Part shown: positions 1 through 60,333 of the stretch, in pieces
Layout of the letters: each line of letters opens with the position of its first letter
Numbering within the stretch: position 1 is the stretch's first letter
Assembly: GCA_035385585.1 (NCBI GenBank)
Contig: DAOOKJ010000003.1
Location: 1 to 60,333, forward strand
DNA length: 60,333 nucleotides
Source of the DNA: Minisyncoccota bacterium
GTDB lineage: Bacteria; Patescibacteriota; Minisyncoccia; UBA6257
Direction: 5' to 3'
Position numbers and translations under genes: made by a program
The notes under the pieces: generated by a model
Database searches by the model: none
What the model saw: the letters and a program-made list of their open reading frames with translations, nothing else
What the model was told of the DNA's origin: nothing

Positions 1-280
1 GTTTTTTGACACTCCTAAAATCTCGTAGTAATCTTTCATAAAATTTTATTTGTAAGATTTACGATTATTATTTATATTGAAACTTATTACCCAGCCCTAA
101 TGAATAAGTTCTCGCTACCGTTCGCTCGCCCAACGTGCTCGCTTACTGGCGCTGCTCGCTCGCTCCCGAGCATTCAACTGCGTTGAGTGCTCGAACCATA
201 CCCGCTCGCTCGCAGAGCCGCGCTGCGAACTCATTCACCTGGACTGACGAAGGATGACTAGTGATATCCTTTCTTACTAT

Positions 281-1270
281 TTATTCTAATGTTAAAAACT
301 CTTTTTCTATTCCTTTTCTCTCTATCCTTACAACCTTCAAGCGGCTTAAGATCTCTTTCCCTATCCAGCTGAAAATAACCACTAAATATGAAAAAACAAA
401 ATTAAACAAACTCACCAGAGAATATAGTACCAGAAAAATGATTAAATAAAAAACCCATTTTAGAGCAGGAGAAATTGTCTGCCATTTGGTAAAAACAAAA
501 TTAATTAGAACCTGACTTACTTTTTCATTGCCTTTAAGCGGAACTGATAAAAACTTACTCACATTTGCTCTAGTCTCTTTTAATAAACTCTCTTCTAATG
601 ACTTTTGGACATTAGCTGAAACACCCATTTCTTGTTTTTTAATAAATCCTTTAAGTAGATCATCAACCGTACCGGAAAAATTTATTCCTTCCGGCGCTTT
701 CCAAAACCGGCTTAAAACAAAATCCAATCCCCCACTAAGTTTGGTCTTAAATTCTTCACCCTGACTTGTAAAAGTAAAATAAAAGAAAAAAATTAAAAGA
801 ATAACTACTGCCCAGCTCAAAAAAATGGATCCTTTTTTCACTATCCGCGGCCAATTTAAACTAGTTAAGACATTTGCCTCTCCCCTAATACTTAGACAAT
901 ATAATCCTAATAGAATGAAAACACCAACGATTACATACAAAAGCCAAACCTCAACAAACTTAGACAGAAAAACAGGCAGGAAAAAAGATAAAGTAAAAAT
1001 AATTAATCCAAAAAAAATATGCTTAAACCCAGCAGACAAAACAAAAATGGTTAAAAGAGCAAACCCAAAGATCCCCAGCAATGAACTGCTTATTAAAGAA
1101 AAGAGAGTAAAATTTCTAATCGTATTTATAACTAAAAGCGAAAAAAAAACAAAAATCGCCGCTAGAATTACGATTAAAAGAATTGATTTATAAAAGCCTT
1201 TTACATCTTTTTGAGCCAATCTATAAATCCGGTAAATATCACTTTCTTTAGAAGTATTTTTTTCTGACAT
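281..1270 (-). CDS. Polytopic membrane protein, function unknown
   Basis: 329-aa ORF with many hydrophobic segments and no motif I recognise. It lies directly downstream of dnaK. Confidence 0.55.
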   Translation of the reverse strand: MSEKNTSKESDIYRIYRLAQKDVKGFYKSILLIVILAAIFVFFSLLVINTIRNFTLFSLISSSLLGIFGFALLTIFVLSAGFKHIFFGLIIFTLSFFLPVFLSKFVEVWLLYVIVGVFILLGLYCLSIRGEANVLTSLNWPRIVKKGSIFLSWAVVILLIFFFYFTFTSQGEEFKTKLSGGLDFVLSRFWKAPEGINFSGTVDDLLKGFIKKQEMGVSANVQKSLEESLLKETRANVSKFLSVPLKGNEKVSQVLINFVFTKWQTISPALKWVFYLIIFLVLYSLVSLFNFVFSYLVVIFSWIGKEILSRLKVVRIERKGIEKEFLTLE

Positions 1271-1293
1271 AACAATTCCATTATATCATCTTT

Positions 1294-3219
1294 TTATTCC
1301 TCTTTAAAGTCTGCGTCTTGCGGTTTTTCTTTATTTTCATCTTCAGTTTTTTCTTCTGTCTCTGGCGGTGGTTGAGAAGATTCAGCCTGTTGGCTTTTAT
1401 ACAGTTCTTGGCCAATTTCAGAAAGAACTTGGGAAAACTCTTTAATCTTTGCCTCTATCTCCTCTTTGTCACCTTTATCTTTTACTTCTTTTAATTCTTT
1501 TATTCTTTCCTCCACTCTTTTTACCAAATCATCGGAAATTTTACCTTTAGCATCATTTAAAGTCTTTTCCGCAGTATAAATTAAGTTTTCGGCGTTATTT
1601 CGCACCTCAACTAATTCTTTCTTCTTTTTATCTTCTTCCGCATACATTTCTGCCTCTTTCTTTAATTTCTCTATTTCTTCCTTTGACAAACCGCTCGAAC
1701 CTTCAATCTTCACTGATTGGGATTTTGAAGTTGCTTTATCTTTTGCAGTTACTGATAAAATTCCATTAGCGTCAATATCAAAAGTCACTTCAATTTGAGG
1801 AAGACCACGAGGCGACGGAGGAATGCCATCTAAAATAAATTTGCCCAAACTTCGACAGTCGCTAGCCATTGGTCTTTCACCTTGTAAAACATTTATTTCA
1901 ACCGAGGTTTGATTATCGCTGGCAGTGGAAAAAATTTGGGTTTTTGAAACTGGAATAGTAGTATTTTTTGGAATCATAATTGTGTTAATCCCTCCTAAAG
2001 TTTCAATTCCCAATGACAGCGGTAAAACATCCAAAAGGAGAACATTTTTAATTTCTCCTTCTGGTACCCTCTTTTCCTGTGAAGCAGTAATAATTTCTGC
2101 TTCAATCGCGGCGCCAATTGCCACAATTTCTTCCGGATTAATTGACTTGTTTGGCTCTTTGCCAAAAAAGTTTTTTACTGCTTCTCGGACTTTTGGAATC
2201 AAGGTCGTTCCTCCCACTAACACTATTTCGTCTATTTGACTTTTGTCTAACTTCACTTCTTCTAAAGTTTTCTTTACTCTTTCAATTGATTTTTCTACTA
2301 GATCATTAATCAAATTTTCAAACTGGGCACGTTTTAATTTATAATATAAATGTTTTGGCCCGTTTGCATCAGCGGTAATATAGGGAAGGTTGATTTCTGT
2401 TTCTAAAACTGAAGAAAGTTCAATTTTCGCCTTTTCTACCGCTTCTTTCACCCGCTGTAAAGCCAGAGGATCTTTTGACAAATCAAATCCCTGCTCTTTC
2501 TTGAATTCTTCTAAGAGCCAATTGATTATCCGCTGATCAAAATCCTTTCCTCCTAAATGAGGTTCGCCTCCGGTGGCAAGTACTTCAACGGTTTCCGGCG
2601 CGACCTCTAAAATTGTCACGTCAAAAGTTCCACCCCCAAAATCATAAACTAACACTTTTTGTGATTGTTTTTTGCCTAATCCATAAGTTAGAGCCGCGGC
2701 AGTCGGCTCGTTTATTACTCTTAAAACCTTGAAACCGGCAATTTCCGCTGCTGTTTTCGTTGCTTTTCTTTGACTATCATCGAAATTTGCCGGACAAGTA
2801 ATGACAACTTTTTCTACCTTATCTGACAATTTATCCTCGGCGTCTATTTTGATTTTTTGCAGAATCATCGAAGAGATTTCAATCGGCGAATACCATTTAT
2901 CTCCCATTTTTACCTCTACTGAACCGTCGCTTGCTTTTCTTGTTTCGTAGGGAAGATTTTTTAATTCTTTTTGAATTTCTGGATCGTCGTATTTTCTACC
3001 GATAAATCTTTTCACTTCAAAAATGGTATTTTTAGGATTGGTGACTGCTTGTCTTTTTGCCAATTCACCAATCAATCTTTCGTTATTTTTAGTTAAAGCA
3101 ACAACAGAGGGAATCAAAATTGACCCCTCTCTTGATTCTAAGCATTTTGGCTCTCCATTTACAATGGAAGCCATTTTCGCAATAGATGTTCCTAAATCAA
3201 TTCCTAATATTTTAGACAT
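1294..3219 (-). CDS. dnaK: Chaperone DnaK (Hsp70)
   Basis: N-terminus ILGIDLGTS, DFGGGTFDV, VLVGGTTLIP, and an acidic C-terminal tail. Full-length Hsp70 architecture. Confidence 0.97.
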   Translation of the reverse strand: MSKILGIDLGTSIAKMASIVNGEPKCLESREGSILIPSVVALTKNNERLIGELAKRQAVTNPKNTIFEVKRFIGRKYDDPEIQKELKNLPYETRKASDGSVEVKMGDKWYSPIEISSMILQKIKIDAEDKLSDKVEKVVITCPANFDDSQRKATKTAAEIAGFKVLRVINEPTAAALTYGLGKKQSQKVLVYDFGGGTFDVTILEVAPETVEVLATGGEPHLGGKDFDQRIINWLLEEFKKEQGFDLSKDPLALQRVKEAVEKAKIELSSVLETEINLPYITADANGPKHLYYKLKRAQFENLINDLVEKSIERVKKTLEEVKLDKSQIDEIVLVGGTTLIPKVREAVKNFFGKEPNKSINPEEIVAIGAAIEAEIITASQEKRVPEGEIKNVLLLDVLPLSLGIETLGGINTIMIPKNTTIPVSKTQIFSTASDNQTSVEINVLQGERPMASDCRSLGKFILDGIPPSPRGLPQIEVTFDIDANGILSVTAKDKATSKSQSVKIEGSSGLSKEEIEKLKKEAEMYAEEDKKKKELVEVRNNAENLIYTAEKTLNDAKGKISDDLVKRVEERIKELKEVKDKGDKEEIEAKIKEFSQVLSEIGQELYKSQQAESSQPPPETEEKTEDENKEKPQDADFKEE

Positions 3220-3325
3220 AGTAGTAAATTAAATTAAATTAAATTGTTAAATTATTTAATAGTTTTATAGTTTACTCACCAAAATTTTTATCCACTCGCT
3301 TAAATTTCTTTGAAATTTTGGCAGG

Positions 3326-3835
3326 TTAATTCTTACTTTCTTTCTCAACTGCCACTCTCGCCGGCCTCAGCATCTTACCATTTAAAAGATATCCCTTCTG
3401 AAAAACTTCTGCTACACTGTTTGGCGGATATTTCTGGGTAACTATTTCTGAAACGATTTCCATATAATTTAAATCTGGGATTTTTCCTTTTTCAACAGGA
3501 ATTTCTTCCAATCCTTCTCTTTTTAGTATTTCTTCTAATTGACTTTTAATGAGAATAACTCCTTTCATATATTTCTCTTTTAGCGGTTCTCCTTCATTTC
3601 TTAAACTATTTAGAGCCAATTCAAAACTATCCAACACTGTTATAAGTTCTTTAATAATTCTCTCATTGGAAAAACGAATTACCTCTTCTAATCTTTCTCT
3701 TTCTTCTTTTTTATAATTAATCAAATCTGCCCGCGCCTTTTGCCAATCATTAAAAAGTTGCTCCTTTTCCTTTTTCAACTTTTCTAATTCTATCGCTAAT
3801 TCTTCAATATTTATTTCTTTTTTTTCTTCTTCCAT
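3326..3835 (-). CDS. grpE: Nucleotide exchange factor GrpE
   Basis: Coiled-coil N-terminus and a C-terminal QKGYLLNGKMLRPARVAV typical of GrpE. Sits between hrcA and dnaK. Confidence 0.9.
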   Translation of the reverse strand: MEEEKKEINIEELAIELEKLKKEKEQLFNDWQKARADLINYKKEERERLEEVIRFSNERIIKELITVLDSFELALNSLRNEGEPLKEKYMKGVILIKSQLEEILKREGLEEIPVEKGKIPDLNYMEIVSEIVTQKYPPNSVAEVFQKGYLLNGKMLRPARVAVEKESKN

Positions 3836-3894
3836 AATATTATTTTTAAGATTTTTAAGTTATAAGCCATATGTTACACGTTATATTCCGCTCA

Positions 3895-4605
3895 TTAAAT
3901 CACTTCCGCCATTGCTTGAATCAATCCTAAATTTTTCTCATAAGGCATTCTTTTAGAACCCAAAATGCCAAAAATTCCATCTCTAAAATGCGACTTTTCT
4001 CCTAAAAAACTCAAGCAATCAATTTTAACGAAAGGGTTCTCTCTCCCGATATAAACCAAAGGGCCCTCTTTTATCTCTAAATTTTTAACCTGATTGTCAA
4101 AACTTTCAAGAGATTCGGCAACTTTTTCTATTAATTCTAAAACATTATCTTGGCTATTATCAATATTAGCAAAAAGATATCGCAACCCTCTTTTAATTAA
4201 TAGTTGGTCATCCAAGAGATAAAAGAAACTAAACGATTTTGTTTCTTCAGACAGAAATTCAACCGCTTTCTCAAAATCCTTAAAAATCGATGTTCTTTCT
4301 TTTAACTTGTCAAACCATTTATTTTTCCACTCATCAATTTCGCCGCTTTCAAGAATATTGGAAATAAAAAATTTTAACGCCTTGTCAGTCGGCAAACGGC
4401 CGCTTGAGATATGGCTTTTATAGAGATACCCTTCTTTGCTCAGCTTCTGAAAATCATTTCTAATCGTTGCTGAACTTAAATCTAAATGATAATGATAAAC
4501 TAAAAAACTAGAAGCCACTGGCTCGCCTTTTTCCAAATAAGAACTGACTACTTTTTGGAGAATTCTTTGCTTTCTTTTTTGAAATTCCTCTTTTATCACT
4601 ATCAT
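3895..4605 (-). CDS. hrcA: Heat-inducible repressor HrcA (short form)
   Basis: N-terminal winged helix GEPVASS...SSATIRNDFQKLSKEGYL...SSGRLPT matches the HrcA signature. A CIRCE element lies upstream. Confidence 0.8.
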   Translation of the reverse strand: MIVIKEEFQKRKQRILQKVVSSYLEKGEPVASSFLVYHYHLDLSSATIRNDFQKLSKEGYLYKSHISSGRLPTDKALKFFISNILESGEIDEWKNKWFDKLKERTSIFKDFEKAVEFLSEETKSFSFFYLLDDQLLIKRGLRYLFANIDNSQDNVLELIEKVAESLESFDNQVKNLEIKEGPLVYIGRENPFVKIDCLSFLGEKSHFRDGIFGILGSKRMPYEKNLGLIQAMAEVI

Positions 4606-4660
4606 AAAGAAATTTGTCTGCCTACTTTTGACTTTTGACTTATCTAATATATTTTACTCA

Positions 4661-4687
4661 TTAGCAGTTAAAAGTCAAGAGTGCTAA
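4661..4687 (-). promoter_or_regulatory. CIRCE operator (HrcA binding site)
   Basis: TTAGCAGTT-N9-GAGTGCTAA against the consensus TTAGCACTC-N9-GAGTGCTAA. Located 56 nt upstream of the hrcA start. Confidence 0.75.
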
Positions 4688-4793
4688 CCAAAATTTTTTA
4701 TCCCCTTTTTTTCCACTTTAAAATTTTAAAATTCATTGCTTTAGAAAAACGCCCGTGCTAAAATGAAAATGTTAAATATTTAATCTCAAATTT

Positions 4794-5702
4794 ATGAAAC
4801 AAGTCTTTAGGGGCAAAATCATCTGGATAGATATTCACAATCCAACCAACCAAGATTTGGAGTATGTGGCTAAAAATTATAAGTTGCATCCTTTAATTTT
4901 AAAAGAATTAGGAACTCCCAGCCAGCGTTCTAAAGCAGAAATCTACAATGACTATATTTATCTAGTGACTCATTTTCCTTATTGGGATCCAGTAAAGCAA
5001 ACCTCTGTTCCTTGGGAATTAGATGTCATCATCGCCAAGCATTCTTTAATCACTTCCTCTTATGGCCCAATGATAGACGCCCATCAAGAAATTCTGGAAC
5101 AAGTTTATCAAAAAGATTTTGAAGACAATTATTTGAATGAAGTCTCAAAACTTTTTTATTTCATCTTCACTCAATATCTTAATTTTGCTATGCGTCAGAT
5201 TGTTCACATTCAAGAAAAAATAAATAAAATTGAAGGAGAGATTTTTGCCGGAAAACACCAGCAAGTTATTCCTTTAATTTCTTATACCAAAAGAGATGTT
5301 TTAAATTTTAGAAGAATCTTCCGTTATTTAAAAGAGGATATTAATTCTTTAGTGCGGCGGGGGCCGATGATTTTAGGCGAGGGCTCAAAAATTTATTTTG
5401 AAGATTTGATGGGAGAAAGTTTAAGAGTTGATAATATTATAGAAGGCTTTAAAGACACAATTGAATCTTTAGAAAATACCAATAATTCCTATATTGAATA
5501 TAAAATCAATCTTTTGACCAAGATTTTTACTGTCGTTTCTTTTATCGGTTGGCCAACTTTAATCATTATTAGCGCCTTTCAAATGAATGTTAAAAATCTA
5601 CCTTTGATCGGCAAACCATATGATTTCTTTTTAGTTTTAGGGGTTGCTCTTATTCCTGCTATTGTTTTTTATTTAATCCTCAAAAAGAAAAAATTGCTTT
5701 AA
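4794..5702 (+). CDS. CorA-family divalent cation transporter-like protein
   Basis: 302 aa with two C-terminal TM helices joined by FQMNVKNLP, where CorA has YGMNF..MP. Soluble N-terminal domain. Confidence 0.7.
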   Translation: MKQVFRGKIIWIDIHNPTNQDLEYVAKNYKLHPLILKELGTPSQRSKAEIYNDYIYLVTHFPYWDPVKQTSVPWELDVIIAKHSLITSSYGPMIDAHQEILEQVYQKDFEDNYLNEVSKLFYFIFTQYLNFAMRQIVHIQEKINKIEGEIFAGKHQQVIPLISYTKRDVLNFRRIFRYLKEDINSLVRRGPMILGEGSKIYFEDLMGESLRVDNIIEGFKDTIESLENTNNSYIEYKINLLTKIFTVVSFIGWPTLIIISAFQMNVKNLPLIGKPYDFFLVLGVALIPAIVFYLILKKKKLL

Positions 5703-5709
5703 AATCGCA

Positions 5710-7164
5710 ATGAAACTTTATAACACTCTTACTAAAAAAATTGAAGTTTTTAAACCCCTGAAAGACAGGCGTGTCGGCCTTTATACTTGCGGCCCGACAG
5801 TTTACGATTATGACCATATAGGCCATGCTTGGAACTACACTATGGCTGATTTATTGCGCCGAACGCTTGAATTTCTTGGCCACAAAGTAACTCATGTAAT
5901 GAATATTACTGACGTTGGCCATTTAACTTCAGATGCTGATACCGGTCAAGATAAAGTGGAACAAAGCGCTAAAGAACATAAAAAAACCGCTTTTGAAATT
6001 GCCCAATATTTCACTAATATTTATCTTTCAAATCGGCACAAAATGAATATGCTTGAACCAAATGTTATTTGTAAGGCAACTGACCATATAAAAGAAATGA
6101 TAAATCTAATAGAAAAAATTTATGAAAAAGGGGCGGCTTATATTATTGATGACGGTGTTTACTTTGATGTTTCAAAATATCCAAAATACGGTCAACTCTC
6201 TGGCAATACTTTAGAGAAATTAAAAGCCGGGGCAAGGATTGAAGTTAATCCTCAAAAAAAACATCCGGCAGATTTTGCTTTATGGAAATTTACTCCAAAA
6301 GGAGTAAAAAGGCAAATGGAGTGGGACTCGCACTGGGGTAAAGGTTTTCCCGGTTGGCATATTGAATGTTCAGCTATGTCAATGAAATATTTAGGAGAAA
6401 GCTTTGACATTCATACTGGTGGAGAGGATAACATTTTTCCCCATCATGAATCAGAAATTGCCCAGGCAGAAACTGCCACCGGAAAGCAATTTGTTAAATA
6501 TTGGTTTCACCCTCGCTTTTTACTGGTTGAAGGACAAAAAATGTCAAAATCTCTCAAAAATTTCTATACGATAAAAGACCTTGAAAATAAGGGATTCGAG
6601 CCTTTAAGTTTAAGGTATCTTTTTTTAACTAGCCACTATCGCCAGCGATTTAATTTCACCTTTAAGGGGCTGAAGGCAAGCCAGGTATCTTTGGAAAAAA
6701 TAAGAGAATTTATAAACAAAATTGTAGCAGAAGCAAAATTAACAAAAAAACAAACGGAAAAAAATATTTCAAAAAAGAAAACAGTCAGTCTCAAAAAATA
6801 CCAAGAAGAGTTCAGAAAAGCGATTGAAAACGATTTAAACATTCCAAAAGCCTTAAGCACTTTATGGAAACTTATAAAAGATTATAATAAAAATCCGTCT
6901 AAATTTGATCCTAAAAAAGTTTATGCTTTAATTTTAGAATGGGATAAAGTTTTCGGTTTAAATCTTAAAGAAGTAAAACCAATTAAAATTCCAAAGCAAG
7001 TTGCTGAACTGGTCAAAAAACGAGAGGAATATCGTAAGAACAAAGACTTCAAGAAAGCTGATGAAATCAGAAAAACAATAGAAAAATTAGGATATTTAAT
7101 TGAAGATACAATAAAAGGACCAAAAATATGCCTCCGGAAGAAAAATTACCACCTCAAAACATAG
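5710..7164 (+). CDS. cysS: Cysteine--tRNA ligase
   Basis: HIGH-type motif (DHIGHAWNY), KMSKS present, WHIECS zinc site. Confidence 0.95.
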   Translation: MKLYNTLTKKIEVFKPLKDRRVGLYTCGPTVYDYDHIGHAWNYTMADLLRRTLEFLGHKVTHVMNITDVGHLTSDADTGQDKVEQSAKEHKKTAFEIAQYFTNIYLSNRHKMNMLEPNVICKATDHIKEMINLIEKIYEKGAAYIIDDGVYFDVSKYPKYGQLSGNTLEKLKAGARIEVNPQKKHPADFALWKFTPKGVKRQMEWDSHWGKGFPGWHIECSAMSMKYLGESFDIHTGGEDNIFPHHESEIAQAETATGKQFVKYWFHPRFLLVEGQKMSKSLKNFYTIKDLENKGFEPLSLRYLFLTSHYRQRFNFTFKGLKASQVSLEKIREFINKIVAEAKLTKKQTEKNISKKKTVSLKKYQEEFRKAIENDLNIPKALSTLWKLIKDYNKNPSKFDPKKVYALILEWDKVFGLNLKEVKPIKIPKQVAELVKKREEYRKNKDFKKADEIRKTIEKLGYLIEDTIKGPKICLRKKNYHLKT

Positions 7165-8501
7165 AAGCAGAAGAATCTGTTTTGGGCGCTTTAATTATAG
7201 ACAATAATGCTATTGTTAAAATTGCCGATATTTTATTTCCAGAAGATTTTTATTTACCAAAACACCAGCAGATTTTTGAAGCAATTTTGGATTTATACAA
7301 AAAAAATGAGCCGGTTGATGTTCTATCTTTGACTAACAGGTTAGAAGAAAAAAATCTTTTAAAAGAGATAGGCGGAGTTAGTTTTCTAACTTCTCTTGTT
7401 AATAAAACTCCAACCAGCGCTCATGTTGTTCATTACGCTAAAATTGTTCATGATAAAAAGATACTAAGAGATTTAGTAAGCGCTTCTTACCAAATCGCAG
7501 AATTGGGTTTTAATGAAGAAGAGGATGTGAGTAATGTTTTAGACAATGCCGAGCAAATTATCTTTAATATTTCGCAAAAATCTATCAGTTATGAATTTAT
7601 TCCTTTAAAAGAAGAGTTAGTCAAAGCCTTTGAAAGAATTGACCAACTCCATAAAGGCGGCGGTAAATTACGAGGACTAACAACTGGCTTTAGCCAGTTA
7701 GATAAATATTTGGCTGGCCTGCAAAAATCAGATTTAATTGTTTTAGGGGCAAGGCCTTCTTTAGGAAAAACTTCTTTGGCTTTGGATATCGCCCGCCATG
7801 TCGCTTTAAGGGAAAGAGTACCTGTTGGAATTTTTAGTTTAGAAATGTCTCGCGACCAAATTGTTGACAGATTAATTGCCGCTGAGTCGACTGTTGACTT
7901 ATGGAGAATTAGAACTGGTAGCCTTTCTACCGAAGGAGAAATAAATGACTTTACTTTAATTCAAGACGCATTATCGCGCTTAGCCGAAGCGCCTATCTAT
8001 ATTGACGATGCGCCTTCGCCAACTGTAATGCAAATGAGAACTGTTGCCAGAAGACTCCAAGCAGAAACAGGGTTAGGATTACTTGTCGTTGATTATCTCC
8101 AATTAATTACCCCTTCCTCTCTTAAAGAAAGCGCGGTCCAACAATATTCTGAAATCTCTCGTTCGCTCAAAGCGCTATCCCGAGAACTTAATGTTCCAGT
8201 TTTAACAGTTTCCCAGTTGTCGCGGGCAGTTGAGCAGCGTTCACCCCCAATTCCCAGACTTTCTGACTTAAGAGAAACCGGCGCCATTGAACAAGATTGC
8301 GACGTGGCAATGTTTATTTATCGGGAAGATAGATATAATCCTGACTCCGAAAAGAAAAATATCGCTGACATTATAATCGCCAAGCACCGCAATGGTCCCT
8401 TAGGCCACATTTCTTTGTACTTCAACGAACAATTAACCAGTTTTAGAAATCTGGAAAGAGAAGAATATACCAGTGAATTTGAAGAATTAGAAGGAGAGTA
8501 A
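7128..8501 (+). CDS. dnaB: Replicative DNA helicase DnaB
   Basis: PPQNIEAEESVLGALI N-terminus, Walker A GARPSLGKTS, RecA-like C-terminal domain. Overlaps the cysS 3' end by 37 nt. Confidence 0.95.
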   Translation: MPPEEKLPPQNIEAEESVLGALIIDNNAIVKIADILFPEDFYLPKHQQIFEAILDLYKKNEPVDVLSLTNRLEEKNLLKEIGGVSFLTSLVNKTPTSAHVVHYAKIVHDKKILRDLVSASYQIAELGFNEEEDVSNVLDNAEQIIFNISQKSISYEFIPLKEELVKAFERIDQLHKGGGKLRGLTTGFSQLDKYLAGLQKSDLIVLGARPSLGKTSLALDIARHVALRERVPVGIFSLEMSRDQIVDRLIAAESTVDLWRIRTGSLSTEGEINDFTLIQDALSRLAEAPIYIDDAPSPTVMQMRTVARRLQAETGLGLLVVDYLQLITPSSLKESAVQQYSEISRSLKALSRELNVPVLTVSQLSRAVEQRSPPIPRLSDLRETGAIEQDCDVAMFIYREDRYNPDSEKKNIADIIIAKHRNGPLGHISLYFNEQLTSFRNLEREEYTSEFEELEGE

Positions 8502-8642
8502 AAAATAATAAATAAAAAATAAAAAACACAAATTAAAAATCAAAAATTTGTCCTCTCTTTTCTCTTTTATTTTTTATTTTTTATCTTTTATTTATTATTT
8601 ATTATTTATTATTTTTTATTTTTTATTTATTATTTTATTTTT

Positions 8643-9266
8643 ATGTCCTTACCTAAACCAATTAAAAATTTAGCCGATTCCTTGGCGCAATTTCCCGGTA
8701 TCGGTCCACGCCAGGCTTTAAGACTGACTTTTTGGCTTTTGCATCAAAAAAAAGAAGTCCAAACAGAAGTACTAAAAAACTTTAATGATTTATTTTTGAA
8801 AATAAAACTTTGTCCTGAATGCGCATTTCCCTTTGAAATAAAAAACAATGATACCCTCTGCGAATTTTGCCGGGACAAAAGAAGAAATCACGCGATAATC
8901 TGTATTGTTGAAAAAGAAACTGATGTTTTATCTATTGAAAAAACAAATAAATACACCGGCCTTTATCATATTTTGGGAGGGCTTATTTCAGAAATAGACA
9001 AAGAAACAATCAAAAATTTAAACTTAACTACCCTAATTTCAAGAATAAAAAATAAAAGTAAAACCAATCAACCAGTTCGCGAATTGATTTTGGCTTTGAA
9101 TCCGACTTCAGAAGGAAATCTTACCAGTTATTACTTGGAAAAAGAAATAAAGAATCTCAATCTAAAAATAAAAATTACAAAACTCGCCAAAGGAATACCG
9201 ACTGGCGGAGATATTGAATTTGCTGATAGCGAAACTTTAATCAGCGCGCTGGAAGGAAGAAAGTAA
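8643..9266 (+). CDS. recR: Recombination protein RecR
   Basis: FPGIGPRQALRL helix-hairpin-helix, CPEC...CEFC zinc finger, Toprim-like core. Confidence 0.93.
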   Translation: MSLPKPIKNLADSLAQFPGIGPRQALRLTFWLLHQKKEVQTEVLKNFNDLFLKIKLCPECAFPFEIKNNDTLCEFCRDKRRNHAIICIVEKETDVLSIEKTNKYTGLYHILGGLISEIDKETIKNLNLTTLISRIKNKSKTNQPVRELILALNPTSEGNLTSYYLEKEIKNLNLKIKITKLAKGIPTGGDIEFADSETLISALEGRK

Positions 9267-9295
9267 CGCATCAAGAAAAAATATTTTCTTTATCC

Positions 9296-9610
9296 CTATT
9301 GTATTTCTTTTATCAAAACTTCCATATATGGCTGACGATGACCTTTCTTTTTGCGATAGCGGGTTTTTGAATGATATTTAAAGACAATTATTTTTTTCCC
9401 TTTTCCAACTTTCAGAATTTCACCAATTACTTTTTTTCCCTCTAAATAGGGTTTGCCAATCAAGGTTTTTCCTTTTTCGTCGGAAATTAAAAGCACTTTT
9501 TCAAACTCAACCTTATCCCCTTGTTTAAGGTCTTTTATTTTTTCTATCTTAATTTTTTGATTTGGGGAAACCAAATACTCCTTTCCGCCAGTCTCAATAA
9601 CTGCTAACAT
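9296..9610 (-). CDS. rplU: 50S ribosomal protein L21
   Basis: MLAVIETGGKEY...KHRQPY pattern typical of L21. Confidence 0.92.
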   Translation of the reverse strand: MLAVIETGGKEYLVSPNQKIKIEKIKDLKQGDKVEFEKVLLISDEKGKTLIGKPYLEGKKVIGEILKVGKGKKIIVFKYHSKTRYRKKKGHRQPYMEVLIKEIQ

Positions 9611-9614
9611 TTTA

Positions 9615-9947
9615 TTATAAATTTAAAAAATAAATTTGAAGACTAATCAGAAAAACTAAAACAACAATCACTATATTAGCATAATTTAAAATCTTTTTCA
9701 AATTTACTCCCTTTATTTCTACTTTCTTGTTTATTAAAAAATTAACTAAAATAAAAATAATTCCCAAAATATAAAAATTAAAAACCCTCTGCCTTTGAGT
9801 TAAAAAGTTAAAACCTAATTCATTTCTTTTTAAAACCACCGGAAAATTCGGCGCTGATTTTAAGTAAACTTTCAATATTAAAACAAAAGAGATTATAAGG
9901 AAAATTATCAAAAATAAATTAACCTTCTTTAAGTTATAAATCTTCAT
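9615..9947 (-). CDS. Small membrane protein, function unknown
   Basis: 110 aa with three hydrophobic segments. The gap to rplU is only 4 nt. Confidence 0.5.
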   Translation of the reverse strand: MKIYNLKKVNLFLIIFLIISFVLILKVYLKSAPNFPVVLKRNELGFNFLTQRQRVFNFYILGIIFILVNFLINKKVEIKGVNLKKILNYANIVIVVLVFLISLQIYFLNL

Positions 9948-9995
9948 TGTTCTTTGTATCTCTATTTTTTGCTTAATAATTTCAACTTCTTAATA

Positions 9996-10871
9996 TTACA
10001 ATCTTTCCTTCATCCCATAAAAAAATTGCTGTTTTATCTCTTCTCCTTCCTTTTTGATTTTCTCCAGATCGTCATTTCTTACTATATCTTGAGACTCAAA
10101 ATAGTCCCAAGGAGGAACTAATTCGCTCTTTATTTTATTTTTAAGCTCTTTATCATTTATCTTCAATAAAGCTTCATTTATCATAGAACTGTTTTCCTCT
10201 TTCTTTATAAAAGAATTATAATACTCTAAATACTTTTCAACTAATAGCCTAACAGTTCCCGCTTTCACCGTTAACAAAATTCCTTGGTTTTTTTCTGTTT
10301 GTTGCATCTTTTTCTGCAAAACATCCTGAGCAATCGCAGTTGTAATTTGAATCGGGATAGCTTTTATTAATTCCTCTTTATTCTCATTTAACCTTTTTAC
10401 TACTAGAAAAGCGTCCGTGCCCTCCATCCGATCATCATAAGGAGAAGCCTGTTGGATTTCTACTTTGATATTATCCTCAGCTTTTATTAATCTGTCTTTT
10501 ATTAATTTCTCCTTTATCGCCTTTTGCATTTCCTCGCTGTTAATGTTCTTATGAAGATAACCAATGATTATCTTTTCACAAACAAAAGGAAAATTGATAG
10601 TTCTTTCCTTTTCTTTTTTATCAGCTATATTGGCCTCGCTCTCTCTTACCGCTTTAATGGTTTCTGGATTAGCACAGCCGCTTAATTTTCCCTTCCCTTG
10701 ATAAGTGGGAATATCATCAAAAAAAATTTGGAGGCTTGGCCAGATTTTTTTACAAAGGTCTCCTTCTTCTATTCTTTCATTTTCTTCTTTAGTAATTTCT
10801 TCGTTCTCCATTCTTATTATTTTTTCTTCCTCTCCAATAAAATTTAATTCTGAATAAGATTCTAAAGCCAT
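9996..10871 (-). CDS. Hypothetical protein (ORFan, Lys/Glu-rich)
   Basis: 291-aa uninterrupted ORF with host-like AT-rich composition and no motif recognised. Confidence 0.55.
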   Translation of the reverse strand: MALESYSELNFIGEEEKIIRMENEEITKEENERIEEGDLCKKIWPSLQIFFDDIPTYQGKGKLSGCANPETIKAVRESEANIADKKEKERTINFPFVCEKIIIGYLHKNINSEEMQKAIKEKLIKDRLIKAEDNIKVEIQQASPYDDRMEGTDAFLVVKRLNENKEELIKAIPIQITTAIAQDVLQKKMQQTEKNQGILLTVKAGTVRLLVEKYLEYYNSFIKKEENSSMINEALLKINDKELKNKIKSELVPPWDYFESQDIVRNDDLEKIKKEGEEIKQQFFYGMKERL

Positions 10872-10886
10872 ATTTTAAATAATTTA

Positions 10887-10966
10887 TGGTGGCATGTGCG
10901 GGATTTGGACCCACGTTTCATCCGTGAGAGGGATGCGTCCTAGACCGGGCTAGACGAACATGCCAC
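10887..10966 (-). tRNA. tRNA-Glu (anticodon CUC), CCA encoded
   Basis: Minus-strand GTGGCAT...ATGCCAC acceptor stem, TTCGTCTAG..GGAC D-arm typical of tRNA-Glu, anticodon stem-loop CATCC-CTCTCAC-GGATG, GGGTCCAAATCCC T-arm, terminal CCA. Confidence 0.85.
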
Positions 10967-11137
10967 ATAACTTTCAAGAGCCTTTCTGTTTTTTATTCTT
11001 TTAAGCCTCCTTTCCCACTGTCTTGCTTTTTTTAAAGTAAGAAATTCCTCCTGAGGTATTAAAATCCATAGGGAATAAAGCTTAGTCGAAAATACTTTAC
11101 CCTGGATCAGTAAAAGCTTCTTTTTCCGCAATAACAC
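10940..11137 (-). pseudogene. 5'-truncated GIY-YIG (UPF0213-like) nuclease remnant running into tRNA-Glu
   Basis: GKVFSTKLYSLWILIPQEEFLTLKKARQWERRLKRIKNRKALE resembles the C-terminal two thirds of short GIY-YIG proteins. The GIY/YIG N-terminal motifs are absent, there is only a GTG start, and the 3' end overlaps the tRNA by 27 nt. Confidence 0.4.
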
Positions 11138-11155
11138 CCTAAAAAATTTTTAGGA

Positions 11156-11557
11156 CTAAAAATATTCTTCTAAAAATCTCTTTAACTCCTCATTGGTTCT
11201 CTCATTTGAAGAAATCGTTTTTTCCATCCGTTCTTTTAACCATTGTTCAAACTTATTTTTGTCATCAAATTCTTCTTTATTTATAACCCAATGTTCATCG
11301 TGCATTGTTGAACCTAAAATCTGAATAATTATTTTATTTTTATCATCTTTATATAATCTGTAATCTTGTCCATATATCAAATTTAATATTTCTTCATATG
11401 TCTTCCATTTATCTCCATTTTCAGGTGAGGGGGGCGGTGGTGGTGGTGCTTCGGTTGTAAGCTCTGGCAAGTTTTTTGTTGGATTTTGTTCCATCTCTTT
11501 TGCTTCCTTCTCTTTTTCTTTTTTTTGAGGAGGCATTGACTCGAATTCAATAGGCAT
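11156..11557 (-). CDS. Hypothetical protein with poly-proline tract
   Basis: 133-aa ORF with a PPPPPPSP linker followed by a small globular part. No motif recognised. Confidence 0.55.
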   Translation of the reverse strand: MPIEFESMPPQKKEKEKEAKEMEQNPTKNLPELTTEAPPPPPPSPENGDKWKTYEEILNLIYGQDYRLYKDDKNKIIIQILGSTMHDEHWVINKEEFDDKNKFEQWLKERMEKTISSNERTNEELKRFLEEYF

Positions 11558-11664
11558 AATATCATTTTGAAGTTAAAGTTTAAATTCGACCTTTATAATT
11601 GTATAATTATTATTATTTATTTTCAATTAAAAATTTCTCTACTAAGGTCTTCATTTCTTCAGGA

Positions 11665-11838
11665 CTAATTAGAAATAATTGTTCCATTTGGCCATCTATA
11701 TGATGGATTGTAAGCAATAATCACATCAGCATAATTATACCCTATTTCCATAGATTTTTTGCAGGAACTTTCTATAAATACAGCTTTGCCGTTTAAAATT
11801 GTTTTTATTTTAGAGTTCTTTCTGGCTTTTTCTTTCAC
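11665..11838 (-). pseudogene. Decayed fragment paralogous to the middle of the 400-aa ORF at 15010-16212
   Basis: Translates to ARKNSKIKTILNGKAVFIESSCKKSMEIGYNYADVIIAYNPSYRWPNGTI against ARKNSKIELFADNTIAFIEGTHKRAMEIGYENADIIVAYNPKFDWGNGII in the 400-aa protein, about half identical. It has no proper start and begins 1 nt after the stop of the 672-aa gene. Confidence 0.6.
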
Positions 11839-11839
11839 G

Positions 11840-13858
11840 TTATTTTGTAATTTTAATTTTTTCTCGAAATAAGGGATATTGATTTTTGAAATTTTCTATC
11901 TCCTGCATTTTTTTATAAGCATCATTTTTAGGGATAAAAATATTAATGTCGTCTACTTCTTCCAAATTTATGGCTCCTTTAATTACTGCTACGATATAAG
12001 GTTCTATCTGTGGATTATCATTCAGTGTAGTAATTGGTTCTAATACTAATCCTGGTAATGCTCTTTTAATATTAAGTATAGATTTTATTATAGAAATATG
12101 TTCTAATGAAAATGAAAAGTAATCCTTGTTATGACCTTCAAAATAAAAAAAGATGCGATCTTTAAGATTTATCGGTTTTATTAAGAAGAAAACGTCGCCA
12201 TACCCTCCCCCTGTACCCCCTCTTTTAAACTCGTTGAAATTTACTGTTTGTCGCCCCCCGATAAAAGTTCCATAAACTAATGGAGTGCCACGTTCAAAAC
12301 CAAAGTCCATTTCTTGAGGATGTATGGCATTTCCCTTAAGTTCTAATTCACCCCAATATAGAGGATCCTTTTCCCTCATCTTTATTAGCTCTAGAGTCGG
12401 ATAAATATATCCTGTGTCTAAAATCTTTTCTAAACTCTTAAAATCTCGATTAGTACAAATATAATTCTGTTTGTTAACTAACTCTTGTTGCTGTTTTAGC
12501 AGTTGAAAAACTAATTTCTTATCAAACTTTTTTGTATATCTTTCTTTATTTTTATAAAATATTTTTTGACTCTCTTGATCAGCTTCGATTTGATCTTGTG
12601 CACTAATGGCTTTTTCTCGTACTTTATCTCCCATTGTATTAGAAATTAAATAAAACAAACTATGATATAAACCATTATCAGATACGTTACGTAATAACTG
12701 TTCTTGTCCAATGTAAGGTATTGGTTTGTCTAAAATTTTTGTTATACCTTCATCTAATAAAATCGATATATTCTCTTTTGGGGCACGACTTACTTCTTCC
12801 ATTTTTATTAAGTCGGGTAAGTGTGACACTGCAAAATCTTTTAATTTCACTGATAGATTATGTATTTGTATTATATTAAGATTTTTTTTCTTGTTATCAG
12901 ACGTTATATTCATCATTTGCTCGAGATTAATATCTTGCTCCTTGAAATCATCTAATGCCTTATGAATATGGTAGATAACCCACTCTAAATCTTTTTTCAA
13001 TGTTCCAAAACCATTATCAGTATAGTAATCGATATCTATATCTATTAAATTTCCTTTCTGAATTTGTTCCTCTAAATTTTGTCTTTGATTTTCTCGTTCC
13101 TTTTGTTTGTTTAATAGTAACGAAAAGTACTCTAATTTTCTTTTGTCTCCATTTTGCCCATACTGTTTTTGTAAAATTTGACTCGCACCTTCTAAAGTAT
13201 TAATTAATTTATTCGCTACTTCGGAAATGGTTTCTTCTTTATAAGAAGATACAATATCTTCTAATGCTTTATCTAAAGCAACAGAATCTCTTTTGTCTAT
13301 TATATTCATTAATTCGGTAATCTCTGATTTAATCAATTGCATTTCTTTACTTAATCGTGTTTCTGCAAATAACTTATTTTTTTGTTTAACCTTAATACCG
13401 CCATAGATAGAGGATACAGTAAAAAATTCCGCTAATTGTGTTCTTGTATTTTTGAAAGACTCAATATTTATTCTCTTAATATTAGAATCTATTTTTGAAT
13501 CGTTTTCTATATTTTGTTTATAATATTCTTCGTCCCTCAATGTTACTTTAAAGTATGGGAATACTTCTGCCTCTAAATAATCCATAAGCTCTTTTTTCTC
13601 AAGGGAATCTCCGTACAAACCTTTGTTTATTAACCAATAGGAATTGAACATTTCACTTAGATATTCTTTGGAATAATTTGCATTTGCTCCTCGCTTATCT
13701 GGAGTTTTTTGAACTTTATCTTCTGGTTTATAAGTATCCTCATTTAACTTATTTAAAACATTAGGAGATTGATTTTCTATCTGTTGATCAGGATTATCCA
13801 GCGAACCGCTTCCGCTAAATACCTCTGGTGAATAATTAATTTGATTGAAATTAGGCAT
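11840..13858 (-). CDS. Large hypothetical protein (672 aa from the internal ATG)
   Basis: Long uninterrupted ORF. I prefer the start MPNFNQINYSPE at 13858 because it matches the N-terminus of the 400-aa ORF. The track start at 13909 would overlap the dehydratase remnant. Confidence 0.65.
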   Translation of the reverse strand: MPNFNQINYSPEVFSGSGSLDNPDQQIENQSPNVLNKLNEDTYKPEDKVQKTPDKRGANANYSKEYLSEMFNSYWLINKGLYGDSLEKKELMDYLEAEVFPYFKVTLRDEEYYKQNIENDSKIDSNIKRINIESFKNTRTQLAEFFTVSSIYGGIKVKQKNKLFAETRLSKEMQLIKSEITELMNIIDKRDSVALDKALEDIVSSYKEETISEVANKLINTLEGASQILQKQYGQNGDKRKLEYFSLLLNKQKERENQRQNLEEQIQKGNLIDIDIDYYTDNGFGTLKKDLEWVIYHIHKALDDFKEQDINLEQMMNITSDNKKKNLNIIQIHNLSVKLKDFAVSHLPDLIKMEEVSRAPKENISILLDEGITKILDKPIPYIGQEQLLRNVSDNGLYHSLFYLISNTMGDKVREKAISAQDQIEADQESQKIFYKNKERYTKKFDKKLVFQLLKQQQELVNKQNYICTNRDFKSLEKILDTGYIYPTLELIKMREKDPLYWGELELKGNAIHPQEMDFGFERGTPLVYGTFIGGRQTVNFNEFKRGGTGGGYGDVFFLIKPINLKDRIFFYFEGHNKDYFSFSLEHISIIKSILNIKRALPGLVLEPITTLNDNPQIEPYIVAVIKGAINLEEVDDINIFIPKNDAYKKMQEIENFKNQYPLFREKIKITK

Positions 13859-13862
13859 AATT

Positions 13863-14228
13863 TTATATTTCTGAGCAATTAGTGGCACCCATAATAGCAT
13901 CATCGCCATAATTAATTTTTATTCGTTCCCTATTAGTTATAATATCTCTTCTACCTTTAGCACAGATAGTAATTCCAATTGTTTTAGAAAGATTTTTAAC
14001 AAATTCAACTTTATCTAAAAAATTCTCTGGCATTTGCAAATTGTAATAATCACTCATTGATTTTAATTCACCGCTATTTGGTGTTACTATTACTTTTGCC
14101 TTTTTTAATTTATCAATATATTTTGTTTCTAAAATAATACCTATTGCATTAGCATCTATATAGAAAAACCAGGTTATTCTCTCTTTCGCTGTTCTTATAT
14201 TTATTGACTTTTTCTGCTCTAAATTGAA
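13863..14228 (-). pseudogene. NAD(P)HX dehydratase (YjeF C-terminal/NnrD-like) internal fragment
   Basis: The open frame reads ...FYIDANAIGIIL...KAKVIVTPNSGELKSM...ITICAKGRRDIITN...INYGDDAIMGATNCSEI*. This matches the vIDADAL / LTPHxGE / vlKG..tvI / tGnpgmatgGsGDvL order of the family, but about 80 N-terminal and about 70 C-terminal residues are missing, and the only Met gives 64 aa. Confidence 0.6.
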
Positions 14229-14251
14229 TTACATAAATTCTATTCTAAAAT

Positions 14252-14965
14252 TTAGCTATTTTTATTGTTTGGATTCTTAACATTTTTTTCTTTTTCTCTT
14301 TTATCATCCTCCTTAAAACCGATTTCCTCCCCGGGCTCCTCTGGTTCCAATTCCCCTAAAATTTCCTCTTCTAAAGTTTGGCTACTACCCTCCTTTTTAT
14401 TTACAACATCTATTGTAATTTCATCTAGTGGAACAGCCGCCTTCAAGGGGCCGTGTCTATACCGCACAGATTCTCTTATGAATTCTTTAATATATATATA
14501 ATATTGAGAAAACCGCCAACTTTTATCCTCTCTTGCCTTATAACCACTTTTTCCCAACATTTGGGTTAAGACATGTTCTATTAAGTCTTCCTCATCAAAA
14601 GGATAAAGATATTTATTAATTTCACCTTTTAAAACCCCCATCTGTCCAAAATGAGAAATCATAGCTTGTTTAATTTCTTCTTTAAGCAATTCATAATTTT
14701 CTTCAAACCACTTATCATCTCTTTTTTCTATCCGAGTATGGTAATTAAGATAAAGCCACCCCCTCTTTTTTGCTCTTAAAGCAGTATCCTTTGAAACACC
14801 AAACTTTTTCCTAATCTCTTGAGTAGTTAGTTGAGGGTCAATAAGAATCTTTTTTCTTTCTATTGATTCGCCTCTTTTTTGGTTAGAACCATTTTCTTCA
14901 TTTTCTTCATCTTCTTTTTTTTTATCTTTCATTTGACTCTGATAAATTTTGTCTAAATTTTCCAT
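14252..14965 (-). CDS. Hypothetical protein with N-terminal helix-turn-helix, acidic tail
   Basis: LTTQEIRKKFGVSKDTALRAKKRGW looks like a sigma-region-4/terminase-small-subunit style HTH. The rest is unassigned. Confidence 0.55.
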   Translation of the reverse strand: MENLDKIYQSQMKDKKKEDEENEENGSNQKRGESIERKKILIDPQLTTQEIRKKFGVSKDTALRAKKRGWLYLNYHTRIEKRDDKWFEENYELLKEEIKQAMISHFGQMGVLKGEINKYLYPFDEEDLIEHVLTQMLGKSGYKAREDKSWRFSQYYIYIKEFIRESVRYRHGPLKAAVPLDEITIDVVNKKEGSSQTLEEEILGELEPEEPGEEIGFKEDDKREKEKNVKNPNNKNS

Positions 14966-15009
14966 GAATTTAAATGTTTTATATTTATATTACGCCCTTA
15001 AAAATTAAA

Positions 15010-16212
15010 TTAGCCTTCTTTAAAACGTAATTCTATCTCCTCTCTCAATTCTCTCAACTGCTTCAATCTTTCTTCCTTACTTTTTATCAAATTTTTCAAA
15101 TTATTCATTTTTTCCTCTAAATCTCCTAAAGTACTATCATCACGCAACCCAAAAATTTTTTTAATTTCTTCAACCGCTGTCCCCCTCCTGTAATTACTAT
15201 CTTTTATAGAAAGAGTTATTTCATTCTCTAAACGCCTTAAACTCACTATTTTATCTTCTAGCATTACTTCTTCCATATAATTTTTAATTTGTTCCGGAGT
15301 AAGCAAGGGGTCTTTTCCAATCGGTGAACCAATAATATTCTGCTGACCGCCCCACTTTGGGTCAATTTTTTTTAATCTCTCTAATAATTTTTTAATATCA
15401 AAATCTACATTATTATCTCTTCTTGCAATGGTAAACTTTGGCGTAATAATTCCGTTTCCCCAATCAAACTTAGGATTATAAGCAACAATTATATCGGCAT
15501 TTTCATATCCTATCTCCATTGCTCTCTTATGCGTTCCTTCTATAAAAGCAATTGTATTGTCAGCGAATAATTCTATTTTAGAATTTTTTCTTGCTTCTTC
15601 TAAACTTTCCTTATCTTTTAAATATAATTCTTCAATTTCTTTGTCTTCCACTTCATTTGTCAAAAGTTTTTTAACAAACAAAAGATTCTCTTCTATTGGT
15701 TTCCTTTCTTCAAAAACTTTATAATAAGCGGCTCGCAATTTCTGATTTGCCTCAGTCCAATCTTTATCTTCAATTTTTAATAATTCTTGTCCTTGTTCTT
15801 TAAAAACTTTTGGTCCTAATCTATCTAAAATTCCTATTGCCTTGGCTAAATTTTCATCAAAATTTTTATTTTCTTTTCTTAGCATTAAAACCGCCATTGC
15901 GCCTAAAGAATCCAAATCCTGACGAACAGTTGCCATTTTCCCTTCTGAAACTTTAGATAAATCAAATTCTAAAGCCTGTTCAATTGCTGAAGGAGTTTCG
16001 GGAGTATCATTATCTTTATGATGGTCAAGATTTATTCCTTCAAAACCAGGAGTGGTAATTTCTATCCCTATTTCAATTCCTTCGTAATTAGGTTCTTTCG
16101 GGTTTATAATAGTGACTTCGGATTTAATTTTTTCTAACTCAATTTTATCTTTGTTATCCGGGCCACCACCTCCTTCTTCAGGTGAATAAAAAGTTTGATT
16201 TAAATTAAGCAT
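15010..16212 (-). CDS. Hypothetical protein (400 aa)
   Basis: Uninterrupted ORF. Its N-terminus MLNLNQTFYSPE is shared with the 672-aa ORF. It contains NLDHH and DLDSLGAMAVL strings reminiscent of DHH-family motifs but in non-canonical order, so it is not assigned. Confidence 0.65.
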   Translation of the reverse strand: MLNLNQTFYSPEEGGGGPDNKDKIELEKIKSEVTIINPKEPNYEGIEIGIEITTPGFEGINLDHHKDNDTPETPSAIEQALEFDLSKVSEGKMATVRQDLDSLGAMAVLMLRKENKNFDENLAKAIGILDRLGPKVFKEQGQELLKIEDKDWTEANQKLRAAYYKVFEERKPIEENLLFVKKLLTNEVEDKEIEELYLKDKESLEEARKNSKIELFADNTIAFIEGTHKRAMEIGYENADIIVAYNPKFDWGNGIITPKFTIARRDNNVDFDIKKLLERLKKIDPKWGGQQNIIGSPIGKDPLLTPEQIKNYMEEVMLEDKIVSLRRLENEITLSIKDSNYRRGTAVEEIKKIFGLRDDSTLGDLEEKMNNLKNLIKSKEERLKQLRELREEIELRFKEG

Positions 16213-16284
16213 ATTTTTTATTAATTTATATTTACCTCTACATTATATCACTCATATCTAGAATTATCAAAGAATTATGATAAA

Positions 16285-16470
16285 CCTCTGAAGGGCAGAC
16301 TAATCGGATAAAATATTTAAAAAAGTAGTGAAGGAGAGAGTTTTTTATCCTCCATAGCTTTAAGCGTAGGGGGATTCCTTCGTTCCTGAAAATCAGGGGA
16401 AGGGGCACTACTCTTTTTATATCCTTTTTGTCTGCCCTTCAGAGGTAACGACTGAAATTTAAGTCGCTAC
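16285..16470 (-). promoter_or_regulatory. Structured 5' leader domain upstream of the 400-aa ORF
   Basis: A perfect 16-bp closing helix, cctctgaagggcagac (16285-16300) with gtctgcccttcagagg (16430-16445), encloses 129 nt with nested helices (gtagtg/cactac, cctga-aaa-tcagg, ggata/tatcc). A further hairpin follows at 16445-16470. Confidence 0.45.
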
Positions 16471-16484
16471 TTAATTACTGATGT

Positions 16485-16515
16485 ATTATAGCACATTACT
16501 TCTCTCCTCCTTCAA
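16485..16515 (-). promoter_or_regulatory. Putative extended -10 promoter for the 400-aa ORF
   Basis: Minus strand reads GTAATGTGCTATAAT, the same 15-mer as promoter P1 at 22583-22597. The -35 is weak (TTGAAG at 19-nt spacing). Confidence 0.4.
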
Positions 16516-16600
16516 ACCTAAGATAAAAAATCTTAAACTTGAAGGAAGAAAGGAGGTTTTAACCCAATTATGGAAACCTCCCAAAAACTCCATTTAAACC
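16499..16600 (-). repeat. Hairpin module copy 1 (long hairpin H1 plus GGAGGTTT/AAACCTCC extension)
   Basis: Arms cttctctcctccttcaa and ttgaaggaagaaaggagg, followed by ttttaacccaattatggaaacctcc. This copy lacks the second, shorter hairpin H2 that accompanies H1 in copies 2-5; the promoter above replaces it. Confidence 0.7.
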
Positions 16601-16623
16601 CATTTACTCGTTCGATTTTATAT

Positions 16624-16800
16624 TTATAGAACTACCTGTGTAGCGATGAGAACAACGAAAATCCACAAGAAAAACTTAAGGGTGAACTTTACAAATTCAT
16701 CCTCATCGTCCACTAGCTCATTTATCGTAAGGTGAAGAAAGCCACCAAGATAGGAGAGCACTAAACAAAACAAAATTTTTAAAATGATCTCCTTCACCAT
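16624..16800 (-). CDS. 58-aa two-TM mini-protein (below the ORF-track cutoff)
   Basis: AAGGAGG, then 5 nt, then ATG. Translates to MVKEIILKILFCLVLSYLGGFLHLTINELVDDEDEFVKFTLKFFLWIFVVLIATQVVL. Paralogous to the 50-aa ORF at 17939-18091. Confidence 0.6.
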   Translation of the reverse strand: MVKEIILKILFCLVLSYLGGFLHLTINELVDDEDEFVKFTLKFFLWIFVVLIATQVVL

Positions 16801-16805
16801 CTTTA

Positions 16806-17044
16806 CCTCCTTTTTCTCCTTTTGTTCCCTGCTATTACTGGTCAGGTATCCAGGAGAAACTGGATCTCAGATCCTCTAAGATCCAGTATTAAAAAGACAA
16901 TGATTTTTCTTCTTAATGCTGAATCTTAGAACTCATTCCAAGAAGTTTTTCTCTTCCTTTTCAAGGTGCTAAGAGGATTTCTCCTCCTTCAAATCTAAGA
17001 CTCATTGTCTTAAACTTGAAGAAAGAGAGGAGGTTTTAACCCAA
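16806..17044 (-). repeat. 239-bp direct repeat, copy A (leader of the 58-aa ORF; contains module copy 2)
   Basis: Base-for-base identical to 17669-17907 by manual comparison. Begins at the SD (cctcc) and ends at ttttaacccaa. Confidence 0.9.
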
Positions 17045-17102
17045 CTTTGCTACCAAGCACCTCCTCAAAAAAATTAAACTTGATAGCAAAACAATATAGC
17101 TA

Positions 17103-17663
17103 CTAGCTAATTATTATATCTATAATTCTCCCCTCTGGAGGGGGAGAAAAGAACCCTAATATTCTTCTTTTTACCACTATATTCTTCCCTTCTTTGAGGG
17201 CTCTATAAGCCCTCAATTCATTGTGGCACCATCCACATAATTTTAAAAAGGATTCGAGATCATTCTCTGTTGTCCCTATAAACTTTAGAGACACTATTTC
17301 TCCCTCGAAATTCGCTTTGACTATTTTTTTCAAGTTAACTGAATCTAAAAAACTCTTTAAGTAATCTGTCATACTGGAAGTGTTAACTGCATCTACTCTT
17401 CTTCTAATATCTTCAAACAGGTCTCCTAAATTTTTATAAATATCAATTCCTGTTTGAGATAGGATGAACTCTCTAACTTTTTCATATTCTTCCCATGTGC
17501 CTGTCATTAATCCTTTCACCCAATCACTTTTCAATGTAAAAGTGATTGGGGATACTTGTGGGATACGCAAATAGTATCCTGTTCCTGCGTTCCATCCTTT
17601 ACTGCCGAAGCTTTCATACCCGGCCTCGGCATCTATTAATCCAAATAATTTTATTTGGACCAT
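17103..17663 (-). CDS. Hypothetical protein (186 aa)
   Basis: AAGGAGG, then 5 nt, then ATG. Uninterrupted ORF, G+C-richer than host genes, no motif recognised. Confidence 0.65.
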   Translation of the reverse strand: MVQIKLFGLIDAEAGYESFGSKGWNAGTGYYLRIPQVSPITFTLKSDWVKGLMTGTWEEYEKVREFILSQTGIDIYKNLGDLFEDIRRRVDAVNTSSMTDYLKSFLDSVNLKKIVKANFEGEIVSLKFIGTTENDLESFLKLCGWCHNELRAYRALKEGKNIVVKRRILGFFSPPPEGRIIDIIIS

Positions 17664-17668
17664 CTCTT

Positions 17669-17907
17669 CCTCCTTTTTCTCCTTTTGTTCCCTGCTATTA
17701 CTGGTCAGGTATCCAGGAGAAACTGGATCTCAGATCCTCTAAGATCCAGTATTAAAAAGACAATGATTTTTCTTCTTAATGCTGAATCTTAGAACTCATT
17801 CCAAGAAGTTTTTCTCTTCCTTTTCAAGGTGCTAAGAGGATTTCTCCTCCTTCAAATCTAAGACTCATTGTCTTAAACTTGAAGAAAGAGAGGAGGTTTT
17901 AACCCAA
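17669..17907 (-). repeat. 239-bp direct repeat, copy B (leader of the 186-aa ORF; contains module copy 3)
   Basis: Identical to 16806-17044. Confidence 0.9.
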
Positions 17908-17938
17908 TTATGGAGACCTCCTAAAACTCCATAACCCA

Positions 17939-18091
17939 TTATAAGGCACTCATCAGGAGAAGAATTATAAGACACCAAGAAAATACTTGGAGCCTCGTCT
18001 TTCTCCTTTTATCCTCCACTTCCATAGAGATGAGGAGATGGAGGATCAACCCGTAACCAATAATGAGGCCACAAATAACAACGTATCTCAA
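17939..18091 (-). CDS. 50-aa two-TM mini-protein (TTG start, below the ORF-track cutoff)
   Basis: AAGGAGA, then 7 nt, then TTG. Translates to (M)RYVVICGLIIGYGLILHLLISMEVEDKRRKTRLQVFSWCLIILLLMSAL. It shares a C..G..LHL.I...V.D...F.W pattern with the 58-aa ORF. Confidence 0.5.
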   Translation of the reverse strand: MRYVVICGLIIGYGLILHLLISMEVEDKRRKTRLQVFSWCLIILLLMSAL

Positions 18092-18163
18092 TTTTTATTC
18101 TCCTTTGTCCCTGGCCTTAAAGGTTTAAGGGAGTTATCTCCCACCAGAGGGGTAGCTCAATAC

Positions 18164-18218
18164 ATCTTGCCACCATAAAAATTCTTAAAGATTTTATGAA
18201 TCTTTATGGTGGCAAGAT
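18164..18218 (-). repeat. Conserved hairpin H3, copy a
   Basis: atcttgccaccataaa pairs perfectly with tttatggtggcaagat. Repeated at 19018-19074. Confidence 0.7.
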
Positions 18219-18240
18219 ACAAAATAAGACATAGATAAAT

Positions 18241-18374
18241 TTCTCTTCCTTTTCAAGGTACTAAGAGGATTTCTCCTCCTTCAAACCTAATATCGGAATA
18301 ATAAGCTTGAAGGAAGAGAGGAGGTTTTAATTTTTTAAGCGGAGACCTCCTACTAATTTATAATGCAACTCCGC
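18241..18374 (-). repeat. Hairpin module copy 4 (H2 plus H1 plus gcggag/ctccgc hairpin)
   Basis: ttctcttccttttcaaggtactaagagga, then tttctcctccttcaa...ttgaaggaagagaggagg, then gcggagacctcc...ctccgc. Confidence 0.7.
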
Positions 18375-18387
18375 AAAATTCTACAAG

Positions 18388-18939
18388 TTAGTCTAGTAAG
18401 TCATTTTCCTCCCCTGTCAGAGCAAGAACACCATCTGAACTAATTTTATAAATGTATTCACTTGGTGCCCCGTATAATCGTCCCCCAACAGTCATTTTTA
18501 TCGTACTACCAAATCTACATTTTAATATCCACTGTCCACCACTACCCATTGCCCCTGCTGCTCCTTGAGCAATAACACCACTTAAAATCTCCTTTACTCC
18601 TTCTGATATTGTTATATCATTACTGCCTCGAAATCCAATATGTCCTCTAAGAACAATAATACATTCATTCTCTGTTTTATTCTCGTGAGCAATCAATTTT
18701 GGACGACCAGAATGAGTTTCACCTATCTCTCCATCAAATATTATAACATTTCCTTTTTCATCTAGTTCGTTCATCTCTTCCGGGGTCAAACCACTTACGG
18801 GTAAAACCCCGAGACGTCTTCCTCTTCCCTCTTCTCCTACCAAAATTGCGGGTATTGTGATTTCTTTATTGTGAAATATAAACAATTGCACAATACCTCC
18901 CATAAATACTGTTGAACCTTTAATTGTAAAAATCTTCAT
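18388..18939 (-). CDS. Hypothetical protein (183 aa, Gly-rich AQGAAGAMGSGGQ segment)
   Basis: AAGGAGG, then 5 nt, then ATG. Uninterrupted ORF, no motif recognised. Confidence 0.65.
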   Translation of the reverse strand: MKIFTIKGSTVFMGGIVQLFIFHNKEITIPAILVGEEGRGRRLGVLPVSGLTPEEMNELDEKGNVIIFDGEIGETHSGRPKLIAHENKTENECIIVLRGHIGFRGSNDITISEGVKEILSGVIAQGAAGAMGSGGQWILKCRFGSTIKMTVGGRLYGAPSEYIYKISSDGVLALTGEENDLLD

Positions 18940-19017
18940 TATATCCTCCTTTTACCCACCTGTATCTTTCGATATTCAGGCGTTCTAGTTGGATCCTAGA
19001 ACTTTTGGGTGTGGTAG

Positions 19018-19074
19018 CATCTTGCCACCATAAAAACTCCTAAAGATTTTATGAATCTTTATGGTAGCAAGATG
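19018..19074 (-). repeat. Conserved hairpin H3, copy b
   Basis: catcttgccaccataaa pairs with tttatggtagcaagatg. The single change relative to copy a is a C.A mismatch in plus sense but a G.U wobble in minus-sense RNA. Confidence 0.7.
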
Positions 19075-19093
19075 TAATTAGACAGTTCTGCAC

Positions 19094-19232
19094 TTCTCTT
19101 CCTTTTCAAGGTACTAAGAGGATTTCTCCTCCTTCAAGCTTAATATCCAACATATTAAACTTGAAGGAAGAGAGGAGGTTTTAACCCAACTTATAATTTA
19201 TATGGAGACCTCCCAAAACTCCACCTAAACCC
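19094..19232 (-). repeat. Hairpin module copy 5 (H2 plus H1 plus extension)
   Basis: ttctcttccttttcaaggtactaagagga, then tttctcctccttcaag...cttgaaggaagagaggagg, then ttttaaccc...atggagacctcccaaaactccac. Confidence 0.7.
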
Positions 19233-19442
19233 CTCGCTCTTTTCACAGTAGGTTAGCAAAACCTACCAACCTGGCTTTTGGTCTTTTATGGCCAGGTTAC
19301 TTATCGTCTTTCTCAGCCCTCTATTTTATCAAGGTGAGAAATAGCGATAGTCCCTCTTTGCTTCGGCTTTGGAGATGGTTCTCGCGAACCAGCCGATTCC
19401 CGCGGTCTGACGAGGGTTCCGCGGGAGATTACTTATAAAGTC

Positions 19443-19676
19443 CTACAACTCGACTTTATAAGTAATCTTTGCCTCTTTTCTCTCCAACACCCACCAGGGG
19501 TGGTGGAGAGCAATGAGGTCCTTCGCCTCTTCTTCCTCCCAGAGAATCTCCTCTGAGAGATTCCCTACGGAAGAAAGAGAAGCCATCGAGAAAACTACCC
19601 AACCGTAGTTCCTCGATAGAACCTCAAATTCCTTCTCCCCCATCCTAAGGAGAAGAAATTTTTTCTTTCCTTCCAT
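19443..19676 (-). CDS. Hypothetical protein (77 aa from the internal ATG)
   Basis: The track ORF starts at TTG 19700, but AAGGAGG sits 8 nt upstream of the ATG at 19676 (MEGKKKFLLL...). No motif recognised. Confidence 0.5.
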   Translation of the reverse strand: MEGKKKFLLLRMGEKEFEVLSRNYGWVVFSMASLSSVGNLSEEILWEEEEAKDLIALHHPWWVLERKEAKITYKVEL

Positions 19677-19968
19677 TTTTCTTTCCTCCTTCTGACTCAA
19701 AATTTCCCTGAGGGGCGAGTCACTCCTTGTTGATGGTTCAAACGGCTAAATTTAGCCTCCCACCGCACTAGCATTTTACTAGCCTCAGGTAGTTAGTTTT
19801 TTCTTTTTTGTCTTATTAAAAGCTCAAGACAAAAAAGAAAAATTTAGCTTTCCAGGGCTGCTAACCACAACCCCAACCAAGCTGGCTGCCTCATCAGTTT
19901 CAAGTAGCCAACCTGGAAAACCATTAGAAATGGTTTCGGCTTTGCTTGGTTGAAATAAAAAGATAAAA

Positions 19969-20000
19969 AAAGAGGGCTATACAAATATTTGTAGCCCTCT
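19969..20000 (-). terminator. Intrinsic terminator downstream of the 416-aa ORF
   Basis: Minus sense reads AAGAGGGCUAC-AAAUAUUUGUA-UAGCCCUCUU followed by UUUUUUAUCUUUUU. Confidence 0.6.
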
Positions 20001-20055
20001 TTTTTATTAATTTTTCTTATCTTATTTTCCTTATCTTAAGTTTTTTACTCTTTCT

Positions 20056-20156
20056 AACAAGTAGAGAGAGAATTAAGAGGGCTACTCAGAAATTCTCTCT
20101 CCACTTGTTAAAATCCTACTTTCAAAGTAAGCGATAAGCAAAATTGTAGCCCTCTT
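20056..20156 (-). promoter_or_regulatory. Set of mutually exclusive helices upstream of that terminator (attenuator-like)
   Basis: aacaagtagagagagaatt (20056-74) pairs with aattctctctccacttgtt (20091-109). This pair is interleaved with aagagggctac (20075-85) and gtagccctctt (20146-56). The latter 11-mers are the same as the two terminator arms. Confidence 0.3.
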
Positions 20157-20354
20157 TGCCTGCCTAAATTTTTGCTTCTCAAAAATTTAGGCAGGTAGAT
20201 TTTTCAATTTTCTCCTAATTTGAATCTACTATTTTCTAAATAATAAACTCAAAGGGCAAACTCTTTCTAAATTCGCCATATCTTGGTGAACTTGGATAGA
20301 GAAGGGAAGAGGAAGAAAGCCTCTTCCCTTACAACCCTTTATAACCCACTGCCA

Positions 20355-21605
20355 TTAGTCCCTTTCCTCCGTAGGGGGTCTATAATGTGTACGACCCCCT
20401 ACAGATCTTATTCCGAGTCCTACTCTACCCAGATTCACCCTTACGGTAGGGTGATCTGGGTGTTTAATTTCAATTATTTTTACATCATCGGGGAAAATAG
20501 CTATATAGCGTTGATGCCAACGACTATATAGCCACTGAACAGGAGAAGGAGAAAAAGTACAAGAAGAAGGATTAGGGGGGTCCTCTCCCACATAGCTGGG
20601 AGGGGGGATCTTTTTGACTTCATAATAATACTTCCCCTCCCCTATTCCATAATCATTGTCCACGGGGTAAAAATAGAGATCCCCTTGACGGGTTTCTCCT
20701 CCCCATTCATTTAACTTAGGATCTTCTCTCACTAAACTAAAAGAGAGAGAAGAATCTTCTCCTATTTTGATCTCCCACGCGAATTTTTTTCTTAGTGTGG
20801 TCCAGATGACTTCAACTCCCCAGAAACTCTTCTTATTATCTCCTTCATCATATAAAGGATTAACAACAAGACTTCCTTTTCCAGAAACAGTCCCAGCAAG
20901 GATGTAATAGGCTGATTTCCTCACACTATTATCATTATCATAGTAACAAAAGGGGAACCAACGAGGATCACATGCTTCCCTATAGACACCGACGGTGATT
21001 TTTCCCACCGGGGTGTCTAAAGTAGTTTGAAGACATTGGGAGCTTCTAAAAGCCCTTGCCCTCCAAAATAACGGCTGCATTTCTTGGGGAAAGAGGGAGG
21101 CATAACCCTTTTTATCTAGGGTCTCAATTAATTTTTGAAACCCCGATTCTTCTTCTATACCTCCTCTAGAAACATGTTGGGAATTAAAATACCCTAAGGC
21201 ATTTTTAGCTTCGCGGTAAACACTAATCCCAATTTCTAAATCCAATTCGGATTCTTCAACCACTTCTCTTAGCCCCTCAATGTAACAATAAATTGCTTTA
21301 TTGAGGGCTATTTGTTCCTCAGAATCCGAAACTAAGTAAGACCTTTTTATAATTCCAACCTCCACTAAGTAGGTCGGATTAGGCACGGAGGCCAATGCCT
21401 TACGTAATTCTTCACTCTTTAAAAAAGGAGTTATTATCCTTTTTTCTTCAATAAATTCTATCTTTTCTCCTTCTTGGGGAATATAATTTTCCCCATAACA
21501 CTTTATGTCTATAAACTTACCTTTATCCACACCCAACTCCCTACGAAGCTGGGCAATGCTTTTGCCGACGAAATCGCCGGCAACAAATATAATTATCTTC
21601 TCCAT
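20355..21605 (-). CDS. Hypothetical protein (416 aa from ATG 21605)
   Basis: AAGGAGG, then 5 nt, then ATG; the track GTG start at 21611 abuts the SD. Long uninterrupted ORF, roughly 45-50% G+C by spot counts, no motif recognised. Confidence 0.7.
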   Translation of the reverse strand: MEKIIIFVAGDFVGKSIAQLRRELGVDKGKFIDIKCYGENYIPQEGEKIEFIEEKRIITPFLKSEELRKALASVPNPTYLVEVGIIKRSYLVSDSEEQIALNKAIYCYIEGLREVVEESELDLEIGISVYREAKNALGYFNSQHVSRGGIEEESGFQKLIETLDKKGYASLFPQEMQPLFWRARAFRSSQCLQTTLDTPVGKITVGVYREACDPRWFPFCYYDNDNSVRKSAYYILAGTVSGKGSLVVNPLYDEGDNKKSFWGVEVIWTTLRKKFAWEIKIGEDSSLSFSLVREDPKLNEWGGETRQGDLYFYPVDNDYGIGEGKYYYEVKKIPPPSYVGEDPPNPSSCTFSPSPVQWLYSRWHQRYIAIFPDDVKIIEIKHPDHPTVRVNLGRVGLGIRSVGGRTHYRPPTEERD

Positions 21606-21611
21606 AGCCAC

Positions 21612-22495
21612 CTCCTTGCCCCTACCTGCCTCTTTTATGAGGTCAGGGCTTATGGGGTGCTAAATCCTTTCAGATTCGGCTTTAAAAAGATAAAGAATTA
21701 TCTCCTTAAAGCCGAATCTGAGAATTCATTTCAAAGAATTTCAAGGTATTTCTCTAAATCAAACAATACCTTAGTTTGATTTAGATATTACTAAGATTCT
21801 TGGGGATTTTATATTTTAAAGGTGCGAGAGGGTAAGGGCACGGATTGGATTGTGCCCTTACCATAAGTTGTGTCGAGTAAGCAAGGTCCCGCTTGCTTAC
21901 CCGCCTTGCTTTTTCAATTGTCTGAAAAAGCAAGGCGGACAAGCAAAGAAAAGTGGGTTAGGCTTTTCTTCTTGTCCCTCCTAATCGGATTTTTAATCCT
22001 AATTAGGGGTGATAGGGGTTAAAGAATTAAAAGGAGCAAAACTCAACAATTAATTCATTTAACGAAATTGAAATTAAACCCTCGTCTTGGTTTAATCCCA
22101 ATTATTTTCCCCTATCAATTTAAGACGAGAAAACTAAAAAATATTTATTTTTCAATTCACTCTCTCCTTGAATACTCTCTCCTTAAAGAAAGTGAAAGGT
22201 AAATATTTTTTAGTTTTTATTTCAAGGTGCTATATTTTGCTTATTTTGATAAAACGCTATCTCCCCAAGCTGAGGAGAGAATTAAGGATTAATTTAAATA
22301 ATTTAAATCCCTAATTTTCTCATTACCTTGGAATAAAAAAGCGGCTAAAGTTTATTTTCTAAGAAGAGAAATCGGGCTCTAATATCAAACTTTTAACCGC
22401 TTTTGCTTAATTTCCGGTATTAAGCTCACCGACTCTCTCCTTAAGTTATTTAATTATAGGGTGCTTTTTTTCTTTATTCTGCCTATTTTTTAAGT
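21612..22495 (-). other. ORF-free, hairpin-dense ~0.9-kb leader or candidate large structured RNA
   Basis: No minus-strand ORF of 60 aa or more. At least 12 helices of 9-18 bp, mostly perfect, for example 21671-85/21706-20, 21831-41/21852-62, 21901-14/21925-38, 22130-47/22200-17, 22337-53/22388-405. Lies downstream of two consensus promoters. Confidence 0.4.
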
Positions 22496-22501
22496 ATCTC
22501 A

Positions 22502-22530
22502 ACTATAGCACACTTTTAATAAAATGTCAA
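22502..22530 (-). promoter_or_regulatory. Sigma70-type promoter P2
   Basis: Minus strand reads TTGACA, then 17 nt ending in TGTGC, then TATAGT. Confidence 0.6.
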
Positions 22531-22582
22531 ATAGAAATTCCTCTTTAAGTTAGTTTTAACTTCTCACTTTATTTTGTCTTTA

Positions 22583-22611
22583 ATTATAGCACATTACAGC
22601 AAAAATGTCAA
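22583..22611 (-). promoter_or_regulatory. Sigma70-type promoter P1
   Basis: Minus strand reads TTGACA, then 17 nt ending in TGTGC, then TATAAT. Perfect hexamers with an extended -10. Confidence 0.65.
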
Positions 22612-22646
22612 GAAAAATTAAAAAAGGGGCAACTCCTTCCCCTTTT
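22612..22646 (-). terminator. Intrinsic terminator of the mraZ-ftsI operon
   Basis: Minus sense reads AAAAGGGG-AAGGAGUUG-CCCCUUUU followed by UUAAUUUUU, 33 nt after the ftsI stop. Confidence 0.7.
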
Positions 22647-22678
22647 CCTGTTTTCATTTTATTTTCAAATTCAATTTT

Positions 22679-24451
22679 TTACTCTATCTTCTCATCTGGG
22701 GGAATGTTGTAATAATTAATTAAAAATTGCTCTACTTCTTTAAAGGCTAAAGTCACGGTATGGCTGGCAGCGCTATTTGGGTCTATAGGCTTGTCCATTT
22801 TCACTAATATTAGGAAGCGAGGGTCTGAAGCCGGAAAAAATCCAACAAAAGTATGAATCTGATCATCTGAATATCCTCCTTTTCCAAATAAAGGAATCTG
22901 AGCTGTGCCAGTTTTTCCCCCTAAACTGTAACCTTTTATTTTGGCATTTCCTCCAAAACCATTTTCAATTACGGAAACAAGCATTGTGGTTAATGTCTGG
23001 GCAGTTTCTTTAGAAATTACCTGTTTTTGCTCTGGTTGGTCAATGGAATGATACACGCCATTTGAGTCTTCTATTGCCTCGACAATATATGGATTTACCA
23101 CTTTCCCTTCGTTTAAAAAAGCAGAATAAGCCCTTAATAAACCAATTGGAGTAACCGTAATTCCCTCGCCATAAGAGGCGGTTGCCAAATGGCTGGGGTT
23201 GGCTTTTGGATATTCCAAATTAGATAAATCGCCAGTAATTTCATTTGGCAGGTCAATGCCGGTTTTTTCATCTAAACCGAACTTTTTAAAATATTCTCTT
23301 AAATTTTGCATTCCAACTCTCTGGCCCACAAAAATCGCGCCGGTGTTAATAGAACGCTCTAAAACTTTTGTCATCGTCACATTTTTTCCATAAACTTCAT
23401 TCCGATAATTATTAATTCTATAACCAGAAATTTCAAAATACCCTTTATCATCATAAGTGGTCTCCGGCGTCACTTTTTTCAAGTCTATTCCTGCTGCCAT
23501 TGTTAAAGGTTTAATTACTGAACCTGGTTCATACATTTCTTCAACCGCGTAATTTTTATAAACTGAATAATCCTTGACTTCATTAAACTTATTTAAATTG
23601 AAAGTTGGCCAATTTGCCAAAGCTAAAATTCTGCCGGATTTTGCTTCCATTACAATGATTGAGCCTTTTACTGCCCCTCGGCCTTTGATTAAATTTTCTA
23701 AAGCCTCTTCGGTCTTAAACTGAACATTTTTATCAATAGTAATAATAAGATTTGCTCCTTCAACTGGGGCTTTATTTGAAGAAAAAAGAGAATAAATTAA
23801 TCTACCCAAAGCATCTCTAACGCCGGAATATTCACCAGGCTGACCAGATAAAATATCTTCATAATAAGATTCAAGTCCGTATCTGCCTTTTATTTTCCCA
23901 TCTTCTCCCTGAGAAACAAAGCCAATTGTTTGACTCAATAGACTATCAAATGGCCAGTAGCGAAATCTTTCTTCCTTAAAATAAATTCCCTTTATTGCCA
24001 TTTCTTTTATAATAGTCATTAGTTCTTCATCTTCAATCCTATTTACTAATGGTTCATAAGGATCGCCCTCTTTATTTAATCTATTAAAAATTTCTTCCTT
24101 CTTCAGGGACACATATGGAGCCAAAGCCTCACTTGTTTTCTGAGGGTCTTCTATTTCTTTTGGAACCGCATAAAGAGACCAATATTTTTTATTAATCGCC
24201 ACCGCGATCTTTTCCTTATCTTTGTCCTGGGTATAAATTAAACCCCGCTGGGGTAAAAGGGTGGCTTTGGCAGAATGAGTAACTTCCGCCAAAGCCCGAT
24301 ACTCTTCATGTTTTAAAATTTGGAGGTCAAATAAACGCACAGTTAAAATCGCAAAAAGGACAATAAAACCTAAATAAATAAAAAAAACTCTTCCAGAAGG
24401 ATTGATTTCTTCATTTGGAAGAATAATTTTTCGTTTATAAGACCGACGCAT
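22679..24451 (-). CDS. ftsI: Penicillin-binding protein, class B transpeptidase (FtsI/PBP2-like)
   Basis: N-terminal TM segment, SVIKP (SxxK), SIN (SxN) and KTGTA (KTG) motifs. Position follows ftsL. Confidence 0.9.
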   Translation of the reverse strand: MRRSYKRKIILPNEEINPSGRVFFIYLGFIVLFAILTVRLFDLQILKHEEYRALAEVTHSAKATLLPQRGLIYTQDKDKEKIAVAINKKYWSLYAVPKEIEDPQKTSEALAPYVSLKKEEIFNRLNKEGDPYEPLVNRIEDEELMTIIKEMAIKGIYFKEERFRYWPFDSLLSQTIGFVSQGEDGKIKGRYGLESYYEDILSGQPGEYSGVRDALGRLIYSLFSSNKAPVEGANLIITIDKNVQFKTEEALENLIKGRGAVKGSIIVMEAKSGRILALANWPTFNLNKFNEVKDYSVYKNYAVEEMYEPGSVIKPLTMAAGIDLKKVTPETTYDDKGYFEISGYRINNYRNEVYGKNVTMTKVLERSINTGAIFVGQRVGMQNLREYFKKFGLDEKTGIDLPNEITGDLSNLEYPKANPSHLATASYGEGITVTPIGLLRAYSAFLNEGKVVNPYIVEAIEDSNGVYHSIDQPEQKQVISKETAQTLTTMLVSVIENGFGGNAKIKGYSLGGKTGTAQIPLFGKGGYSDDQIHTFVGFFPASDPRFLILVKMDKPIDPNSAASHTVTLAFKEVEQFLINYYNIPPDEKIE

Positions 24452-24460
24452 ACCTAGATA

Positions 24461-24883
24461 TTAAAATCTTACCAAAGAGTTCTTAGCAAGATTGTCTTCT
24501 TTTAAATTCAAATAACTTATATTTTTTACTGGAACAAAATGATTTTCTTCTGCCCATTTATTAATCTCAACAGTTGATTGAGCATCGGCTAATTCTTCTT
24601 GAAGAGTGGCTAATTTTTCTTCTGTTTGACTAATTTCGTTTCTAAGTTTATAAATCTGGTAATCTAAAGAAATATTCTGACCATATAAAATAAGCCAAAA
24701 AATGAGAAAGGTTATCAGTGGAGCGAAAAGAAACACCGCTAATTTGATATGACCAAAATGTTTCTTAATGTCTAAAATTGGAGAAAAGAAGTGAAATTTC
24801 TTGCTGGGATATTTACGGCTTGAAACAAGAACAATTGGCCGCCTGATTTTTTTTGAATTGGAGTAATCGTAGATAATTGTCAT
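24461..24883 (-). CDS. ftsL: Cell division protein FtsL-like
   Basis: 140 aa with a single TM segment plus coiled coil. Located between rsmH and ftsI. Call rests on synteny. Confidence 0.55.
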   Translation of the reverse strand: MTIIYDYSNSKKIRRPIVLVSSRKYPSKKFHFFSPILDIKKHFGHIKLAVFLFAPLITFLIFWLILYGQNISLDYQIYKLRNEISQTEEKLATLQEELADAQSTVEINKWAEENHFVPVKNISYLNLKEDNLAKNSLVRF

Positions 24884-24887
24884 ATTT

Positions 24888-25787
24888 TTATTTATTAATT
24901 TTTTTTATTGTCCTTAATTTTGCTGAACTAGATTTAGGATTTAGTGAAATTTCTTCTTTTGAGGGAGTAATTGGTTTTTTTGTGAGAATTTCACCCTTGT
25001 TTTGTTTTTCTAATTCTTTAAAAAAATTTTTGATAATTCTATCTTCGAGCGAATGAAAAGAAATGACAACTAATCTTCCATTTGGTTTCAAAACTTCAAA
25101 AGCCTCATCTATCCCTTTTTTGATATTTTCTAATTCGTTATTAGTTGCGATTCTTAAGGCCTGAAAAGTTCTGGTAGGAAAAGGGAGGCGATGTTTATCA
25201 TAGTTTCTGGGTAGGACTCTTTTTAAAAGTTCAACCAAATCCATTGTTGTTTCAAACTTTTTCTCTTTTCTTGTTTTGACAACTGCCTTCGCTATTTTAA
25301 AAGAATATCTTTCTTCACCAAATTCTCTTAAAATTTTTTCAATTTCTTTCTCCGGATACCAGTTAAGAATATCTTTGGCTGTTAAATCCTGATTAACATC
25401 AAATCTCATATCAAGCGGCTCGTTTTTTTTGTAAGTGAAACCGCGGCCGGATTCTTCTAAGTGATAGGTGCAAATCCCAAAGTCAAAGAGAACTCCATTT
25501 ACTTCATAAAACTGATAATCTTTTACTATTTCTTTTAAATTGGTGTAACTACCGTTAACTAAAATCAATCTCTTAATATCTTTAAACCTCTCTTTAACTT
25601 TTTCATAAATTTCTTTGTCAATTTCTATGCCCAAAACTTTTCCCTGAAGCTTATTATGTTCTAAAATTTTTAACGAATGCCCGCCTTCGCCAAATGTCGC
25701 ATCAATAAAATCTTCGTTGGCTTGCGGTTTAAGATATTGGATTACTTCTTTTAAAAGAACGGGTAAATGCATGAAAAAATAAGTCAA
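24888..25787 (-). CDS. rsmH: 16S rRNA (cytosine1402-N4)-methyltransferase RsmH
   Basis: HLPVLLKEV, DATFGEGGHS, ISFHSLEDR motifs. Confidence 0.95.
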   Translation of the reverse strand: MTYFFMHLPVLLKEVIQYLKPQANEDFIDATFGEGGHSLKILEHNKLQGKVLGIEIDKEIYEKVKERFKDIKRLILVNGSYTNLKEIVKDYQFYEVNGVLFDFGICTYHLEESGRGFTYKKNEPLDMRFDVNQDLTAKDILNWYPEKEIEKILREFGEERYSFKIAKAVVKTRKEKKFETTMDLVELLKRVLPRNYDKHRLPFPTRTFQALRIATNNELENIKKGIDEAFEVLKPNGRLVVISFHSLEDRIIKNFFKELEKQNKGEILTKKPITPSKEEISLNPKSSSAKLRTIKKINK

Positions 25788-25841
25788 ATTTCAAAGGTCA
25801 AAAGCCTAAATTAATGGTTAATAAAACTGTCATCCTGAATA

Positions 25842-26273
25842 TTATATCCCTAAGTCACTCAGTTTTTCCGCAATATCACTTGATTCTTTTTCCGTGCGTT
25901 TTTTATATTCTTCCCAAAGTTCTTCATCCCAAATTTCCAACCGGTTATAAACACCGGCAATTACAATTCTTTTTTTTAAATTGGCAAATTTTCGCAGATA
26001 ATCAGGAATAACAATTCTTCCCTGGTTATCTAACAAAACATTCATTGCGCCAGCCAGCATTAATCTTTGAAAAGCCCGAGAATTTGCCTGACTCAAAGGT
26101 AAATTTTTAATTTTTGATACTATCTCCTCCCAATCTTTTTTCGGAAAAATAAATAAACAATTATCAAGTCCCCGAGTAATAGTTACCTCTTCGCCTAAAA
26201 GAGTTCTCAATTTTGCCGGCATTGCGATTCTTCCTTTTGAATCTAAATTGTAATGATATTCGCCAATTAACAT
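25842..26273 (-). CDS. mraZ: Transcriptional regulator MraZ
   Basis: Two SpoVT/AbrB-like halves: LDSKGRIAMPAKLR and LDNQGRIVIPDYLR. Confidence 0.93.
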   Translation of the reverse strand: MLIGEYHYNLDSKGRIAMPAKLRTLLGEEVTITRGLDNCLFIFPKKDWEEIVSKIKNLPLSQANSRAFQRLMLAGAMNVLLDNQGRIVIPDYLRKFANLKKRIVIAGVYNRLEIWDEELWEEYKKRTEKESSDIAEKLSDLGI

Positions 26274-26281
26274 ATTTTAAG

Positions 26282-26472
26282 TTATCCACAATTACCCTTA
26301 GTTATCCCCACAGTTATCCACAATCATCCACTTTCCTCCATTTTATTATTTTTTCAACCCTAAAGTCAAGAGTAAATACCACTAAAAAACACCCTTTGAA
26401 TAAAGGGTGTTTTTTTGCTTTAATAATAGATATTCCTTTTTTACCTGTTTACTTATCCACTATTTATTCACA
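26282..26472 (+). promoter_or_regulatory. Cluster of co-oriented TTATCCACA-like 9-mers (DnaA boxes and/or MraZ operator repeats)
   Basis: TTATCCACA at 26282-90, TTATCCCCA at 26302-10, TTATCCACA at 26314-22, TCATCCACT at 26324-32, TTATCCACT at 26453-61, TTATTCACA at 26464-72. AT-rich stretch at 26580-26640. Confidence 0.5.
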
Positions 26473-26755
26473 TCAACTTTTGCTTCTTTTCATTTGCCAA
26501 AAATTCTTTTTTAGTTTCTTCAAAAAAAGACTTGCTGTCAAATTGTTCCGAGGATTTTGGCATAAATTTTATCTATCACATATTATATCACTTTTTAAAA
26601 ATATTATAAACTCACTAATATTTTTAGAACTAAAAAAGGCGGCTAATGATTCCCCGCTTTTTGCCACCTCTCGTATATCAAATTTCAATTGAATCTTTTC
26701 CGCTTAATGCTCCCGCAAACCTCTGAAATTCAAGTAAAGTAAGGTAAGACTTCTG

Positions 26756-26830
26756 TGGTGGGCAATGCAGGATTCGAACCTGCGACCTCGTCGATGTGAA
26801 CGACGCGCTCTGCCACTGAGCTAATTACCC
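26756..26830 (-). tRNA. tRNA-Val (anticodon CAC), CCA encoded
   Basis: Minus strand reads GGGTAAT-TA-GCTC..GAGC-G-CGTCG-TTCACAT-CGACG-AGGTC-GCAGG-TTCGAAT-CCTGC-ATTGCCC-A-CCA. 75 nt. Confidence 0.9.
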
Positions 26831-26938
26831 AATGATGCAAAAGCAAATTAAGATATACACTCTTTTTAATAAATCATAGCAAAATTTCTATAAAAAAGAA
26901 ACTCTATTATTAGAGTTTCTTTCATCCTATCGTCTTTT

Positions 26939-27340
26939 TTATTTTATTTCAACGCTTGCTCCGGCTTCTTCTAATTTCATTTTAATCTCTTCTGCTTCGG
27001 CTAAAGAGATATTTTCTTTAACCGGCTTTGGCGCGGCGTCAACCAAATCTTTTGATTCTTTAAGGCCTAAACCTAACAAATCCTTTACCACTTTAATAAC
27101 TTGTAATTTTGATTGTCCGCTATCTTTTAAAATCACGGAAACTGTTTCTTTCTGAGCCGCTTCCCCGGCATCAGATTGAGACGCATTAGCGGCGCCAGTA
27201 TTAGATATTACCGGCATGGCGGAAACGCCAAATTTCTCTTCCAAGGCCTTTACTAAATCATTTAATTCTAAAACTGAAAGTTCTTCTATTTCTTTAATGA
27301 TTTTTTCCAATTTTTCTGATAGTTTTTTTTCTTCTGCCAT
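26939..27340 (-). CDS. rplL: 50S ribosomal protein L7/L12
   Basis: Ala-rich hinge and a C-terminal LKESKDLVD...LEEAGASVEIK. Confidence 0.95.
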   Translation of the reverse strand: MAEEKKLSEKLEKIIKEIEELSVLELNDLVKALEEKFGVSAMPVISNTGAANASQSDAGEAAQKETVSVILKDSGQSKLQVIKVVKDLLGLGLKESKDLVDAAPKPVKENISLAEAEEIKMKLEEAGASVEIK

Positions 27341-27428
27341 ATTTTTAGTTTAAAATTATTTTAAGGTATCTGAAACAAGTTCAGAGATCCCTCGCTTTGC
27401 TCGGGATGACAACTTAGTTGTCATTTTT

Positions 27429-27959
27429 TTATTGTTTTCCTACTGATTGTTTTCCTATTGCATTGATTACCATCGCTAATCTAAAAAGATTGCTTTTCAA
27501 AGAATAAGCTAAACGATAAAAGGGTGAATAAACTGCTCCTGCTAACCGACCATATAAAACATTTTTAGCAGGGATATTTGCCAACTCTTCTACCACGCTG
27601 GCTGTCAAAAACTCATTGTTTAACAAACCTCCTATAATTTTGAAATTTTCATTCTGTTTGGAAAATTCTTTTACAATCTTGGCTGGGGCAAGGGGGTCTT
27701 CAAAAGCAAAATTAACCAATACTGACCCTTCTAATTTTTCTCGCCAATCCTCCTTTAATCCCTTTCTTTTCAAAGCCAAATCTAAAAGAGTTTTCTTAAT
27801 TACCTTCGCCTTACCGCCAACTTCTTTTAATTTCGCTTTGTAATTGTTTAACTGGGAAGTTTTCACTCCATTAATTGATGAGAAATAAAGAGCAGTGGCT
27901 TCGCCTAAATCCTCTTCCAGTTCTTTTATAATCTCCCGTTTTTTATCTTTTGAAATCAT
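27429..27959 (-). CDS. rplJ: 50S ribosomal protein L10
   Basis: 176 aa immediately upstream of rplL, with L10-like N-terminal domain features. Confidence 0.9.
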   Translation of the reverse strand: MISKDKKREIIKELEEDLGEATALYFSSINGVKTSQLNNYKAKLKEVGGKAKVIKKTLLDLALKRKGLKEDWREKLEGSVLVNFAFEDPLAPAKIVKEFSKQNENFKIIGGLLNNEFLTASVVEELANIPAKNVLYGRLAGAVYSPFYRLAYSLKSNLFRLAMVINAIGKQSVGKQ

Positions 27960-28079
27960 AATAAAAAATGTCTATTAGTTTAATAGACATTAGGCTCTTT
28001 TAAAAGCAGAAAAGCCGATTTTCCCTCGTTAGGCTTTACCCCTTAAAGGCACCTAATGTCTTCGGAATAGATATAATTA

Positions 28080-28108
28080 AGTGTAGCAAAATATTAAAAT
28101 AAAGTCAA
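28080..28108 (-). promoter_or_regulatory. Putative rplJL promoter
   Basis: Minus strand reads TTGACT-17 nt-TACACT, directly after the tRNA-Thr terminator hairpin. It is followed by a ~110-nt leader with a hairpin at 27966-27990. Confidence 0.4.
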
Positions 28109-28173
28109 CCCCGCACCTTTAAAGATTGATTTTATAAATATGCCTTTGGCATTTATCTTCTAAAGGTGCGGGG
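28109..28173 (-). terminator. Long hairpin downstream of tRNA-Thr
   Basis: ccccgcaccttta pairs with taaaggtgcgggg (13 bp perfect), with an inner aaatatgcc/ggcatttat helix. Confidence 0.5.
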
Positions 28174-28181
28174 CAACTCAG

Positions 28182-28254
28182 AGCCGATGGTCGGAATCGA
28201 ACCGACAACCTTACCCTTACGAAGGGTCTGCTCTTCCTATTGAGCTACATCGGC
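28182..28254 (-). tRNA. tRNA-Thr (anticodon CGU), no encoded CCA
   Basis: Minus strand reads GCCGATG-TA-GCTC..GAGC-A-GACCC-TTCGTAA-GGGTA-AGGTT-GTCGG-TTCGATT-CCGAC-CATCGGC-T. 73 nt. Confidence 0.88.
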
Positions 28255-28324
28255 TTTTTATTTTTATTTTACCACAAATTAGTAAAATTGCCAGACAATT
28301 CAATTTTTGTTAGAATGAGTCTGA

Positions 28325-29404
28325 ATGACTGATTATAATAAAAAAGTAGTTTTGGGAATGTCCGGAGGCGTAGACTCTTCAATGAGTTTAATTTTACTTA
28401 AAAAAAGAGGTTATGAGCCTATTGGAATAACTCTCAAACTTCCTGTTTGGAAAAATCAAAAAAATCTTTTAAGAGAAAATATCTGCTGTACTACAGAATC
28501 TATTAATTTGGCAAAGTCAATCTGCCAACAATTTGACGTTCCGTATTTTATTCTAAATAAACAAAAAGAATTTAAAAAAACAGTAGTCAATTATTTTAAA
28601 AAAGAAATTAAAAATAACAGAACGCCGAACCCCTGCGTAATTTGCAATCGTTATTTTAAATTTAAATATTTGATTGATTGGGCAAAAAAACATAAAATTT
28701 TTTATATTGCAACTGGCCATTACGCTAAAATCAAATACAATCCGAAAACAAAAAAATATGAACTATTCAGGGCAAAAGACAAAAAAAAAGACCAAAGTTA
28801 TAATTTATCTTTTCTAACCCAGAATCAGTTAAAACGCCTTATTTTCCCCATTGGTAATTTATATAAAAAAGAGGTTTATAAATTAATAGAAAAAGAAAGA
28901 TTCTCCATTTTTTGCCAAAAACCTCAGAGCCAGGATTTTTGTTTTGTTTCCGGCAAATCGCTTCAGGAATTCATTAAAAGTTATCTAAAACCAAAACCAG
29001 GATTAATCATTGATAAATCGGGAAAGATTCTCGGCAAACACAATGGCTTAAATTTCTATACTTTAGGCCAAAGAAAAGGCTTAAAATTGGCGAACGGTCC
29101 TTTTTATGTTTTAAATTTTAAACCGAAAGAAAATACCCTTGTTGTTACTAATAATAAAAGGGATTTATTAAAAAGAGAAATTGTTATTTCACCAATAAAT
29201 TTTATTAGCGGTATTCCGCCTAAAAAGCCAATTGAAGTAATGGTCAAAACTCGTTCGCAGCAAAAATTAAGCAAAGCAAATCTGATTCCTTTTAGAAGAA
29301 AATATAAAATAAAATTTAAAAAACCAGTTCTTTCGCCAACTCCTGGGCAATTCGCAGTTTTCTATCAAAACAACAAGTGTCTTGGAGGTGGCGTAATAAA
29401 CTAG
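28325..29404 (+). CDS. mnmA: tRNA-specific 2-thiouridylase MnmA
   Basis: PP-loop GMSGGVDSS, NPCVICN, GHYA motifs. Confidence 0.93.
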   Translation: MTDYNKKVVLGMSGGVDSSMSLILLKKRGYEPIGITLKLPVWKNQKNLLRENICCTTESINLAKSICQQFDVPYFILNKQKEFKKTVVNYFKKEIKNNRTPNPCVICNRYFKFKYLIDWAKKHKIFYIATGHYAKIKYNPKTKKYELFRAKDKKKDQSYNLSFLTQNQLKRLIFPIGNLYKKEVYKLIEKERFSIFCQKPQSQDFCFVSGKSLQEFIKSYLKPKPGLIIDKSGKILGKHNGLNFYTLGQRKGLKLANGPFYVLNFKPKENTLVVTNNKRDLLKREIVISPINFISGIPPKKPIEVMVKTRSQQKLSKANLIPFRRKYKIKFKKPVLSPTPGQFAVFYQNNKCLGGGVIN

Positions 29405-29782
29405 GCTGTCTGCCTCCAATACTGCTTCAGCGCTGGTTGTCAACTCGCTCCAGCCGCTGAGTCGCAGCCTAAACTCTTGGGTTAACGGCTTTCGCTTCGC
29501 TCTAGAAAAAGCCTATTGAGATTACAAGGCTTGCCTCAAAAATATTGGGGCAAATTTTAAAACAATGAATATACAATCACTAACATTTAATCTAAATTAA
29601 GAGTTACTTATAAGATAAGGAGGCAATATGGCAACGGTTTCAGTTCTAAAAGTTAAAAGAAACAAACTGACAATCAAAAAATCATTTCTTTATTAAAAAT
29701 TATTAGCTAGCTTCCTTTTTTTAATTCCAAAACATTTCTTATTTGATGAATAATTTCTTAAATAAAGGAGGTTAAATTATTG

Positions 29783-29853
29783 AGCGGGTGAAGGGAATCG
29801 AACCCTCTCCTTGACCTTGGGAAGGTCACGTACTGCCAATATACTACACCCGC
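29783..29853 (-). tRNA. tRNA-Gly (anticodon CCC), no encoded CCA
   Basis: Minus strand reads GCGGGTG-TA-GTAT..GTAC-G-TGACC-TTCCCAA-GGTCA-..-GAGGG-TTCGATT-CCCTT-CACCCGC-T. 71 nt. Confidence 0.88.
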
Positions 29854-29872
29854 ATTTTTCTCTCTTACCTTT

Positions 29873-30283
29873 CTAATTCGTTTTAAATATTTTTAAAATA
29901 TTATACCATAAGTCTTTTAAAGCCTCAAAAAAACTCTTTGTCTCTAATGTATTTTCGGTAGTTGTTGATGTAATTGAGGTTTCTGGAATAGTTCCCTTTG
30001 GCGGAATGACTAAAACAACTTCTTCGCCTTCTTTTTTTAGACCAAGCATCAGTCTTGCCTGTTTTTCTAATTTTTCTTTAAGGTTGCTTTCGCTTTTAAT
30101 TTTTTCTAAATTGCTTATTTCTTCTTCTAATTGCTTTTCTCTTGCTAATAATTTTGAAATTTCTTGTTTGAGATATTGCCGACGTTGGTAATCTTGGTAT
30201 AACCGATAGAAAAGTCCCCCTAAAAGAAGTAAAACTATAATTACAAAAAAGAAGTTTCTAATTTTTATTAGTAAATTTTTCAT
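29873..30283 (-). CDS. Septum formation initiator (FtsB/DivIC-like)
   Basis: N-terminal TM segment, leucine-zipper coiled coil, ARLMLGLKKEGEEVV motif. Confidence 0.65.
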   Translation of the reverse strand: MKNLLIKIRNFFFVIIVLLLLGGLFYRLYQDYQRRQYLKQEISKLLAREKQLEEEISNLEKIKSESNLKEKLEKQARLMLGLKKEGEEVVLVIPPKGTIPETSITSTTTENTLETKSFFEALKDLWYNILKIFKTN

Positions 30284-30345
30284 AATGTAGGTCTTGTATA
30301 ATAATTATAACTATTTGCCTAGATGTAATTCTCAACTAAATCCAT

Positions 30346-32142
30346 TTAATGTTCGTCTTTTTTGGTGAATAATTTGACAAAAACCGAGGAGGGAATTTCT
30401 AAATCTGCTTGTTGGAGCAGTTTCTTTTTTCCTTTTTTTTGTTTTTTCCAAAGTTTTTCCTTTCGCGTTCTGTCGCCGCCGTATAAATGGCCAGTAACAT
30501 CTTTTTTTAAAGCCGGGATTGTTTCTCGGGCAATAATCCTCCCTAACCCCCTTATCTGAATGGCAACTGGATAATTTTGCCGCGGAATTAATTCTTTTAA
30601 TCTTAACGCCAAAGACCGCGCTTCTTTTTCTATTTTCTCTTTTAAAACTATCTGACTTAAGCTTTCAAAGACCTTGCCCGCTAAAAGCACTTCCATTTTT
30701 TCCAAGTTTGCCGGTTTATAAAACTCTTCTCTTTTATAATCCATTGAGCCGTAGCCAGAAGAAACTGATTTTAAATCATCATAAAAATTTCGAACAACTT
30801 CTTCAAGCGGTAAGTCTAATTTAATTTCTAATTTCTCATTAAAAGTATTAGTAATAATATTTTCTCCTCTTTTAAATGAGATTAATTTTAAAACTGGCGC
30901 TAAATATAAAGAGGGGGTAATAATTTCTGCTTCAACCCACGGCTCTTCGCTTTGTTCAATCAGTTCTTCTTCTGGCCATTGATTTGGATTAGTAATAATT
31001 AAGGGCTCTTTTTGATTTTTGATTTTTACCCGGTATGGCACTGTTGGATTTACCACTACTAGATCAAGGCCATATTCTTCCTTTAATCTCTCCTGGATTA
31101 TTTCTAAGTGAAAAAGGCCTAAAAAACCCAAACGAAAACCTCTTCCCAATACCTCGGAAGTCTCGGGCATATACTCCAACGCCCAATCATTTAGTTTTAA
31201 TTTTAAAAGGGCTGTACGGAAATTTTCAAACTCTTTTGAAGAATCCCCCTTCTTTAAATAAAAACTGGCATAGACCATTGGCTTTGGTTGACTATATTCT
31301 ATTTCTTTTAAATTATAACTTTTATTTTCTAAAATTAAATAATCCCCCACTCTGATTTTATCCGGCTCTTTTAAGCCGGTGGCCAACCATCCAATTTCTC
31401 CTGCCTCAAGTGTTTCTTTCTCTTTTAATTCAGGGGAAAAATAACCTAAACTCAAAACTTCTCCTTTACTTTTGTTAAACCAGAGACAAAATCTCTCCCC
31501 TTTTTTTATTTTTCCTTCGAGCACTCTAATATAAGCAATAATTCCCTTAAAATAATCAAATTTGCTGTCAAAAATTAAAGCGCAAAAATTTTGATCTATT
31601 TCTGTTTTTGGGGGAGGAATTTCCCTAATAATTCTTTCCAACAATTCTTTTACTCCTGTTCCGTTTTTAGCAGAGATTAAAGAAATTTCTTCTGGTTTGA
31701 TATTTAAAAGTTTTACCAATTCTTTTTTTCTATCTTCTAAATTATAATTTTCTAAATCAATTTTATTTAAAACTGGAATAATTTTTAAATTTTGCTTTAA
31801 AGCCAAATTTAAATGGGAAATCGTTTGAGCCTGAATTCCCTGACCGATGTCAACCAAAAGAATAGCGCCTTCAACTGCCTTTAAAGCCCTTGAAACTTCA
31901 AAAGAAAAATCAACGTGGCCGGGGGTATCAATTAAATTCAAAATACAATTATGGTAGCGCATTGTTACCGGATGCATTTTAATTGTTACACCGTGCTCTT
32001 TTTCCAAATTCATTTTGTCTAAATACTGTGGTTCTAACTTTAATCGAGGGACTGTTTCAGTTAATTCCAAAAACCTGTCTGCCAAAGTAGACTTCCCGTG
32101 ATCGATGTGGGCAATAATGACGAAATTACGAATGTTGGTCAT
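30346..32142 (-). CDS. lepA: Elongation factor 4 (LepA)
   Basis: IRNFVIIAHIDHGKSTLADR, DTPGHVDF, NKID, and the LepA C-terminal domain. Confidence 0.95.
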   Translation of the reverse strand: MTNIRNFVIIAHIDHGKSTLADRFLELTETVPRLKLEPQYLDKMNLEKEHGVTIKMHPVTMRYHNCILNLIDTPGHVDFSFEVSRALKAVEGAILLVDIGQGIQAQTISHLNLALKQNLKIIPVLNKIDLENYNLEDRKKELVKLLNIKPEEISLISAKNGTGVKELLERIIREIPPPKTEIDQNFCALIFDSKFDYFKGIIAYIRVLEGKIKKGERFCLWFNKSKGEVLSLGYFSPELKEKETLEAGEIGWLATGLKEPDKIRVGDYLILENKSYNLKEIEYSQPKPMVYASFYLKKGDSSKEFENFRTALLKLKLNDWALEYMPETSEVLGRGFRLGFLGLFHLEIIQERLKEEYGLDLVVVNPTVPYRVKIKNQKEPLIITNPNQWPEEELIEQSEEPWVEAEIITPSLYLAPVLKLISFKRGENIITNTFNEKLEIKLDLPLEEVVRNFYDDLKSVSSGYGSMDYKREEFYKPANLEKMEVLLAGKVFESLSQIVLKEKIEKEARSLALRLKELIPRQNYPVAIQIRGLGRIIARETIPALKKDVTGHLYGGDRTRKEKLWKKQKKGKKKLLQQADLEIPSSVFVKLFTKKDEH

Positions 32143-33727
32143 TTTTTCTAATAATCCTCTTTTTGAAATAACCTAAAATATCTTTAACTTCTTTAATCTC
32201 TAAAATTTTACAAACTATTAAAAAAATTAAAAGAGTTAAAGCAAAAGAAATAATACTGGAAAAAACTAAATTTTTTACTTTTGAAAAAGGATAAATTCCC
32301 CTCAAGAAACTTATAGAAAGAAAACCAATTACACTACTTAAAATTGAAGCAGTTAATATTTTTATTAAAGACTTTAAAAATTCTTTTTTATTTTCTAGGG
32401 GAATCTGCAAATGTTTTCTAAGAAAAAGAAATAAAAGCAAAGAATAGATAATATAAGTAAGAAGAATTCCCAGGGCTAAACCGCTTGCTTTTAGTTTTAA
32501 ACCAAGATAAAAACAGATTAAAAGTCCAGCGCCATAAGATAAAAGACTAGCAAAAAATGGCCTTTTAGCGTCTTTTTTGGCAAAAAACACTTTTAAAAGA
32601 TAATAATTTAAACTCTGAAAAATCATTGCCAAAGACATAATTTCTAACACCTTCATCGTGTTTAAAGTCGCCTGCCAATCAAATTTCCCATAGCCTAAAA
32701 GCAGTCTTACAATCGGCTCCCTAAAAACAATCATCCAAAAAGATAAGGGAATGATAAAAAACAAAATCAAAAGCAAGGTTTTTTCGTAATTAAAAATAAA
32801 CTCGTCTTTTTTCTTCTCTGATTCAAGTCTGGATAAATAAGGAAAAGCGGCATCAGCCAAAGGTAAAGCAAAAATAGTATAAGGCAAAATATTATCAACA
32901 AAACTGAAAATAGTAATCGTTCCTTCTTTTAAAAGAGTGGCTATTGAGGTTACCCCGAGCAAAAAAATTTGTGAGATAATTATGCTCAAAGTTCGAGAAG
33001 ACATCACTGCAAATAATTTTTTTATACTAAAAACAAAAGTTGAGATTTTAAATCTTTTAAATCGATATCCTAAGTTTAAAAGTGACGGCACCTGAATTAA
33101 AACATGAGCTACAGCGCCTAAAATTACGCCGAAAATCAATCCATTTAAACCAAATTTAGGAGTAAGAAATAAAATTCCGAAAATAATTCCCAGATTATAA
33201 ACTACTGGCGTCAGGGCGCTGATGAAAAAAAGCCGAAAACTTCTTAAAATAGAAGAAAAAACTGCGGAAATTCCCAAAAGAAGCGGTTGAATCATCAGTA
33301 ATCGAGTCAGAAAAACTGTCATTTTTAAACTTTCTTCGTTAAAGCCAACCAATATTTTTTTCAACAGAGGATAAGCGAAAATAATAACGATTAAACCAAC
33401 TATGATTAAAAGAAAAGAAATCAAGGATAAAATTAAAGAAGAAAATTGCCAGGCTTTTTCTTTATTTTCAACTAAATAATCATTTAAAAGCGGAATAAAA
33501 GCCGCCGAAATGGTGCCAATAATAAAAACATTATAAATAAAATCGGGCAGCCTGAAAGAAGCATAATAAATATCTAAAGCAGCTGAGGCACCAAATTGCG
33601 AAGCAAGCAAAGCGTTTCTTATGAATCCTAAAACAGAACTTAAAAGAGCAAAAACCGAAGTAATTAAACCTGCGCCTAAAATTGTTTCTGTCTGATGATT
33701 CAAAATTTTTTTAAAAATTTGATTCAT
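32126..33727 (-). CDS. murJ: Lipid II flippase MurJ (MviN)
   Basis: 533 aa, about 14 TM segments, N-terminal LLASQFGAS..DIYYASFRLPDF signature. Confidence 0.85.
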   Translation of the reverse strand: MNQIFKKILNHQTETILGAGLITSVFALLSSVLGFIRNALLASQFGASAALDIYYASFRLPDFIYNVFIIGTISAAFIPLLNDYLVENKEKAWQFSSLILSLISFLLIIVGLIVIIFAYPLLKKILVGFNEESLKMTVFLTRLLMIQPLLLGISAVFSSILRSFRLFFISALTPVVYNLGIIFGILFLTPKFGLNGLIFGVILGAVAHVLIQVPSLLNLGYRFKRFKISTFVFSIKKLFAVMSSRTLSIIISQIFLLGVTSIATLLKEGTITIFSFVDNILPYTIFALPLADAAFPYLSRLESEKKKDEFIFNYEKTLLLILFFIIPLSFWMIVFREPIVRLLLGYGKFDWQATLNTMKVLEIMSLAMIFQSLNYYLLKVFFAKKDAKRPFFASLLSYGAGLLICFYLGLKLKASGLALGILLTYIIYSLLLFLFLRKHLQIPLENKKEFLKSLIKILTASILSSVIGFLSISFLRGIYPFSKVKNLVFSSIISFALTLLIFLIVCKILEIKEVKDILGYFKKRIIRKNDQHS

Positions 33728-35469
33728 TTTTTTTCAATATTTACTTTGATATTCAAATCTTTGTCTAAAGGAATCCATTTGTCAAAAGAAAAAAGAGTTG
33801 GCGACAAACTTAATTCATTAGGTAAAATCATTTTATAAAGAAAATTGATATTTTGACCGCTCTGTTTATAAATATTTGTTTCAACTAACTGAGGTAAATT
33901 TTCTTCTTTCAAATTAAAAGGCAAAACATAATCCAGGATTACCGGTGCTTGAAACAAACAAGCAAAACCGCCAACAACAAGCTTCCCGTTTTCTTTATAA
34001 ATTTCTGCATTTTCCCCTTCTCTTATAATCCTACTTTGTTCAATTAGGCTTAAATCGCTATCTTTCGCATAATTGAGTTTCTCATAATACCTGGAATTAT
34101 CTTCTTTTGCCACCTTAACCAATCCTTCAATCTTTAAAACATCAGCCCCCTCTGGCAGATAAATTTTTAAATAATTAAGAATTTTTTTATCAGCTGATGT
34201 TTTAGATTCTGCATTAACTATTAAGTGATTAATGTATTGACCTTCTTCTGTTATTTTTGTTTTTAAGATAATTTTTTTCAGGCGACTGTCGGTTTTTAAT
34301 TCTTTATCTAATAAACTAAATGCGACTGTCAAAAAATTACTGTAATTGTTTTCTTTACTCGCTTCTTCCTGTAAATATCTGGAAAAATACTGATTGAATT
34401 TTTTATCTTTAAAATAAAATTGGATATCTTTTTTTAATACCTGATTTTGAAAATCATCAATTAAATTCGTTATTTTTTCTGGCTTTTGGCCTTTCAGTTT
34501 CTCAAAAATTGAATTGAAGAAGGTGTCTAAAACCAGAGGACTACCGCGTAAAGGCCCCGACTTAAAACCAATTTCTGTTTGTTCTCTTAAAAACTCAGAA
34601 AAATTATTAGCGGTAACGGCATACGGATAATTTTCTATAGTAATTTCACCGAGAGCATTCATTATTGCTATAATAGTTTCAGGGTTAATTAAAATCACTC
34701 CATCAATTTTATCTTGGGTGCTTTCTTCGTAAAACTGGATGATTTTTTTGGCAGTAAAATCGAAATCGTAAAACCACCCTAAATCATGGAAAAACCATTG
34801 ATTAGAAATAGTTTTAAGAGGTTCTGGGGGAATTATTTTGGAAACGAAAATATTATCCAAATCGCTAATATGGCTGCCAGAAAAATTAATTTTGCCTTTA
34901 TCGAAACTTAATATTCCATAAGAAGAAAATATGCCCCCGCTTGGTCTAGGTATTAATGGATATTGAACCAAAACTAAATAATCCATTTTTTGATTTTCAC
35001 CAAAAAAATCCAAAAGAGTTAAGATATCTTGCTCGTAAGTTATATCAAGAGAAATATCTAATTTCTTTAAATCTTCAAAATTATTATAAAGATTTTTTAG
35101 ACAATTTAGATTTCCTTCTTTTTGATTTAAACCGTCCAAAAGAAATTCGAACTGATTTAAACAATCTAAATTATCAACAATTTCTGTAAAAGTTTCTTGT
35201 AATTTTACATCATCTTTTAGTCTGGGAATTAGACTGATAAATTTTTCTATTTCTCCCTTTGTTTGGCTCAGCCCTTCTTTTAAGTTTTTAAATTCCTCAA
35301 AAACATCCGAAATTTCTATTTGATTTTTATTTTTATTTTGTTCTTTTAATAATGTTATAATTTTCTCGTTACTATACCTTAAGTTGGTAATATAATTACC
35401 AAAATAAAAAATACCCCCCAGCAAAGCGAGAATAATAAGAAAAAAAGTTATTTTTTTTATCAGTCGCAT
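33724..35469 (-). CDS. Membrane-anchored hypothetical protein (DUF4012-like)
   Basis: N-terminal TM segment. The RPSGGIFSSYGILSFDKGKI segment resembles the DUF4012 core as I recall it; this was not verified. Confidence 0.5.
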   Translation of the reverse strand: MRLIKKITFFLIILALLGGIFYFGNYITNLRYSNEKIITLLKEQNKNKNQIEISDVFEEFKNLKEGLSQTKGEIEKFISLIPRLKDDVKLQETFTEIVDNLDCLNQFEFLLDGLNQKEGNLNCLKNLYNNFEDLKKLDISLDITYEQDILTLLDFFGENQKMDYLVLVQYPLIPRPSGGIFSSYGILSFDKGKINFSGSHISDLDNIFVSKIIPPEPLKTISNQWFFHDLGWFYDFDFTAKKIIQFYEESTQDKIDGVILINPETIIAIMNALGEITIENYPYAVTANNFSEFLREQTEIGFKSGPLRGSPLVLDTFFNSIFEKLKGQKPEKITNLIDDFQNQVLKKDIQFYFKDKKFNQYFSRYLQEEASKENNYSNFLTVAFSLLDKELKTDSRLKKIILKTKITEEGQYINHLIVNAESKTSADKKILNYLKIYLPEGADVLKIEGLVKVAKEDNSRYYEKLNYAKDSDLSLIEQSRIIREGENAEIYKENGKLVVGGFACLFQAPVILDYVLPFNLKEENLPQLVETNIYKQSGQNINFLYKMILPNELSLSPTLFSFDKWIPLDKDLNIKVNIEKK

Positions 35470-35515
35470 TTTGTTTCTTAAATATCTTACTATATTTTTC
35501 CAAATTTAGCAATTG

Positions 35516-35545
35516 TTGACTTTTCTTTTACTTTTATGCTATAAT
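35516..35545 (+). promoter_or_regulatory. rnpB promoter
   Basis: TTGACT-18 nt-(TGC)TATAAT, 6-7 nt before the RNA 5' end. Confidence 0.6.
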
Positions 35546-35551
35546 ATGAAA

Positions 35552-36018
35552 GGGTTTGTTGGGCAGTTGCTGAGCGTTCATTTACTTGGGCGCTTGGAGG
35601 AAAGTCTGAACATCCCTCTGTGCTTTAACAGAGACAAAAGCAGTGGTTAAAAGCCACCATTTTAAACCGCTTGATTTAATAACTGGTAACAGTTATTAAA
35701 GATGGTTTAAAAGAGAGGTGCGAACAGAGACGTTTTAATCCGAAAGGATTAAAACCCCCACTTTTAGAGGAGGGGTGAGCCCTGATAGTAATATCGGGGA
35801 TGAAACGGCTAAATCCTTGCTGGATGCAAGAGTCGTGCCCCCCACTTGAAATGGATAATTAAGTGAATCATGGTATCTTATTCTCAATTCTTGGTAATAA
35901 CCAATCCATTTCAAGTGGGGGGAGTGCTCGCTTGATTCCGATGGCAACATCGGAACTAGAAAAATAACTGCCTCCTTGTTTAATTCAAGAAGACAGAATT
36001 CGGCTTACAAACAAACCC
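35552..36018 (+). ncRNA. rnpB: RNase P RNA (bacterial type), enlarged to about 467 nt
   Basis: P1 pairing GGGUUUGUU/AACAAACCC, CR-I GGAGGAAAGUCUGAAC, CR-V GACAGAAUUCGGCUUAC. An extra perfect 18-bp helix at 35838-55/35905-22. Confidence 0.85.
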
Positions 36019-36030
36019 ATTATTTTATCA

Positions 36031-36060
36031 AAAATTCCGGCCAAAAGCCGGAATTTTTGA
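36031..36060 (+). terminator. Intrinsic terminator after rnpB
   Basis: aaaattccggc-caaaa-gccggaatttt followed by a T-run. Confidence 0.7.
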
Positions 36061-36402
36061 TTAGTATTTATTTAGTTTTTATCTATCTAGAAACAAAATT
36101 AATCAGAGAAGTCATTAGATTTTTTATCGTCTCTTTTATTAAAGCGAATTGGCTTTGAATATTTTCTAAGAGATTTGAGGACACAGGATTATTTAATACA
36201 AGATGGACATTCGCTATAATTATAACAAGCCTGCAAGATACCAGGCATAATCGCGGTATCCAGGGCAAACATCTCCTTCAAAAATGGTGACTTAACACAA
36301 CCAGTTTGAGTATGATAAATATAAGCTGAACTAATAATCAATGAACCTATAAATTTGTTTTATTAGAGTTAATATCAATAGTTAAATCTGGTTTTTGAAC
36401 TA

Positions 36403-37950
36403 TTACTTGCGGAGACAACTAAAACTTATAGTTTTCTTATTGTTATTTTCATTCAATTCAACTATATAATTATAAGGGTCAACTTCTGCTTCAAGGGTAT
36501 AATAACCCGGAGCTATACACTGCCAATCAAAACGTTCTGTTTCACGTGCGCCGGCGGGAAGTGAAGGATAAATTAAAGTCCCTACGCCTCCTGTGTTTAC
36601 TTCAGAAGGAGCCGAAATAACTTTCAAATTAACATAATTTGGGGAATCTGCTTGTAACTCTCCATCATTTTGTATCTCTATTTTAAAATTTATAGGTTTA
36701 TCCACTTCAGGGTAATCCGAGAGAACTATGCTCTTTACAATCAAATCTGGCTTCTGATTAACCGGGGTACCACAATTAATTGCTATAGGAAAAACATTAT
36801 TAGATTCATTTGATTCATCTATCGCTTGTTGACCATAGTAATAATCAACATAGACTTGCATTGCATAGCTTCCTCCAGTAGACGGGCATGTCCAAAAAGG
36901 CGCCGCGGGAAATTGGCTGGCTATTGTTTGACCTGGCGGAACTTGCCGAGTTTCCAGCCAAGAACTCACTGGTGTTCCGTCAATAGTGACACTAATATAA
37001 TATCCTTGATCAACAGTTGTATCACCTATGTTACGAACATATACCACAAAATCACTAATTTTTGTTCCTGGTGTTAGGGGTAAAGAGGGTTTAAATGTTA
37101 TTTTATCAATTACTAAATCAGGTTTTGCAGAAATTGGAACACAACCACAACACATTTCTATAATTTTTTCGTTATTATCTTCTCTTACTTCATTTATTAA
37201 ATTATCTTTATCAATTGATGCCTGAAATCCATAATCACCAGCGGTCCAAGAAGGACAATTCCAAGAAAAATTAAATTGTTTCGTTTCGCCTGCTTTTAAA
37301 ATAATCTCAGTATTGTATATTATTTGACTTCCCAAAAATACTTCTAATTTGGAAAAAGGAGCATTGCCTAAACCACTATTCGCTACTTTTAGAGTAAAAT
37401 AAACTGATTGTCCAGGCTGAGGAAAAGAAGGTGAATAATAAAATTCAGTTATTGTTAGGTCTGGTAAATAAGGAGTTGGATAAGAAGTAGTGGTAGTAAT
37501 AGTTTCGGTAGTGGTTGGCGATGGAAACCTTGAAAGATAAACTTCGCAAAGCTTCTGACGAGTTGCCTCATCTACAATTCCGCTCTGAGATAAATTATAT
37601 TTGGCCTGAAATCTTTTTAATGCCGTCTCGGTCAACCTTCCGAAATAACCAGTTACTAGCCCCTCGGGATAAATAGATTTGTCTTGTTTTAATAATTTTT
37701 GAAGTTCTTTTACCTCGGAAGTTGGCTCATCAAAATATCCTTTGCTTAAACCAACAGTAACAAATGGGCAACTTTTTAATTGTTGGGCCACAAGTTGACT
37801 TAATTGCTGTTGTAAATATTTAATTTGACTTTGAAGAGCCTCAATAAGTTTCTGTAATTCTTCTTGGGTTGCAGCAGATGATTGATAAAAAGTTCCAAAA
37901 AAGATAGTAAAAACGACTAATAAACTCAAAAATATTTTATATTTTTTCAT
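36403..37950 (-). CDS. Secreted protein with peptidoglycan-binding domain and three CARDB-like repeats
   Basis: Signal peptide. PG_binding_1-like LQKLL..GLVTGYFG..T..ALKRFQ. Three repeats begin with PDL(T/V/I)I... and show CARDB-like beta-sandwich patterns. Confidence 0.7.
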   Translation of the reverse strand: MKKYKIFLSLLVVFTIFFGTFYQSSAATQEELQKLIEALQSQIKYLQQQLSQLVAQQLKSCPFVTVGLSKGYFDEPTSEVKELQKLLKQDKSIYPEGLVTGYFGRLTETALKRFQAKYNLSQSGIVDEATRQKLCEVYLSRFPSPTTTETITTTTSYPTPYLPDLTITEFYYSPSFPQPGQSVYFTLKVANSGLGNAPFSKLEVFLGSQIIYNTEIILKAGETKQFNFSWNCPSWTAGDYGFQASIDKDNLINEVREDNNEKIIEMCCGCVPISAKPDLVIDKITFKPSLPLTPGTKISDFVVYVRNIGDTTVDQGYYISVTIDGTPVSSWLETRQVPPGQTIASQFPAAPFWTCPSTGGSYAMQVYVDYYYGQQAIDESNESNNVFPIAINCGTPVNQKPDLIVKSIVLSDYPEVDKPINFKIEIQNDGELQADSPNYVNLKVISAPSEVNTGGVGTLIYPSLPAGARETERFDWQCIAPGYYTLEAEVDPYNYIVELNENNNKKTISFSCLRK

Positions 37951-38036
37951 ATTTTTTATTGCTTAATTTTTTATTATATTTAAGTTAATTTGTCGACCGT
38001 TTTGAATGTTTCTTTAGTATATCACTTTTTTTCTTG

Positions 38037-39155
38037 TCAAGCCAAATAGGTTGGGTGCTGCCTCTTAATTAATTGCTTTTTTAATTCCTCTATCTCTCTT
38101 TCAAAAATCTCTTTGTGCCAATTCTTAAACCACCCCTCATTTTTAGAGATTTCATATAAACTCTTGATGAATTTAAGGCTATTTTTTAAATGCTTTAAAA
38201 TATCTCCTTTTTCCATCTCTAAACCATTGTCAACATAAGTTTGCCTAGCAGACCAGTCCCCTGGTTGGTCAGAGCCAGGCGGAAAAGTCAATAGATATTC
38301 TTCCAAAATTTCTTGAGGAATAATGCCAGCAATTTTTCTTATTTTTCCTGTTTCTCTAAAATAGGCTTCGTCAATTCCATAAAGCGGCATATCATAACCA
38401 TTAGAATATAAAGCGGTTAAATTTCCCCAGGCTAAAATTTTAACTTGAAAACCGTATTTCTCTGCTAAATTCTGCAGAATATTTAAAGAAGGAACAGAAA
38501 TAAAACCAGTGCAAACAATTGCTTTAATTTTAGTATTTTTTTGTTTTGCTACTTCCATTAATCTCTCAATGGCGATTTTTGAGGTGCCGCCACTTGCTTC
38601 GGTATCTGGTTTAATTACAGTTATTTCTTTATTTTCATCAAAATCTTTAAAATCTTCATAAATTAGTTCTAATTGACCACAGGTGCCGTTGTGATGCCGA
38701 TAAGAAGGCAATTTATAATGGGGCCTAATTCTAATTTTTAATAAATCGATTCCTATTTTTTTGAATCCCTCATAAAGACGATAGCCTGGCCCTGCTCTTA
38801 AAACATCATAAAGCAAACTATTTTTTGGATCTATCGGCCAAAGTTCGTTAATCGCTAACGCTGCCGCCTCGCCTATTTTTAAACATTTTTTATCAAGTTC
38901 TTTTCCTACCAAATGAGGAAATGAAGCAATTTCTTTTATTTCTTTTAAATAAAGAATATAAATTTCTATTGGATATTTTACTGATTGATATAAAGGGTTT
39001 TTAATTTTTGAAGGTTCTACTTTAAATAATTCTGCCTCTAAATTATTAGAAAAAGCCACCTTATTGGTGGCTAAAGTATCGAGTTTAAACTCATTTATTA
39101 TCTCTTCAATGTCAATTTGATTGAGATGGGACTTATAGTTTTTTATCATAAACAT
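38037..39155 (-). CDS. Hypothetical protein with phosphoribosyltransferase-like loop
   Basis: ITVIKPDTEASGGTSKIAIERL resembles a PRPP-binding loop. The rest is unassigned. Confidence 0.4.
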   Translation of the reverse strand: MFMIKNYKSHLNQIDIEEIINEFKLDTLATNKVAFSNNLEAELFKVEPSKIKNPLYQSVKYPIEIYILYLKEIKEIASFPHLVGKELDKKCLKIGEAAALAINELWPIDPKNSLLYDVLRAGPGYRLYEGFKKIGIDLLKIRIRPHYKLPSYRHHNGTCGQLELIYEDFKDFDENKEITVIKPDTEASGGTSKIAIERLMEVAKQKNTKIKAIVCTGFISVPSLNILQNLAEKYGFQVKILAWGNLTALYSNGYDMPLYGIDEAYFRETGKIRKIAGIIPQEILEEYLLTFPPGSDQPGDWSARQTYVDNGLEMEKGDILKHLKNSLKFIKSLYEISKNEGWFKNWHKEIFEREIEELKKQLIKRQHPTYLA

Positions 39156-39188
39156 TTCATATTTAATCTAAGTATCTATTTTAAGGGT

Positions 39189-39629
39189 TTAAAATAATTT
39201 GTCAAGAGAATTATCCAATGCCTTATTAACTAAATAGTCTGCTCTTTTGTTTTGTTCGCGGTCAATATGAATAAATTTTAAATAAGGAAAATCTATTTTC
39301 AAATTCCAAACTTCAATAAATAAAAAAATCAATTCTTTTTCCAAAATTTTATAATTGCCATTTAACTGATTAACTACTAAATCAGAATCAGAATAAATAA
39401 TTACTTCGGTATTTTTTAATTTTTCCTTTCCTAACAAATGTTTTACTTTTTTTAAAGCCGCAATAATTGCCTTATATTCAGCAATATTGTTAGTTGCTTC
39501 CCCTATCAATTCTTTATATTCTTTGCTGCCAATAATAAACCCAATGGCTGCTGGGCCAGGATTTCCTCGAGAACCTCCGTCAACATAAACTTCTAATTTA
39601 TTCATAAAGCAACTTAATTCGTTTTCCAT
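39189..39629 (-). CDS. rnhA: Ribonuclease HI
   Basis: VYVDGGSRGNPGPAAIG, NNIAEYKA, SDSDLVVNQ, and DREQNKRAD catalytic pattern. Confidence 0.85.
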   Translation of the reverse strand: MENELSCFMNKLEVYVDGGSRGNPGPAAIGFIIGSKEYKELIGEATNNIAEYKAIIAALKKVKHLLGKEKLKNTEVIIYSDSDLVVNQLNGNYKILEKELIFLFIEVWNLKIDFPYLKFIHIDREQNKRADYLVNKALDNSLDKLF

Positions 39630-40459
39630 GGGAACGGTTTATGAAGAGGCAAAACAAAACTTGCCGCTCCCTTATGTCCGCCTCCTCCATATTTTTCCGC
39701 AATTTTAGAAACATCAACTGAACCGTCTGAACGCAAAGAAATTTTTTTCTTTTTGCCATTAAGAGAGTAAATTATTGCGATTGGGGGATGTTTTTTGCAC
39801 AAAGCATTTCCCACTTCAGAAATTAAAACTGGCGAATTAACAGCTAACGCGCTATATCCCTCAAATTTCACCAAAATCGCCTGACAAATTATCTGGTTGA
39901 TTAAATACTGACGGTATTTTATCAATACTTCTCCTTGCTTTATTATCTTTTTTAATTCTATTTCTTTCTCTATTTTCTTTATATATTCTTGCCATTTTTC
40001 AAAATCATTTTCCAGTAAATCTATAACAATATTTAACTTTTCGCTAGAGGGTAATTTAAATTTCCACAAATCCTGGTCTTCAATGTAAAATAATAACTTT
40101 GGCACCTTTTTCTTTTTGAAGAAGTATTTAAAAGTTAAAACCGCGGCTGAATGGTTAATATCAACAACAAACTCGTCAACTAAATTTTTCAATTTCAAAG
40201 AAGAGAGATGGTGGTCAATTAAAATTATTCGATTCTTATTATTTTTAAGAATTTTTAATTTTTCTGGAGAGGGAGAAATATCTAATAAATAAACAGTTTT
40301 TCCCTTGATATCCAAAGACAAACCATTAAGATAATCGAAGCCTAAATAATTTGCTTTATCTTTAAACTTTAACCAAGCGCTAAAACAAGCGCCGAAACCA
40401 TCCGTGTCTGAACGATGATAAATAACAAAAACATCTTTATCTCTTTTTAGTTTTTTCAT
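39614..40459 (-). CDS. DHH-family phosphoesterase (NrnA-like)
   Basis: HRSDTDGFGA, LIDHH, and GGGGHKGAASF motifs in canonical order. Confidence 0.8.
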   Translation of the reverse strand: MKKLKRDKDVFVIYHRSDTDGFGACFSAWLKFKDKANYLGFDYLNGLSLDIKGKTVYLLDISPSPEKLKILKNNKNRIILIDHHLSSLKLKNLVDEFVVDINHSAAVLTFKYFFKKKKVPKLLFYIEDQDLWKFKLPSSEKLNIVIDLLENDFEKWQEYIKKIEKEIELKKIIKQGEVLIKYRQYLINQIICQAILVKFEGYSALAVNSPVLISEVGNALCKKHPPIAIIYSLNGKKKKISLRSDGSVDVSKIAEKYGGGGHKGAASFVLPLHKPFPWKTN

Positions 40460-40467
40460 AAATAAGC

Positions 40468-41652
40468 CTACGAAGAATAAAAATTAAGCGCTACTAACCC
40501 TGGCAATTTTTGACCAGCCAGAAAATTAAGCATAGCGCCGCCGCCGGTAGAGAAAAAAATATTTTCTTGAAATGGTTCTTTTATTTTTAAGAGTTTTATA
40601 GTTTTTAAAGTATCACCACCGCCTATCACTGAATTTGAAATCTTATTATTTAATATCCCCTCTAAAACTTCTTTCGTCCCTTCTCTAAATTGCCTATCTT
40701 CAACCTTCCCCATTGGCCCGTTGAAAAAAATCGTTTTAGCTTTTCCAATAAACTGTTTATAATTTTTAGCGGCAACAGGACCAATATCTAAAATTTTATC
40801 TGTTTTTTTAACGGCGCTTACATCTCGTATTTCCACTTTGCCTTCTTTGGATAAAACCATTAAATCACCTGGTAAAATTAGTTCTGCTTTTTTAAAACCA
40901 ATGACTTTGATTTTTTCTACCGCTAACGGAGAATAAAACGAGTCTCCGATTTCAAAGCCGAATGCTTTCAAAACTGTATTAGCAATCGCCCCTCCAATTA
41001 AAATATAATCTGCAATTTCAGAAAAATTTGAAAGCAAAGGAAGCTTATCTTCAATTTTGCTTCCGCCTAAAATAACTACCATTGGCTTTTGAGGGTTATC
41101 AATAACTCCTTTAAGTTTTGTGACCTCTTCTTCTAAAAGAAATCCTGGATAAGAAGGTAAAAATTTTGTAATGGCAGAAATAGTTGCTGATTGACGATGA
41201 GAGACTGAAAATGCTTCATTAATGTAGATATCACCTAATTCCGATATTTTTTTTGCAAACTTTTTGTCATTTTTTTCTTCTTCTTTAAAGAAACGAATGT
41301 TTTCTAAAAAAATTAACTCGCCATTTTTAAATTCTTGTGTTTTTTCTTTCAACTCTTTGAAATTTCTAAACGAAACAAAATAAACTTTTGTTTTTAATAT
41401 CTTTTCCAAATATCTGGCAACTGGCTCTAAACTAAAATCTTTCTGGAAAAAATCATTCGGAGTCGGCTGGCCCAAATGAGAGATTAAAATAATTCTTTTG
41501 GCCATATTTTCTTTTAAAAACTCAATCGTTTTTAAACTCCTTCTAACTCTAAAATCATCTATAATTTCCCCTTTATCATTAATTTCCACATTAAAATCCA
41601 CCCGCACTACAATATTCTTGTTTTTTACCACTGAGGGAGAAAGGTGATGCAT
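40468..41652 (-). CDS. pgk: Phosphoglycerate kinase
   Basis: VRVDFNV, SHLGQP, AFSVSHR, GGGDT... motifs. Confidence 0.95.
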   Translation of the reverse strand: MHHLSPSVVKNKNIVVRVDFNVEINDKGEIIDDFRVRRSLKTIEFLKENMAKRIILISHLGQPTPNDFFQKDFSLEPVARYLEKILKTKVYFVSFRNFKELKEKTQEFKNGELIFLENIRFFKEEEKNDKKFAKKISELGDIYINEAFSVSHRQSATISAITKFLPSYPGFLLEEEVTKLKGVIDNPQKPMVVILGGSKIEDKLPLLSNFSEIADYILIGGAIANTVLKAFGFEIGDSFYSPLAVEKIKVIGFKKAELILPGDLMVLSKEGKVEIRDVSAVKKTDKILDIGPVAAKNYKQFIGKAKTIFFNGPMGKVEDRQFREGTKEVLEGILNNKISNSVIGGGDTLKTIKLLKIKEPFQENIFFSTGGGAMLNFLAGQKLPGLVALNFYSS

Positions 41653-41722
41653 AAAACTACTGTATTTTCATATAAAAGATTAAAAACACATATCAAAGAT
41701 TTTGATATTTTCTTTACATTTT

Positions 41723-42505
41723 TTATTTCAAGGCATAATTTACAATTAGATTGACAGTAATCTCATTTGTTCCGGGCTCAATGGCTGAAACCGGAGTTGG
41801 AGCGGCGCCCATTGAGAGACTCGCTTCCTTAACAGCACTCCGATATAAAGGAACATATCCTCCTTCTTCAGAAATACTAATAATCTTTCCTATTTTAACG
41901 CCCGTTTCTGCTTCAAAAAGTTTTACTCTGTTTTTAATTTTATTAAAAGCCTCAACTCTGGCTAAATTCTTGTAATCTTCTTGGTCATCGATTTCAAAAC
42001 TGATATCAGATATTTCATTTGCGCCTTTTAAAGATAATTGCCCTACTAAAGAATTGATTTTGTCAAAATCTCTGATTTTAATTTCTATCGCCTGATCCAA
42101 CTGATAACCAATAATTTTTGGAGGACAACTGTTAAAATCCTTTGTATCTTTCCTACACCAAGAGTAATCATATTGCGGATTCAAAGAATAATTGATAGTT
42201 TTAATGTCTTTGTCTTCAATCCCCTCGCTTTTCACAAAATCCACAAGAGTTTTAATCTTTTGGTCGTTTTCTTTTTGCGCTTCTTCGGCTTTTTCTTTTT
42301 GAGTAATGACAGAAAAAGTTAATCTGGCAATGTCCGGTTTGGCAAAAACTTTACCTTGGGCTGAAAAGGAAATTACCCTTTCTGGATTAACAATATTTTC
42401 CGCCTGTCGCCAGTTTAAATAAGCCCAACTCAAAATTCCAATTGCTGTCACAATAAGAAAAATGGCTAAAAAATAAATAAGATAATTTTTAAATTTTTCC
42501 GACAT
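41723..42505 (-). CDS. SIMPL/DUF541-domain protein
   Basis: N-terminal TM segment. GKVFAKPDIARLTFSV...AEEAQKEN... pattern typical of the 26-kDa periplasmic immunogenic protein family. Confidence 0.7.
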   Translation of the reverse strand: MSEKFKNYLIYFLAIFLIVTAIGILSWAYLNWRQAENIVNPERVISFSAQGKVFAKPDIARLTFSVITQKEKAEEAQKENDQKIKTLVDFVKSEGIEDKDIKTINYSLNPQYDYSWCRKDTKDFNSCPPKIIGYQLDQAIEIKIRDFDKINSLVGQLSLKGANEISDISFEIDDQEDYKNLARVEAFNKIKNRVKLFEAETGVKIGKIISISEEGGYVPLYRSAVKEASLSMGAAPTPVSAIEPGTNEITVNLIVNYALK

Positions 42506-42529
42506 AATTTTTGTAAGATTAAATTTGAT

Positions 42530-43285
42530 TTATTGAACTAAAGATAAAATTTTCTTTAATTCAGTTTTATTAGTGGAGGCGCTACCGACCAAAACGCCAC
42601 TAATGTTTTTTAGGCTTAAAAACTCAATGATATTTTGGGCTTTTACTGAACCGCCATAAAGAATGGGAATGGATAGGGCTATTGACTCACTGAATCTTCT
42701 TAAAAGCCAAAAACGAATCAAATCTGAAATTTTTTCCGTTTCTTGAACAGTTTCCGGTATTTTGCCTCCAATCGCCCAAACCGGTTCATAAGCAATAATA
42801 ACTGAACTCTTTTTATTTAGTTTTATTCCCCTAAACGCTTTATTTAACTGGTCAAATAAAATTTTTTTAACCTTAAAATTAGAACTGCTTTCTTTTTCAC
42901 CTCTTTTCTCCTCACCGATACAAAGAATGGGAATTAAACCATTATTAAGACAACCTTTCATTTTTAGATTTATCATCTCATCTGTTTCTTTAAAATAATG
43001 GCGTCTTTCTGAATGACCAATAATCGCATACTCTAAAGATAACGATTTTAACATTTTAGGAGAAATTTCACCAGTGGCGAAAGTCCTATCCTGCCAAAAA
43101 ACATCCTGAGCGCAAAGAGAATATTTGTTTTGTAATATCTTCCTTGCCATTTCTAAATAAATAAAAGGCGGAGCAACAATGATTTTTAAAGAGGGGTTAT
43201 TTTTAACTAAAATTTTAAAAAGAACCTCTGCTTCTTTTAAAGAAGACGGAGACATTTTCCAGTTAAACACAAGATATTTCTTCAT
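42530..43285 (-). CDS. tpiA: Triosephosphate isomerase
   Basis: NWKM, IGHSERR, AYEPVWAIG, YGGSV motifs. Confidence 0.95.
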   Translation of the reverse strand: MKKYLVFNWKMSPSSLKEAEVLFKILVKNNPSLKIIVAPPFIYLEMARKILQNKYSLCAQDVFWQDRTFATGEISPKMLKSLSLEYAIIGHSERRHYFKETDEMINLKMKGCLNNGLIPILCIGEEKRGEKESSSNFKVKKILFDQLNKAFRGIKLNKKSSVIIAYEPVWAIGGKIPETVQETEKISDLIRFWLLRRFSESIALSIPILYGGSVKAQNIIEFLSLKNISGVLVGSASTNKTELKKILSLVQ

Positions 43286-43305
43286 TTAAATAAAATTATA
43301 CTTTT

Positions 43306-43761
43306 TTAAACTAATTTTACTCCTAAAATAGTTAAAAAGCTCACTATAATTCCGGCAATTAACACCCCTAAAACAATTAGCCAAAAAGCCTCTTTTTTCT
43401 TAAAGCCAAAAAGAAAAGCCGCCAAACTGCCTGTCCAAGCGCCGGTTAAAGGCAGAGGGATGGCAACAAAAATTACCAGCGCTAATTTTCCCCATTTCAA
43501 ATAACTATCTTGAAATTTTCTGCGTGTCCTTTGAAATAACCACTTAAAAAATCTTTCAAAAAACAGAAATCTTTTACTTAAAAAATTAGAGATACCTTCT
43601 AAAAAATATAAAATTGGCAAGATAGGCAAAATATTTCCCAAAACTGAAATTACAAATGATTTTATAAGAGGAAATTTATAGACTAAAATTGCCAAAGGAA
43701 TTGCGCCTCTCAATTCTACTAAAGGAGAAGCAGCGGTAAAAAAAACTATTAGTTCTTTCAT
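43306..43761 (-). CDS. Small membrane protein (putative small multidrug export, PF06695-like)
   Basis: 151 aa, 4 TM segments, VELRGAIPLA motif. Confidence 0.55.
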   Translation of the reverse strand: MKELIVFFTAASPLVELRGAIPLAILVYKFPLIKSFVISVLGNILPILPILYFLEGISNFLSKRFLFFERFFKWLFQRTRRKFQDSYLKWGKLALVIFVAIPLPLTGAWTGSLAAFLFGFKKKEAFWLIVLGVLIAGIIVSFLTILGVKLV

Positions 43762-43771
43762 ATTATCACTT

Positions 43772-44533
43772 TTAAGGAGTAATTACTAAGGCTTTATTTT
43801 TTAAAACCGCCACCGTTTTTTCGAAATGAACCGCTACTTCATTATTTAAGGTAGAAAAAGAACCATCACTATTTTCTCTAATCGCTCCATTTTTTAAAGT
43901 AATCATCGGTTCAATCGCAATAACCATTCCTTCTTTTAAAACTAAACCGGTATTTTTTTCTCCAAAATTATAAACAAGAGGGTCTTCATGAGGCTTATAG
44001 CCAACACCGTGGCCAACTAGTTCTTTCACCACCACAAAATTGTTCTTTTTGGCGTAATTTTCAATTGCCCAGCCAATATCCCCAATTCTTTTGTTTGCCC
44101 TGATAGTCTTTATGGCTTCATTCAAAGCCCCGCGGCCTACTCTAATCAGTTTTTGATAAAGAGATTTTACTTTACCGACGCCAACTGTAAGCGCCATATC
44201 GGTAAATAAATTTTTATATTTTATTCCTAAATCTAAAGAAACTACATCTCCATTTTTAAAAATCAAATCTTCTTTTGGCAAACCATGAACAATTACTTCA
44301 TTCACAGAAACGCATAAACTATTAGGAAATGGTTTTAAAGAAAAATCAGGCTTATAATTTAAAAAAGACGGTTCACTTCCACTTTTTTTAATAAGTTTAT
44401 AAGCAAAATCGTCAAGGTATTTCGCCGAAACGCCAACCTTCACTTCCAGAGCTACTCTCTTTAAAATTCTAGAAAGAATTCTCCCACCCTGTTTTAAAAT
44501 TTTAATCTCCTCTTTGCTTTTAATTGAATACAC
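43772..44533 (-). CDS. map: Methionine aminopeptidase type I
   Basis: VIVHGLP, D..lG, HGVG, EP metal-ligand pattern. Confidence 0.93.
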   Translation of the reverse strand: MYSIKSKEEIKILKQGGRILSRILKRVALEVKVGVSAKYLDDFAYKLIKKSGSEPSFLNYKPDFSLKPFPNSLCVSVNEVIVHGLPKEDLIFKNGDVVSLDLGIKYKNLFTDMALTVGVGKVKSLYQKLIRVGRGALNEAIKTIRANKRIGDIGWAIENYAKKNNFVVVKELVGHGVGYKPHEDPLVYNFGEKNTGLVLKEGMVIAIEPMITLKNGAIRENSDGSFSTLNNEVAVHFEKTVAVLKNKALVITP

Positions 44534-44553
44534 GATATATTTAAAAATTAAAA

Positions 44554-45228
44554 CTAAATCTTGAGTTTTTTTACAATTCTTTCAAAGACTTCATTTACGC
44601 TTCCCACACCTTCAACTTCTATCAATTTCTTTTTTTTCTTAAAATACCTAATTACTAACATTACTTCTTTGTCAAAATAATTCATTCTGTTTTTAATAGC
44701 TTTTAGATTATCGTCTTTTCTTTTTACCAGTTTTCCTCCGCAAGCAGAGCATTTTAAAGTTTTAACTAGTTTTTGATTCAATTCTAAAGAATATTCTCTA
44801 CCACAATTTTGACAAATTCTTCTTAAATTTAATCTTCTTATCACCTCTTCTTTTGGCACATTAATATAAATCGCCTTAAAATTATCCCGGTCCATTAAAT
44901 TAAGTGCTTCTTCCAAAATAATGGCCTCATCTAAGCATCTAGGACTCCCCTCAAAAATTAAGCCAAATTTTTCTGCTCCTGCTTTCAAATTTAAAATTTT
45001 TTTTAACCACAAACTGACTACTAACCATGTTGGCGCCGGCAAACCATTATTTATTATTTTTGCCATTGATTTAGCCAAAGAATTCTTTTGTTTTATAAAC
45101 TGTCTTAAAAGTCCGCCAGTATCAATCTCTATAAGGGGCAATTTTTTCTTTAGCAAATTAAGTTGGGTTCCTTTTCCGGAACCAGGCCGTCCTAATAGAA
45201 TTATATTTAACGGTTTAGACGTTTTCAT
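44554..45228 (-). CDS. adk: Adenylate kinase (zinc-lid type)
   Basis: GRPGSGKGTQ P-loop. CQNC...CSAC lid. Confidence 0.92.
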   Translation of the reverse strand: MKTSKPLNIILLGRPGSGKGTQLNLLKKKLPLIEIDTGGLLRQFIKQKNSLAKSMAKIINNGLPAPTWLVVSLWLKKILNLKAGAEKFGLIFEGSPRCLDEAIILEEALNLMDRDNFKAIYINVPKEEVIRRLNLRRICQNCGREYSLELNQKLVKTLKCSACGGKLVKRKDDNLKAIKNRMNYFDKEVMLVIRYFKKKKKLIEVEGVGSVNEVFERIVKKLKI

Positions 45229-46510
45229 ATTCGCGCATAATTAATTGGGCATCAATTGCTTTCATTGTTTCAATTGCTACTTCAACCATAATCAAAAGCG
45301 AAGTTCCGCCAATTGCCAAGGTCGTAATTCCTGAAGCCTTTTCTAAAAGTATTGGGAGCACGGCGATTACCCCTAGGAAGAAAGCACCAAACAGAGTAAT
45401 TCTGGAACTTAATGAAGCTAAATAATTAGCTGTAGTTTTCCCCGGTCGGTAGCCAGGAACAAAACCTCCTCTCTTTTGTAAATTATCGGCAATTGATTCA
45501 GGTTCAAAAGTAACGGAAGTATAAAAAAAGGTAAAAAGAAAAACAAAAACAAAATATAATATCAAATAGAGTGGCGACTGGGTATTAAATCCTTTCAAAA
45601 ATAGAGCCATCTTCAAAAGGAAAGGATTTGTTGAGGTAGATAAAAACTGACCGATCATTTGGGGAAACATTAAGATAGATAAAGCAAAAATAATTGGTAT
45701 TACTCCTGCTTGATTGACTTTCATTGGTAAATAAGTAGTTGCTCCTCCGTAAATCTTTGTGCCACGGACTTGTTTTGCGTAATTAACAGGAATCCTCCTT
45801 TCTCCTTGAGAAACAACAACTACCCCAATAATAATCAAAAAGGCAACTGCCAGAAAAACAATTAGATTCGGCAACCTCTCAAGAGTCAAATTCATAAAAG
45901 TTGCCATTAATTGACGGGGTAAATCAATTACAATCCCAGCAAAAATAATCAAAGAAATGCCATTGCCTAATTTTTGTTCAGTAATCAACTCCCCTATCCA
46001 CATTAAAATCATTGTTGAAGCGACAACAACAGTAAGATTCCTTATCAAATCAAAAGGGCTTAAAATAGTTACCACTCCCTGACTTTTTAACAAATTAAGC
46101 ATCGCAAAACCCTGAAGTAAAGCCAGCGGAATGGTAAACATCCGTGAATATTGTTCAAATCGCTTTCTTTCTTTTTCTGTCCCCTCTTGAAGCATTTGCT
46201 TTAAAGATGGAAAAACCATTGTCAAGAGTTGAAAAATAATACTGGAGGTAATATAAGGGCCTATTCCTAAAAAGGCAATAGAAATGTTAGACATTGCACC
46301 GCCGGTAAATATATTAAACAAACCAAAAATCTGATTCTGCTCAAAGAATGCCTGAAGTTTTGCTTGATCAACTCCTGGTAAAGGAATGCTGGCCATCACC
46401 CGAAAGACAAACAAAAGCAACAGAATAGTGAAAATTTTTTTTCTCAATTCTTTAAGACGAAAAAGATTGATAAATTTTTTAAACATAGGCAAAAATAAGT
46501 TAAAGTTCAA
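45215..46510 (-). CDS. secY: Preprotein translocase SecY
   Basis: 10-TM pattern with conserved SecY segments. Position follows rplO. The true start may be the second Met (MFKKFINLF). Confidence 0.95.
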   Translation of the reverse strand: MNFNLFLPMFKKFINLFRLKELRKKIFTILLLLFVFRVMASIPLPGVDQAKLQAFFEQNQIFGLFNIFTGGAMSNISIAFLGIGPYITSSIIFQLLTMVFPSLKQMLQEGTEKERKRFEQYSRMFTIPLALLQGFAMLNLLKSQGVVTILSPFDLIRNLTVVVASTMILMWIGELITEQKLGNGISLIIFAGIVIDLPRQLMATFMNLTLERLPNLIVFLAVAFLIIIGVVVVSQGERRIPVNYAKQVRGTKIYGGATTYLPMKVNQAGVIPIIFALSILMFPQMIGQFLSTSTNPFLLKMALFLKGFNTQSPLYLILYFVFVFLFTFFYTSVTFEPESIADNLQKRGGFVPGYRPGKTTANYLASLSSRITLFGAFFLGVIAVLPILLEKASGITTLAIGGTSLLIMVEVAIETMKAIDAQLIMREYENV

Positions 46511-46541
46511 AAGTCAAAAGTCAAAATTAAAATCCTCGCTA

Positions 46542-46991
46542 TCATTTTTTATTTTTTTGATTTTCTATTTTTCCGCCTGCTTTAAGAATCGACTCTTTGG
46601 CTTTTTGGGAAACTAAGCAGTTTTCTACATTATATTTATATTTAAGCTCGGCTGAACCAAGAATTTTTAGAGTTCTTGTTTCTCCTTGAGGAATTTCTAC
46701 TAATCCTAATTTTTTTAATCTTTTTGGGTTAATAACGGAATCGTTTTGAATTTTTTTTTGAATATCGCTTAAAAGAACTGTAACAGGTTTCTTGACTATT
46801 TTTTGAAATTTTACTCCCCTTTTCTTGGGAAATTTCAAAATTGTCTCCCTTATTTGAGGTTTAATCTTGTGGCCTGCTCTTGATTTCTGTCCTTTCATTC
46901 CTCGGCCAGAATAAGTTCCTCTTTTCCCTCCTCTGCCAATTCTTTTCTTTTTGGGAGTTTTATAGGTTTTTTTTAATTGATGGACCTGCAT
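46542..46991 (-). CDS. rplO: 50S ribosomal protein L15
   Basis: GRGGKRGTYSGRGMKGQKSR motif. Operon position. Confidence 0.93.
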   Translation of the reverse strand: MQVHQLKKTYKTPKKKRIGRGGKRGTYSGRGMKGQKSRAGHKIKPQIRETILKFPKKRGVKFQKIVKKPVTVLLSDIQKKIQNDSVINPKRLKKLGLVEIPQGETRTLKILGSAELKYKYNVENCLVSQKAKESILKAGGKIENQKNKK

Positions 46992-46995
46992 AGAG

Positions 46996-47505
46996 TTAAA
47001 TCTGATTATTTTCTTTTTGATCCTTATTGATTTCTTCTTTTGGAACTTTTAATTTCGAAATTGCAATCAGTACTGCCTTTGCATTATTGATTGCATTATT
47101 AGTTCTACCCAATACCTTAGAACTGATGTTGGGAATACCTGCTAATTTAAAAATTGTTCTGGAGACACCGCCAGCCACTATCCCTTTTCCTTCTCTTGCG
47201 GGCTTTAAAAGTATTTCTGCTGCCCCATATTTTGCCTTCACTTCATGAGGAATAGTATTTTTGACTACTGGGATTTTCATTAAATTCTTTTTTGCCTGAT
47301 TAGTTGCTTTTTCTATTGCCGTAGCGACATCACGACCTTTTCCTACTCCAAAACCTATTTCATAATTTTTTCTTCTTCCAACCAATACCGTTGCCCTAAA
47401 ACTTAATCTTTTTCCTCCGCCGGTTACTCTAGCCACTCGACTGATATCCAAAACTTGGGTTTCAAAATCAGGAGTAATTTTTTGGAAATTTTTTCTTGAG
47501 TTCAT
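46996..47505 (-). CDS. rpsE: 30S ribosomal protein S5
   Basis: ISRVARVTGGGKRLSFRATVLVG... motif. Operon position. Confidence 0.95.
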   Translation of the reverse strand: MNSRKNFQKITPDFETQVLDISRVARVTGGGKRLSFRATVLVGRRKNYEIGFGVGKGRDVATAIEKATNQAKKNLMKIPVVKNTIPHEVKAKYGAAEILLKPAREGKGIVAGGVSRTIFKLAGIPNISSKVLGRTNNAINNAKAVLIAISKLKVPKEEINKDQKENNQI

Positions 47506-47510
47506 ATTTA

Positions 47511-47888
47511 TTAAAATTCTAAACCTGTCTCTTTGGCTTTTTCTGCCAGTATTTTAATTCGACCATGATATTTAAATCCCCCCCTATCAAAAACCACTTT
47601 TTTAATTCCTTTTTCCTTTGCTTTTTGGGCTATTAATTCTCCAACTTTTTGAGCAATTTCTTGTTTTGTCGCTTTTTTATTATCTTTTCTATTTTTTATT
47701 TCAAAATCTGAAGCAGAAACTAATGTTTCTCCTTTCTCATCATCAATGATCTGAACATAAATATGTTTTAAAGAACGAAAAACAGATAATCTAGGTTTTT
47801 CTTTACTACCTTTAATTTTAGCTCGCACTCGGCGATGTCTAATTTCTCTTTTTTCTTTTTTGTTAATTTTTTTCATATAATTGTTCAC
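47511..47888 (-). CDS. rplR: 50S ribosomal protein L18
   Basis: [10 protein letters not shown]...[17 protein letters not shown] and [11 protein letters not shown] motifs. Confidence 0.95.
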
Positions 47889-47894
47889 CTAAAC

Positions 47895-48440
47895 CTAAGC
47901 GGCGGTAGTGGCTATTTTCTTGCCAGCTTTCCGCCTTATCTTTTCACCAACGTAATAAATTCCTTTACCTTTATAAGGCTCAACAGGTCTCACCTGGCGA
48001 AGTTTGGCAGCAAACGAACTGACTAATTCTTTTGAAACACCGTTTATGGTAATAATATTCTTATCAACTGAAACATTTAATCCTTTTGGAATTTCTAAAA
48101 TTACAGGGTTAATATAACCTATTTTAAGTATTAATTGATCTCCTTCTAAATTTGCTCTGAAGCCAACTCCATTAATTTCCAATTGCTTACTAAATCCTTG
48201 ACTCACTCCCTCTATTAAATTATTTAGTAATGCTTTGGTCGTTCCCCATAGTTTATAAGTATTTTTTTGCTGAATCAATGGTTTGACAAAAATAAGATTA
48301 TTTTTTAGTTCAATGGCAAAATAGGGGGAGATTTTTAAAGATAGTTCCCCCTTTGGACCTTTGGCAATAAAAGTATTATTTTCAATTTTTACTTCTACAC
48401 CAGTCGGTATTTCTATTGGTTTTTTCCCTATTCTGGACAT
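47895..48440 (-). CDS. rplF: 50S ribosomal protein L6
   Basis: MSRIGKKPIEIP start. Two-domain L6 pattern. Confidence 0.95.
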   Translation of the reverse strand: MSRIGKKPIEIPTGVEVKIENNTFIAKGPKGELSLKISPYFAIELKNNLIFVKPLIQQKNTYKLWGTTKALLNNLIEGVSQGFSKQLEINGVGFRANLEGDQLILKIGYINPVILEIPKGLNVSVDKNIITINGVSKELVSSFAAKLRQVRPVEPYKGKGIYYVGEKIRRKAGKKIATTAA

Positions 48441-48514
48441 AATGATTTATAACAAATAATTTTTAAACATTAAAAATTACAAAATTAAAAATTTAAAAAA
48501 TTTGTTAGTTCGAG

Positions 48515-48907
48515 TTACCATACTTCTAATAAAATTTCTCCTCCTAAATTTTTCTTTTTTGCTTCCTTATTAGTCATCACTCCTTGAGGAGTAGAAATAA
48601 TATATATTCCGAAACCTCCCTTAGCCGGCCAAATCTGTTTTGATTTTCTATATACTCTTTGAGATGGCTTTGAAACTTTTCTTATTTCAGTAATTTTTGG
48701 TGTCTTATCTTCATTATACATTAAAGTTATCTCTATCATCCTTTTTGGTTCACGGCCAACTTTCGTAAAATCTTTAATATAACCATTTTTTTTCAAAACA
48801 TTTAAAATATCCATTTTGAATTTGGAAAAAGGAACTTTAATGGTTTCTTTCTTAACCATTTGACCGTTCCTTATTCTCGTTATCATATCTGCAATTGGAT
48901 CATTCAT
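48515..48907 (-). CDS. rpsH: 30S ribosomal protein S8
   Basis: DPIADMITRIRNG start. C-terminal GGEILLEVW. Confidence 0.95.
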   Translation of the reverse strand: MNDPIADMITRIRNGQMVKKETIKVPFSKFKMDILNVLKKNGYIKDFTKVGREPKRMIEITLMYNEDKTPKITEIRKVSKPSQRVYRKSKQIWPAKGGFGIYIISTPQGVMTNKEAKKKNLGGEILLEVW

Positions 48908-48920
48908 AAATTTTTTTAAA

Positions 48921-49106
48921 TTACCAACTGGCTTTTTTAATGCCCGGGATTTCCCCTTTTGAAGCCAACTCCCGAAAACAAATTCGGCATAAGCCGAAAT
49001 CTCTCATATACCCCCTTTTTCGACCGCAACGCCAACATCGCCTCACCGTCCTCGTGGAATACTTTGGTTTTTTTAGGGCTCTAGCAATAACAGATTTTTT
49101 TGCCAT
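48921..49106 (-). CDS. rpsN: 30S ribosomal protein S14, short zinc-binding type
   Basis: 61 aa, CWRCGR...CRIC, ending KASW. Confidence 0.95.
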
Positions 49107-49118
49107 AAATTTGAAAAA

Positions 49119-49679
49119 TTATTTTACCTTTTGAAATGGAAGTCCTAAAAGAGTAAATAGTTCTTTTGCCATTTGGCGGTTTTTGGCATTAGTAACAAAA
49201 CTTACCTCTAAACCGAAAATAAAACTCGCTTCTTCTTTGCTTATTTCCGGAAAAACTATTTGTTCTTTTAGACCATAATTCAAATTTCCTGAAGCATCTA
49301 TCGCAGATTCCTTTATTCCTCCAAAATCTCTGATTCTCGGCAAAACCACATTTATAAATTTATAAATAAAATCTTCCATTTTTTTTCCCCTTAAAGTAAC
49401 CTTCAAACCCACCGGCATTCCTTCTCTTAATTTAAAACTGGCAATAGAAACTCTTGAAAGTCTTAATGAGGGCTTTAAACCGGTAATCATTTTTAGTTGC
49501 TGAGACACTTTTTCAACAATCTCATCACTGTTTTTGCCTGAAGTTACTAATCTGCCTATGCCAGTATTGACTACTACTTTCACAATTGTCGGAACAGACC
49601 TTTCTGTTTTAAGGTTAAACTTTTTTTTCATTTCCGGTACAACAATTTCTTTCCACTGCTGTTTATAAGGTAATTTCAT
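49119..49679 (-). CDS. rplE: 50S ribosomal protein L5
   Basis: L5 core (VVVNTGIG, GMPVG.KVTLRG). Start moved to the Met at 49679, which avoids overlapping the L24 coding end; the track ORF extends to 49736. Confidence 0.92.
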   Translation of the reverse strand: MKLPYKQQWKEIVVPEMKKKFNLKTERSVPTIVKVVVNTGIGRLVTSGKNSDEIVEKVSQQLKMITGLKPSLRLSRVSIASFKLREGMPVGLKVTLRGKKMEDFIYKFINVVLPRIRDFGGIKESAIDASGNLNYGLKEQIVFPEISKEEASFIFGLEVSFVTNAKNRQMAKELFTLLGLPFQKVK

Positions 49680-49683
49680 AGTA

Positions 49684-49995
49684 TCAAATTTTTGTTTTAC
49701 ATTTTTTACACTGACGACAATTTTTTCCACCTTCAAAAGTATGAGATATTCTCGTTGGCTTTTTACAATTCGGACAAACTAATTTTACATTTGCCCGATT
49801 AATCGGTCCAGGTACAGACATTATTTCTCCCTTTTCACCAGTCTTTTTCGGTTTTTTAATCTTTTTTATTAAATTCAGGCCGTCAACTATTAAACGGTTC
49901 TCCTTGGGCAAAACTTTTATAACTTTCCCTGATTTTCCTCTATCTTTACCCTTTGTAATTAAAATCAAATCTCCTTTTTTAATTTCCATTTTCAT
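49684..49995 (-). CDS. rplX: 50S ribosomal protein L24 with Cys-rich C-terminus
   Basis: KKGDLILITKGKDRGKSGKV KOW motif. The C-terminus carries CPNC...CRQCKKC. Confidence 0.92.
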   Translation of the reverse strand: MKMEIKKGDLILITKGKDRGKSGKVIKVLPKENRLIVDGLNLIKKIKKPKKTGEKGEIMSVPGPINRANVKLVCPNCKKPTRISHTFEGGKNCRQCKKCKTKI

Positions 49996-50075
49996 ATTTA
50001 AAGATGTAAAATTTCTAAAGATAGTTTAATTATTTTGTCTGTCCTAATACTGCTGAATTTCATTTATATTATTTA

Positions 50076-50444
50076 TTAAACAAAATCAGAAGCTAAAGCA
50101 ACTAATTTATCATAACCCTTTTCCTTTATCTCCCGAGGCAATACTCCCAATAAACGATTGCCAATCGGTTCCTTTTTTTCATTTATTAAAACTACGGCAT
50201 TTTCATCAAATCTAATATAACTTCCATCTTTCCGGCGATATGGCTGTTTCTGCCAAACAACTACTGCCTTAACTACATCGCCTTTCTTTATTGCTCTTCG
50301 CGGTTCAGCCGCCCGAACTGAAGCTACAATAATATTACCAATTCTTGCGTATTTCCTATAACTTCCGCCTAAAACTCTAAAACAACGAACAGTTTTCGCT
50401 CCACTATTATCTATTACTTTTAAAATTGTTCTTGGTTGAATCAT
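50076..50444 (-). CDS. rplN: 50S ribosomal protein L14
   Basis: MIQPRTILKVIDNSGAK start. Confidence 0.96.
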   Translation of the reverse strand: MIQPRTILKVIDNSGAKTVRCFRVLGGSYRKYARIGNIIVASVRAAEPRRAIKKGDVVKAVVVWQKQPYRRKDGSYIRFDENAVVLINEKKEPIGNRLLGVLPREIKEKGYDKLVALASDFV

Positions 50445-50449
50445 AATTG

Positions 50450-50698
50450 TTAAGCGCTATAACTAATAATTTTCCATCTTTTCTCTTTAGATAGGGGTCT
50501 TGTTTCCTCAATTACAACTTTATCCCCTTCTTTGTATTTATTGTTATCGTTTTGAGCCTTAAATCTTTTCGTCACTTTGTAATATTTTTTATATTTTGGG
50601 TGAAATTTTAAAGAATCTACTGCCACTACTGCAGTCTTCGTCATTTTGGCACTTACTACCCTTCCTTTTAATCTTCTTTTTATAGTTTTTTTTGTCAT
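50450..50698 (-). CDS. rpsQ: 30S ribosomal protein S17
   Basis: [14 protein letters not shown]...HPKYKKY pattern. Confidence 0.93.
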
Positions 50699-50708
50699 AA
50701 TAAATATC

Positions 50709-50903
50709 CTAAGAAGTTATTTTCATTTCATTTAAGATAGTTAAAATTCTAGCGATATCCTTTTTTAACATTTTTACCGCTTTAACATTTTTTACTTTGC
50801 CACTCGCTAAACTAATTTTTAACTCAATTAATTTCTTCCTGGAATCTGTTAGTAAATTCAGCAATTCATCTGACTTCTTATTTTTTAATTCTTTTGTCTT
50901 CAT
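50709..50903 (-). CDS. rpmC: 50S ribosomal protein L29
   Basis: 64-aa helical protein. Position between rplP and rpsQ. Confidence 0.88.
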
Positions 50904-50906
50904 AAT

Positions 50907-51317
50907 TTAATCTTTAACAATCATAGTTTTAATTGGCAATTTAGAGGTAGCGGCCTTTAATGCTTGACGCGCCATATTCTCGGAAACTCCATCTATTTCA
51001 AAAATTATTCTGCCGGGCTTAACTGGGAAGACATAGTATTCTACTGTTCCCTTTCCTCCCCCCATTGTTACTTCGGGTGGTTTTTTAGTAATTGGTTTGT
51101 CAGGAAAAATTCTCATCCAAACCTTACCCTCTTTTTTTAGAACAATGGCAATAGCCTTTCTTGCCGCTTCTATTTGACGGCTAGTAAGCCATTTTTCTTC
51201 TAAAGATTTTAAACCAAAACTGCCAAAATCTAAAGCGGTTCCTCGACCCTCTATCTCGCGGAATCTTCCTCTTCCTTTTTGCGTTTTTCGATGTTTTACT
51301 TTTTTTGGCGCCAACAT
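50907..51317 (-). CDS. rplP: 50S ribosomal protein L16
   Basis: [11 protein letters not shown] start; the track ORF begins 4 codons earlier. L16 core present. Confidence 0.94.
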
Positions 51318-51341
51318 ATCTATTCTCAATAATTTAAAAAT

Positions 51342-51986
51342 TTATTTTTTTGGCTCTTCCTCATTTAATTTGTATATCCAGACTTTAATTCCCACTACTC
51401 CATAAGGGCAATGGGCTTCGCTAAATCCATAATCAATATCTGCCCGAATTGTTTGCTGGGGCAACTTTCCTTCTAAAAGCCACTCTTCTCTGGCGATTTC
51501 GTTGCCATCTAAGCGACCGGAAATCATAATTTTTGCCCCTCCTACATTTTTATGTTGAATAATCCTTGCCATATTTCTTTTCATCGCTAAGCGGTAAGGA
51601 ATCCTTTTTTCAATGTCTTCAGCAATATTCTGAGCCATAATTTGGGCTGAGGTTTCCGGTCTTCTTATCTCTTCAATGGAAAGGCTTACTTTGTATTTAT
51701 TGTTTAATAATTTAGAAATGCCTCTCTCAATTTTTGAAATTCCTTGCCCCCCTCTCCCAATTAACAATCCCGGCCTAGCAGTTTTAATTATAATTTTAAT
51801 ATTGTCAATTTTTCTTTCTATTTCGATATTTTCAATTCTTAATTCTTTTCCTCCTTTTAAAATAAACTGTCTTATCAGATAATCCTCTTTTAATAATTGA
51901 GGCATTTTTTTAAAATTTAACCAGCGGGAATTCCATTGATGTGTTATTCCTGTTCTGAAACTTTTTGGATTAGTATATTGAGCCAT
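51342..51986 (-). CDS. rpsC: 30S ribosomal protein S3
   Basis: KH domain GRGG.GI. C-terminal domain with GRL.G.EIAR. Confidence 0.95.
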   Translation of the reverse strand: MAQYTNPKSFRTGITHQWNSRWLNFKKMPQLLKEDYLIRQFILKGGKELRIENIEIERKIDNIKIIIKTARPGLLIGRGGQGISKIERGISKLLNNKYKVSLSIEEIRRPETSAQIMAQNIAEDIEKRIPYRLAMKRNMARIIQHKNVGGAKIMISGRLDGNEIAREEWLLEGKLPQQTIRADIDYGFSEAHCPYGVVGIKVWIYKLNEEEPKK

Positions 51987-52045
51987 AACTGCTTTTATTT
52001 TTATCTTTTATCTTTTATTTTTTATTTTTTATTTTTTATTTTTCT

Positions 52046-52561
52046 TTAGATTGCTTTTCTTCTAAAAACTCTCTGTCTGGCTAAAACCGGAGTTTTAACC
52101 CTTTCTTTTTTTGTTTCTTCCTTAACGCCAGCCTTTCTTTCTTTTTTTGTTTCCTTTAATATCGTTTCTTTTGTTTTTTCCTCTTTCTCGCTTATTTCCT
52201 CTTTCTTTTCTTCTTTTTTAGCGCTTGGCGATTTTTCTTTTAAAATTAAGGTAATATGTGAACTTCTTTTTCTGATTTCATTAGCCACCCCTCTGGCTCT
52301 AGGCATATATCGTACAAGTGTCGGCCCCTGGTCAACTTTAATTTGGTAAACAAACAAATTATCGTAACTTAAGTTAAAATTATGTTCTGCATTTTTAATC
52401 GCTGACTTTAAGAGTTTTAAAATTTCTGGGCTCGGCCTTTTATTAGAAGACTTAAGTTGATATTCGGCTTCTTTAACGTCTAATCCCTTGATAAGGTTAG
52501 CGGTTAACCTAACTTTTCGGGGGCTCATTCTTAAATATTTTAAAGATGCTTTAACTTCCAT
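52046..52561 (-). CDS. rplV: 50S ribosomal protein L22 with Lys/Glu-rich C-terminal extension
   Basis: LRMSPRKVRLTANLIKG start. About 60 extra charged residues at the C-terminus. Confidence 0.93.
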   Translation of the reverse strand: MEVKASLKYLRMSPRKVRLTANLIKGLDVKEAEYQLKSSNKRPSPEILKLLKSAIKNAEHNFNLSYDNLFVYQIKVDQGPTLVRYMPRARGVANEIRKRSSHITLILKEKSPSAKKEEKKEEISEKEEKTKETILKETKKERKAGVKEETKKERVKTPVLARQRVFRRKAI

Positions 52562-52573
52562 AAATTGTACAAA

Positions 52574-52903
52574 TTAAACCTTAATTTTAGTGACTTTAGT
52601 TTCTTCAGTCTTTGTTTCTCCTGTTTTAGACTCTAACGCTCGCTGCATTTTGCCGCCATGCTTTATAAATTTTCTCGTGGGAGAAAACTCTCCCAATCTA
52701 TGGCCCACCATTTCTTCTTTTATTTCCACTCGAAGAAAATCTTTACCATTATGAACAGCAAAAACAAAACCAATCATCTCGGGTGTAATCATTGAATCTC
52801 GCGAATAGGTTTTGATTGGAGTTTTATCCCCTGCTTTTAACCGAGACAATTTCTTTAACAATTTTGAATCGACAAAAGGACCTTTTTTAACTGAACGTGC
52901 CAT
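52574..52903 (-). CDS. rpsS: 30S ribosomal protein S19
   Basis: [27 protein letters not shown] motifs. Confidence 0.96.
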
Positions 52904-52924
52904 AAAAATTAATATTTTATCTTA

Positions 52925-53749
52925 TTATTTTTTCTTTCTTCTTGCAATAATAAATTTATTAGAATATTTGTCTTTTTTCCTGGTTTTTCTACCGCCAGTG
53001 ACATTGCCATAAATATCTTTTGGCCTTTTAGTTCCTCTCTGAGTTCTTCCTTCGCCTCCGCCATAAGGATGCTCCCGCGGATTCATTACTTTGCCTCTTA
53101 CTGTTGGCCGAATCCCCTTTGCTCTCACCCTGCCAGCTTTACCATAACTAACTAAACTATGTTCAACATTGGAAAGTTGACCAATTGAAGCGAAGCAATT
53201 ACTTAAAACTTTCCTTACCTCAGAAGAGGGCATTTTTAAATAAGTATAGTCTTCTTCTTGACCAGCGACTTGAACCGCTGTTCCGGCAGACCTGGCTAAT
53301 TTTCCTCCTGTATTAGGCTGAATTTCAACATTATAAACCATTGTGCCAATAGGAATGTTTTTTAGCTTCATTCGATTACCTTCTTTAAGCGGAACACTAT
53401 CGTCACAGACTATTTCATCTCCAACCTTCAGATTATTAGGCGCTAAAATATAGCGCCAATCCCCATCTTTATACGAAACTAAAGCAATAAAAGCGGAACG
53501 ATTCGGGTCATATTCAATGCTTTTTACTATTCCTTTTACTTTCAGTTTTTCTTCCCCGAAAATAATTTCTCGATATAATCTTTTATTACCCCCTCCTTTA
53601 TGGCGAACAGTCACTAACCCCTTTGTTCTTCCTTTTGCTTTTTTATTAAATGTTGTTAACGGCTTAAATGGCTCGTCTTTTGTTATCATCTGACGGTCTT
53701 CAACTGTATAATGTCTTCTTCCAGGAGTTGTTGGTTTATATCTTTTCAT
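52925..53749 (-). CDS. rplB: 50S ribosomal protein L2
   Basis: YKPTTPGRR, GGGNKR, and GRT..G...PK.RG motifs. Confidence 0.96.
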   Translation of the reverse strand: MKRYKPTTPGRRHYTVEDRQMITKDEPFKPLTTFNKKAKGRTKGLVTVRHKGGGNKRLYREIIFGEEKLKVKGIVKSIEYDPNRSAFIALVSYKDGDWRYILAPNNLKVGDEIVCDDSVPLKEGNRMKLKNIPIGTMVYNVEIQPNTGGKLARSAGTAVQVAGQEEDYTYLKMPSSEVRKVLSNCFASIGQLSNVEHSLVSYGKAGRVRAKGIRPTVRGKVMNPREHPYGGGEGRTQRGTKRPKDIYGNVTGGRKTRKKDKYSNKFIIARRKKK

Positions 53750-53778
53750 TATTTTTGACTTTTAAATTTTGACTTTTA

Positions 53779-54180
53779 TTATATTTCTATCTTCTCTCCT
53801 TCTTTTAAAGTAACTATTGCTTTCTTTTTTGGTTGAAACCGCGAAACTTTTCGACCAAATCTCTTTTTTTCTCTTTTCGAAATAGTAAGATTAATTTTTT
53901 CCACTTTCACTTTATAAAATTTTTCAATTACTTTCTTAATCTCGTTTTTATTTACATCTTTTTCAACTTCAAATACGTATTGGTTTACCTTTTTTAAAGC
54001 CGTTGCTTTTTCACTCAAATAGGGCATAATTGAAATTGGCGTTTTGGACAAAAACAATGTTTTTGACCCAGTTGAAACTTTTTCCTGTTCCTTTTCTTGT
54101 ATTTTCTCTGCTTCTTTTATTTCCTTCTTTTCTTCTTGTAAATTTTTATTCTTTTTTTGAAATATTCTAAAAGCGACCAT
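53779..54180 (-). CDS. rplW: 50S ribosomal protein L23 with N-terminal extension
   Basis: L23 core from PYLSEKAT...FEV. About 50 extra charged residues upstream. Tightly packed against the rplD stop. Confidence 0.85.
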   Translation of the reverse strand: MVAFRIFQKKNKNLQEEKKEIKEAEKIQEKEQEKVSTGSKTLFLSKTPISIMPYLSEKATALKKVNQYVFEVEKDVNKNEIKKVIEKFYKVKVEKINLTISKREKKRFGRKVSRFQPKKKAIVTLKEGEKIEI

Positions 54181-54182
54181 AT

Positions 54183-54833
54183 CTATTTAATAATTAATTT
54201 TTGCTCCAAAAGCGACAAAATATCTTTTTTCAATATCAAATATTTACAATTTAATAATTCTATTAAATCAATACTTTCTGCTGTCATTACTTTTAAGGAA
54301 GGTATATTTCGGCTGATTCTTTTAATTTCTTTATCTTTTGATTCTATCAAAAGAACTGTTTTTTTTAAAGGTTTGCCTTTTTCTTTCTTAATTAGATTAT
54401 TCAAAAGAGAATAGACTTCTTTTGTTTTTAATTGTTCAATTTCCAGATTTTCCAAAATTATAATTTCTTTATCTTTTAATTTTTGGGAAAGAATCTGGCT
54501 TAAAGCGATTTTTTTTTCTTTTTTATTAATTTTCTTTTTAAAATTTCTTTCTTTTTGGCGGGGGCCAAAAGTTACTCCTCCTCCTTTCCATAATGGCGAA
54601 CGAATAGAAGAATGACGTGCCCTGCCAGTTCCTTTTTGCGGCCAAGGTTTTCTACCGCCACCCCTTACTTCCGACCTATCTTTAGTTGAGGCAATCGGTT
54701 GTCGTTTATTTGACAATGTTTTTGTATAAATTTGATGAATAAAATGACTATTAAATTTCTGGCCGAAAATCTGGTCGTTTAATTCAATTTCTTTCGTTAG
54801 TTCTCCTTTTTGATTGTAAACTGATACTTTCAT
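54183..54833 (-). CDS. rplD: 50S ribosomal protein L4
   Basis: RGGGRKPWPQKGTGRAR motif. Confidence 0.95.
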   Translation of the reverse strand: MKVSVYNQKGELTKEIELNDQIFGQKFNSHFIHQIYTKTLSNKRQPIASTKDRSEVRGGGRKPWPQKGTGRARHSSIRSPLWKGGGVTFGPRQKERNFKKKINKKEKKIALSQILSQKLKDKEIIILENLEIEQLKTKEVYSLLNNLIKKEKGKPLKKTVLLIESKDKEIKRISRNIPSLKVMTAESIDLIELLNCKYLILKKDILSLLEQKLIIK

Positions 54834-54838
54834 AAATT

Positions 54839-55450
54839 TTATTGACCTTGTATTAAAACTAAAGAACCCTTATGCCCTGGAATTGCCCCTTTAAAATAAA
54901 GAAGATTTTTTTCCTTATCTATTTTAATTATCGGCACATTTTTTAAAGTAATTCTTTTTAAACCTGTATGGCCTGCCATTTTTCTTCCTTTTGTCACATG
55001 CTGAGGGTGAGTAGCACCAATTGAACCTGGTGCTCGCAATCTATCTTTAGTGCCATGAGAAGCATCGCTGCCATGAAAACCGTATCTTTTGACCACCCCT
55101 TGAAAACCTTTACCTTTGCTAATTCCTATAACTTTCACTTTATCTCCTTCCTTAAAAACATCAACTTTAATCTCATCGCCAACTTTGACTTCTTTAATTA
55201 AATTCTCATCTATTTTAAATTCTTTTAGATAGCGGAAATTTCCTAAATCTTTCAAGTGACCCCTTAAAGGTTTATTTATATTCTTTTTTGTTCCATATCC
55301 TACTTGGGCTGCCGAATATCCATCCTTTTGAATAGTTTTTATTTGGGTAATTTTAACCGGTCCAGTTTTAACTACGGTTACTGGAATAACTTTTCCTTCC
55401 TCGTCAAATACTTCTGACATTTTTTCTTTTGTTCCTAAAATAATTTTCAT
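54839..55450 (-). CDS. rplC: 50S ribosomal protein L3
   Basis: Start at MKIILGTKEKMSEVF, as in typical L3; the track ORF has 17 extra codons. FQGVVKRYGF motif. Confidence 0.93.
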   Translation of the reverse strand: MKIILGTKEKMSEVFDEEGKVIPVTVVKTGPVKITQIKTIQKDGYSAAQVGYGTKKNINKPLRGHLKDLGNFRYLKEFKIDENLIKEVKVGDEIKVDVFKEGDKVKVIGISKGKGFQGVVKRYGFHGSDASHGTKDRLRAPGSIGATHPQHVTKGRKMAGHTGLKRITLKNVPIIKIDKEKNLLYFKGAIPGHKGSLVLIQGQ

Positions 55451-55514
55451 ACTAATGTAATTAAAACTCATTGAAAAACTGGGCTTGAGCCCAGTTTTCA
55501 TTCCTTTTTCTTTT

Positions 55515-55850
55515 CTACATCTTTACCTCTATTTCCACTCCTGCTGGTAAACTCAAATTTGATAAGGCTTCAATTATTTTCTGGTTTGGATTAAGGATTT
55601 CTATTAGGCGCTTATGAATTCTCATTTCAAACTGTTCTCTCGCATCCTTTTTAATAAAGGTAGCACGATTTACTGTATAACGACGAGTTTCAGTTGGTAG
55701 AGGGATTGGGCCATTAGATTCCCCTCCCTGTCTTATAACTGCTTCAATAATCTGAGAACAAGAGTTATCCAAAATTCGATGGTCATAACCCTTAATTTTA
55801 ATTCTAATCTTTGACTGAGCTTCAGTTTTTATCCTTTTAGAATCTGCCAC
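55515..55850 (-). CDS. rpsJ: 30S ribosomal protein S10
   Basis: IRIKIKGYDHRILD...GPIPLPT pattern. Confidence 0.95.
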   Translation of the reverse strand: MADSKRIKTEAQSKIRIKIKGYDHRILDNSCSQIIEAVIRQGGESNGPIPLPTETRRYTVNRATFIKKDAREQFEMRIHKRLIEILNPNQKIIEALSNLSLPAGVEIEVKM

Positions 55851-55931
55851 AAATTAAATTTTAAATTTTTAATTTCTCAAATTATTTGCAGGAATTAAAT
55901 GCATTTTATATTTCAATTACTAAATAAATTC

Positions 55932-57131
55932 CTATTTTATTATCTTTGTTACTACTCCGGCGCCGACAGTTCTTCCTCCTTCTCTAATAGCGAATCTTGA
56001 ACCTTCATCTAAGGCAACCGGCACTATTAATTTCACTGTAAATTTAACATTATCGCCCGGCATTACCATTTCCACTCCTTCCGGTAAAGTAACTTCTCCG
56101 GTTACATCAGCGGTGCGAATATAAAATTGAGGTTTATAGCCAGTGAAAAACGGAGTGTGCCTGCCCCCTTCTTCTTTGGTCAAAATATATGCTTCTGCTT
56201 CAAATTCGGTATGGGGAGTAATTGAACCGGGCTTGGCAATTATTTGCCCCCTTCTTACATCTTCTTTTTTAGTTCCTCTCATTAGTAATCCGACATTATC
56301 CCCAGCCATTGCCTCATCCATGCTCTTATTGAACATCTCAATTCCCGTAACAACTGTTTTTATTGTCGGCCGATAACCTATAATTTCTACTTCATCATTA
56401 AGTTTTAATTTTCCTCTTTCTACTCTTCCGGTAACAACTGTTCCCCGACCCTCGATTGAGAAAATATCTTCTATTGGCATTAAAAATGGTTTATCTACAT
56501 CTCGCACTGGATCTGGAAGATAAGTATCAATAGCGTTTAATAATTCTAAAATTGGTTTAACTGCTTCATCGTCTAAAGAAGTTGCTTCTAATGCTTTTAA
56601 AGCCGAACCCCGAATAACTGGCACTTCTTTGCCGGGAAAACCATGCTTTGTTAAAAGTTCTCTCACTTCTGTTTCCACTAAATCAATCATTTCTTTATCA
56701 TCTACCATATCAACTTTATTTAAGAAAACAACCATTGCCGGCACGCCAACTTGTTTTGCTAAAAGAATGTGTTCATAAGTTTGAGGCATTGGACCATCAG
56801 CTGCAGAAACTACCAAAATCGCTCCATCCATCTGGGCAGAACCGGTAATCATATTTTTAATATAATCAATATGCCCCGGGCAATCAATATGAGCATAATG
56901 CCTCTTATCAGTTTCGTATTCTGAATGATGAACATTAATGGTAATGCCCCGATTTTTTTCTTCAGGCGCATTATCAATTTCATTAACATTTAAACTTCTT
57001 TTCGCTAAACCCTTCAAATAAAGAACATGGGAAATAGCAGCGGTCAAAGTGGTTTTGCCATGATCAATATGACCAATCGTTCCAATATTCATATGGGGCT
57101 TAGTTCTCACAAATTTTTCTTTTTCTGCCAT
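55932..57131 (-). CDS. tuf: Elongation factor Tu
   Basis: [19 protein letters not shown] motifs. Full-length EF-Tu. Confidence 0.98.
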
Positions 57132-57279
57132 ATTATTTTTTTTATTTTTTTTCCCTTACATGAAAAAGATTGGTTTTTTTTATGTAAGAGGTTTTTAATT
57201 CTTTTTAAAACGACCTTAATTTATATTATTTAATTTATATTATCTTAAAGCATTTATTAAAAAAAGTCAAATTTTAAAA

Positions 57280-59379
57280 CTATTTTTTACCTTCAATAAT
57301 TTGCTGACTAACATTTGGAGGCACTTCCTCGTAGTGATCAAATTCCATAGTAAAAGTTCCTCTTCCCTCGGTCATTGAGCGTAATTTTGTGGCATAACCG
57401 AACATTTCTCCCAAAGGAACCATTGCATCAATCACTTTCATCATCCCCCTTTCATACATTTCATTTATCTTTCCTCTTTTTGCCGATAAATCCCCAATAA
57501 CGTCGCCTAAAAATTGCTCTGGAATAACAACTTCAACTTTCATAATCGGCTCTATAAGCACTGGTTTTGCTCTTTTTGCTCCATCCTGAAAAGCCATTGA
57601 ACCGGCAATCTTAAAAGCAAAATCAGAAGAATCAACTTCATGAAATGAACCATCATATAAAGTAACCCTTACATCGGTCACTGGATAACCGGCAATAATT
57701 CCTTTTTCCATTGCCTCCTTTACTCCTTTTTCTACTGCCGGAATAAATTCTTGAGGAATAATTCCGCCTTTAATTCGGTTAACAAATTCAAAACCCTTTC
57801 CTCTTTCAAGCGGTTCTATTTTAAGCCAAACATGACCATATTGACCACGACCGCCAGATTGACGAATATATTTCCCTTCGCTTTCAACTTCGCTTCTAAC
57901 TGTTTCTTTATAGGCGACCTGAGGTTTACCAGTCTTTACATTTACATTGAATTCCCTTTTCATCCTATCAACCAAAACCTCAAGGTGAAGTTCACCCATG
58001 CCAGAAATAATTGTCTCAAGCGTCTCTTGATCTGTTTTTACTTGAAAAGTCGGGTCCTCTTCAGAAAGTTTTTTCAAAACTAAACTCATTTTTTCCTGAT
58101 CTGCTTTTGTTTCTGGTTCAACTTTCATTGAAATCACTGGCTCAGGAAAACTAATTTTTTCTAAAATAATTGGATTATTGGGGTCGCATAAAGTATCTCC
58201 AGTCATTGTTTCTTTTAAACCGACAGTGGCAGCAATATCGCCGGCCTCAATTTCTTCAATTTCTTCACGATGATTGGCATGCATTCTTAATAGCCTTCCA
58301 ATTCTTTCTTGAGAATTTTTAGTGGCGTTTAAAACATAATTTCCTTTTTTAAATTGGCCGGAGTAAACTCTAAAATAAGTTAAAACGCCTACATAAGGAT
58401 CGGCTGAGGCTTTAAAAACCAAAGCAGCGAATGGTTCAGAAACCGAAGGTTTTCTAGTAATTTTTTCCCCGGTTTTCGGGTCAGTTCCTTCAACCGCCTC
58501 TAAATCAATCGGCGATGGTAAATACTCAACAATCGCATCAATTACTGGTTGAACTCCTTTATTTCTAAAAGAAGCGCCAGTTAAAACTGGGACAATCTTT
58601 CCTTCAATTGTCGTTTTTCTTAAAATTTTTCTTAATTCTTCTTCAGTTGGTTCTTGACCCTCAAAAAATTTATGCATCAAAGTTTCATCTTCGGCGCTTA
58701 TTTTTTCAATTAATTCTTTGTGCCATTTTAAAGCCGATTCTTTTAAGTTTTCCGGAATTTCTTTCAAGACAATCTTTTCTCCGTTATCCCCTTCAAAATA
58801 AACCGCCTTCATTAAAATTAAATCAATTATTCCTTCTAATTTATCTTCCGCTCCAATCGGAATATTAATAGGCTGGGCATTTATTGTTAATCTCTCTCTA
58901 ATTGTTTTTAAACTAAATTCAAAATTAGCGCCAATCCTATCCATTTTATTAATATAACACATTCGCGGAACTTTAAACTTGTCTGCCTGATGCCAAACTG
59001 TCTCTGACTGGGGTTCTACTCCCTGAACGCCATCAAAAATCACTACTGCCCCGTCCAAAACTCTTAAAGAGCGCTGGACCTCGGCAGTAAAATCAATATG
59101 ACCAGGAGTATCAATAATATTGATTCTTGTTTTATAACTGTTATCATTTCCTCTATAAGTTGGAATCCAAAAACAAGTCGTCGCCGCAGAAGTAATAGTA
59201 ATTCCTCTTTCTCTTTCCTGCGGCATCCAATCCATCACTGTTGTTCCTTCGTCTATATCTCCTATTTTGTGAGAAATGCCAGTATAATACAAAACCCGCT
59301 CGGTAGTCGTAGTTTTACCAGCATCAATATGAGCAATAAAACCAATATTCCTAATTTTATCTATAGGATATTTTCCCAT
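57280..59379 (-). CDS. fusA: Elongation factor G
   Basis: [21 protein letters not shown], and five-domain length of 699 aa. Confidence 0.98.
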
Positions 59380-59391
59380 GATTTATTTCCT

Positions 59392-59865
59392 CTATAGTCT
59401 TCTCGCCAAAGAAGCAAAGGCTTTATTGGCTTCGGCCATTCTTTCAGTGTCGGCTTTCTTTTTGATTGCCAACCCTTCGTTTTGATAAGCAGCGATTAAT
59501 TCCTCGGCTAATTTTTCCGCCATTGGTTTTCCTTTTTTCGCCCTACTAAATTGAATAATCCACTTAGAGGCCAAAGTAGTTTTACGATAATCCGGCACTG
59601 GTCGAGGAATCTGGTAATTGGCGCCGCCAATTCTTCTTGTTATTAGTTCCAATTCAGGTGAAGCATTTTCAATTGCTATTTTAAAAACACTGACAGGATC
59701 TTTTTTTGTTTTTTCTTTAATGATATCTAAAGCTTTATACATTACTTTTTGTGCCATTGTCTTTTTTCCATCCTTCATTAAATAGTTAATAAACCTTGTG
59801 ACTGAGGGTTCTTTATAAACCAAATCGGGTTCGTATTCTTTTTCTTGCCTGTGTTTTCTCCGCAT
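59392..59865 (-). CDS. rpsG: 30S ribosomal protein S7
   Basis: S7 pattern LMKDGKK..A and an ending ...KAFASLARRL. Sits between rpsL and fusA. Confidence 0.95.
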   Translation of the reverse strand: MRRKHRQEKEYEPDLVYKEPSVTRFINYLMKDGKKTMAQKVMYKALDIIKEKTKKDPVSVFKIAIENASPELELITRRIGGANYQIPRPVPDYRKTTLASKWIIQFSRAKKGKPMAEKLAEELIAAYQNEGLAIKKKADTERMAEANKAFASLARRL

Positions 59866-59908
59866 AATTTTAAAGAATTATGAATTTTGAATTTTTTCTA
59901 ATGAATTT

Positions 59909-60319
59909 CTATTTATTTTTCTTTACTCCGTATTTGCTCCTTTGCTGTTTTCTGTTCTCCACTCCCGCCGTGTCATATTTTCCCCTTACAATATGATATC
60001 TTACTCCTGGTAAATCCTTAACCCTGCCCCCTCTTACTAAAACAATAGAATGTTCTTGCAAATTATGACCCTCGCCTGGAATATAAGCAGTAATTTCTTG
60101 GCCATTAGACAATCTTACTCTCGCAACTTTTCTTAAAGCAGAGTTTGGCTTCTTGGGGGTAGTGGTGAAAACCCTGACGCAAACTCCTTTTTTAAAAGAT
60201 GAAGGAAAATCTTTTGGTCTATTTTTTTTCACATTAAAACCAAAAGAAAGAGCAACTGCTTTGCTCTTTTTTATAATAGGTTTTCTTCCTTTTCTAATCA
60301 ACTGCGTTAATGTTGGCAT
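59909..60319 (-). CDS. rpsL: 30S ribosomal protein S12
   Basis: [12 protein letters not shown] start, [10 protein letters not shown], and GVRYHIVRG motifs. Confidence 0.97.
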
Positions 60320-60333
60320 TTGAATAATTACTT

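Follow-up and report, generated by a model that had tools for sequence, protein, structure and literature searches.

CPR (Patescibacteria) genomes are small and dense, and gene gain in them is poorly understood. Genomic islands usually join a tRNA gene at its 3′ end, and phage morons are self-contained insertions of a promoter, a gene, and a terminator. Patescibacteria are known to carry genomic islands and prophages (PMC12455944). Hammerhead ribozymes flanking genes have been documented in prophages, and a pseudoknot between loop I and the 3′ tail is a described feature of the type II hammerheads (PMC3088659). The locus studied here lies in a window of 60,333 nt (the whole stretch of DNA that was analyzed) and resembles the islands and prophage remnants of Patescibacteria and Paceibacteria (PMC12455944) in being a lineage-specific segment of several kilobases that lies by a tRNA and has many ORFans and a partly atypical composition within a streamlined CPR genome. 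It differs from them in having no integrase, att repeats, or recognizable phage genes, in adjoining the 5′ side of the tRNA, and in being gene-poor and hairpin-saturated over half of its length. We propose, with a probability of about 0.6, that positions 10966-22675 form a composite, lineage-specific island at a variable locus, of which one half (part B) is a virus-derived, self-promoted cassette array.

Limits of the island and its absence from sister lineages

In the sister lineages L021/L028 and L027, blastn revealed flanks collinear on both sides and a gap of only ~175-180 bp between ftsI and tRNA-Glu. Since the two genes lie ~180 bp apart there, the insert in our species amounts to 11.7 kb (Table 1). 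This synteny supports the accessory block proposed in a preliminary description, but its limits of 9996-22650 had to be corrected: the 291-aa ORF and tRNA-Glu are conserved in the sister genomes, so the ~970 bp at the low end are core, and the tRNA, which had been placed at the edge of the block, lies inside that interval. The 291-aa ORF shares 67-70% amino acid identity with its positional counterpart in L021, L027, and L028, and tRNA-Glu(CUC) is identical in all three. The low-coordinate (right) junction is defined to the nucleotide and lies 1 nt upstream of tRNA-Glu (5′ end), and the left junction falls within 22582-22675. Absence from close relatives with conserved flanks (L021/L028, L027) marks the segment as a genomic island. 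About 22 independent assemblies of the species carry the block at no less than 99.9% identity and with no indels, indicating that it is fixed and real, and ruling out an assembly chimera. They give no sign of ongoing turnover of the block within the species.

Core machinery is recognizable on both flanks, as previously described, with rplU on one side and mraW-ftsL-ftsI on the other. The reported succession of dcw terminator and promoter is also present, as a hairpin with a T-run (22646→22612) is followed from 22611 by promoter P1, possibly the promoter that ancestrally lay downstream of ftsI. The earlier description had tied the end of the dcw operon after ftsI to the block; however, sister species without the block share it, so the block did not cause this end, and the truncated dcw cluster, judging from these sequences, predates the block.

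In L046, a third and more distant relative, the genes around this tRNA-Glu are different again. This, the empty site in two lineages, the pseudogene fragments, and the presence of two modules of different composition uphold the reading of an accessory segment at a variable site. The earlier suggestion of an insertion and deletion hotspot in place of an ordinary operon holds to that extent, but its view of the block as wreckage fails for the 16.2-22.6 kb half. Pfam searches of the block and of the 60-kb window turned up no recombinase of any kind, integrases and transposases included, and no direct repeats flanking the whole island were found, a 14-mer bracketing part B only. The locus is a clean 11.7-kb gain or loss between sister species without a recognizable mobility gene.

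The direction of this change could be the reverse of the one we favor, with the whole segment ancestral to the clade, deleted on the branch to L021, L027, and L028, and retained in the window as the older state. The host-like composition of part A and the lack of a mobility gene or att repeats are consistent with such a deletion, as is a 400-aa homolog at the rplU/tRNA-Glu locus of L046, but the latter lies across the tRNA, on the other side, among unrelated neighbors. Moreover, part B is unlike the host in composition and structure and has viral relatives, and the sister-species spacer is a tidy ~180-bp unit with the same terminator-plus-promoter layout, common to two lineages that are 92.5% identical. 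We consider deletion of the whole segment unlikely. The history may also be mixed, with part A old and part B inserted: because the empty-site lineages (L021/L028 and L027) form one clade and the locus of L046 holds a 400-aa homolog, the sister clade could have lost a part A that was ancestral. Under the composite-island reading, the segment, bounded by the ftsI terminator on one side and the 5′ end of tRNA-Glu(CUC) on the other, would have been assembled in at least two steps in one Paceibacterota species.

Table 1. Features of the island and its low-coordinate flank, by position in the window
Feature	Positions	Strand	Details
291-aa ORF	9996-10871	-	Core, fast-evolving; outside the island
tRNA-Glu(CUC)	10887-10964	-	ARAGORN and Rfam; core; marks low-coordinate junction
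Lineage-specific insert	10966-22675	-	11.7 kb; ~180 bp at the equivalent site in L021, L027, L028 (blastn collinearity)
Part A	10966-16212	-	29.9% G+C, 84% coding; ORFs of 133, 689, 237, and 400 aa, plus remnants
Fragment paralogous to 400-aa ORF	11665-11838	-	BLASTP, 54% identity to residues 205-256, E 9e-19
NAD(P)HX-dehydratase (Carb_kinase, PF01256) pseudogene fragment	13863-14228	-	Pfam 31.6 bits (cutoff 27); TIGR00196 E 1.2e-9
Part B	16213-22581	-	37.5% G+C, 46% coding; hairpin-saturated domain of 6.3 kb
Consensus promoter TTGATA-17-TATAAT with TG	16242-16270	-	In front of 400-aa ORF
Repeat R1	16472-16570	-	Hairpin, then extended -10 box TAATGTGCTATAAT at 16485-16498
Repeat R2	16949-17047	-	Within 254-nt duplication copy 16796-17049
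186-aa ORF	17103-17663	-	No relatives found
Repeat R3	17812-17910	-	Within 254-nt duplication copy 17659-17912
D4 hairpin	18163-18218; second copy 19018-19073		Contains 12-mer TGCCACCATAAA
Repeat R4	18241-18339	-	~99-nt unit
183-aa ORF, virus-associated family	18388-18939	-	At least 341 homologs; no Pfam domain
Repeat R5	19094-19192	-	~99-nt unit
85-aa ORF, doubtful as a gene	19443-19700	-	Stretch with z ~-9.8; 17-bp perfect hairpin crosses the ORF
Candidate type II hammerhead ribozyme	19880-19941	-	RF02276, 33.9 bits (gathering 37); E 2.8e-5 locally
Four AGAGGGCTA boxes	19966-20155		4 matches vs 0.4 expected
Conserved 3′ hairpin, element 2	20052-20113	-	17 pairs; 34/34 cells paired, window vs L048
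Conserved 3′ hairpin, element 1	20261-20301	-	17 pairs; one compensatory change
416-aa ORF, very rare family	20355-21605	-	7 homologs among 5.8e9 proteins
Gene-free leader	21612-22500	-	889 nt; about a dozen long hairpins
Promoter P2, TTGACA-17-TATAGT	22502-22530	-	11/12 consensus match
Promoter P1, TTGACA-17-TATAAT	22583-22611	-	12/12 consensus match

Two modules of different character

Searches of Pfam, NCBIfam, PHROGs, and PADLOC returned no match for any of the ORFs of the block, in agreement with the earlier statement that its intact ORFs belong to no family that can be named, and every one of them is on the minus strand, as had been reported. In part A, G+C is host-like (vs 0.33 in the core) and folding z is ~0. 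Its gene families are rare and found in Parcubacteria, with pseudogene fragments among them; the family of the 400-aa ORF has 23 members, in Parcubacteria chromosomes, and the 689-aa ORF has 7 relatives among 1.84e9 representatives. Two of the gene remnants previously described were recovered by profile and protein searches, namely the middle piece of an NAD(P)HX dehydratase and the fragment paralogous to the 400-aa ORF. The former, a pseudogene fragment, spans just positions 95-175 of the 242 in the profile, and its open frame of 122 codons has no proper start. The third, a supposed GIY-YIG tail at 10940-11137, had no such similarity in HMM (Pfam, NCBIfam) or PDB searches even at E values up to 10. 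In our model, part A is older accessory DNA, rearranged and decaying, with its own promoter, rare, Parcubacteria-restricted genes, and at least two pseudogene fragments.

Part B has a higher G+C than the core (0.375 vs 0.33) and a coding fraction of 0.46 vs 0.84 in part A. Its sliding-window folding z lies between -3 and -12 almost throughout, with flanks at ~0, and reaches -13.5, -11, and -7.6 over long stretches; the excess extends into coding sequence. Of the 31 perfect hairpins in the window, 16 fall in part B. The 889-nt leader alone has an MFE of -299 kcal/mol (z -13.5; plus strand, z -10.5). Non-coding elements of part B are conserved in other genomes. This half of the island is an organized, self-promoted, hairpin-saturated module.

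The 416-aa gene provides a first connection to viruses, as one of its homologs is on an IMG/VR viral contig. Another homolog forms a single-gene island of 58-66% G+C adjoining recR in a host of ~30% G+C. The model of the protein (AF2, pLDDT 77) had no PDB fold match, and neither RuvC, HNH, DEDD, nor any other recognizable nuclease or recombinase fold was found using Pfam and a PDB fold search. Its 3′ non-coding region is conserved above the level of the coding sequence and the protein. For element 1, 48 of 51 cells are paired across the window, L015, and L047. The AGAGGGCTA boxes include a terminator-like palindrome at 19966-20005, and L048 has three boxes at the equivalent position. Neither these 3′ elements nor the ~99-nt repeat described below were found in IMG/VR contigs. 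Excess folding is likewise seen at the loci of 416-aa homologs in other genomes. Part B is a sharply bounded 6.3-kb domain with secondary structure far above expectation, and related loci of other small genomes show its signature again.

Part B could, on this evidence, be mainly a locus for structured non-coding RNA (or single-stranded DNA), with accessory proteins and with the 416-aa protein and its flanks as a self-contained, possibly mobile module. A folding z of -3 to -13 across 6.3 kb, coding sequence included, would fit such a locus, as would the same trait at homolog loci, the 3′ region that outlasts the protein in conservation, the shared AGAGGGCTA box, and the G+C-rich island by recR in another host. 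Hairpins are conserved with compensatory changes, but the covariation support is thin, since it comes from just 4-5 loci, and there is no Rfam match besides the hammerhead. The single-gene module also lacks defined ends, target duplications, and empty sites, and the lack of a recognizable nuclease or recombinase fold in the protein speaks against it as well; we regard this explanation as doubtful. Likewise doubtful is the idea that the 416-aa gene and its structured flanks are a previously undescribed protein-plus-structured-nucleic-acid module moving between CPR bacteria and phages, in which case a new class of element, and not mere island debris, would be represented by part B together with the arrays of L015, L019, L047, and L048, which are similar in their raised G+C and hairpin saturation. 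Should the structures act as functional RNAs or as substrates for recombination, they would point to a novel mode of expressing, insulating, or moving virus-derived cassettes in these organisms; if they are non-functional, the locus would still be a well-defined variable-site marker for strain tracking in anaerobic-digester communities.

Small cassettes, repeats, and a candidate hammerhead

The repeats mentioned in the preliminary description are real and consist of a ~99-nt unit in five copies and a 254-nt duplication, the latter hinting at past exchange. The ~99-nt units lie between small ORFs, are confined to 16.4-19.2 kb, and form a stem of 21-22 bp (-48 to -51 kcal/mol, z ~-4.3) that is strand-specific and contains G·U pairs and apical compensatory changes. 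A promoter is recognizable in R1 only (TGcTATAAT), and no acceptable -10 box was found in R2-R5. Among the small ORFs, the 183-aa ORF belongs to a family present on 15 IMG/VR contigs and in two Pseudanabaena phages; its model (AF2, pLDDT 89.5) had no PDB match and a BFVD match to a SIRV11 protein (E 4e-6). Gene callers disagree on the 85-aa ORF.

The candidate hammerhead has a CUGAUGA...GAAA core, a UH cleavage site, closed stems I and III, and an open stem II (cmscan, model positions 1-66). Loop I (UGGCU) is complementary to the 3′ tail (AGCCA), leaving the pseudoknot intact, and cleavage is predicted 3′ of U19919. A hammerhead was absent from the other loci of the 416-aa family.

We propose that part B is foreign and virus-related and that its two consensus sigma-70 promoters may drive a long minus-strand transcript. 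This transcript would carry, in order, the hairpin-dense leader, the 416-aa gene with its structured 3′ region, the terminator-like hairpin, the hammerhead, and four or five small cassettes, each with a ~99-nt repeat ahead that would form a 21-22-bp RNA stem. By analogy with what has been proposed for prophage hammerheads, the ribozyme and the long stems could cut or insulate the transcript into single-gene RNAs, and the repeated regulatory units might have served as recombination substrates that built the array, as in the PeSL cassettes of T4-type phages.

The tRNA beside the island, the two gene families with phage members (416-aa and 183-aa), and a candidate hammerhead of the prophage kind also recall the decayed remnant of a temperate phage or an integrative element that once targeted tRNA-Glu and no longer has its integrase or its structural genes. 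The 12-mer TGCCACCATAAA in the D4 hairpins is the 3′ end of tRNA-Glu plus 4 nt (4 matches in the window vs 0.00 expected), and the tRNA-Glu 3′ end departs from that of the sister species exactly at the point of this 12-mer. However, the 12-mer lies in the D4 hairpins and not at the ends of the island, which adjoins the tRNA on its 5′ side and has no partial tRNA copy at its far end. No integrase, capsid, terminase, tail, or replication gene and no PHROG match was found, and part A resembles Parcubacteria chromosomal DNA, making a decayed phage quite improbable. An integron-like array is extremely unlikely despite the alternation of ORFs with imperfect palindromic repeats and a faint Pfam match to an integron cassette protein (E 0.039), given that the window has no IntI or other recombinase, the repeat consensus has no attC RYYYAAC/GTTRRRY boxes, 100-150 nt of leader intervene between the repeat and the following ORF, and promoters lie inside the array.

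Comparison with known systems

Like the type II hammerheads of prophages (RF02276; PMC3088659), the candidate has a CUGAUGA/GAAAC core, a GUH triplet, an open stem II, and a pseudoknot, and it is intergenic, between two ORFs of a virus-related segment. It differs from them in scoring 33.9 against a gathering cutoff of 37, in having mismatches in stem I, in being present as a single copy, and in not being conserved at homologous loci.

The small cassettes are similar to the PeSL cassettes in the hyperplastic regions of T4-type phages (PMC2839356, PMC4122927), where conserved intergenic stem-loop units of ~100 bp also lie between ORFans. In both, duplicated regulatory units precede unrelated ORFs (here, two leader types, each used twice), and in R1, a promoter follows the stem. 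The array described here is chromosomal instead of being in a T4-type phage, and its stems are 21-22 bp with G·U pairs, whereas PeSL stems are short and made of G/C. Every PeSL unit has a strong sigma-70-like promoter, but R2-R5 have none, and the analogy is partial because a promoter is recognizable in R1 only.

The 416-aa gene resembles phage morons in having its own strong promoters and a terminator-like hairpin, and in being found in a phage and, as a single-gene insertion of distinct G+C, in another host; unlike morons, its structured 5′ and 3′ regions are very long, and the non-coding sequence is conserved beyond the coding sequence. TnpB/IscB with omega RNA and IS110 with bridge RNA also combine a gene of ~350-420 aa with an adjacent, highly structured non-coding region whose conservation exceeds that of the protein, but this is an analogy only, as the 416-aa gene has no RuvC, HNH, or DEDD domain (Pfam), PDB fold match, or transposon ends. 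Lastly, REP/BIME clusters are intergenic clusters of hairpins that, as here, could stabilize or punctuate mRNAs; REPs are short and dispersed genome-wide, whereas the hairpins of part B are mostly unique, long, and gathered in one 6.3-kb domain.

Limits of the island and state of the locus in relatives

The host is a Candidatus Paceibacterota (CPR) bacterium, the window has a G+C content of ~33%, and core genes border the block on both sides (see table). The preliminary description had proposed a comparison with relatives, and three loci of two sister lineages (L021/L028 and L027) indeed have the ftsI-tRNA-Glu interval without the block. L021 is collinear with the window on both flanks at 85-89% nucleotide identity (window 26487->22676 corresponds to L021 7963-11776, and window 10965->4793 to L021 11957-18129), and carries 180 bp in place of window 10966-22675, followed directly by the same tRNA-Glu. 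The empty site was also found in two metagenome contigs, L028, which belongs to the L021 species (99.5% identity), and L027, from a separate relative (92.5%) whose contig spans 298 kb. The tRNA-side junction was resolved to 1 nt, and the other was located within 22582-22675. The sister spacer has the same layout as the window, terminator then promoter, with an alignment weakly above background; homology of this spacer to the island ends or to the promoter after repeat copy R1 was rejected, the matches being weak or at background level.

These comparisons changed two earlier claims. The end of the dcw cluster after ftsI had been tied to the block, but the same stop is common to genomes without it. 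The block had also been started at 9996 with tRNA-Glu at its edge, but the tRNA falls within the reported limits, and because both the tRNA and the 291-aa ORF are present in the empty-site relatives, both are core and this low-end limit does not hold. The 291-aa ORF had no family match and is core but fast-evolving, with 67-70% amino-acid identity in L021, L027 and L028 versus 93% for FtsI.

A more distant relative, L046 (DnaB 93% and RecR 68% amino-acid identity to the window), has a third arrangement of the locus, in the order tRNA-Glu, 1108-aa ORF, homolog of the 400-aa ORF (54% identical), 264-aa ORF, membrane ORF, rplU and recR. The additional ORFs in L046 show no relationship to window ORFs; the 264-aa and 1108-aa ORFs, considered as relatives of the 291-aa and 689-aa ORFs, proved unrelated on comparison. 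L046 1-9900, with ThiF, ThiS and a STIV_B116-like gene (a viral family) just upstream of tRNA-Glu and the 1108-aa ORFan downstream, represents a third configuration of this variable locus. The empty site in the sister lineages, together with the different gene set of L046, indicates that the tRNA-Glu neighbourhood is variable in this clade. Across ~22 contigs of the window species (ENA, JGI, NCBI), the block is fixed at no less than 99.9% identity with zero indels, which excludes misassembly. The species occurs in anaerobic-digester samples, among them JGI 3300009664, 3300010347 and 3300025638.

Features of the block, its flanks and the rest of the window
Feature	Position	Strand	Remark
Low-side flank			recR, rplU, 110-aa membrane ORF; core genes
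Block as first reported	9996-22650
291-aa ORF	9996-10871		beside tRNA-Glu
TGCCACCATAAA, tRNA copy	10883-10894
tRNA-Glu(CUC)	10887-10964
Proposed GIY-YIG tail	10940-11137		unsupported
Part A	10966-16212	-
Paralog fragment	11665-11838
NAD(P)HX-dehydratase remnant	13863-14228
Part B	16213-22581	-
Consensus promoter	16270->16242	-	start of part A
Inverted repeat	16284-16446		exactly at part B/part A boundary
TGCCACCATAAA, D4 hairpin	18168-18214		both arms
TGCCACCATAAA, other D4 hairpin	19023-19034		one arm
Type II hammerhead candidate	19941->19880	-	directly after terminator-like palindrome
416-aa ORF, residues 1-55	21440-21605		N-terminal extension
Consensus promoters P2, P1	22530, 22611		start of part B
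High-side flank			ftsI, ftsL-like gene, mraW; core genes
ftsL/ftsI junction	24151-24450		structured
RNase P RNA (class A)	35551-36023	+

Gene content of the two parts

As previously described, every ORF of the block lies on the minus strand and none could be assigned to a family, with no match obtained in Pfam, NCBIfam, PHROGs or PADLOC. A defence island was rejected since the PADLOC search of the block returned no match.

Part A has a G+C content of 29.9%, is 84% coding, and its folding energies are the same as those of shuffled sequence. The family of its 400-aa ORF comprises 23 proteins, found in Parcubacteria/Pacebacteria chromosomes, while the 689-aa ORF has 7 relatives among 1.84 billion representatives; PDB sequence searches with the 689-, 400- and 237-aa ORFs were empty. 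Three gene remnants had been proposed, and the two that were confirmed both sit in part A. The NAD(P)HX-dehydratase piece matches Carb_kinase at 31.6 bits (cutoff 27) over profile positions 95-175 of 242, and the same frame matches TIGR00196 (E 1.2e-9); the paralog fragment shares 54% identity with residues 205-256 of the 400-aa ORF. Searches of Pfam, NCBIfam and PDB, with E values as high as 10 allowed, gave no support for the GIY-YIG tail. A 30-nt inverted repeat (87% complementary, arms 103 nt apart) lies immediately upstream of the part A promoter, and the surrounding 300-nt window has a folding z of -8.4.

Part B has a G+C content of 37.5%, is 46% coding, and opens just past the ftsI terminator with two consensus promoters. 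An rRNA operon at 16-22 kb was suspected from the raised G+C and sparse ORFs, but Rfam found none, and alternative genetic codes (TGA, TAG or TAA as sense) opened no long ORFs in part B. A search of 5.8 billion proteins yielded seven homologs of the 416-aa ORF. One of them (38% identity) is encoded on a 48.6-kb contig, viral according to IMG/VR, with RecT, a PDDEXK nuclease and DUF2201. Another, at L015 1400-3400, is a single-gene island of 58-66% G+C in a ~30% G+C host, located between a gatB-like gene and recR, and its coding sequence has a folding z of -8 to -11. FSLVRE, RQGD, FAWE and HxxH are invariant motifs of the family, H382/H385, D309 and E265/E278/E294 are among its invariant residues, and the AlphaFold model of the window protein (pLDDT 77) had no fold match in PDB. 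The window protein and P0002 are the only members with an N-terminal extension of ~55 residues, modelled as strand-helix-strand and resembling a small beta-grasp-type add-on.

At least 341 homologs of the 183-aa ORF were identified, with no Pfam domain, and 15 IMG/VR contigs, two Pseudanabaena phages and a phage-like contig that also encodes DNA polymerase A, ThyX and RNR carry members of its family. Its confident, all-beta model (pLDDT 89.5) had no match in PDB, and its sole viral match was an uncharacterised SIRV11 protein. Searches of phage and viral-contig collections gave no relatives of the 186-aa ORF, no other block ORFs co-occurred in the fetched phage loci, and it is doubtful that the 85-aa ORF is a gene.

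Excess structure and non-coding elements of part B

A sliding-window scan revealed a sharply bounded structured domain from ~16,200 to ~22,500, with z of -3 to -12 and flanks at ~0 +/- 1, and 16 of the 31 perfect hairpins in the window fall in it. The folding z was -13.5 for the 889-nt leader, -11 for the 654 nt separating the 416-aa and 85-aa ORFs, and -7.6 for the 416-aa coding sequence, compared with -0.3 for both controls, ftsI and part A coding sequence. Outside part B, the scan picked out a single 300-nt window as strongly structured, at the ftsL/ftsI junction (z about -5). Excess structure recurs at three loci with 416-aa-family homologs (L015, L047 and L048) and in the cassette array of L019, and in the phage L012 it is limited to the ~900 nt preceding the homolog.

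Downstream of the 416-aa-family genes we found two conserved hairpins and a repeated AGAGGGCTA box. Both hairpins comprise 17 pairs; 48 of 51 cells are paired over three loci in the first, and 34 of 34 between the window and L048 in the second. The window has four copies of the box, against 0.4 expected, and L048 has three at the corresponding position. This 3' region is better conserved than the gene itself. For the pair L015/L047, identity is 58% in the protein and 71-76% in the coding DNA, versus 83.5% over 273 nt in the 3' region. For the pair window/L048, protein identity is 44% and the coding DNA is unalignable, yet 146 nt of the 3' region align at 73% identity.

A ~99-nt unit is present in five copies (R1-R5), all within 16.4-19.2 kb and none elsewhere in the window. 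Its minus-strand sequence folds into an unbroken stem of 21-22 bp that includes several G.U pairs (-48 to -51 kcal/mol, z about -4.3), and on the plus strand the stem is interrupted. The apical pairs vary among copies with pairing kept. The units stand ahead of unrelated ORFs and are followed by two leader types, each used twice, one within a 254-nt duplication and the other including the D4 hairpin. A clear extended -10 box follows only R1, the last unit; its 14-mer TAATGTGCTATAAT occurs twice in the window, at R1 and at promoter P1, so that the two copies flank part B on either side. Neither the ~99-nt repeat nor the 3' elements were present in IMG/VR.

The only known RNA family detected in the block, apart from generic long-hairpin "miRNA" matches, was a near-threshold hammerhead (33.9 bits, gathering score 37). 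This candidate has the CGAAAC, GUU and CUGAUGA elements and a loop I/3'-tail pairing, UGGCU/AGCCA, with cleavage predicted between 19919 and 19918. Elsewhere in the window, an RNase P RNA scored 111.5 bits, barely over the gathering score of 100; because the match extends over 473 nt against a 367-position model, it is probably a divergent CPR-type RNase P RNA with insertions.

The last 8 nt of tRNA-Glu and the next 4 nt form a 12-mer, TGCCACCATAAA, that recurs in the D4 hairpins, giving four matches versus 0.00 expected, and these copies could be the relic of an att-like site. At precisely this tRNA-Glu 3' end, the sister species depart from the window sequence (GCCACTAACTAAA against GCCACCATAAA).

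Another low-G+C bacterium carries, at L019 4400-8500, an array of small ORFs that is hyper-structured and elevated in G+C, downstream of MreC/PBP2 and an IS1595 transposase. It has two tandem consensus promoters, a hairpin-rich leader and a 183-aa-family gene, and a repeated motif, AAAATCTCCTCTC...CTTGAG, lies between its small ORFs. No significant nucleotide homology with part B was found, and the array is an architectural twin of part B in layout alone.

Origin of the island and comparison with known systems

Among the interpretations considered, that of a composite island at a variable locus has the best support; in it, part A would be older, decaying Parcubacteria accessory DNA and part B a virus-derived, self-promoted array, whose predicted transcript is probably punctuated by the candidate hammerhead and the long stems. 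Weak points of this interpretation are that no recombinase and no att repeats were found for the island, and that it lies on the 5' side of tRNA-Glu. This locus has two unusual aspects, the bounded hyper-structured domain and the non-coding conservation beside a very rare gene family, and in view of both the 416-aa-family gene and its flanks could conceivably represent an undescribed module.

Patescibacteria are already known to carry genomic islands and prophages (PMC12455944), so the composite island as such is not new. Type II hammerheads flanking genes have been described in prophages (PMC3088659). The duplicated regulatory units of part B resemble PeSL cassettes, known from T4-type phages (PMC2839356), but a promoter is missing from four of the five.

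Follow-up and report, generated by a model that had tools for sequence, protein, structure and literature searches.

A 6.4-kb block (16213–22611) of the window, by which we mean the whole 60,333-nt stretch analysed here, is probably a horizontally acquired, ribozyme-associated cassette island from the phage gene pool, residing in the genome of a Ca. Paceibacterota (CPR) bacterium whose own genes lack Shine-Dalgarno (SD) sequences. The block belongs to a variable locus between ftsI and tRNA-Glu and carries six ORFs, all co-oriented. A first, sequence-only reading had recognised its SDs and composition and had missed its hammerhead, tandem promoters and modular RNA repeats, and it is because of these elements that half of the block is non-coding. 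Features are listed from high to low coordinates.

22583–22611, minus: promoter P1, TTGACA-17-TATAAT with TG extension, 12/12 matches
22502–22530, minus: promoter P2, TTGACA-17-TATAGT with TG extension, 11/12 matches, 81 nt downstream of P1
21606–22501, minus: structured leader of ~900 nt with three AAGGAGAGAG repeats
22429–22385, minus: leader mini-ORF of 14 codons
22402–22332, minus: terminator-like leader hairpin
21946–21893 and 21721–21670, minus: several 24-bp leader hairpins
21937–21977, minus: leader hairpin with loop CCUAACCCAC, as read from the sequence
21611–21659, minus: pre-SD hairpin of the 416-aa ORF, CCCC..CCUGACCUC/GAGGCAGG..GGGG, then AAGGAGG
20355–21605, minus: 416-aa ORF, small family
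20245–20350, minus: element after the 416-aa ORF, predicted three-way junction with outer stem AAAGGG/CCCUUU, hairpin GGGAAGAGG/CCUCUUCCC and a pyrimidine/purine hairpin
19966–20199, minus: three long hairpins at 20199–20155 (20 bp), 20113–20052 (23-nt arms) and 20005–19966 (terminator-like, then a T-run)
19875–19951, minus: type II hammerhead ribozyme candidate (Rfam RF02276; descriptor scan)
19443–19676, minus: 77-aa ORF, SD AAGGAGG with 8-nt spacer
19225–19442, minus: GC-rich (42–58%) non-coding stretch with several stable hairpins
19094–19223, minus: post-ORF module copy 1, helix P1 UGGAG/CUCCA, then 22-bp hairpin and tail hairpin
18163–18218, with a second copy at 19018–19073, minus: 26-bp hairpin (repeat D4), each between a post-ORF module and the next SD
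18388–18939, minus: 183-aa ORF, conserved family with 341 database relatives
18241–18373, minus: post-ORF module copy 2, helix P1 CGGAG/CUCCG
17939–18091, minus: 50-aa ORF, TTG start, two hydrophobic stretches
17812–17931, minus: post-ORF module copy 3, within 254-nt repeat D2 (17912–17659)
17103–17663, minus: 186-aa ORF, an ORFan
16949–17089, minus: post-ORF module copy 4, helix P1 UUGCUA/UAGCAA, different in sequence with pairing kept
16624–16800, minus: 58-aa ORF, two hydrophobic stretches
16496–16592, minus: post-ORF module copy 5, without tail
16284–16446, minus: 163-nt stem-loop at the low-coordinate edge, 30-nt arms, dG −69.8 kcal/mol, preceded by TGCTATAAT
10966–22675, minus: 11.7-kb indel relative to L020 (blastn, window vs L020)

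The foreign origin of the block is visible in both its distribution and its composition. In the nearest public genome (L020; FtsI 93% identical, flanking DNA 86–89% identical to the window by blastn), ftsI is followed after ~180 nt by tRNA-Glu, and window positions 10966–22675 are absent. This indel joins AT-rich, SD-less ORFans (10966–16212) to the SD-rich block, so the break in SD use and composition at 16.2 kb, which is real, is an internal compositional boundary within a larger variable region. Tetranucleotide composition, which the sequence-only reading had proposed as a check, places 3-kb windows across 16–22 kb at z = 7.0–8.7 from the host profile, against ~2.8 for the ORFan part, and is a stronger foreign signal than GC. 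The spot GC values first reported were accurate (0.47, 0.42 and 0.58 for lines 19261–19440; 0.48 for 20581–20640), and the island is indeed higher in GC (mean 60-nt line 0.374 vs 0.329 in the host; 1-kb maximum of 0.425 in the island), but the contrast had been overstated, with host 60-nt lines spanning 0.20–0.47 (5th–95th percentile). The estimate that about half of the block is non-coding also agrees with its coding fraction of 0.45, vs 0.84 in the ORFans and 0.89–0.93 in the host. GC3 is 0.40 in the island vs 0.26 in the host, and that of the 183-, 186- and 416-aa ORFs (0.23–0.35) is already near the host value, so the acquisition need not be "recent"; the absence from L020, the k-mer deviation and the phage relatives described below do support acquisition from a replicon, for instance a phage, that follows another translational regime.

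When SDs were scored by the longest stretch matching AAGGAGGTGA between positions −20 and −4, 6/6 island ORFs gave 6–9 nt. The SDs are placed exactly as first claimed: the ATG of the 416-, 183-, 186- and 58-aa ORFs follows AAGGAGG by 5 nt, the start of the 77-aa ORF follows it by 8 nt, and the TTG of the 50-aa ORF follows AAGGAGA by 7 nt. The reported absence of SDs elsewhere held as well, since the score was 0 in all four ORFans at 10966–16212 and in 46 of 53 host ORFs, with 4–5 nt in the other seven and at least 6 nt in none. Local folds predict the SDs to be mostly unpaired, just 3′ of a stable hairpin, which gives no support to the earlier suggestion that they are gated by RNA structure. 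Nor do the anti-SD-like ACCUCCU repeats appear to serve as such a gate, as they are part of a pseudoknot and their variants in related islands are unable to pair with SDs.

Upstream of the ORFs, P1 and P2 form a predicted pair of tandem consensus sigma-70 promoters. The CCUAACCCAC loop motif of the leader is shared by the L014, L026 and L047 island leaders and is complementary to AGUGGGUUA at 20350–20342, directly past the 416-aa stop codon. An element similar to the pre-SD hairpin of the 416-aa ORF, whose SD is predicted mostly unpaired, occurs in L018, and the three-way-junction element also follows homologous genes in L014 and L018.

The post-ORF module contains a helix P1 of 5–6 bp and a pseudoknot of 5–8 bp, both with zero mismatches in 11 copies from three genomes despite differing sequences (P1: UGGAG/CUCCA, CGAAGU/ACUUCG, UUGCUA/UAGCAA; pseudoknot: AGGAGGU:ACCUCCU, AAGAGGU:ACCUCUU, GAAAGAUU:AAUCUUUU). 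In copy 1, for example, the P1 loop GGGAGGU pairs with a downstream ACCUCCU. Both helices also emerge from RNAalifold, which shows 3 compensatory pairs across the 5 window copies; folding z-scores range from −4.2 to −5.6, and the module hairpins contain G·U pairs, with the sense strand more stable in 11 of 13 copies. Repeat D2 (17912–17659) also includes the hairpin and SD that serve the next ORF, while module copy 4 opens the second D2 repeat (17049–16796), and this duplication of a 254-nt module around different ORFs suggests shuffling by recombination between modules. Two pattern scans of IMG/VR did not find the regulatory scaffold. The 163-nt stem-loop at 16284–16446, which has no Rfam match, is by its predicted fold a candidate ncRNA.

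The hammerhead (19951–19875) scores 33.9 bits against an RF02276 gathering score of 37 (E = 5e-5 in a 701-nt search) and possesses the full catalytic core (CUGAUGA, GAAA, A15.1-U16.1, H17 = U). Its stem II comprises GGC/GCC plus AACCAAGC/GCUUGGUU, stem III is 6 bp long, and six of the seven stem I positions are paired, with one C·A mismatch; the predicted cut falls between 19919 and 19918. Loop I (UGGCU) can form a pseudoknot with AGCCA, and this loop I/stem II pairing covaries, reading UGGCC:GGCCA and UGACC:GGUCA in L039 and L041, where the hammerheads adjoin 183-aa homologues and score above the gathering threshold. L026 and L047 hold canonical type III hammerheads between cassettes, and members of the 183-aa family lie within ~0.1–2 kb of type I, II or III hammerheads in L026, L031, L039, L041 and the window.

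Relatives of the 416- and 183-aa proteins are encoded in phage genomes (IMG/VR, Pseudanabaena phages). Relatives of the 416-aa protein occur on a 48.6-kb IMG/VR phage contig (which also encodes RecT, a PD-(D/E)XK nuclease and DUF2201), in other islands and in GC-rich MAGs, with none in 185,579 GTDB species (one genome each). The 183-aa family is common in phage genomes: 14 IMG/VR contigs carry it, as do the Pseudanabaena phages PA-SR01 and Pam2, and it is found on contigs that encode DNA polymerase A, ThyX, RNR or SSB; in two phages with relatives of island proteins, nearly every gene is led by a strong SD. Both ORFs are intact in the window and keep the family-invariant residues. Among the remaining ORFs, the 186-aa product matched only itself in the databases, the 77-aa product had no homologue among the compared loci and no match in the family libraries, and the hydrophobic stretches of the 50-aa product suggest a small membrane protein. 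Pfam, PHROGs, NCBIfam and PADLOC gave no significant match for the island ORFs and five flanking ORFs. Neither the block nor the DNA adjoining it contained an integrase, att repeat, transposase or phage structural gene, the precomputed Pfam entries of the wider 10-kb flanks contained no integrase or transposase, and a search for a repeat of the tRNA end found none.

The same scaffold, with partly different ORFs and a shared gene pool, recurs in islands of at least three further SD-less, AT-rich genomes, such that, on sequence grounds, the window block is one member of an island family. The L014 island lies between gatB and recR and the L026 island after PBP2 and IS1595 (sites gatB|recR and PBP2|aminotransferase). 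Those in L014, L026 and L046/L047 each possess 2–4 tandem consensus promoters and a CCUAACCC-loop leader hairpin, with SD-led ORFs of 50–63% GC within SD-less flanks of 30–44% GC, and the 416-, 183- and 128/136-aa families are common to the islands.

The sequence comparisons thus establish the anatomy of the block, its foreign origin and phage relatives, the covarying RNA modules and the hammerhead core; from these features we infer promoter use, processing by ribozyme and hairpins, SD function and any role of the proteins. The two tandem promoters, read by host polymerase, would drive strong transcription of the 900-nt leader and six ORFs. RNA elements would punctuate this transcript, with a pseudoknot and then a 22-bp hairpin past most ORFs, and further 20–26-bp hairpins plus the type II hammerhead between the 416- and 77-aa ORFs, and cutting at these elements could release stable gene-length mRNAs; the ribozyme cut would leave a 5′-OH end, and the long hairpins may serve as double-strand RNase sites or 3′ exonuclease barriers. 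A hairpin followed by an exposed AAGGAGG 5–8 nt from the start codon would then recruit the host 30S by SD/anti-SD pairing. Transcription as one long RNA is assumed here, given that the terminator-like hairpin at 20005–19966 separates the downstream cassettes from the promoters. If the host has no anti-SD, the SD step fails and the foreign origin is unaffected; the island is a possible test of whether CPR-type ribosomes still read SDs. The host 16S rRNA gene lies outside the window, in which rplJ-rplL stands without a preceding rplK-rplA.

The block could also be a relic, that is, a decaying phage or element fragment from an SD-using donor in a host whose ribosome lacks or does not use the anti-SD, leaving the SDs as inherited baggage and the ORFs poorly translated or silent. 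Such a relic would be in keeping with the SD-less host ORFs, with the rplJ-rplL arrangement (compatible with a uL1-lacking group overlapping anti-SD-less lineages), with the absence of any remaining mobility genes and with the detection of the anti-SD CCUCCU motif in only 48% of Parcubacteria (PMC9297842). We nevertheless consider it unlikely, as each of the six SDs shares 6 nt or more with the anti-SD complement at a near-optimal 5–8 nt spacing, the promoters retain perfect consensus matches (12/12 in P1) and the ORFs are intact, with family-invariant residues kept in two. The SDs have stayed strong while the GC3 of three ORFs drifted to host-like values, which suggests that they are kept by selection, and they are likewise retained in three other SD-less genomes.

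More doubtful still is a native operon, ancestral and lineage-specific, under special translational control and lost in L020 rather than gained here. The strong k-mer deviation, the relatives in phages and at unrelated genomic sites, the lack of the 416-aa family across the GTDB species searched and the 57–63% GC of sister-island genes within 30–44% GC flanks all weigh against it, whereas the identical layout in all compared contigs of the strain and the host-like GC3 of some ORFs would fit. There is also a precedent in SD-blind Bacteroidia, where rpsU, a native ribosomal protein gene, is the only one with an SD and uses it for autoregulation (PMC7797042, PMC13000453). As in that case, strong SDs are limited to a few genes and the rest of the genome has none, but the SD genes of the window are foreign.

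Integron cassette arrays, which reportedly include attC clusters without integrase, offer an improbable model in which promoterless cassettes ending in attC-like imperfect palindromes were assembled by site-specific recombination of folded single-stranded DNA. The window does hold co-oriented cassettes of ORFans, downstream of each of which comes a 100–130-nt repeat containing an imperfect palindrome whose tip varies with its pairing intact, and the 416-aa protein has a weak Pfam match to an integron cassette protein (E = 0.039, below cut-off). Yet the 10 kb to each side contain no IntI or any tyrosine recombinase, the R″ RYYYAAC ... R′ GTTRRRY core-site arrangement is missing from the repeats, and their pairing is RNA-strand-specific, relying on G·U pairs of the sense (mRNA) strand. 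The module moreover contains a pseudoknot and is followed by another 150 nt made up of hairpin and SD leader, and the hammerhead in one inter-cassette spacer argues for an RNA-level role.

Several known systems partly resemble the acquired, phage-derived cassette island that we favour. Hammerheads flank genes in prophage-like regions, where processing of polycistronic transcripts has been proposed (Perreault et al. 2011, PMC3088659), and bacterial hammerhead and twister ribozymes have unexplained shared gene neighbourhoods (review, PMC6765202). The window hammerhead similarly lies between co-oriented small genes with phage relatives and may share the proposed processing role; unlike those regions, the window has one hammerhead only, below the Rfam threshold, its other spacers hold the pseudoknot-plus-hairpin module, which is not in Rfam, and the setting is an SD-less CPR-type host with no integrase or prophage body. 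The early region of phage T7 combines tandem strong host-type promoters (A1–A3), a long transcript cut by RNase III at intercistronic hairpins and a strong SD per gene. The islands likewise have 2–4 tandem consensus sigma-70 promoters and a strong SD for each cistron, and the intercistronic hairpins of the window, at 20–26 bp, are of a size that RNase III accepts, whereas there is no sequence or protein homology to T7 and the block is chromosomal, apparently outside any phage genome. PeSL (promoter-early stem-loop) elements are said to be mobile regulatory cassettes flanking ORFan genes in hyperplastic regions of T4-type phages; in the window, too, repeated modules of stem-loop and expression signals bracket unrelated small ORFs, but the internal modules carry a hairpin and SD and no promoter. 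RiboJ-type synthetic insulators reportedly align a hammerhead, a hairpin and an exposed RBS, much as L026 and L047 show the order hammerhead, hairpin(s), exposed SD, ORF and each SD of the block, predicted unpaired, comes after a stable hairpin; the window element differs in being natural, with its ribozyme ~200 nt upstream of the next SD.

An assembly chimera, in which a CPR contig was joined to a fragment of another organism, might account for the compositional break, and the 254-nt repeats (98% identical) do break many assemblies near 17.77 kb, but the probability of a chimera is negligible and we reject it as far as the assemblies show, since at least three contigs (L001, L002, L003) span both junctions, from beyond 29.8 kb down to 10355. 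The exact 416-aa protein occurs on 22 independent contigs from ENA, JGI and Logan assemblies, ten of which, when compared, matched the window at 99.88–100% identity along as much as 21 kb, and longer contigs of independent assemblies from different samples reproduce both junctions. All 416-aa-bearing contigs of this locus represent one strain, and the island layout is identical in every contig of that strain compared.

The block at 16.2-22.6 kb, whose six ORFs (416, 77, 183, 50, 186 and 58 aa) lie on the minus strand, carries a Shine-Dalgarno (SD) sequence before every gene. Reading the minus strand of 16000-22800, we found these signals 5-8 nt from the start in all six cases, as the sequence-only reading had described: AAGGAGG stands 5 nt 5' of the ATG in the 416-, 183-, 186- and 58-aa ORFs and at a distance of 8 nt in the 77-aa ORF, and AAGGAGA stands 7 nt 5' of the TTG start of the 50-aa ORF. 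Across the window the 30 nt upstream of 64 ORFs were inspected, and scoring by the longest match to AAGGAGGTGA within positions -20 to -4 gave 6-9 nt in 6/6 island ORFs. That host genes and the adjoining AT-rich ORFans lack such signals also held, with a score of 0 in 46 of 53 host ORFs (maximum 5 nt) and in all 4 AT-rich ORFans (11.1-16.2 kb), and the estimate that about half of the island is non-coding agrees with a coding density of 45%, versus 84% in the ORFans and 89-93% in the host. The quoted spot G+C values were likewise correct, but the contrast drawn from them was overstated: the difference is modest (mean of 60-nt lines 0.374 in the island versus 0.329 in the host, where lines range from 0.20 to 0.47); GC3 is 0.40 versus 0.26. 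Tetranucleotide composition gave a stronger signal than GC, with z=7.0-8.7 for 3-kb windows within 16-22 kb. GGAGG occurs at 4.35 per kb in the island versus 0.6-1.0 per kb in the host, and CCTCC at 1.55 versus about 0.4 per kb; the many extra strings are part of pseudoknot modules that follow the ORFs.

In ENA, JGI and Logan assemblies, 22 contigs encode the exact 416-aa protein, all of one strain. Ten fetched contigs match the window at 99.88-100% identity along up to 21 kb, several contigs break off near 17.77 kb within a 254-nt duplicated unit (D2), and the longer ones cross both junctions, so that an assembly chimera, raised earlier as a caveat, is rejected on the evidence of independent contigs. 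A scan with the flanking FtsI/PBP protein identified the closest public genome (L020), a Ca. Paceibacterota MAG with 93% identity in this protein, whose DNA aligns with the window at 86-89% on both flanks. There, a tRNA-Glu lies about 180 nt past ftsI and no counterpart of window 10966-22675 exists; the variable region adjoining the tRNA-Glu is therefore 11.7 kb, made up of the SD-less ORFans and the SD-rich 6.4 kb. As expected of a genomic island, it is absent from the same site in a close relative and, at 16.2-22.6 kb, deviates in composition and signal usage; the ORFan part deviates weakly (tetranucleotide z about 2.8). No integrase, transposase or att-type repeat was found at the island or its borders, integrase-mediated insertion at the tRNA-Glu was rejected for want of a duplicated tRNA segment or flanking direct repeat, and a GIY-YIG remnant suspected beside the tRNA had no Pfam support. 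The ORFans at 10966-16212 (133, 57, 689, 64, 237 and 400 aa) are themselves absent from L020, have host-like composition without SDs and gave no family matches; the gene of the 400-aa ORFan has its own near-consensus promoter (16270-16242).

Acquisition from another translational regime, such as a phage, is thus supported by absence from L020, k-mer deviation and phage relatives, with corrected borders. We dropped the claim that it was recent, as GC3 of the 183-, 186- and 416-aa ORFs is already 0.23-0.35, near the host value of 0.26.

Similar islands were recovered at three further loci in other SD-less genomes:

L014: flanks gatB and recR, about 32% GC, without SD; four tandem consensus promoters; an SD-led 416-family gene of 63% GC, then a three-way-junction element.
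L026: flanks MreC, PBP2 and IS1595, without SD; two tandem promoters; a canonical type III hammerhead 60 nt 5' of an SD-led 183-family gene; four further SD-led ORFs of 51-58% GC; four pseudoknot-hairpin modules.
L046/L047: flanks of 38-44% GC, without SD; two tandem promoters (12/12 and 11/12); in order, a 136-aa ORF, pseudoknot module, type III hammerhead, 416-family gene and second module.

The islands resemble one another in motif and structure: when the island was compared with related loci by blastn, only three matches of 18-27 nt came back (one in the 416-aa ORF, two to a host-relative locus). The 128-aa ORF of L026 shares 51% identity with the 136-aa ORF of L047, and the type III hammerheads of these loci, which were identified by reading the complete canonical core and stems and drew no Rfam report at E<=0.01, are about 90% identical. 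An archaeal origin, raised by TrmB and MJ1673 labels near a homologue, was dismissed in view of the bacterial sigma-70 promoters and the SD-less, bacterial-type flanks of that locus; the MJ1673 label was not reproduced by our local Pfam copy.

None of the island ORFs has a significant match in Pfam, PHROGs, NCBIfam or PADLOC, and phage-genome relatives exist for only two of them. The 416-aa family is very small (7 close relatives; 32 representatives among 1.84 billion proteins), with no relative found when 185,579 species were searched at one genome per species, and its AlphaFold model (pLDDT 77) matched no PDB structure at E<=0.001. A 48.6-kb IMG/VR viral contig carries one relative, next to RecT, a PD-(D/E)XK nuclease and DUF2201; others are in GC-rich MAG contigs. 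The 183-aa family is well conserved, with 341 relatives, and has members on 14 IMG/VR contigs, in the Pseudanabaena phages PA-SR01 and Pam2, and on phage-like contigs that also encode DNA polymerase A, ThyX, RNR, SSB and MoxR; two phages with 183-aa relatives have a strong SD on nearly every gene. The 186-aa ORF is a true ORFan, and the fetched loci contain no relatives of the 77-, 50- and 58-aa ORFs, of which the last two have two hydrophobic stretches each. In two GC-rich settings, L074 (GCA_038889835.1, about 60% GC) and L049/L050 (62% GC), 416-family genes sit where small ORFs are closely packed and SD-like purine tracts precede many of them, and these may represent donor lineages of the GC-rich cassettes found in AT-rich hosts. 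The 416-family gene of L074 adjoins dnaN, and a neighbouring gene there, compared with the 136-aa family, proved not similar. Several phage copies of the 183-aa gene (L030, L034, L027, L029) have a GC-rich hairpin of the type ACCGCC...GGCGG, then an A-rich tract, then the SD 5' of the gene, an arrangement which is absent in the window and may be a family-specific cis-regulatory RNA.

Outside its ORFs, the island is organized around a promoter pair, a leader, repeated modules and a candidate ribozyme, as follows (all minus strand):

22611-22583: promoter, 12/12 match, with TG extension.
22530-22502: promoter, 11/12 match, with TG extension, 81 nt from the first.
About 900 nt after the promoters: leader rich in 24-bp hairpins.
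19951-19875: candidate type II hammerhead, full element, predicted cleavage between 19919 and 19918.
16284-16446: stem-loop of 163 nt with 30-nt arms, dG -69.8 kcal/mol, at the low-coordinate island edge.

Tandem strong host-type promoters ahead of a polycistronic unit, as in a T7-like early operon, are shared by the window, L047, L014 and L026, being read directly from the sequence in the last two. One hairpin of the window leader has the loop CCUAACCCAC, and a leader hairpin with a CCUAACCC-type loop is common to L014, L026 and L047. The window loop (21955-21964) is complementary to AGUGGGUUA (20342-20350) right after the 416-aa stop codon, both on the minus strand, and L014 has an equivalent pair, CCUAACCC (about 1880) and GGGUUAGG (about 3128); this could be a long-range RNA pairing that brackets the 416-aa ORF, or a DNA inverted repeat. 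GGGUUA is also present in the linker of 4/5 window pseudoknot modules. The leader holds AAGGAGAGAG three times (22443, 22180 and 22165, minus strand), followed by an ORF in one case only, a 14-codon GTG mini-ORF (22429-22385, minus strand) that overlaps a terminator-like hairpin (22402-22332); the same string comes after the L026 promoters. Possible roles are those of SD-like decoys, of a protein-binding site or of a leader-peptide attenuator. A further motif, UAGCACCUUGAAA / UUAGCACC, occurs on the minus strand in the leader (22232), before the 416-aa SD (21655) and in two module tails (e.g. 17830, 16967), with UAGUACC in its place in the other two tails. The 163-nt stem-loop at the island edge, unmatched in Rfam and lying downstream of an extended -10 (TGCTATAAT, about 16495), is possibly a small RNA gene of its own.

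A repeat of about 100-130 nt, which we call D1, follows each of the 77-, 183-, 50-, 186- and 58-aa ORFs, and is built of these parts in order:

Part 1: first hairpin (P1), 5-6 bp.
Part 2: purine loop of P1 (AGGAGGU), pairing with ACCUCCU 8-29 nt downstream to form an H-type pseudoknot.
Part 3: pyrimidine/purine hairpin, 22 bp.
Part 4: small tail hairpin.

RNAalifold on the 5 window copies recovered the long hairpin, three pairs near its tip being compensatory, as well as the AGGAGGU:ACCUCCU helix, and single-sequence fold z-scores of the modules are -4.2 to -5.6. Across 11 modules (window, L026 and L047), P1 and the pseudoknot remain mismatch-free despite changing sequence: the pseudoknot pairs include AAGAGGU:ACCUCUU, GAAAGAUU:AAUCUUUU, GAGGAGA:UCUCCUC and AGGAGAUU:AAUCUCCU, and those of P1 include UGGAG/CUCCA, CGGAG/CUUCG, CGAAGU/ACUUCG and UUGCUA/UAGCAA, whereas a loop and a partner taken from different loci give up to 4 mismatches. 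Each hairpin has 1-5 G.U pairs, and in 11/13 copies (four loci) the sense strand gives the more stable fold, a bias which points to a role at the RNA level and not in duplex DNA. After the 416-aa ORF comes a variant with a predicted three-way junction, and the same variant comes after homologous genes in L014 and in another 416-family locus, L018. The spacer that separates a module from the following ORF holds either a 26-bp hairpin (D4, two copies) or the rest of D2 (254 nt, 98% identical), and each such spacer ends with a stable hairpin and then the SD. Scans of IMG/VR with the D1 repeat and with the L026/L047 hammerhead sequence gave no match, and the 22 hits to a loose pseudoknot pattern appear to be chance hairpins.

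As an alternative to foreign acquisition, the sequence-only reading had offered that the SDs belong to an expression system gated by RNA structure. We also considered sequestration of the SDs by the ACCUCCU repeats. Local folds instead predict the island SDs to be mostly unpaired, and since some sister-island pseudoknots form from sequences that are not SD-like, the module motif is a structural one, not an SD/anti-SD switch; sequestration was rejected, and the gating alternative is not supported.

A permissive Rfam search returned one non-trivial match, Hammerhead_II (RF02276) at 19941-19880 (minus strand), with 33.9 bits, below the gathering score of 37 bits (E=4.8e-4 on the 6.8-kb search, 5e-5 on the 701-nt search). 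At E<=5 the only other matches were hairpin-like ones to miRNA models, with no twister, pistol, hatchet, riboswitch or OLE/ROOL-type match. Checked by hand, the core is complete (CUGAUGA, GAA, A15.1-U16.1, H17=U), and all three stems are present, I and III closed by loops and II open: stem III is 6 bp long, stem II joins GGC/GCC to an 8-bp extension (AACCAAGC/GCUUGGUU), and stem I pairs at 6/7 positions, its one C.A mismatch (1.3-2.3) lying away from a core whose adjacent pairs are all standard. Loop I (UGGCU) can make the tertiary contact by pairing with AGCCA beside stem II, and this pseudoknot covaries with those of type II hammerheads in L039 and L041 (UGGCC:GGCCA, UGACC:GGUCA, UUGGCC:GGCCAA), viral contigs with 183-aa homologues whose hammerheads pass the gathering score (55.2 and 51.4 bits). 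By these sequence features, the element at 19951-19875 is probably a hammerhead.

We file the island as a ribozyme-associated genomic island drawn from the phage gene pool. The closest described situation is that of bacterial hammerheads clustered with phage-related genes, a clustering for which there is no accepted explanation. Among other classes, an integron does not fit, with no IntI and no tyrosine recombinase within 10 kb on either side; read by eye, the repeats show no AAC...GTT frame in order and hence not the attC architecture (R'' RYYYAAC, L'', L', R' GTTRRRY, extrahelical bases), and the island stems need G.U pairs on the sense strand. A prophage or phage satellite does not fit either: integrase, att sites and structural genes were not found, nor any PHROG or Pfam match for the island ORFs, of which only those of 416 and 183 aa have relatives inside phage genomes. 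Relative to the literature and Rfam release searched, the combination of hammerhead context with tandem promoters appears new, as do the modular pseudoknot-hairpin and leader motif, both absent from Rfam, and the recurrence in SD-less genomes with strict SD retention.

To account for this arrangement, we propose that host RNA polymerase would transcribe the island strongly, that the hammerhead and the 20-26-bp hairpins would split and stabilise the transcript, and that the island SDs would then recruit host ribosomes. RNase III performs comparable hairpin processing in the T7 early region, and the likeness of the island to that operon lies in its tandem promoters and in intercistronic hairpin lengths (20-26 bp) compatible with RNase III cleavage. 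Comparable transcript processing has been proposed for prophage genes flanked by hammerheads (PMC3088659; PMC6765202).

The SDs, exposed and near-optimal, are proposed to be functional on an indirect argument: all six stay strong matches to the anti-SD complement, and those of three sister islands are strong too, while GC3 of the 183-, 186- and 416-aa ORFs has drifted toward the host. If so, strong SDs on foreign genes in four SD-less genomes predict working SD/anti-SD pairing on Parcubacteria-type ribosomes, a natural and directly testable case in which foreign mRNAs may gain a translational advantage. The island would also give a defined gene and RNA context (the 183-aa, 416-aa and 128/136-aa families, with hammerheads of all three topologies close by) to the old question of why self-cleaving ribozymes cluster with phage-related genes, would add a covarying pseudoknot-hairpin motif and a leader hairpin motif from outside Rfam, and belongs to the small number of concrete leads to DNA of mobile or phage origin in CPR bacteria. 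It is a speculative and rather improbable extension that these islands are undescribed expression elements, selfish or accessory, that specialise on SD-less CPR bacteria, their cassettes bordered by a new RNA class, with host-type promoters of maximal strength and a private, orthogonal translation channel, orthogonal because the SDs would engage an anti-SD that host mRNAs never use. On this reading the bordering RNA is the pseudoknot-hairpin module; as it takes the same inter-cassette positions as the sister-island hammerheads, it could be a new processing signal or even a new self-cleaving motif.

A CCUCCU anti-SD has been reported in 48% of Parcubacteria only, and lineages without it overlap the uL1-lacking group (PMC9297842). 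The window does not contain the host 16S rRNA. At 26939-28254, rplJ-rplL carry a recognisable L10 leader; upstream of them stand tRNA-Thr and a divergent mnmA instead of rplK-rplA, which in this one window may be relevant to that overlap. A class A RNase P RNA at 35551-36023 (plus strand) measures 473 nt where the model has 367 positions, and it reaches only 111.5 bits (gathering score 100); its size and score suggest insertions, which are often reported for CPR structural RNAs.

Follow-up and report, generated by a model that had tools for sequence, protein, structure and literature searches.

Within the window (the whole stretch of 60,333 nucleotides of DNA analysed), five copies of a structured module lie at gene junctions of a single array of co-oriented small ORFs, where they share a fold that is specific to the gene (minus) strand and is conserved in related arrays, in which one recombination joint falls within the module itself. 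We interpret the modules, with moderate confidence, as an undescribed conserved cis-acting RNA processing and insulation element that punctuates a polycistronic cassette array on a patescibacterial (Paceibacteria/Parcubacteria-like) chromosome, the same repeats also driving cassette turnover at the DNA level. The modules occupy sites where related arrays have self-cleaving ribozymes, and no described RNA family matches them.

Architecture of the intercistronic module

The same five copies were recovered by repeat finding, by MAFFT alignment and with a covariance model, in agreement with the number given in the preliminary description. All are located on the minus strand within one island and score 100–132 bits, compared with 31–43 bits for the opposite strand at the same sites, and no sixth significant match was obtained from the whole 60-kb window (next best E = 0.31). 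An exact-pattern search for the module returned 4 matches against 0.00 expected (100 shuffles).

In the 5′-to-3′ direction of the gene strand, the module consists of an optional hairpin P1, a helix Pa, a long hairpin H1 and a tail, with a further long hairpin (hairpin X) and a conserved 5′UTR bearing the next gene's SD downstream (Table 1). Pa is formed between the SD-like GGAGGU of the P1 loop and an anti-SD-like ACCUCC, and together with P1 constitutes an H-type pseudoknot in the copies having P1. H1 begins on the first base after Pa and is an uninterrupted hairpin, G.U pairs included, of 22 bp in all five copies (approximately 19–23 bp in all relatives), rather than the 13–17 bp reported previously; Pa probably stacks coaxially on H1. 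Since the six bases that adjoin H1 on its 5′ side are the ones taken up by Pa, the two helices are compatible, which speaks against the three mutually exclusive folds suggested earlier. For the five modules, predicted minimum free energies range from −38 to −53 kcal/mol.

The short hairpin described around GGAGGU is present in copies 1, 3, 4 and 5, but copy 2 has another small hairpin, GCU-UGGU-AGC, located after GGAGGU; UUGGGUUAAAACC is found in four of the five copies, but is replaced by AAAAAAUUAAAACC in copy 4. The 3′ end of H1 (...GGAGGAGA) is followed directly by AAUCC, and 3′ of H1 lies a conserved single-stranded tail, AAUCCUCUUAGCACCUUGAAAA. The second hairpin (H2) previously assigned downstream of H1 is present in copies 2–5 and absent from copy 1, but is not conserved as a hairpin: the related genomes L172 and L181 lack its outer helix, conservation being limited to the sequence UAGCACCUU(G/U)AAAA. 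Copy 1, the terminal copy, retains P1, Pa and H1, lacks the tail and H2, and is followed by a structured non-coding RNA; the terminal copies of L181 and L185 are shortened in the same way. The unpaired nucleotides of the module are strongly conserved.

Two additional pairings can be read from the sequence. An alternative hairpin, AGGAGGA-GAAA-UCCUCUU, could form from the 3′ arm of H1 and the tail, and GGGUU could pair with AAUCC around the Pa strand and H1. Both strands of this candidate helix (P2) are invariant, the 5′ strand being absent from copy 4 and the 3′ strand from the terminal copies.

Table 1. Positions of array features in the window
Feature	Position	Strand	Details
Module copy 5	19098–19227	minus	Covariance model 131.4 bits, fold; P1 GUGGAG/CUCCAU (fold); Pa GGAGGU 19208–19213 with ACCUCC 19174–19179 (fold); H1 5′ arm 19152–19173, loop 19147–19151, 3′ arm 19125–19146; tail carrying UAGUACCUUGAAA 19104–19116
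Module copy 4	18245–18377	minus	Covariance model 116.2 bits; copy recovered at 18245–18364; P1 GCGGAG/CUCCGC, long loop; Pa 18345–18350 with 18320–18325; H1 18272–18319; tail motif 18251–18263; without UUGGGUU
Module copy 3	17816–17935	minus	Covariance model 132.1 bits; P1 (GUU)AUGGAG/CUCCAU(AAU); Pa 17916–17921 with 17892–17897; H1 17843–17891; tail motif 17822–17834
Module copy 2	16953–17078	minus	Covariance model 122.8 bits; without P1, small hairpin inside Pa loop, after GGAGGU; Pa 17059–17064 with 17029–17034; H1 16980–17028; tail motif 16959–16971
Module copy 1 (terminal)	16483–16596	minus	Covariance model 100.4 bits; Pa 16576–16581 with 16552–16557; H1 16503–16551
Array leader	21620–22611	minus	blastn to L172, 78–81% identity
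Consensus sigma-70 promoters of leader	22583–22611; 22502–22530	minus	12/12; 11/12
Conserved non-coding RNA of leader		minus	~1 kb after promoters, including UAGCACCUUGAAA at 22220–22232
Hairpin X, type D4	18163–18218	minus	Repeat finding; 26-bp stem, between module 4 and next gene
Hairpin X, type D4, second copy	19018–19073	minus	Repeat finding; after module 5
Hairpin X, type D3	17722–17811	minus	Repeat finding; after module 3
Hairpin X, type D3, further copy	16859–16948	minus	Repeat finding
Hairpin X, type D3, 76% identical copy	21664–21741	minus	Repeat finding; before first gene
254-nt unit	16796–17049	minus	Repeat finding; 98% identical to 17659–17912
Trailing structured non-coding RNA	16240–16470	minus	Repeat finding; closing stem 30 nt, 16284–16313 with 16417–16446
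Type II hammerhead candidate	19880–19941	minus	Rfam RF02276; core CGAAAC...CUGAUGA intact
39-nt-arm hairpin	19776–19864		
Bidirectional terminator-like hairpin	~19958–20015		Inside array

Covariation and strand specificity

In an alignment fitted to the model and composed of few, related sequences (12 modules from four genomes), H1 is 98.1% paired and both sides have changed in 15 of the 22 pairs. These values of pairing and covariation were reached by 0 of 500 shuffles, and controls with slid partners were 49–63% paired. On the gene strand, the H1 cells of the 12 modules comprise 219 Watson–Crick, 40 G.U and 1 A.C combinations, and the fold is uninterrupted in minus sense, but broken in plus sense. 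The predominance of G.U over A.C indicates selection at the level of the single strand in gene sense. The mismatch asymmetry from which a minus-sense RNA had been proposed is upheld, and real compensatory changes support a structured element of that sense.

P1 covaries as GUGGAG/CUCCAU, GCGGAG/CUCCGC, UUACAGAG/CUCUGUAA and UUUUGCAGAG/CUCUGCAAAA, and Pa retains its pairing and position with varying sequence (GGAGAU/AUCUCC, GGGGUG/CACCCC, GGGAAGG/CCUUCCC, GGGGGAGC/GCUCUCCC and GCAUCAGACU/AGUCUGGUGC). A covarying P1 of 5–10 bp, with GGAGG(U/G):ACCUCC directly 5′ of H1, is present in eight clade-A copies, and clades B and C are devoid of P1 and of the UUGGGUUAAAA linker. Syntenic arrays in MAGs of Paceibacterota/Parcubacteria contain diverged copies, as do, at a greater distance, further arrays from metagenomes. 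The Pa-H1-AAA-...UUGAAAA architecture is found again in three array lineages; across all lineages, little is conserved beyond two stacked helices and UUGAAAA.

Array organisation and cassette turnover

Transcription of the array would start at the two consensus promoters of the leader, which is common to the window and L172; no sigma-70-like promoter of at least 10/12 was found inside the array. The modules, hairpin X, the 5′UTR and the trailing RNA are common to the window, L172, L181 and L185, and no cassette gene is shared among these four arrays. The stem of hairpin X spans 21–27 bp, and a hairpin homologous to type D4, with a covarying stem, is located at 2265–2320 of L172. Starting at UUGGGUU within the module, the 254-nt unit takes in the rest of the module, a type D3 hairpin X, a conserved 5′UTR (GGGAACAAAAGGAGAAAAAGGAGG) and a start codon, and its two copies flank a 186-aa gene as direct repeats; modules 2 and 3, flanks included, are 98% identical to each other over these 254 nt, which shows a recent duplication or gene conversion. 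The trailing RNA delimits the array on its 3′ side and is kept in L172, L181 and L185. In L185, it starts directly after the last H1 without a promoter, which implies processing at that site. A single transcript is not assured, given the terminator-like hairpin and attenuator-like repeats inside the array.

The array has an integron-like behaviour, in that co-oriented cassettes with a repeat at their boundaries vary in content between close relatives. It sits between conserved flanks, and its genes are wholly different in close relatives: the flank proteins of L181 and L185 are 86% identical and their cassettes are unrelated. In L181, the module combines L185 modules a and b and changes from one to the other inside H1, the signature of cassette gain or loss between two modules. 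In related islands, cassettes have been gained or lost at module positions, a correspondence that the preliminary description had put forward for checking. The two joints that were mapped differ in position, the first being inside H1 and the second at UUGGGUU, which fits homologous recombination, and the repeated modules would at the DNA level supply the homology for the gain and loss of cassettes. No recombinase domain (Pfam, PHROG, NCBIfam) was matched by the island and flanking ORFs tested.

A hammerhead candidate takes the position that the modules take at other junctions. It scores 33.9 bits against RF02276, below the gathering threshold of 37 (E = 4.8e-4), and is situated at the junction before an 85-aa ORF, followed by the 39-nt-arm hairpin. 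At Rfam gathering thresholds, a scan of 37 loci that encode homologues of one cassette gene (183 aa) gave Hammerhead_II at 3 and Twister-P5 at 2, and in L021 a textbook type III hammerhead, weakly scored by Rfam, lies upstream of the homologue. Clustered hammerheads flank variable genes, and a proposal for their role is the division of long transcripts into mRNAs of gene length (PMC3088659). Twister-sister, pistol and hatchet likewise came from ribozyme-associated gene neighbourhoods (PMC4604425, PMC6765202), and the reason for ribozyme-gene associations is unresolved (PMC6765202). According to Perreault 2011 (PMC3088659) and to Weinberg 2015 as cited in PMC4604425, clustered hammerhead and twister arrays (‘ribozyme-associated genes’) resemble the module arrays in having RNA structures repeated at the junctions of co-oriented small variable genes without a known function. 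These arrays reside in prophage-like regions, whereas the module arrays occupy a fixed CPR chromosomal locus between conserved non-coding flanks, and the module, with a 22-bp perfect duplex as its hallmark, has neither a ribozyme core nor a match to a ribozyme covariance model.

Proposed processing of the array and competing explanations

Among the roles considered in the preliminary description, a processing or stability function is the best supported, and we infer it together with module cleavage, the cleaving enzyme and a single transcript. Each module would serve as a signal for processing between cistrons and for their insulation. Both H1 (22 bp) and hairpin X (21–27 bp) provide intercistronic double-stranded RNA of at least 20 bp (about two helical turns), as in RNase III sites, and RNase III could cut the H1 duplex; by a second route, a single-strand endonuclease could cut the conserved tail. 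Either cut would separate the cistrons, leaving an upstream mRNA that ends in the pseudoknot and hairpin and a downstream mRNA that begins with a hairpin, which by analogy would be the job ascribed to hammerhead and twister ribozymes at equivalent junctions. The early and late mRNAs of phage T7 contain RNase III hairpins between cistrons (R1.1 and others) of ~20 bp or more without a U-tract, and the leftover stem stabilises the upstream mRNA. Long intercistronic hairpins, a presumably polycistronic transcript and the lack of a U-tract are shared with the module, for which cleavage is presumed, but the T7 sites contain internal loops and lack the conserved pseudoknot and tail that flank H1 in the module. 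Conservation of UUGGGUUAAAA and UAGCACCUUGAAAA exceeds the usual need of an RNase III site and may reflect tertiary folding or the binding of a particular protein. Further points count against the processing interpretation: a pure processing role leaves the SD-like/anti-SD-like make-up of Pa and H1 unexplained, and the gene strand may instead fold as G.T-tolerant single-stranded DNA, with which the sequence is compatible.

It appears unlikely that the module represents a novel self-cleaving ribozyme class, with the P1/Pa pseudoknot, H1 and the junction and tail nucleotides as a protein-free catalytic core, even though the hammerhead candidate fills the same junction type, the gene neighbourhood is enriched in hammerhead and twister, and unpaired nucleotides are strongly conserved. 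Its topology recalls pistol (RF02679), in which a hairpin loop likewise pairs over ~6 bp, as a pseudoknot, with the strand that adjoins the second hairpin on its 5′ side; P2 could bracket this arrangement, and the ribozyme-associated genomic context is alike. Pistol, however, has a strict 2-nt (GU) P3–P2 junction and 10 highly conserved nucleotides (PMC4604425). The module has no GU junction and none of these ten nucleotides, does not match the pistol covariance model, and has 22 bp in its P3 equivalent and a different junction from H1 to the putative P2, which itself is unsupported, being absent from copies 1 and 4 and never covarying. At the gathering thresholds of Rfam 15, no ribozyme or cis-regulatory family matches the modules (hammerhead, twister, twister-sister, pistol, hatchet, HDV-like and Drum included), and even at E ≤ 10, on 6.7 kb and on 171 nt, they match generic hairpins (miRNA/sRNA) only. 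The missing tail of terminal copies and the missing P1 and linker in clades B and C also weigh against a catalytic core, and many structured RNAs from ribozyme-rich neighbourhoods do not self-cleave. Quite unlikely, too, is a translational device whose SD-like/anti-SD-like strands titrate or mimic the 16S 3′ end, gate ribosomes or uncouple neighbouring cistrons. The strands of Pa and H1 are GGAGG-like/CCUCC-like in almost every lineage, copy 1 contains ACCUCCUUUCU, equal to the 16S 3′ tail usual in bacteria, in L021 (~7320–7400) the following gene has its SD in the 3′ arm of the hairpin, and the alternative hairpin described above is possible. Nevertheless, no start codon follows the H1 3′ arms in the window, the actual SDs lie 150–250 nt downstream, past hairpin X, the stability of H1 makes switching improbable, and the Pa helix of one L113 copy is not SD-like.

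Even less probable is a mainly DNA-level role as a folded single-strand recombination site, analogous to attC, at which a site-specific recombinase moves cassettes. Like attC and Vibrio cholerae repeats, the modules are imperfect palindromes with a strand-specific folding signature between co-oriented small ORFs, in arrays whose cassette content varies between close relatives; moreover, a gene is flanked by direct repeats, GTTGGGT (= GTTRRRY) marks the left edge of the 254-nt repeat, and GC skew makes the folding strand the template of the lagging strand. Yet there is no RYYYAAC/GTTRRRY pair at the palindrome ends: GTTGGGT (copies 2 and 5) and ATTGGGT (copies 1 and 3) lie 5′ of the palindrome without a partner inverse core, and R″/R′ core sites are lacking. 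H1 ends in UCUC/GAGA and has 22 contiguous pairs without the extrahelical bases and unpaired central spacer of attC, no integron integrase was found among the island and flanking ORFs tested, and the joints occur at no fixed point. The conserved unit consists in good part of a 5′UTR with an SD, and the covarying RNA-level pseudoknot and the hammerhead equivalence likewise favour RNA. The recombination sites suggested earlier are, in a site-specific (attC-like) form, not borne out. An action on transcription, as a terminator, a put-like antiterminator or a promoter-proximal element for each cassette, is slightly more doubtful again. Put-type RNAs consist of two adjacent hairpins and so resemble the module, terminator-like and attenuator-like hairpins exist within the array, and the tail TTGAAA looks like a −35 hexamer. 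On the gene strand, however, H1 is followed by AAAUCC and, as already noted in the preliminary description, by no U-tract, no terminator-like site was called and no promoter-like match obtained at the modules, and by eye no consistently spaced −10 element follows TTGAAA in any lineage. A repeat that is selfish or neutral and has no function of its own (MITE, REP or local duplication) is highly improbable and already largely refuted, despite the near-identity of copies 2 and 3. REP/BIME, ERIC and MITE are likewise short palindromic intergenic repeats, which can stabilise upstream mRNA, but are found genome-wide in both orientations, whereas the module has a composite conserved architecture and keeps to one array and one orientation. 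It has neither terminal inverted repeats nor target-site duplications, and no dispersed copies were found, the window having no significant copy outside the array and the L172 genome being represented by a single contig in the exact-pattern matches among genome contigs. Furthermore, the G.U asymmetry is strand-specific, and the module is kept with compensatory changes where flanking protein identity is only 57%.

Anatomy and strand specificity of the module

Repeat finding in the window recovers a single five-member family of approximately 99 nt, the copies of which are alignable with MAFFT and are numbered here by rising coordinate; the exact hairpin-arm pattern gives four matches against 0.00 expected. 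Across the 60,333-nt window, a covariance model built from ten module copies (R1) is matched significantly at five sites and no others, all on the minus strand and with scores of 100–132 bits, at the positions where the preliminary description had placed its five copies. The opposite strand of the same five sites scores 31–43 bits, and no R1 match with E < 0.3 is found in the window outside the island. A descriptor requiring helix Pa, hairpin H1 and the tail recovers the clearest copies only, all on the gene strand, and is too strict for a census.

In the minus-sense RNA fold, H1 forms an uninterrupted 22-bp hairpin in every copy, with whole-module z-scores of -3.8 to -5.5, whereas the H1 stem of the plus-sense fold is interrupted by mismatches. 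The 5' arm of H1 (UCUCUUCCUUCAAG...) starts on the base directly after ACCUCC, which pairs in Pa with a GGAGGU located 18–28 nt upstream, and the 3' arm terminates in GAAGGAGGAGA, followed in copies 2–5 by AAUCCUCUUAG(C/U)ACCUUGAAAAGGAAGAG. Since the GGAGGU of copies 1, 3, 4 and 5 resides within the loop of the short hairpin P1, Pa and P1 together constitute an H-type pseudoknot; copy 2 lacks P1, copy 4 lacks UUGGGUU and the terminal copy 1 has nothing beyond H1. The three mutually exclusive folds proposed previously are unsupported, because Pa and H1 occupy adjacent, non-overlapping bases and are therefore compatible; rather, the two helices could be stacked coaxially. An alternative stem read from the sequence of the window's clade, AGGAGGA-GAAA-UCCUCUU (7 bp, GNRA loop), combines the 3' arm of H1 with the tail, the single-stranded stretch that follows it, and would matter only with H1 opened or cut. 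Of the second hairpin described earlier, H2, what is conserved is the sequence UAGCACCUU(G/U)AAAA, which recurs in array leaders, but not the hairpin, as its outer helix is missing in the relative loci L172 and L181. Terminal modules in three genomes stop directly after H1, so that P1-Pa-H1 behaves like a 3' element belonging to one cassette, and the tail, the second long hairpin after the module (hairpin X) and the UTR like a 5' element belonging to the following cassette.

The structure was evaluated on alignment A5, which was fitted to the model and comprises 12 modules drawn from four genomes; there, 98.1% of H1 is paired, both sides have changed in 15 of the 22 pairs and all five structure measures lie above every one of 500 shuffles, with the caveat for the covariation test that the sequences are few and related. 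When the partners are slid by 1–3 columns, pairing falls to 49–63%. The H1 cells comprise 219 Watson-Crick, 40 G.U, 1 A.C and 4 other, and the 40 G.U cells would read as 40 A.C mismatches on the opposite strand; this asymmetry bears out the gene-strand RNA suggested in the preliminary description and shows selection on the gene-sense single strand. P1 likewise covaries, so that compensatory changes are present in the arms of both stems; it was tallied directly from the sequences because the MAFFT alignment of this region (A6) is not structure-aware. The position of Pa is kept while its sequence changes. The module is a genuine, strand-specific, covarying RNA of an undescribed family: none of the Rfam families matches it, with the threshold relaxed as far as E <= 10 for 171 nt, and literature searches turned up no account of its motif or of CPR arrays of this type. 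It is a candidate new RNA family for CPR bacteria, whose non-coding RNA repertoire is, to our knowledge, almost unexplored.

Positions of the modules and of associated features (unprefixed coordinates refer to the window)
Feature	Location	Strand	Remark
Module copy 1	16483-16596	minus	R1 match
Module copy 2	16953-17078	minus	R1 match
Module copy 3	17816-17935	minus	R1 match
Module copy 4	18245-18364	minus	R1 match
Module copy 5	19098-19227	minus	R1 match
183-aa cassette gene	18388-18939	minus
Type II hammerhead candidate	19880-19941	minus	core intact; 33.9 bits vs gathering 37, E = 4.8e-4
Bidirectional terminator-like hairpin	~19958-20015
Hairpin with 39-nt arms	19776-19864
Leader	21620-22611; L172 300-1280	minus (window)	~1 kb, non-coding
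Terminator-like stem of leader	~22335-22400		with U-tract
Leader motif AAAAGCCUAACCCACUU	within ~21950-21980
Attenuator-like segments	19950-20160; L185 1385-1570	minus (window)
Two-hairpin element	19235-19300; L172 3120-3190; L181 1789-1860; L185 1195-1265	minus (window)
Hairpin CAAAC-NNGGUAU(U/C)-GUUUG	21760-21780; L172 1093-1120, 2205-2230; L181 865-890; L185 40-66	minus (window)	invariant loop
Trailing structured RNA	16240-16470; L172 3400-3620; L181 2020-2280; L185 2126-2400	minus (window)	~200 nt
Type III hammerhead	L021 4420-4478		19 bits (Rfam)
5'UTR motif CUUCCCGGCGGCGGGGAGAAUCAGCCGCACGGGCGGAAGGUCAAAAGACCGGGAGCCCGAGAAAGGAGG	L043-L087, e.g. L045 340-415		~70 nt
CRISPR-like arrays (two)	L023 5540-7085		36-nt repeat

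Conserved RNA scaffold and exchanged cassettes

The window is bacterial chromosome, as it carries RNase P RNA, tRNAs, an L10 leader and a ribosomal-protein operon. The module island, with 35–40% G+C in a window of ~32%, is located between a dcw-type cluster, the last gene of which encodes a penicillin-binding protein, and housekeeping genes, and none of its ORFs matches Pfam, PHROGs or NCBIfam. At its start the island has a pair of consensus sigma-70 promoters (12/12 and 11/12), followed by the non-coding leader, and the stretch from the first gene to the last module has no promoter-like site of at least 10/12. At the junctions the module is followed by hairpin X (21–26 bp, in the two sequence types D3 and D4), after which come a conserved SD-bearing 5'UTR and the gene. 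At one junction the place of the module is taken by the type II hammerhead candidate, which has an extended stem II (ACCAAGC...GCUUGGU) and lies just downstream of the bidirectional terminator-like hairpin and upstream of the 39-nt-arm hairpin, so that hammerhead and module are equivalent in position.

Several further structured segments accompany the array. The leader, conserved behind two consensus promoters in the window and in L172, includes the terminator-like stem GCGGUUAAA...UUUAGCCGCUUUUUU and the motif AAAAGCCUAACCCACUU, which is also found in L172, L021 and L066; the leader has no Rfam match, and a riboswitch or attenuator governing read-through into the array is a possible role for it. 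The attenuator-like segments AGAGGGCUAC and GUAGCCCUCUU, kept in L185, are repeats that permit the pairings 1:2, 2:3 and 3:4, the last being a terminator with a U-tract. Upstream of P1, some modules have a conserved two-hairpin element (CCUUGG...CCAAGG, UUGGUGGGUC...GACCCCACC, GGAAAAACA.AGGGUUU) with no Rfam match, and a small conserved CAAAC...GUUUG hairpin is found repeatedly in the interval from the tail motif to hairpin X. The trailing RNA that closes the array looks 6S-like, being irregular inside a long closing stem, and matches no Rfam family (6S, SRP, tmRNA).

The window's strain is found in many digester metagenomes, from which nothing comparative was gained; indeed, contigs L012–L020, which carry the 183-aa gene, belong to this strain, their modules being identical, and break at a 254-nt repeat. 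When one genome per species was scanned with a pattern, in a collection that excludes the window's own species, 56 single matches resulted, about the roughly estimated chance number, the only genuine one being L172, from a Candidatus Paceibacterota MAG. Loci L181/L182 (L182 duplicates L181) and L185/L186 were reached via homologues of the 400-aa flank protein, two of which have NCBI annotations naming Pacebacteria and Parcubacteria. All are syntenic with the window, running from promoters and leader through module-separated cassettes and the trailing RNA to the flank gene; promoters and leader are those of the window and L172, since the L181 and L185 sequences examined begin inside the array. 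The pieces shared in blastn are non-coding only, namely the leader, modules, the element upstream of P1, hairpin X, 5'UTR and trailing RNA. The cassette genes are unrelated among these loci, L181 and L185 included, although the flank proteins of those two share 86% identity. In CPR bacteria, an RNA-scaffolded cassette array of this kind has not been described before. The core design is kept in distant arrays of one lineage (L021, L066) and of a further one (L103, L113), where a purine-rich/pyrimidine-rich Pa abuts a 19–23-bp hairpin, followed by AAA and GUUYUUUGAAAA, hairpin X and a gene.

Cassette turnover appears to have left joints within the repeated DNA. The single module of L181 corresponds on its left, through the H1 5' arm, to module a of L185 and on its right, from the loop through the 3' arm, to module b, between which L185 has a 76-aa cassette. 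To judge from these sequences, the L181 chimera records the gain or loss of a cassette by recombination between two modules; module positions coincide here with such events, a point that the preliminary description had put forward as a check. In the window, 254-nt repeats of 98% identity, extending from module to start codon with the left edge at UUGGGUU, flank the 186-aa gene. The two joints differ in position (inside H1 versus UUGGGUU), no recombinase domain is detectable in the island and flanking ORFs examined and the hallmarks of attC are absent, which together speak against an attC-type site-specific system and make homologous recombination between repeats the simpler reading. The arrays document integrase-free cassette turnover via the DNA of a repeated RNA element.

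Proposed processing and insulation role, and rival readings

Several readings of the module were rejected. The copies have no U-tract and are not intrinsic terminators, as the preliminary description had also maintained; its MITE-like candidate, and a REP element likewise, do not fit copies restricted to one array and one orientation. A promoter is disfavoured by the lack of a -10 element, with TTGAAA in the tail, considered as a -35 box, having no -10 at consistent spacing in any lineage, and in a sigma-54 reading of UAGCACC...TTG the spacing is wrong. A small ORF starting from GGAGGU is unconserved: in copy 5 and L185 it meets stops or lacks a start codon. In viral contigs, the loose pattern CTTCAAG...TTGAAGGAGGAG gave 11 matches, all by chance within unrelated sequence, and the pattern TTGGGTTAMAMCCTCCTCTC gave one irrelevant match.

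The best-supported reading, drawn from position and analogy, is that the module would serve as an intercistronic processing and insulation element. It shares its junction positions with the hammerhead, and the arrays fit the published picture of clustered ribozymes that flank variable genes, for which a role in dividing long transcripts into mRNAs of gene length has been proposed (PMC3088659). Moreover, H1 and hairpin X are each as long as an RNase III substrate, at two helical turns, the conserved single-stranded tail sits between two protective hairpins, and the trailing RNA of L185 begins directly after the last H1 without a promoter. Under processing, RNA ends would be expected in H1 or at UAGCACCUUGAAAA. 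The SD-like and anti-SD-like composition and the highly conserved linkers are not accounted for by processing, which keeps ribozyme, protein-binding and translational readings alive. It seems to us improbable that Pa-H1-tail represents a hitherto unknown class of RNA that cleaves itself or otherwise processes autonomously and is interchangeable as 'punctuation' with hammerhead and twister in recombinase-free RNA-scaffolded CPR cassette arrays; if true, this would explain the clustering of bacterial self-cleaving ribozymes around variable small genes. We regard the module as a candidate processing element or ribozyme that merits experimental follow-up.

The reason for which certain variable genes have clusters of bacterial hammerhead, twister, pistol and hatchet ribozymes around them is recognised as unsettled (PMC6765202), and the locus offers a compact, conserved system for its study, with a fixed chromosomal site, conserved leader and junction RNAs and freely exchanged genes. 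Equivalent junctions carry a ribozyme candidate in one case and an undescribed structured module in others. Should the module undergo processing, through RNase III, another nuclease or its own activity, it would follow that 'punctuation' is the selected function and can be supplied by different RNA devices.

The 183-aa gene family

The 183-aa cassette protein has 341 detected homologues, in phage-like contigs and bacterial arrays (alignment A2), with the conserved motifs PAILVGEEGRGR, IGFRGSN, IAQGDAGRMGSG and GRLYGAP. It has no sequence match in Pfam, PHROG, NCBIfam or PDB, and its AlphaFold model is all-beta and confident (pLDDT 87.6), with no PDB fold match. We rejected the idea that the module is bound to this family: applied to 92 other loci, mostly with the 183-aa gene, R1 gives significant matches in L182 only and no new module, with one more, weak match listed in L116 (a copy of L113), which ties the module to the array type rather than to the gene.

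The family is ribozyme-associated, with Hammerhead_II in 3 and Twister-P5 in 2 of the 37 loci scanned. In L021, a textbook minimal type III hammerhead (UUCUGUC / CUCGGAU-GCGU-AUCCGAG / CUGAUGA / GUCC-GAGA-GGAC / GAAACAGAA) lies 55 nt upstream of a 183-aa homologue, although its Rfam score is just 19 bits. The highly conserved 5'UTR motif CUUCCCGGCGGCGGGGAGAAUCAGCCGCACGGGCGGAAGGUCAAAAGACCGGGAGCCCGAGAAAGGAGG is located directly upstream of 183-aa homologues and present in >25 metagenome loci, with no Rfam match in the one locus tested (L045); other loci have a second motif type, GGGCAGGGAAACCUGCC...CGCUCAACCUGCUGGC... Finally, the two CRISPR-like arrays of the phage-like contig L023 (repeat GTTCGCAGGATAGCTATAGAAGGTTGGAGC...), unrelated to the module, are situated by a Cas12f1-like/TnpB-type gene.
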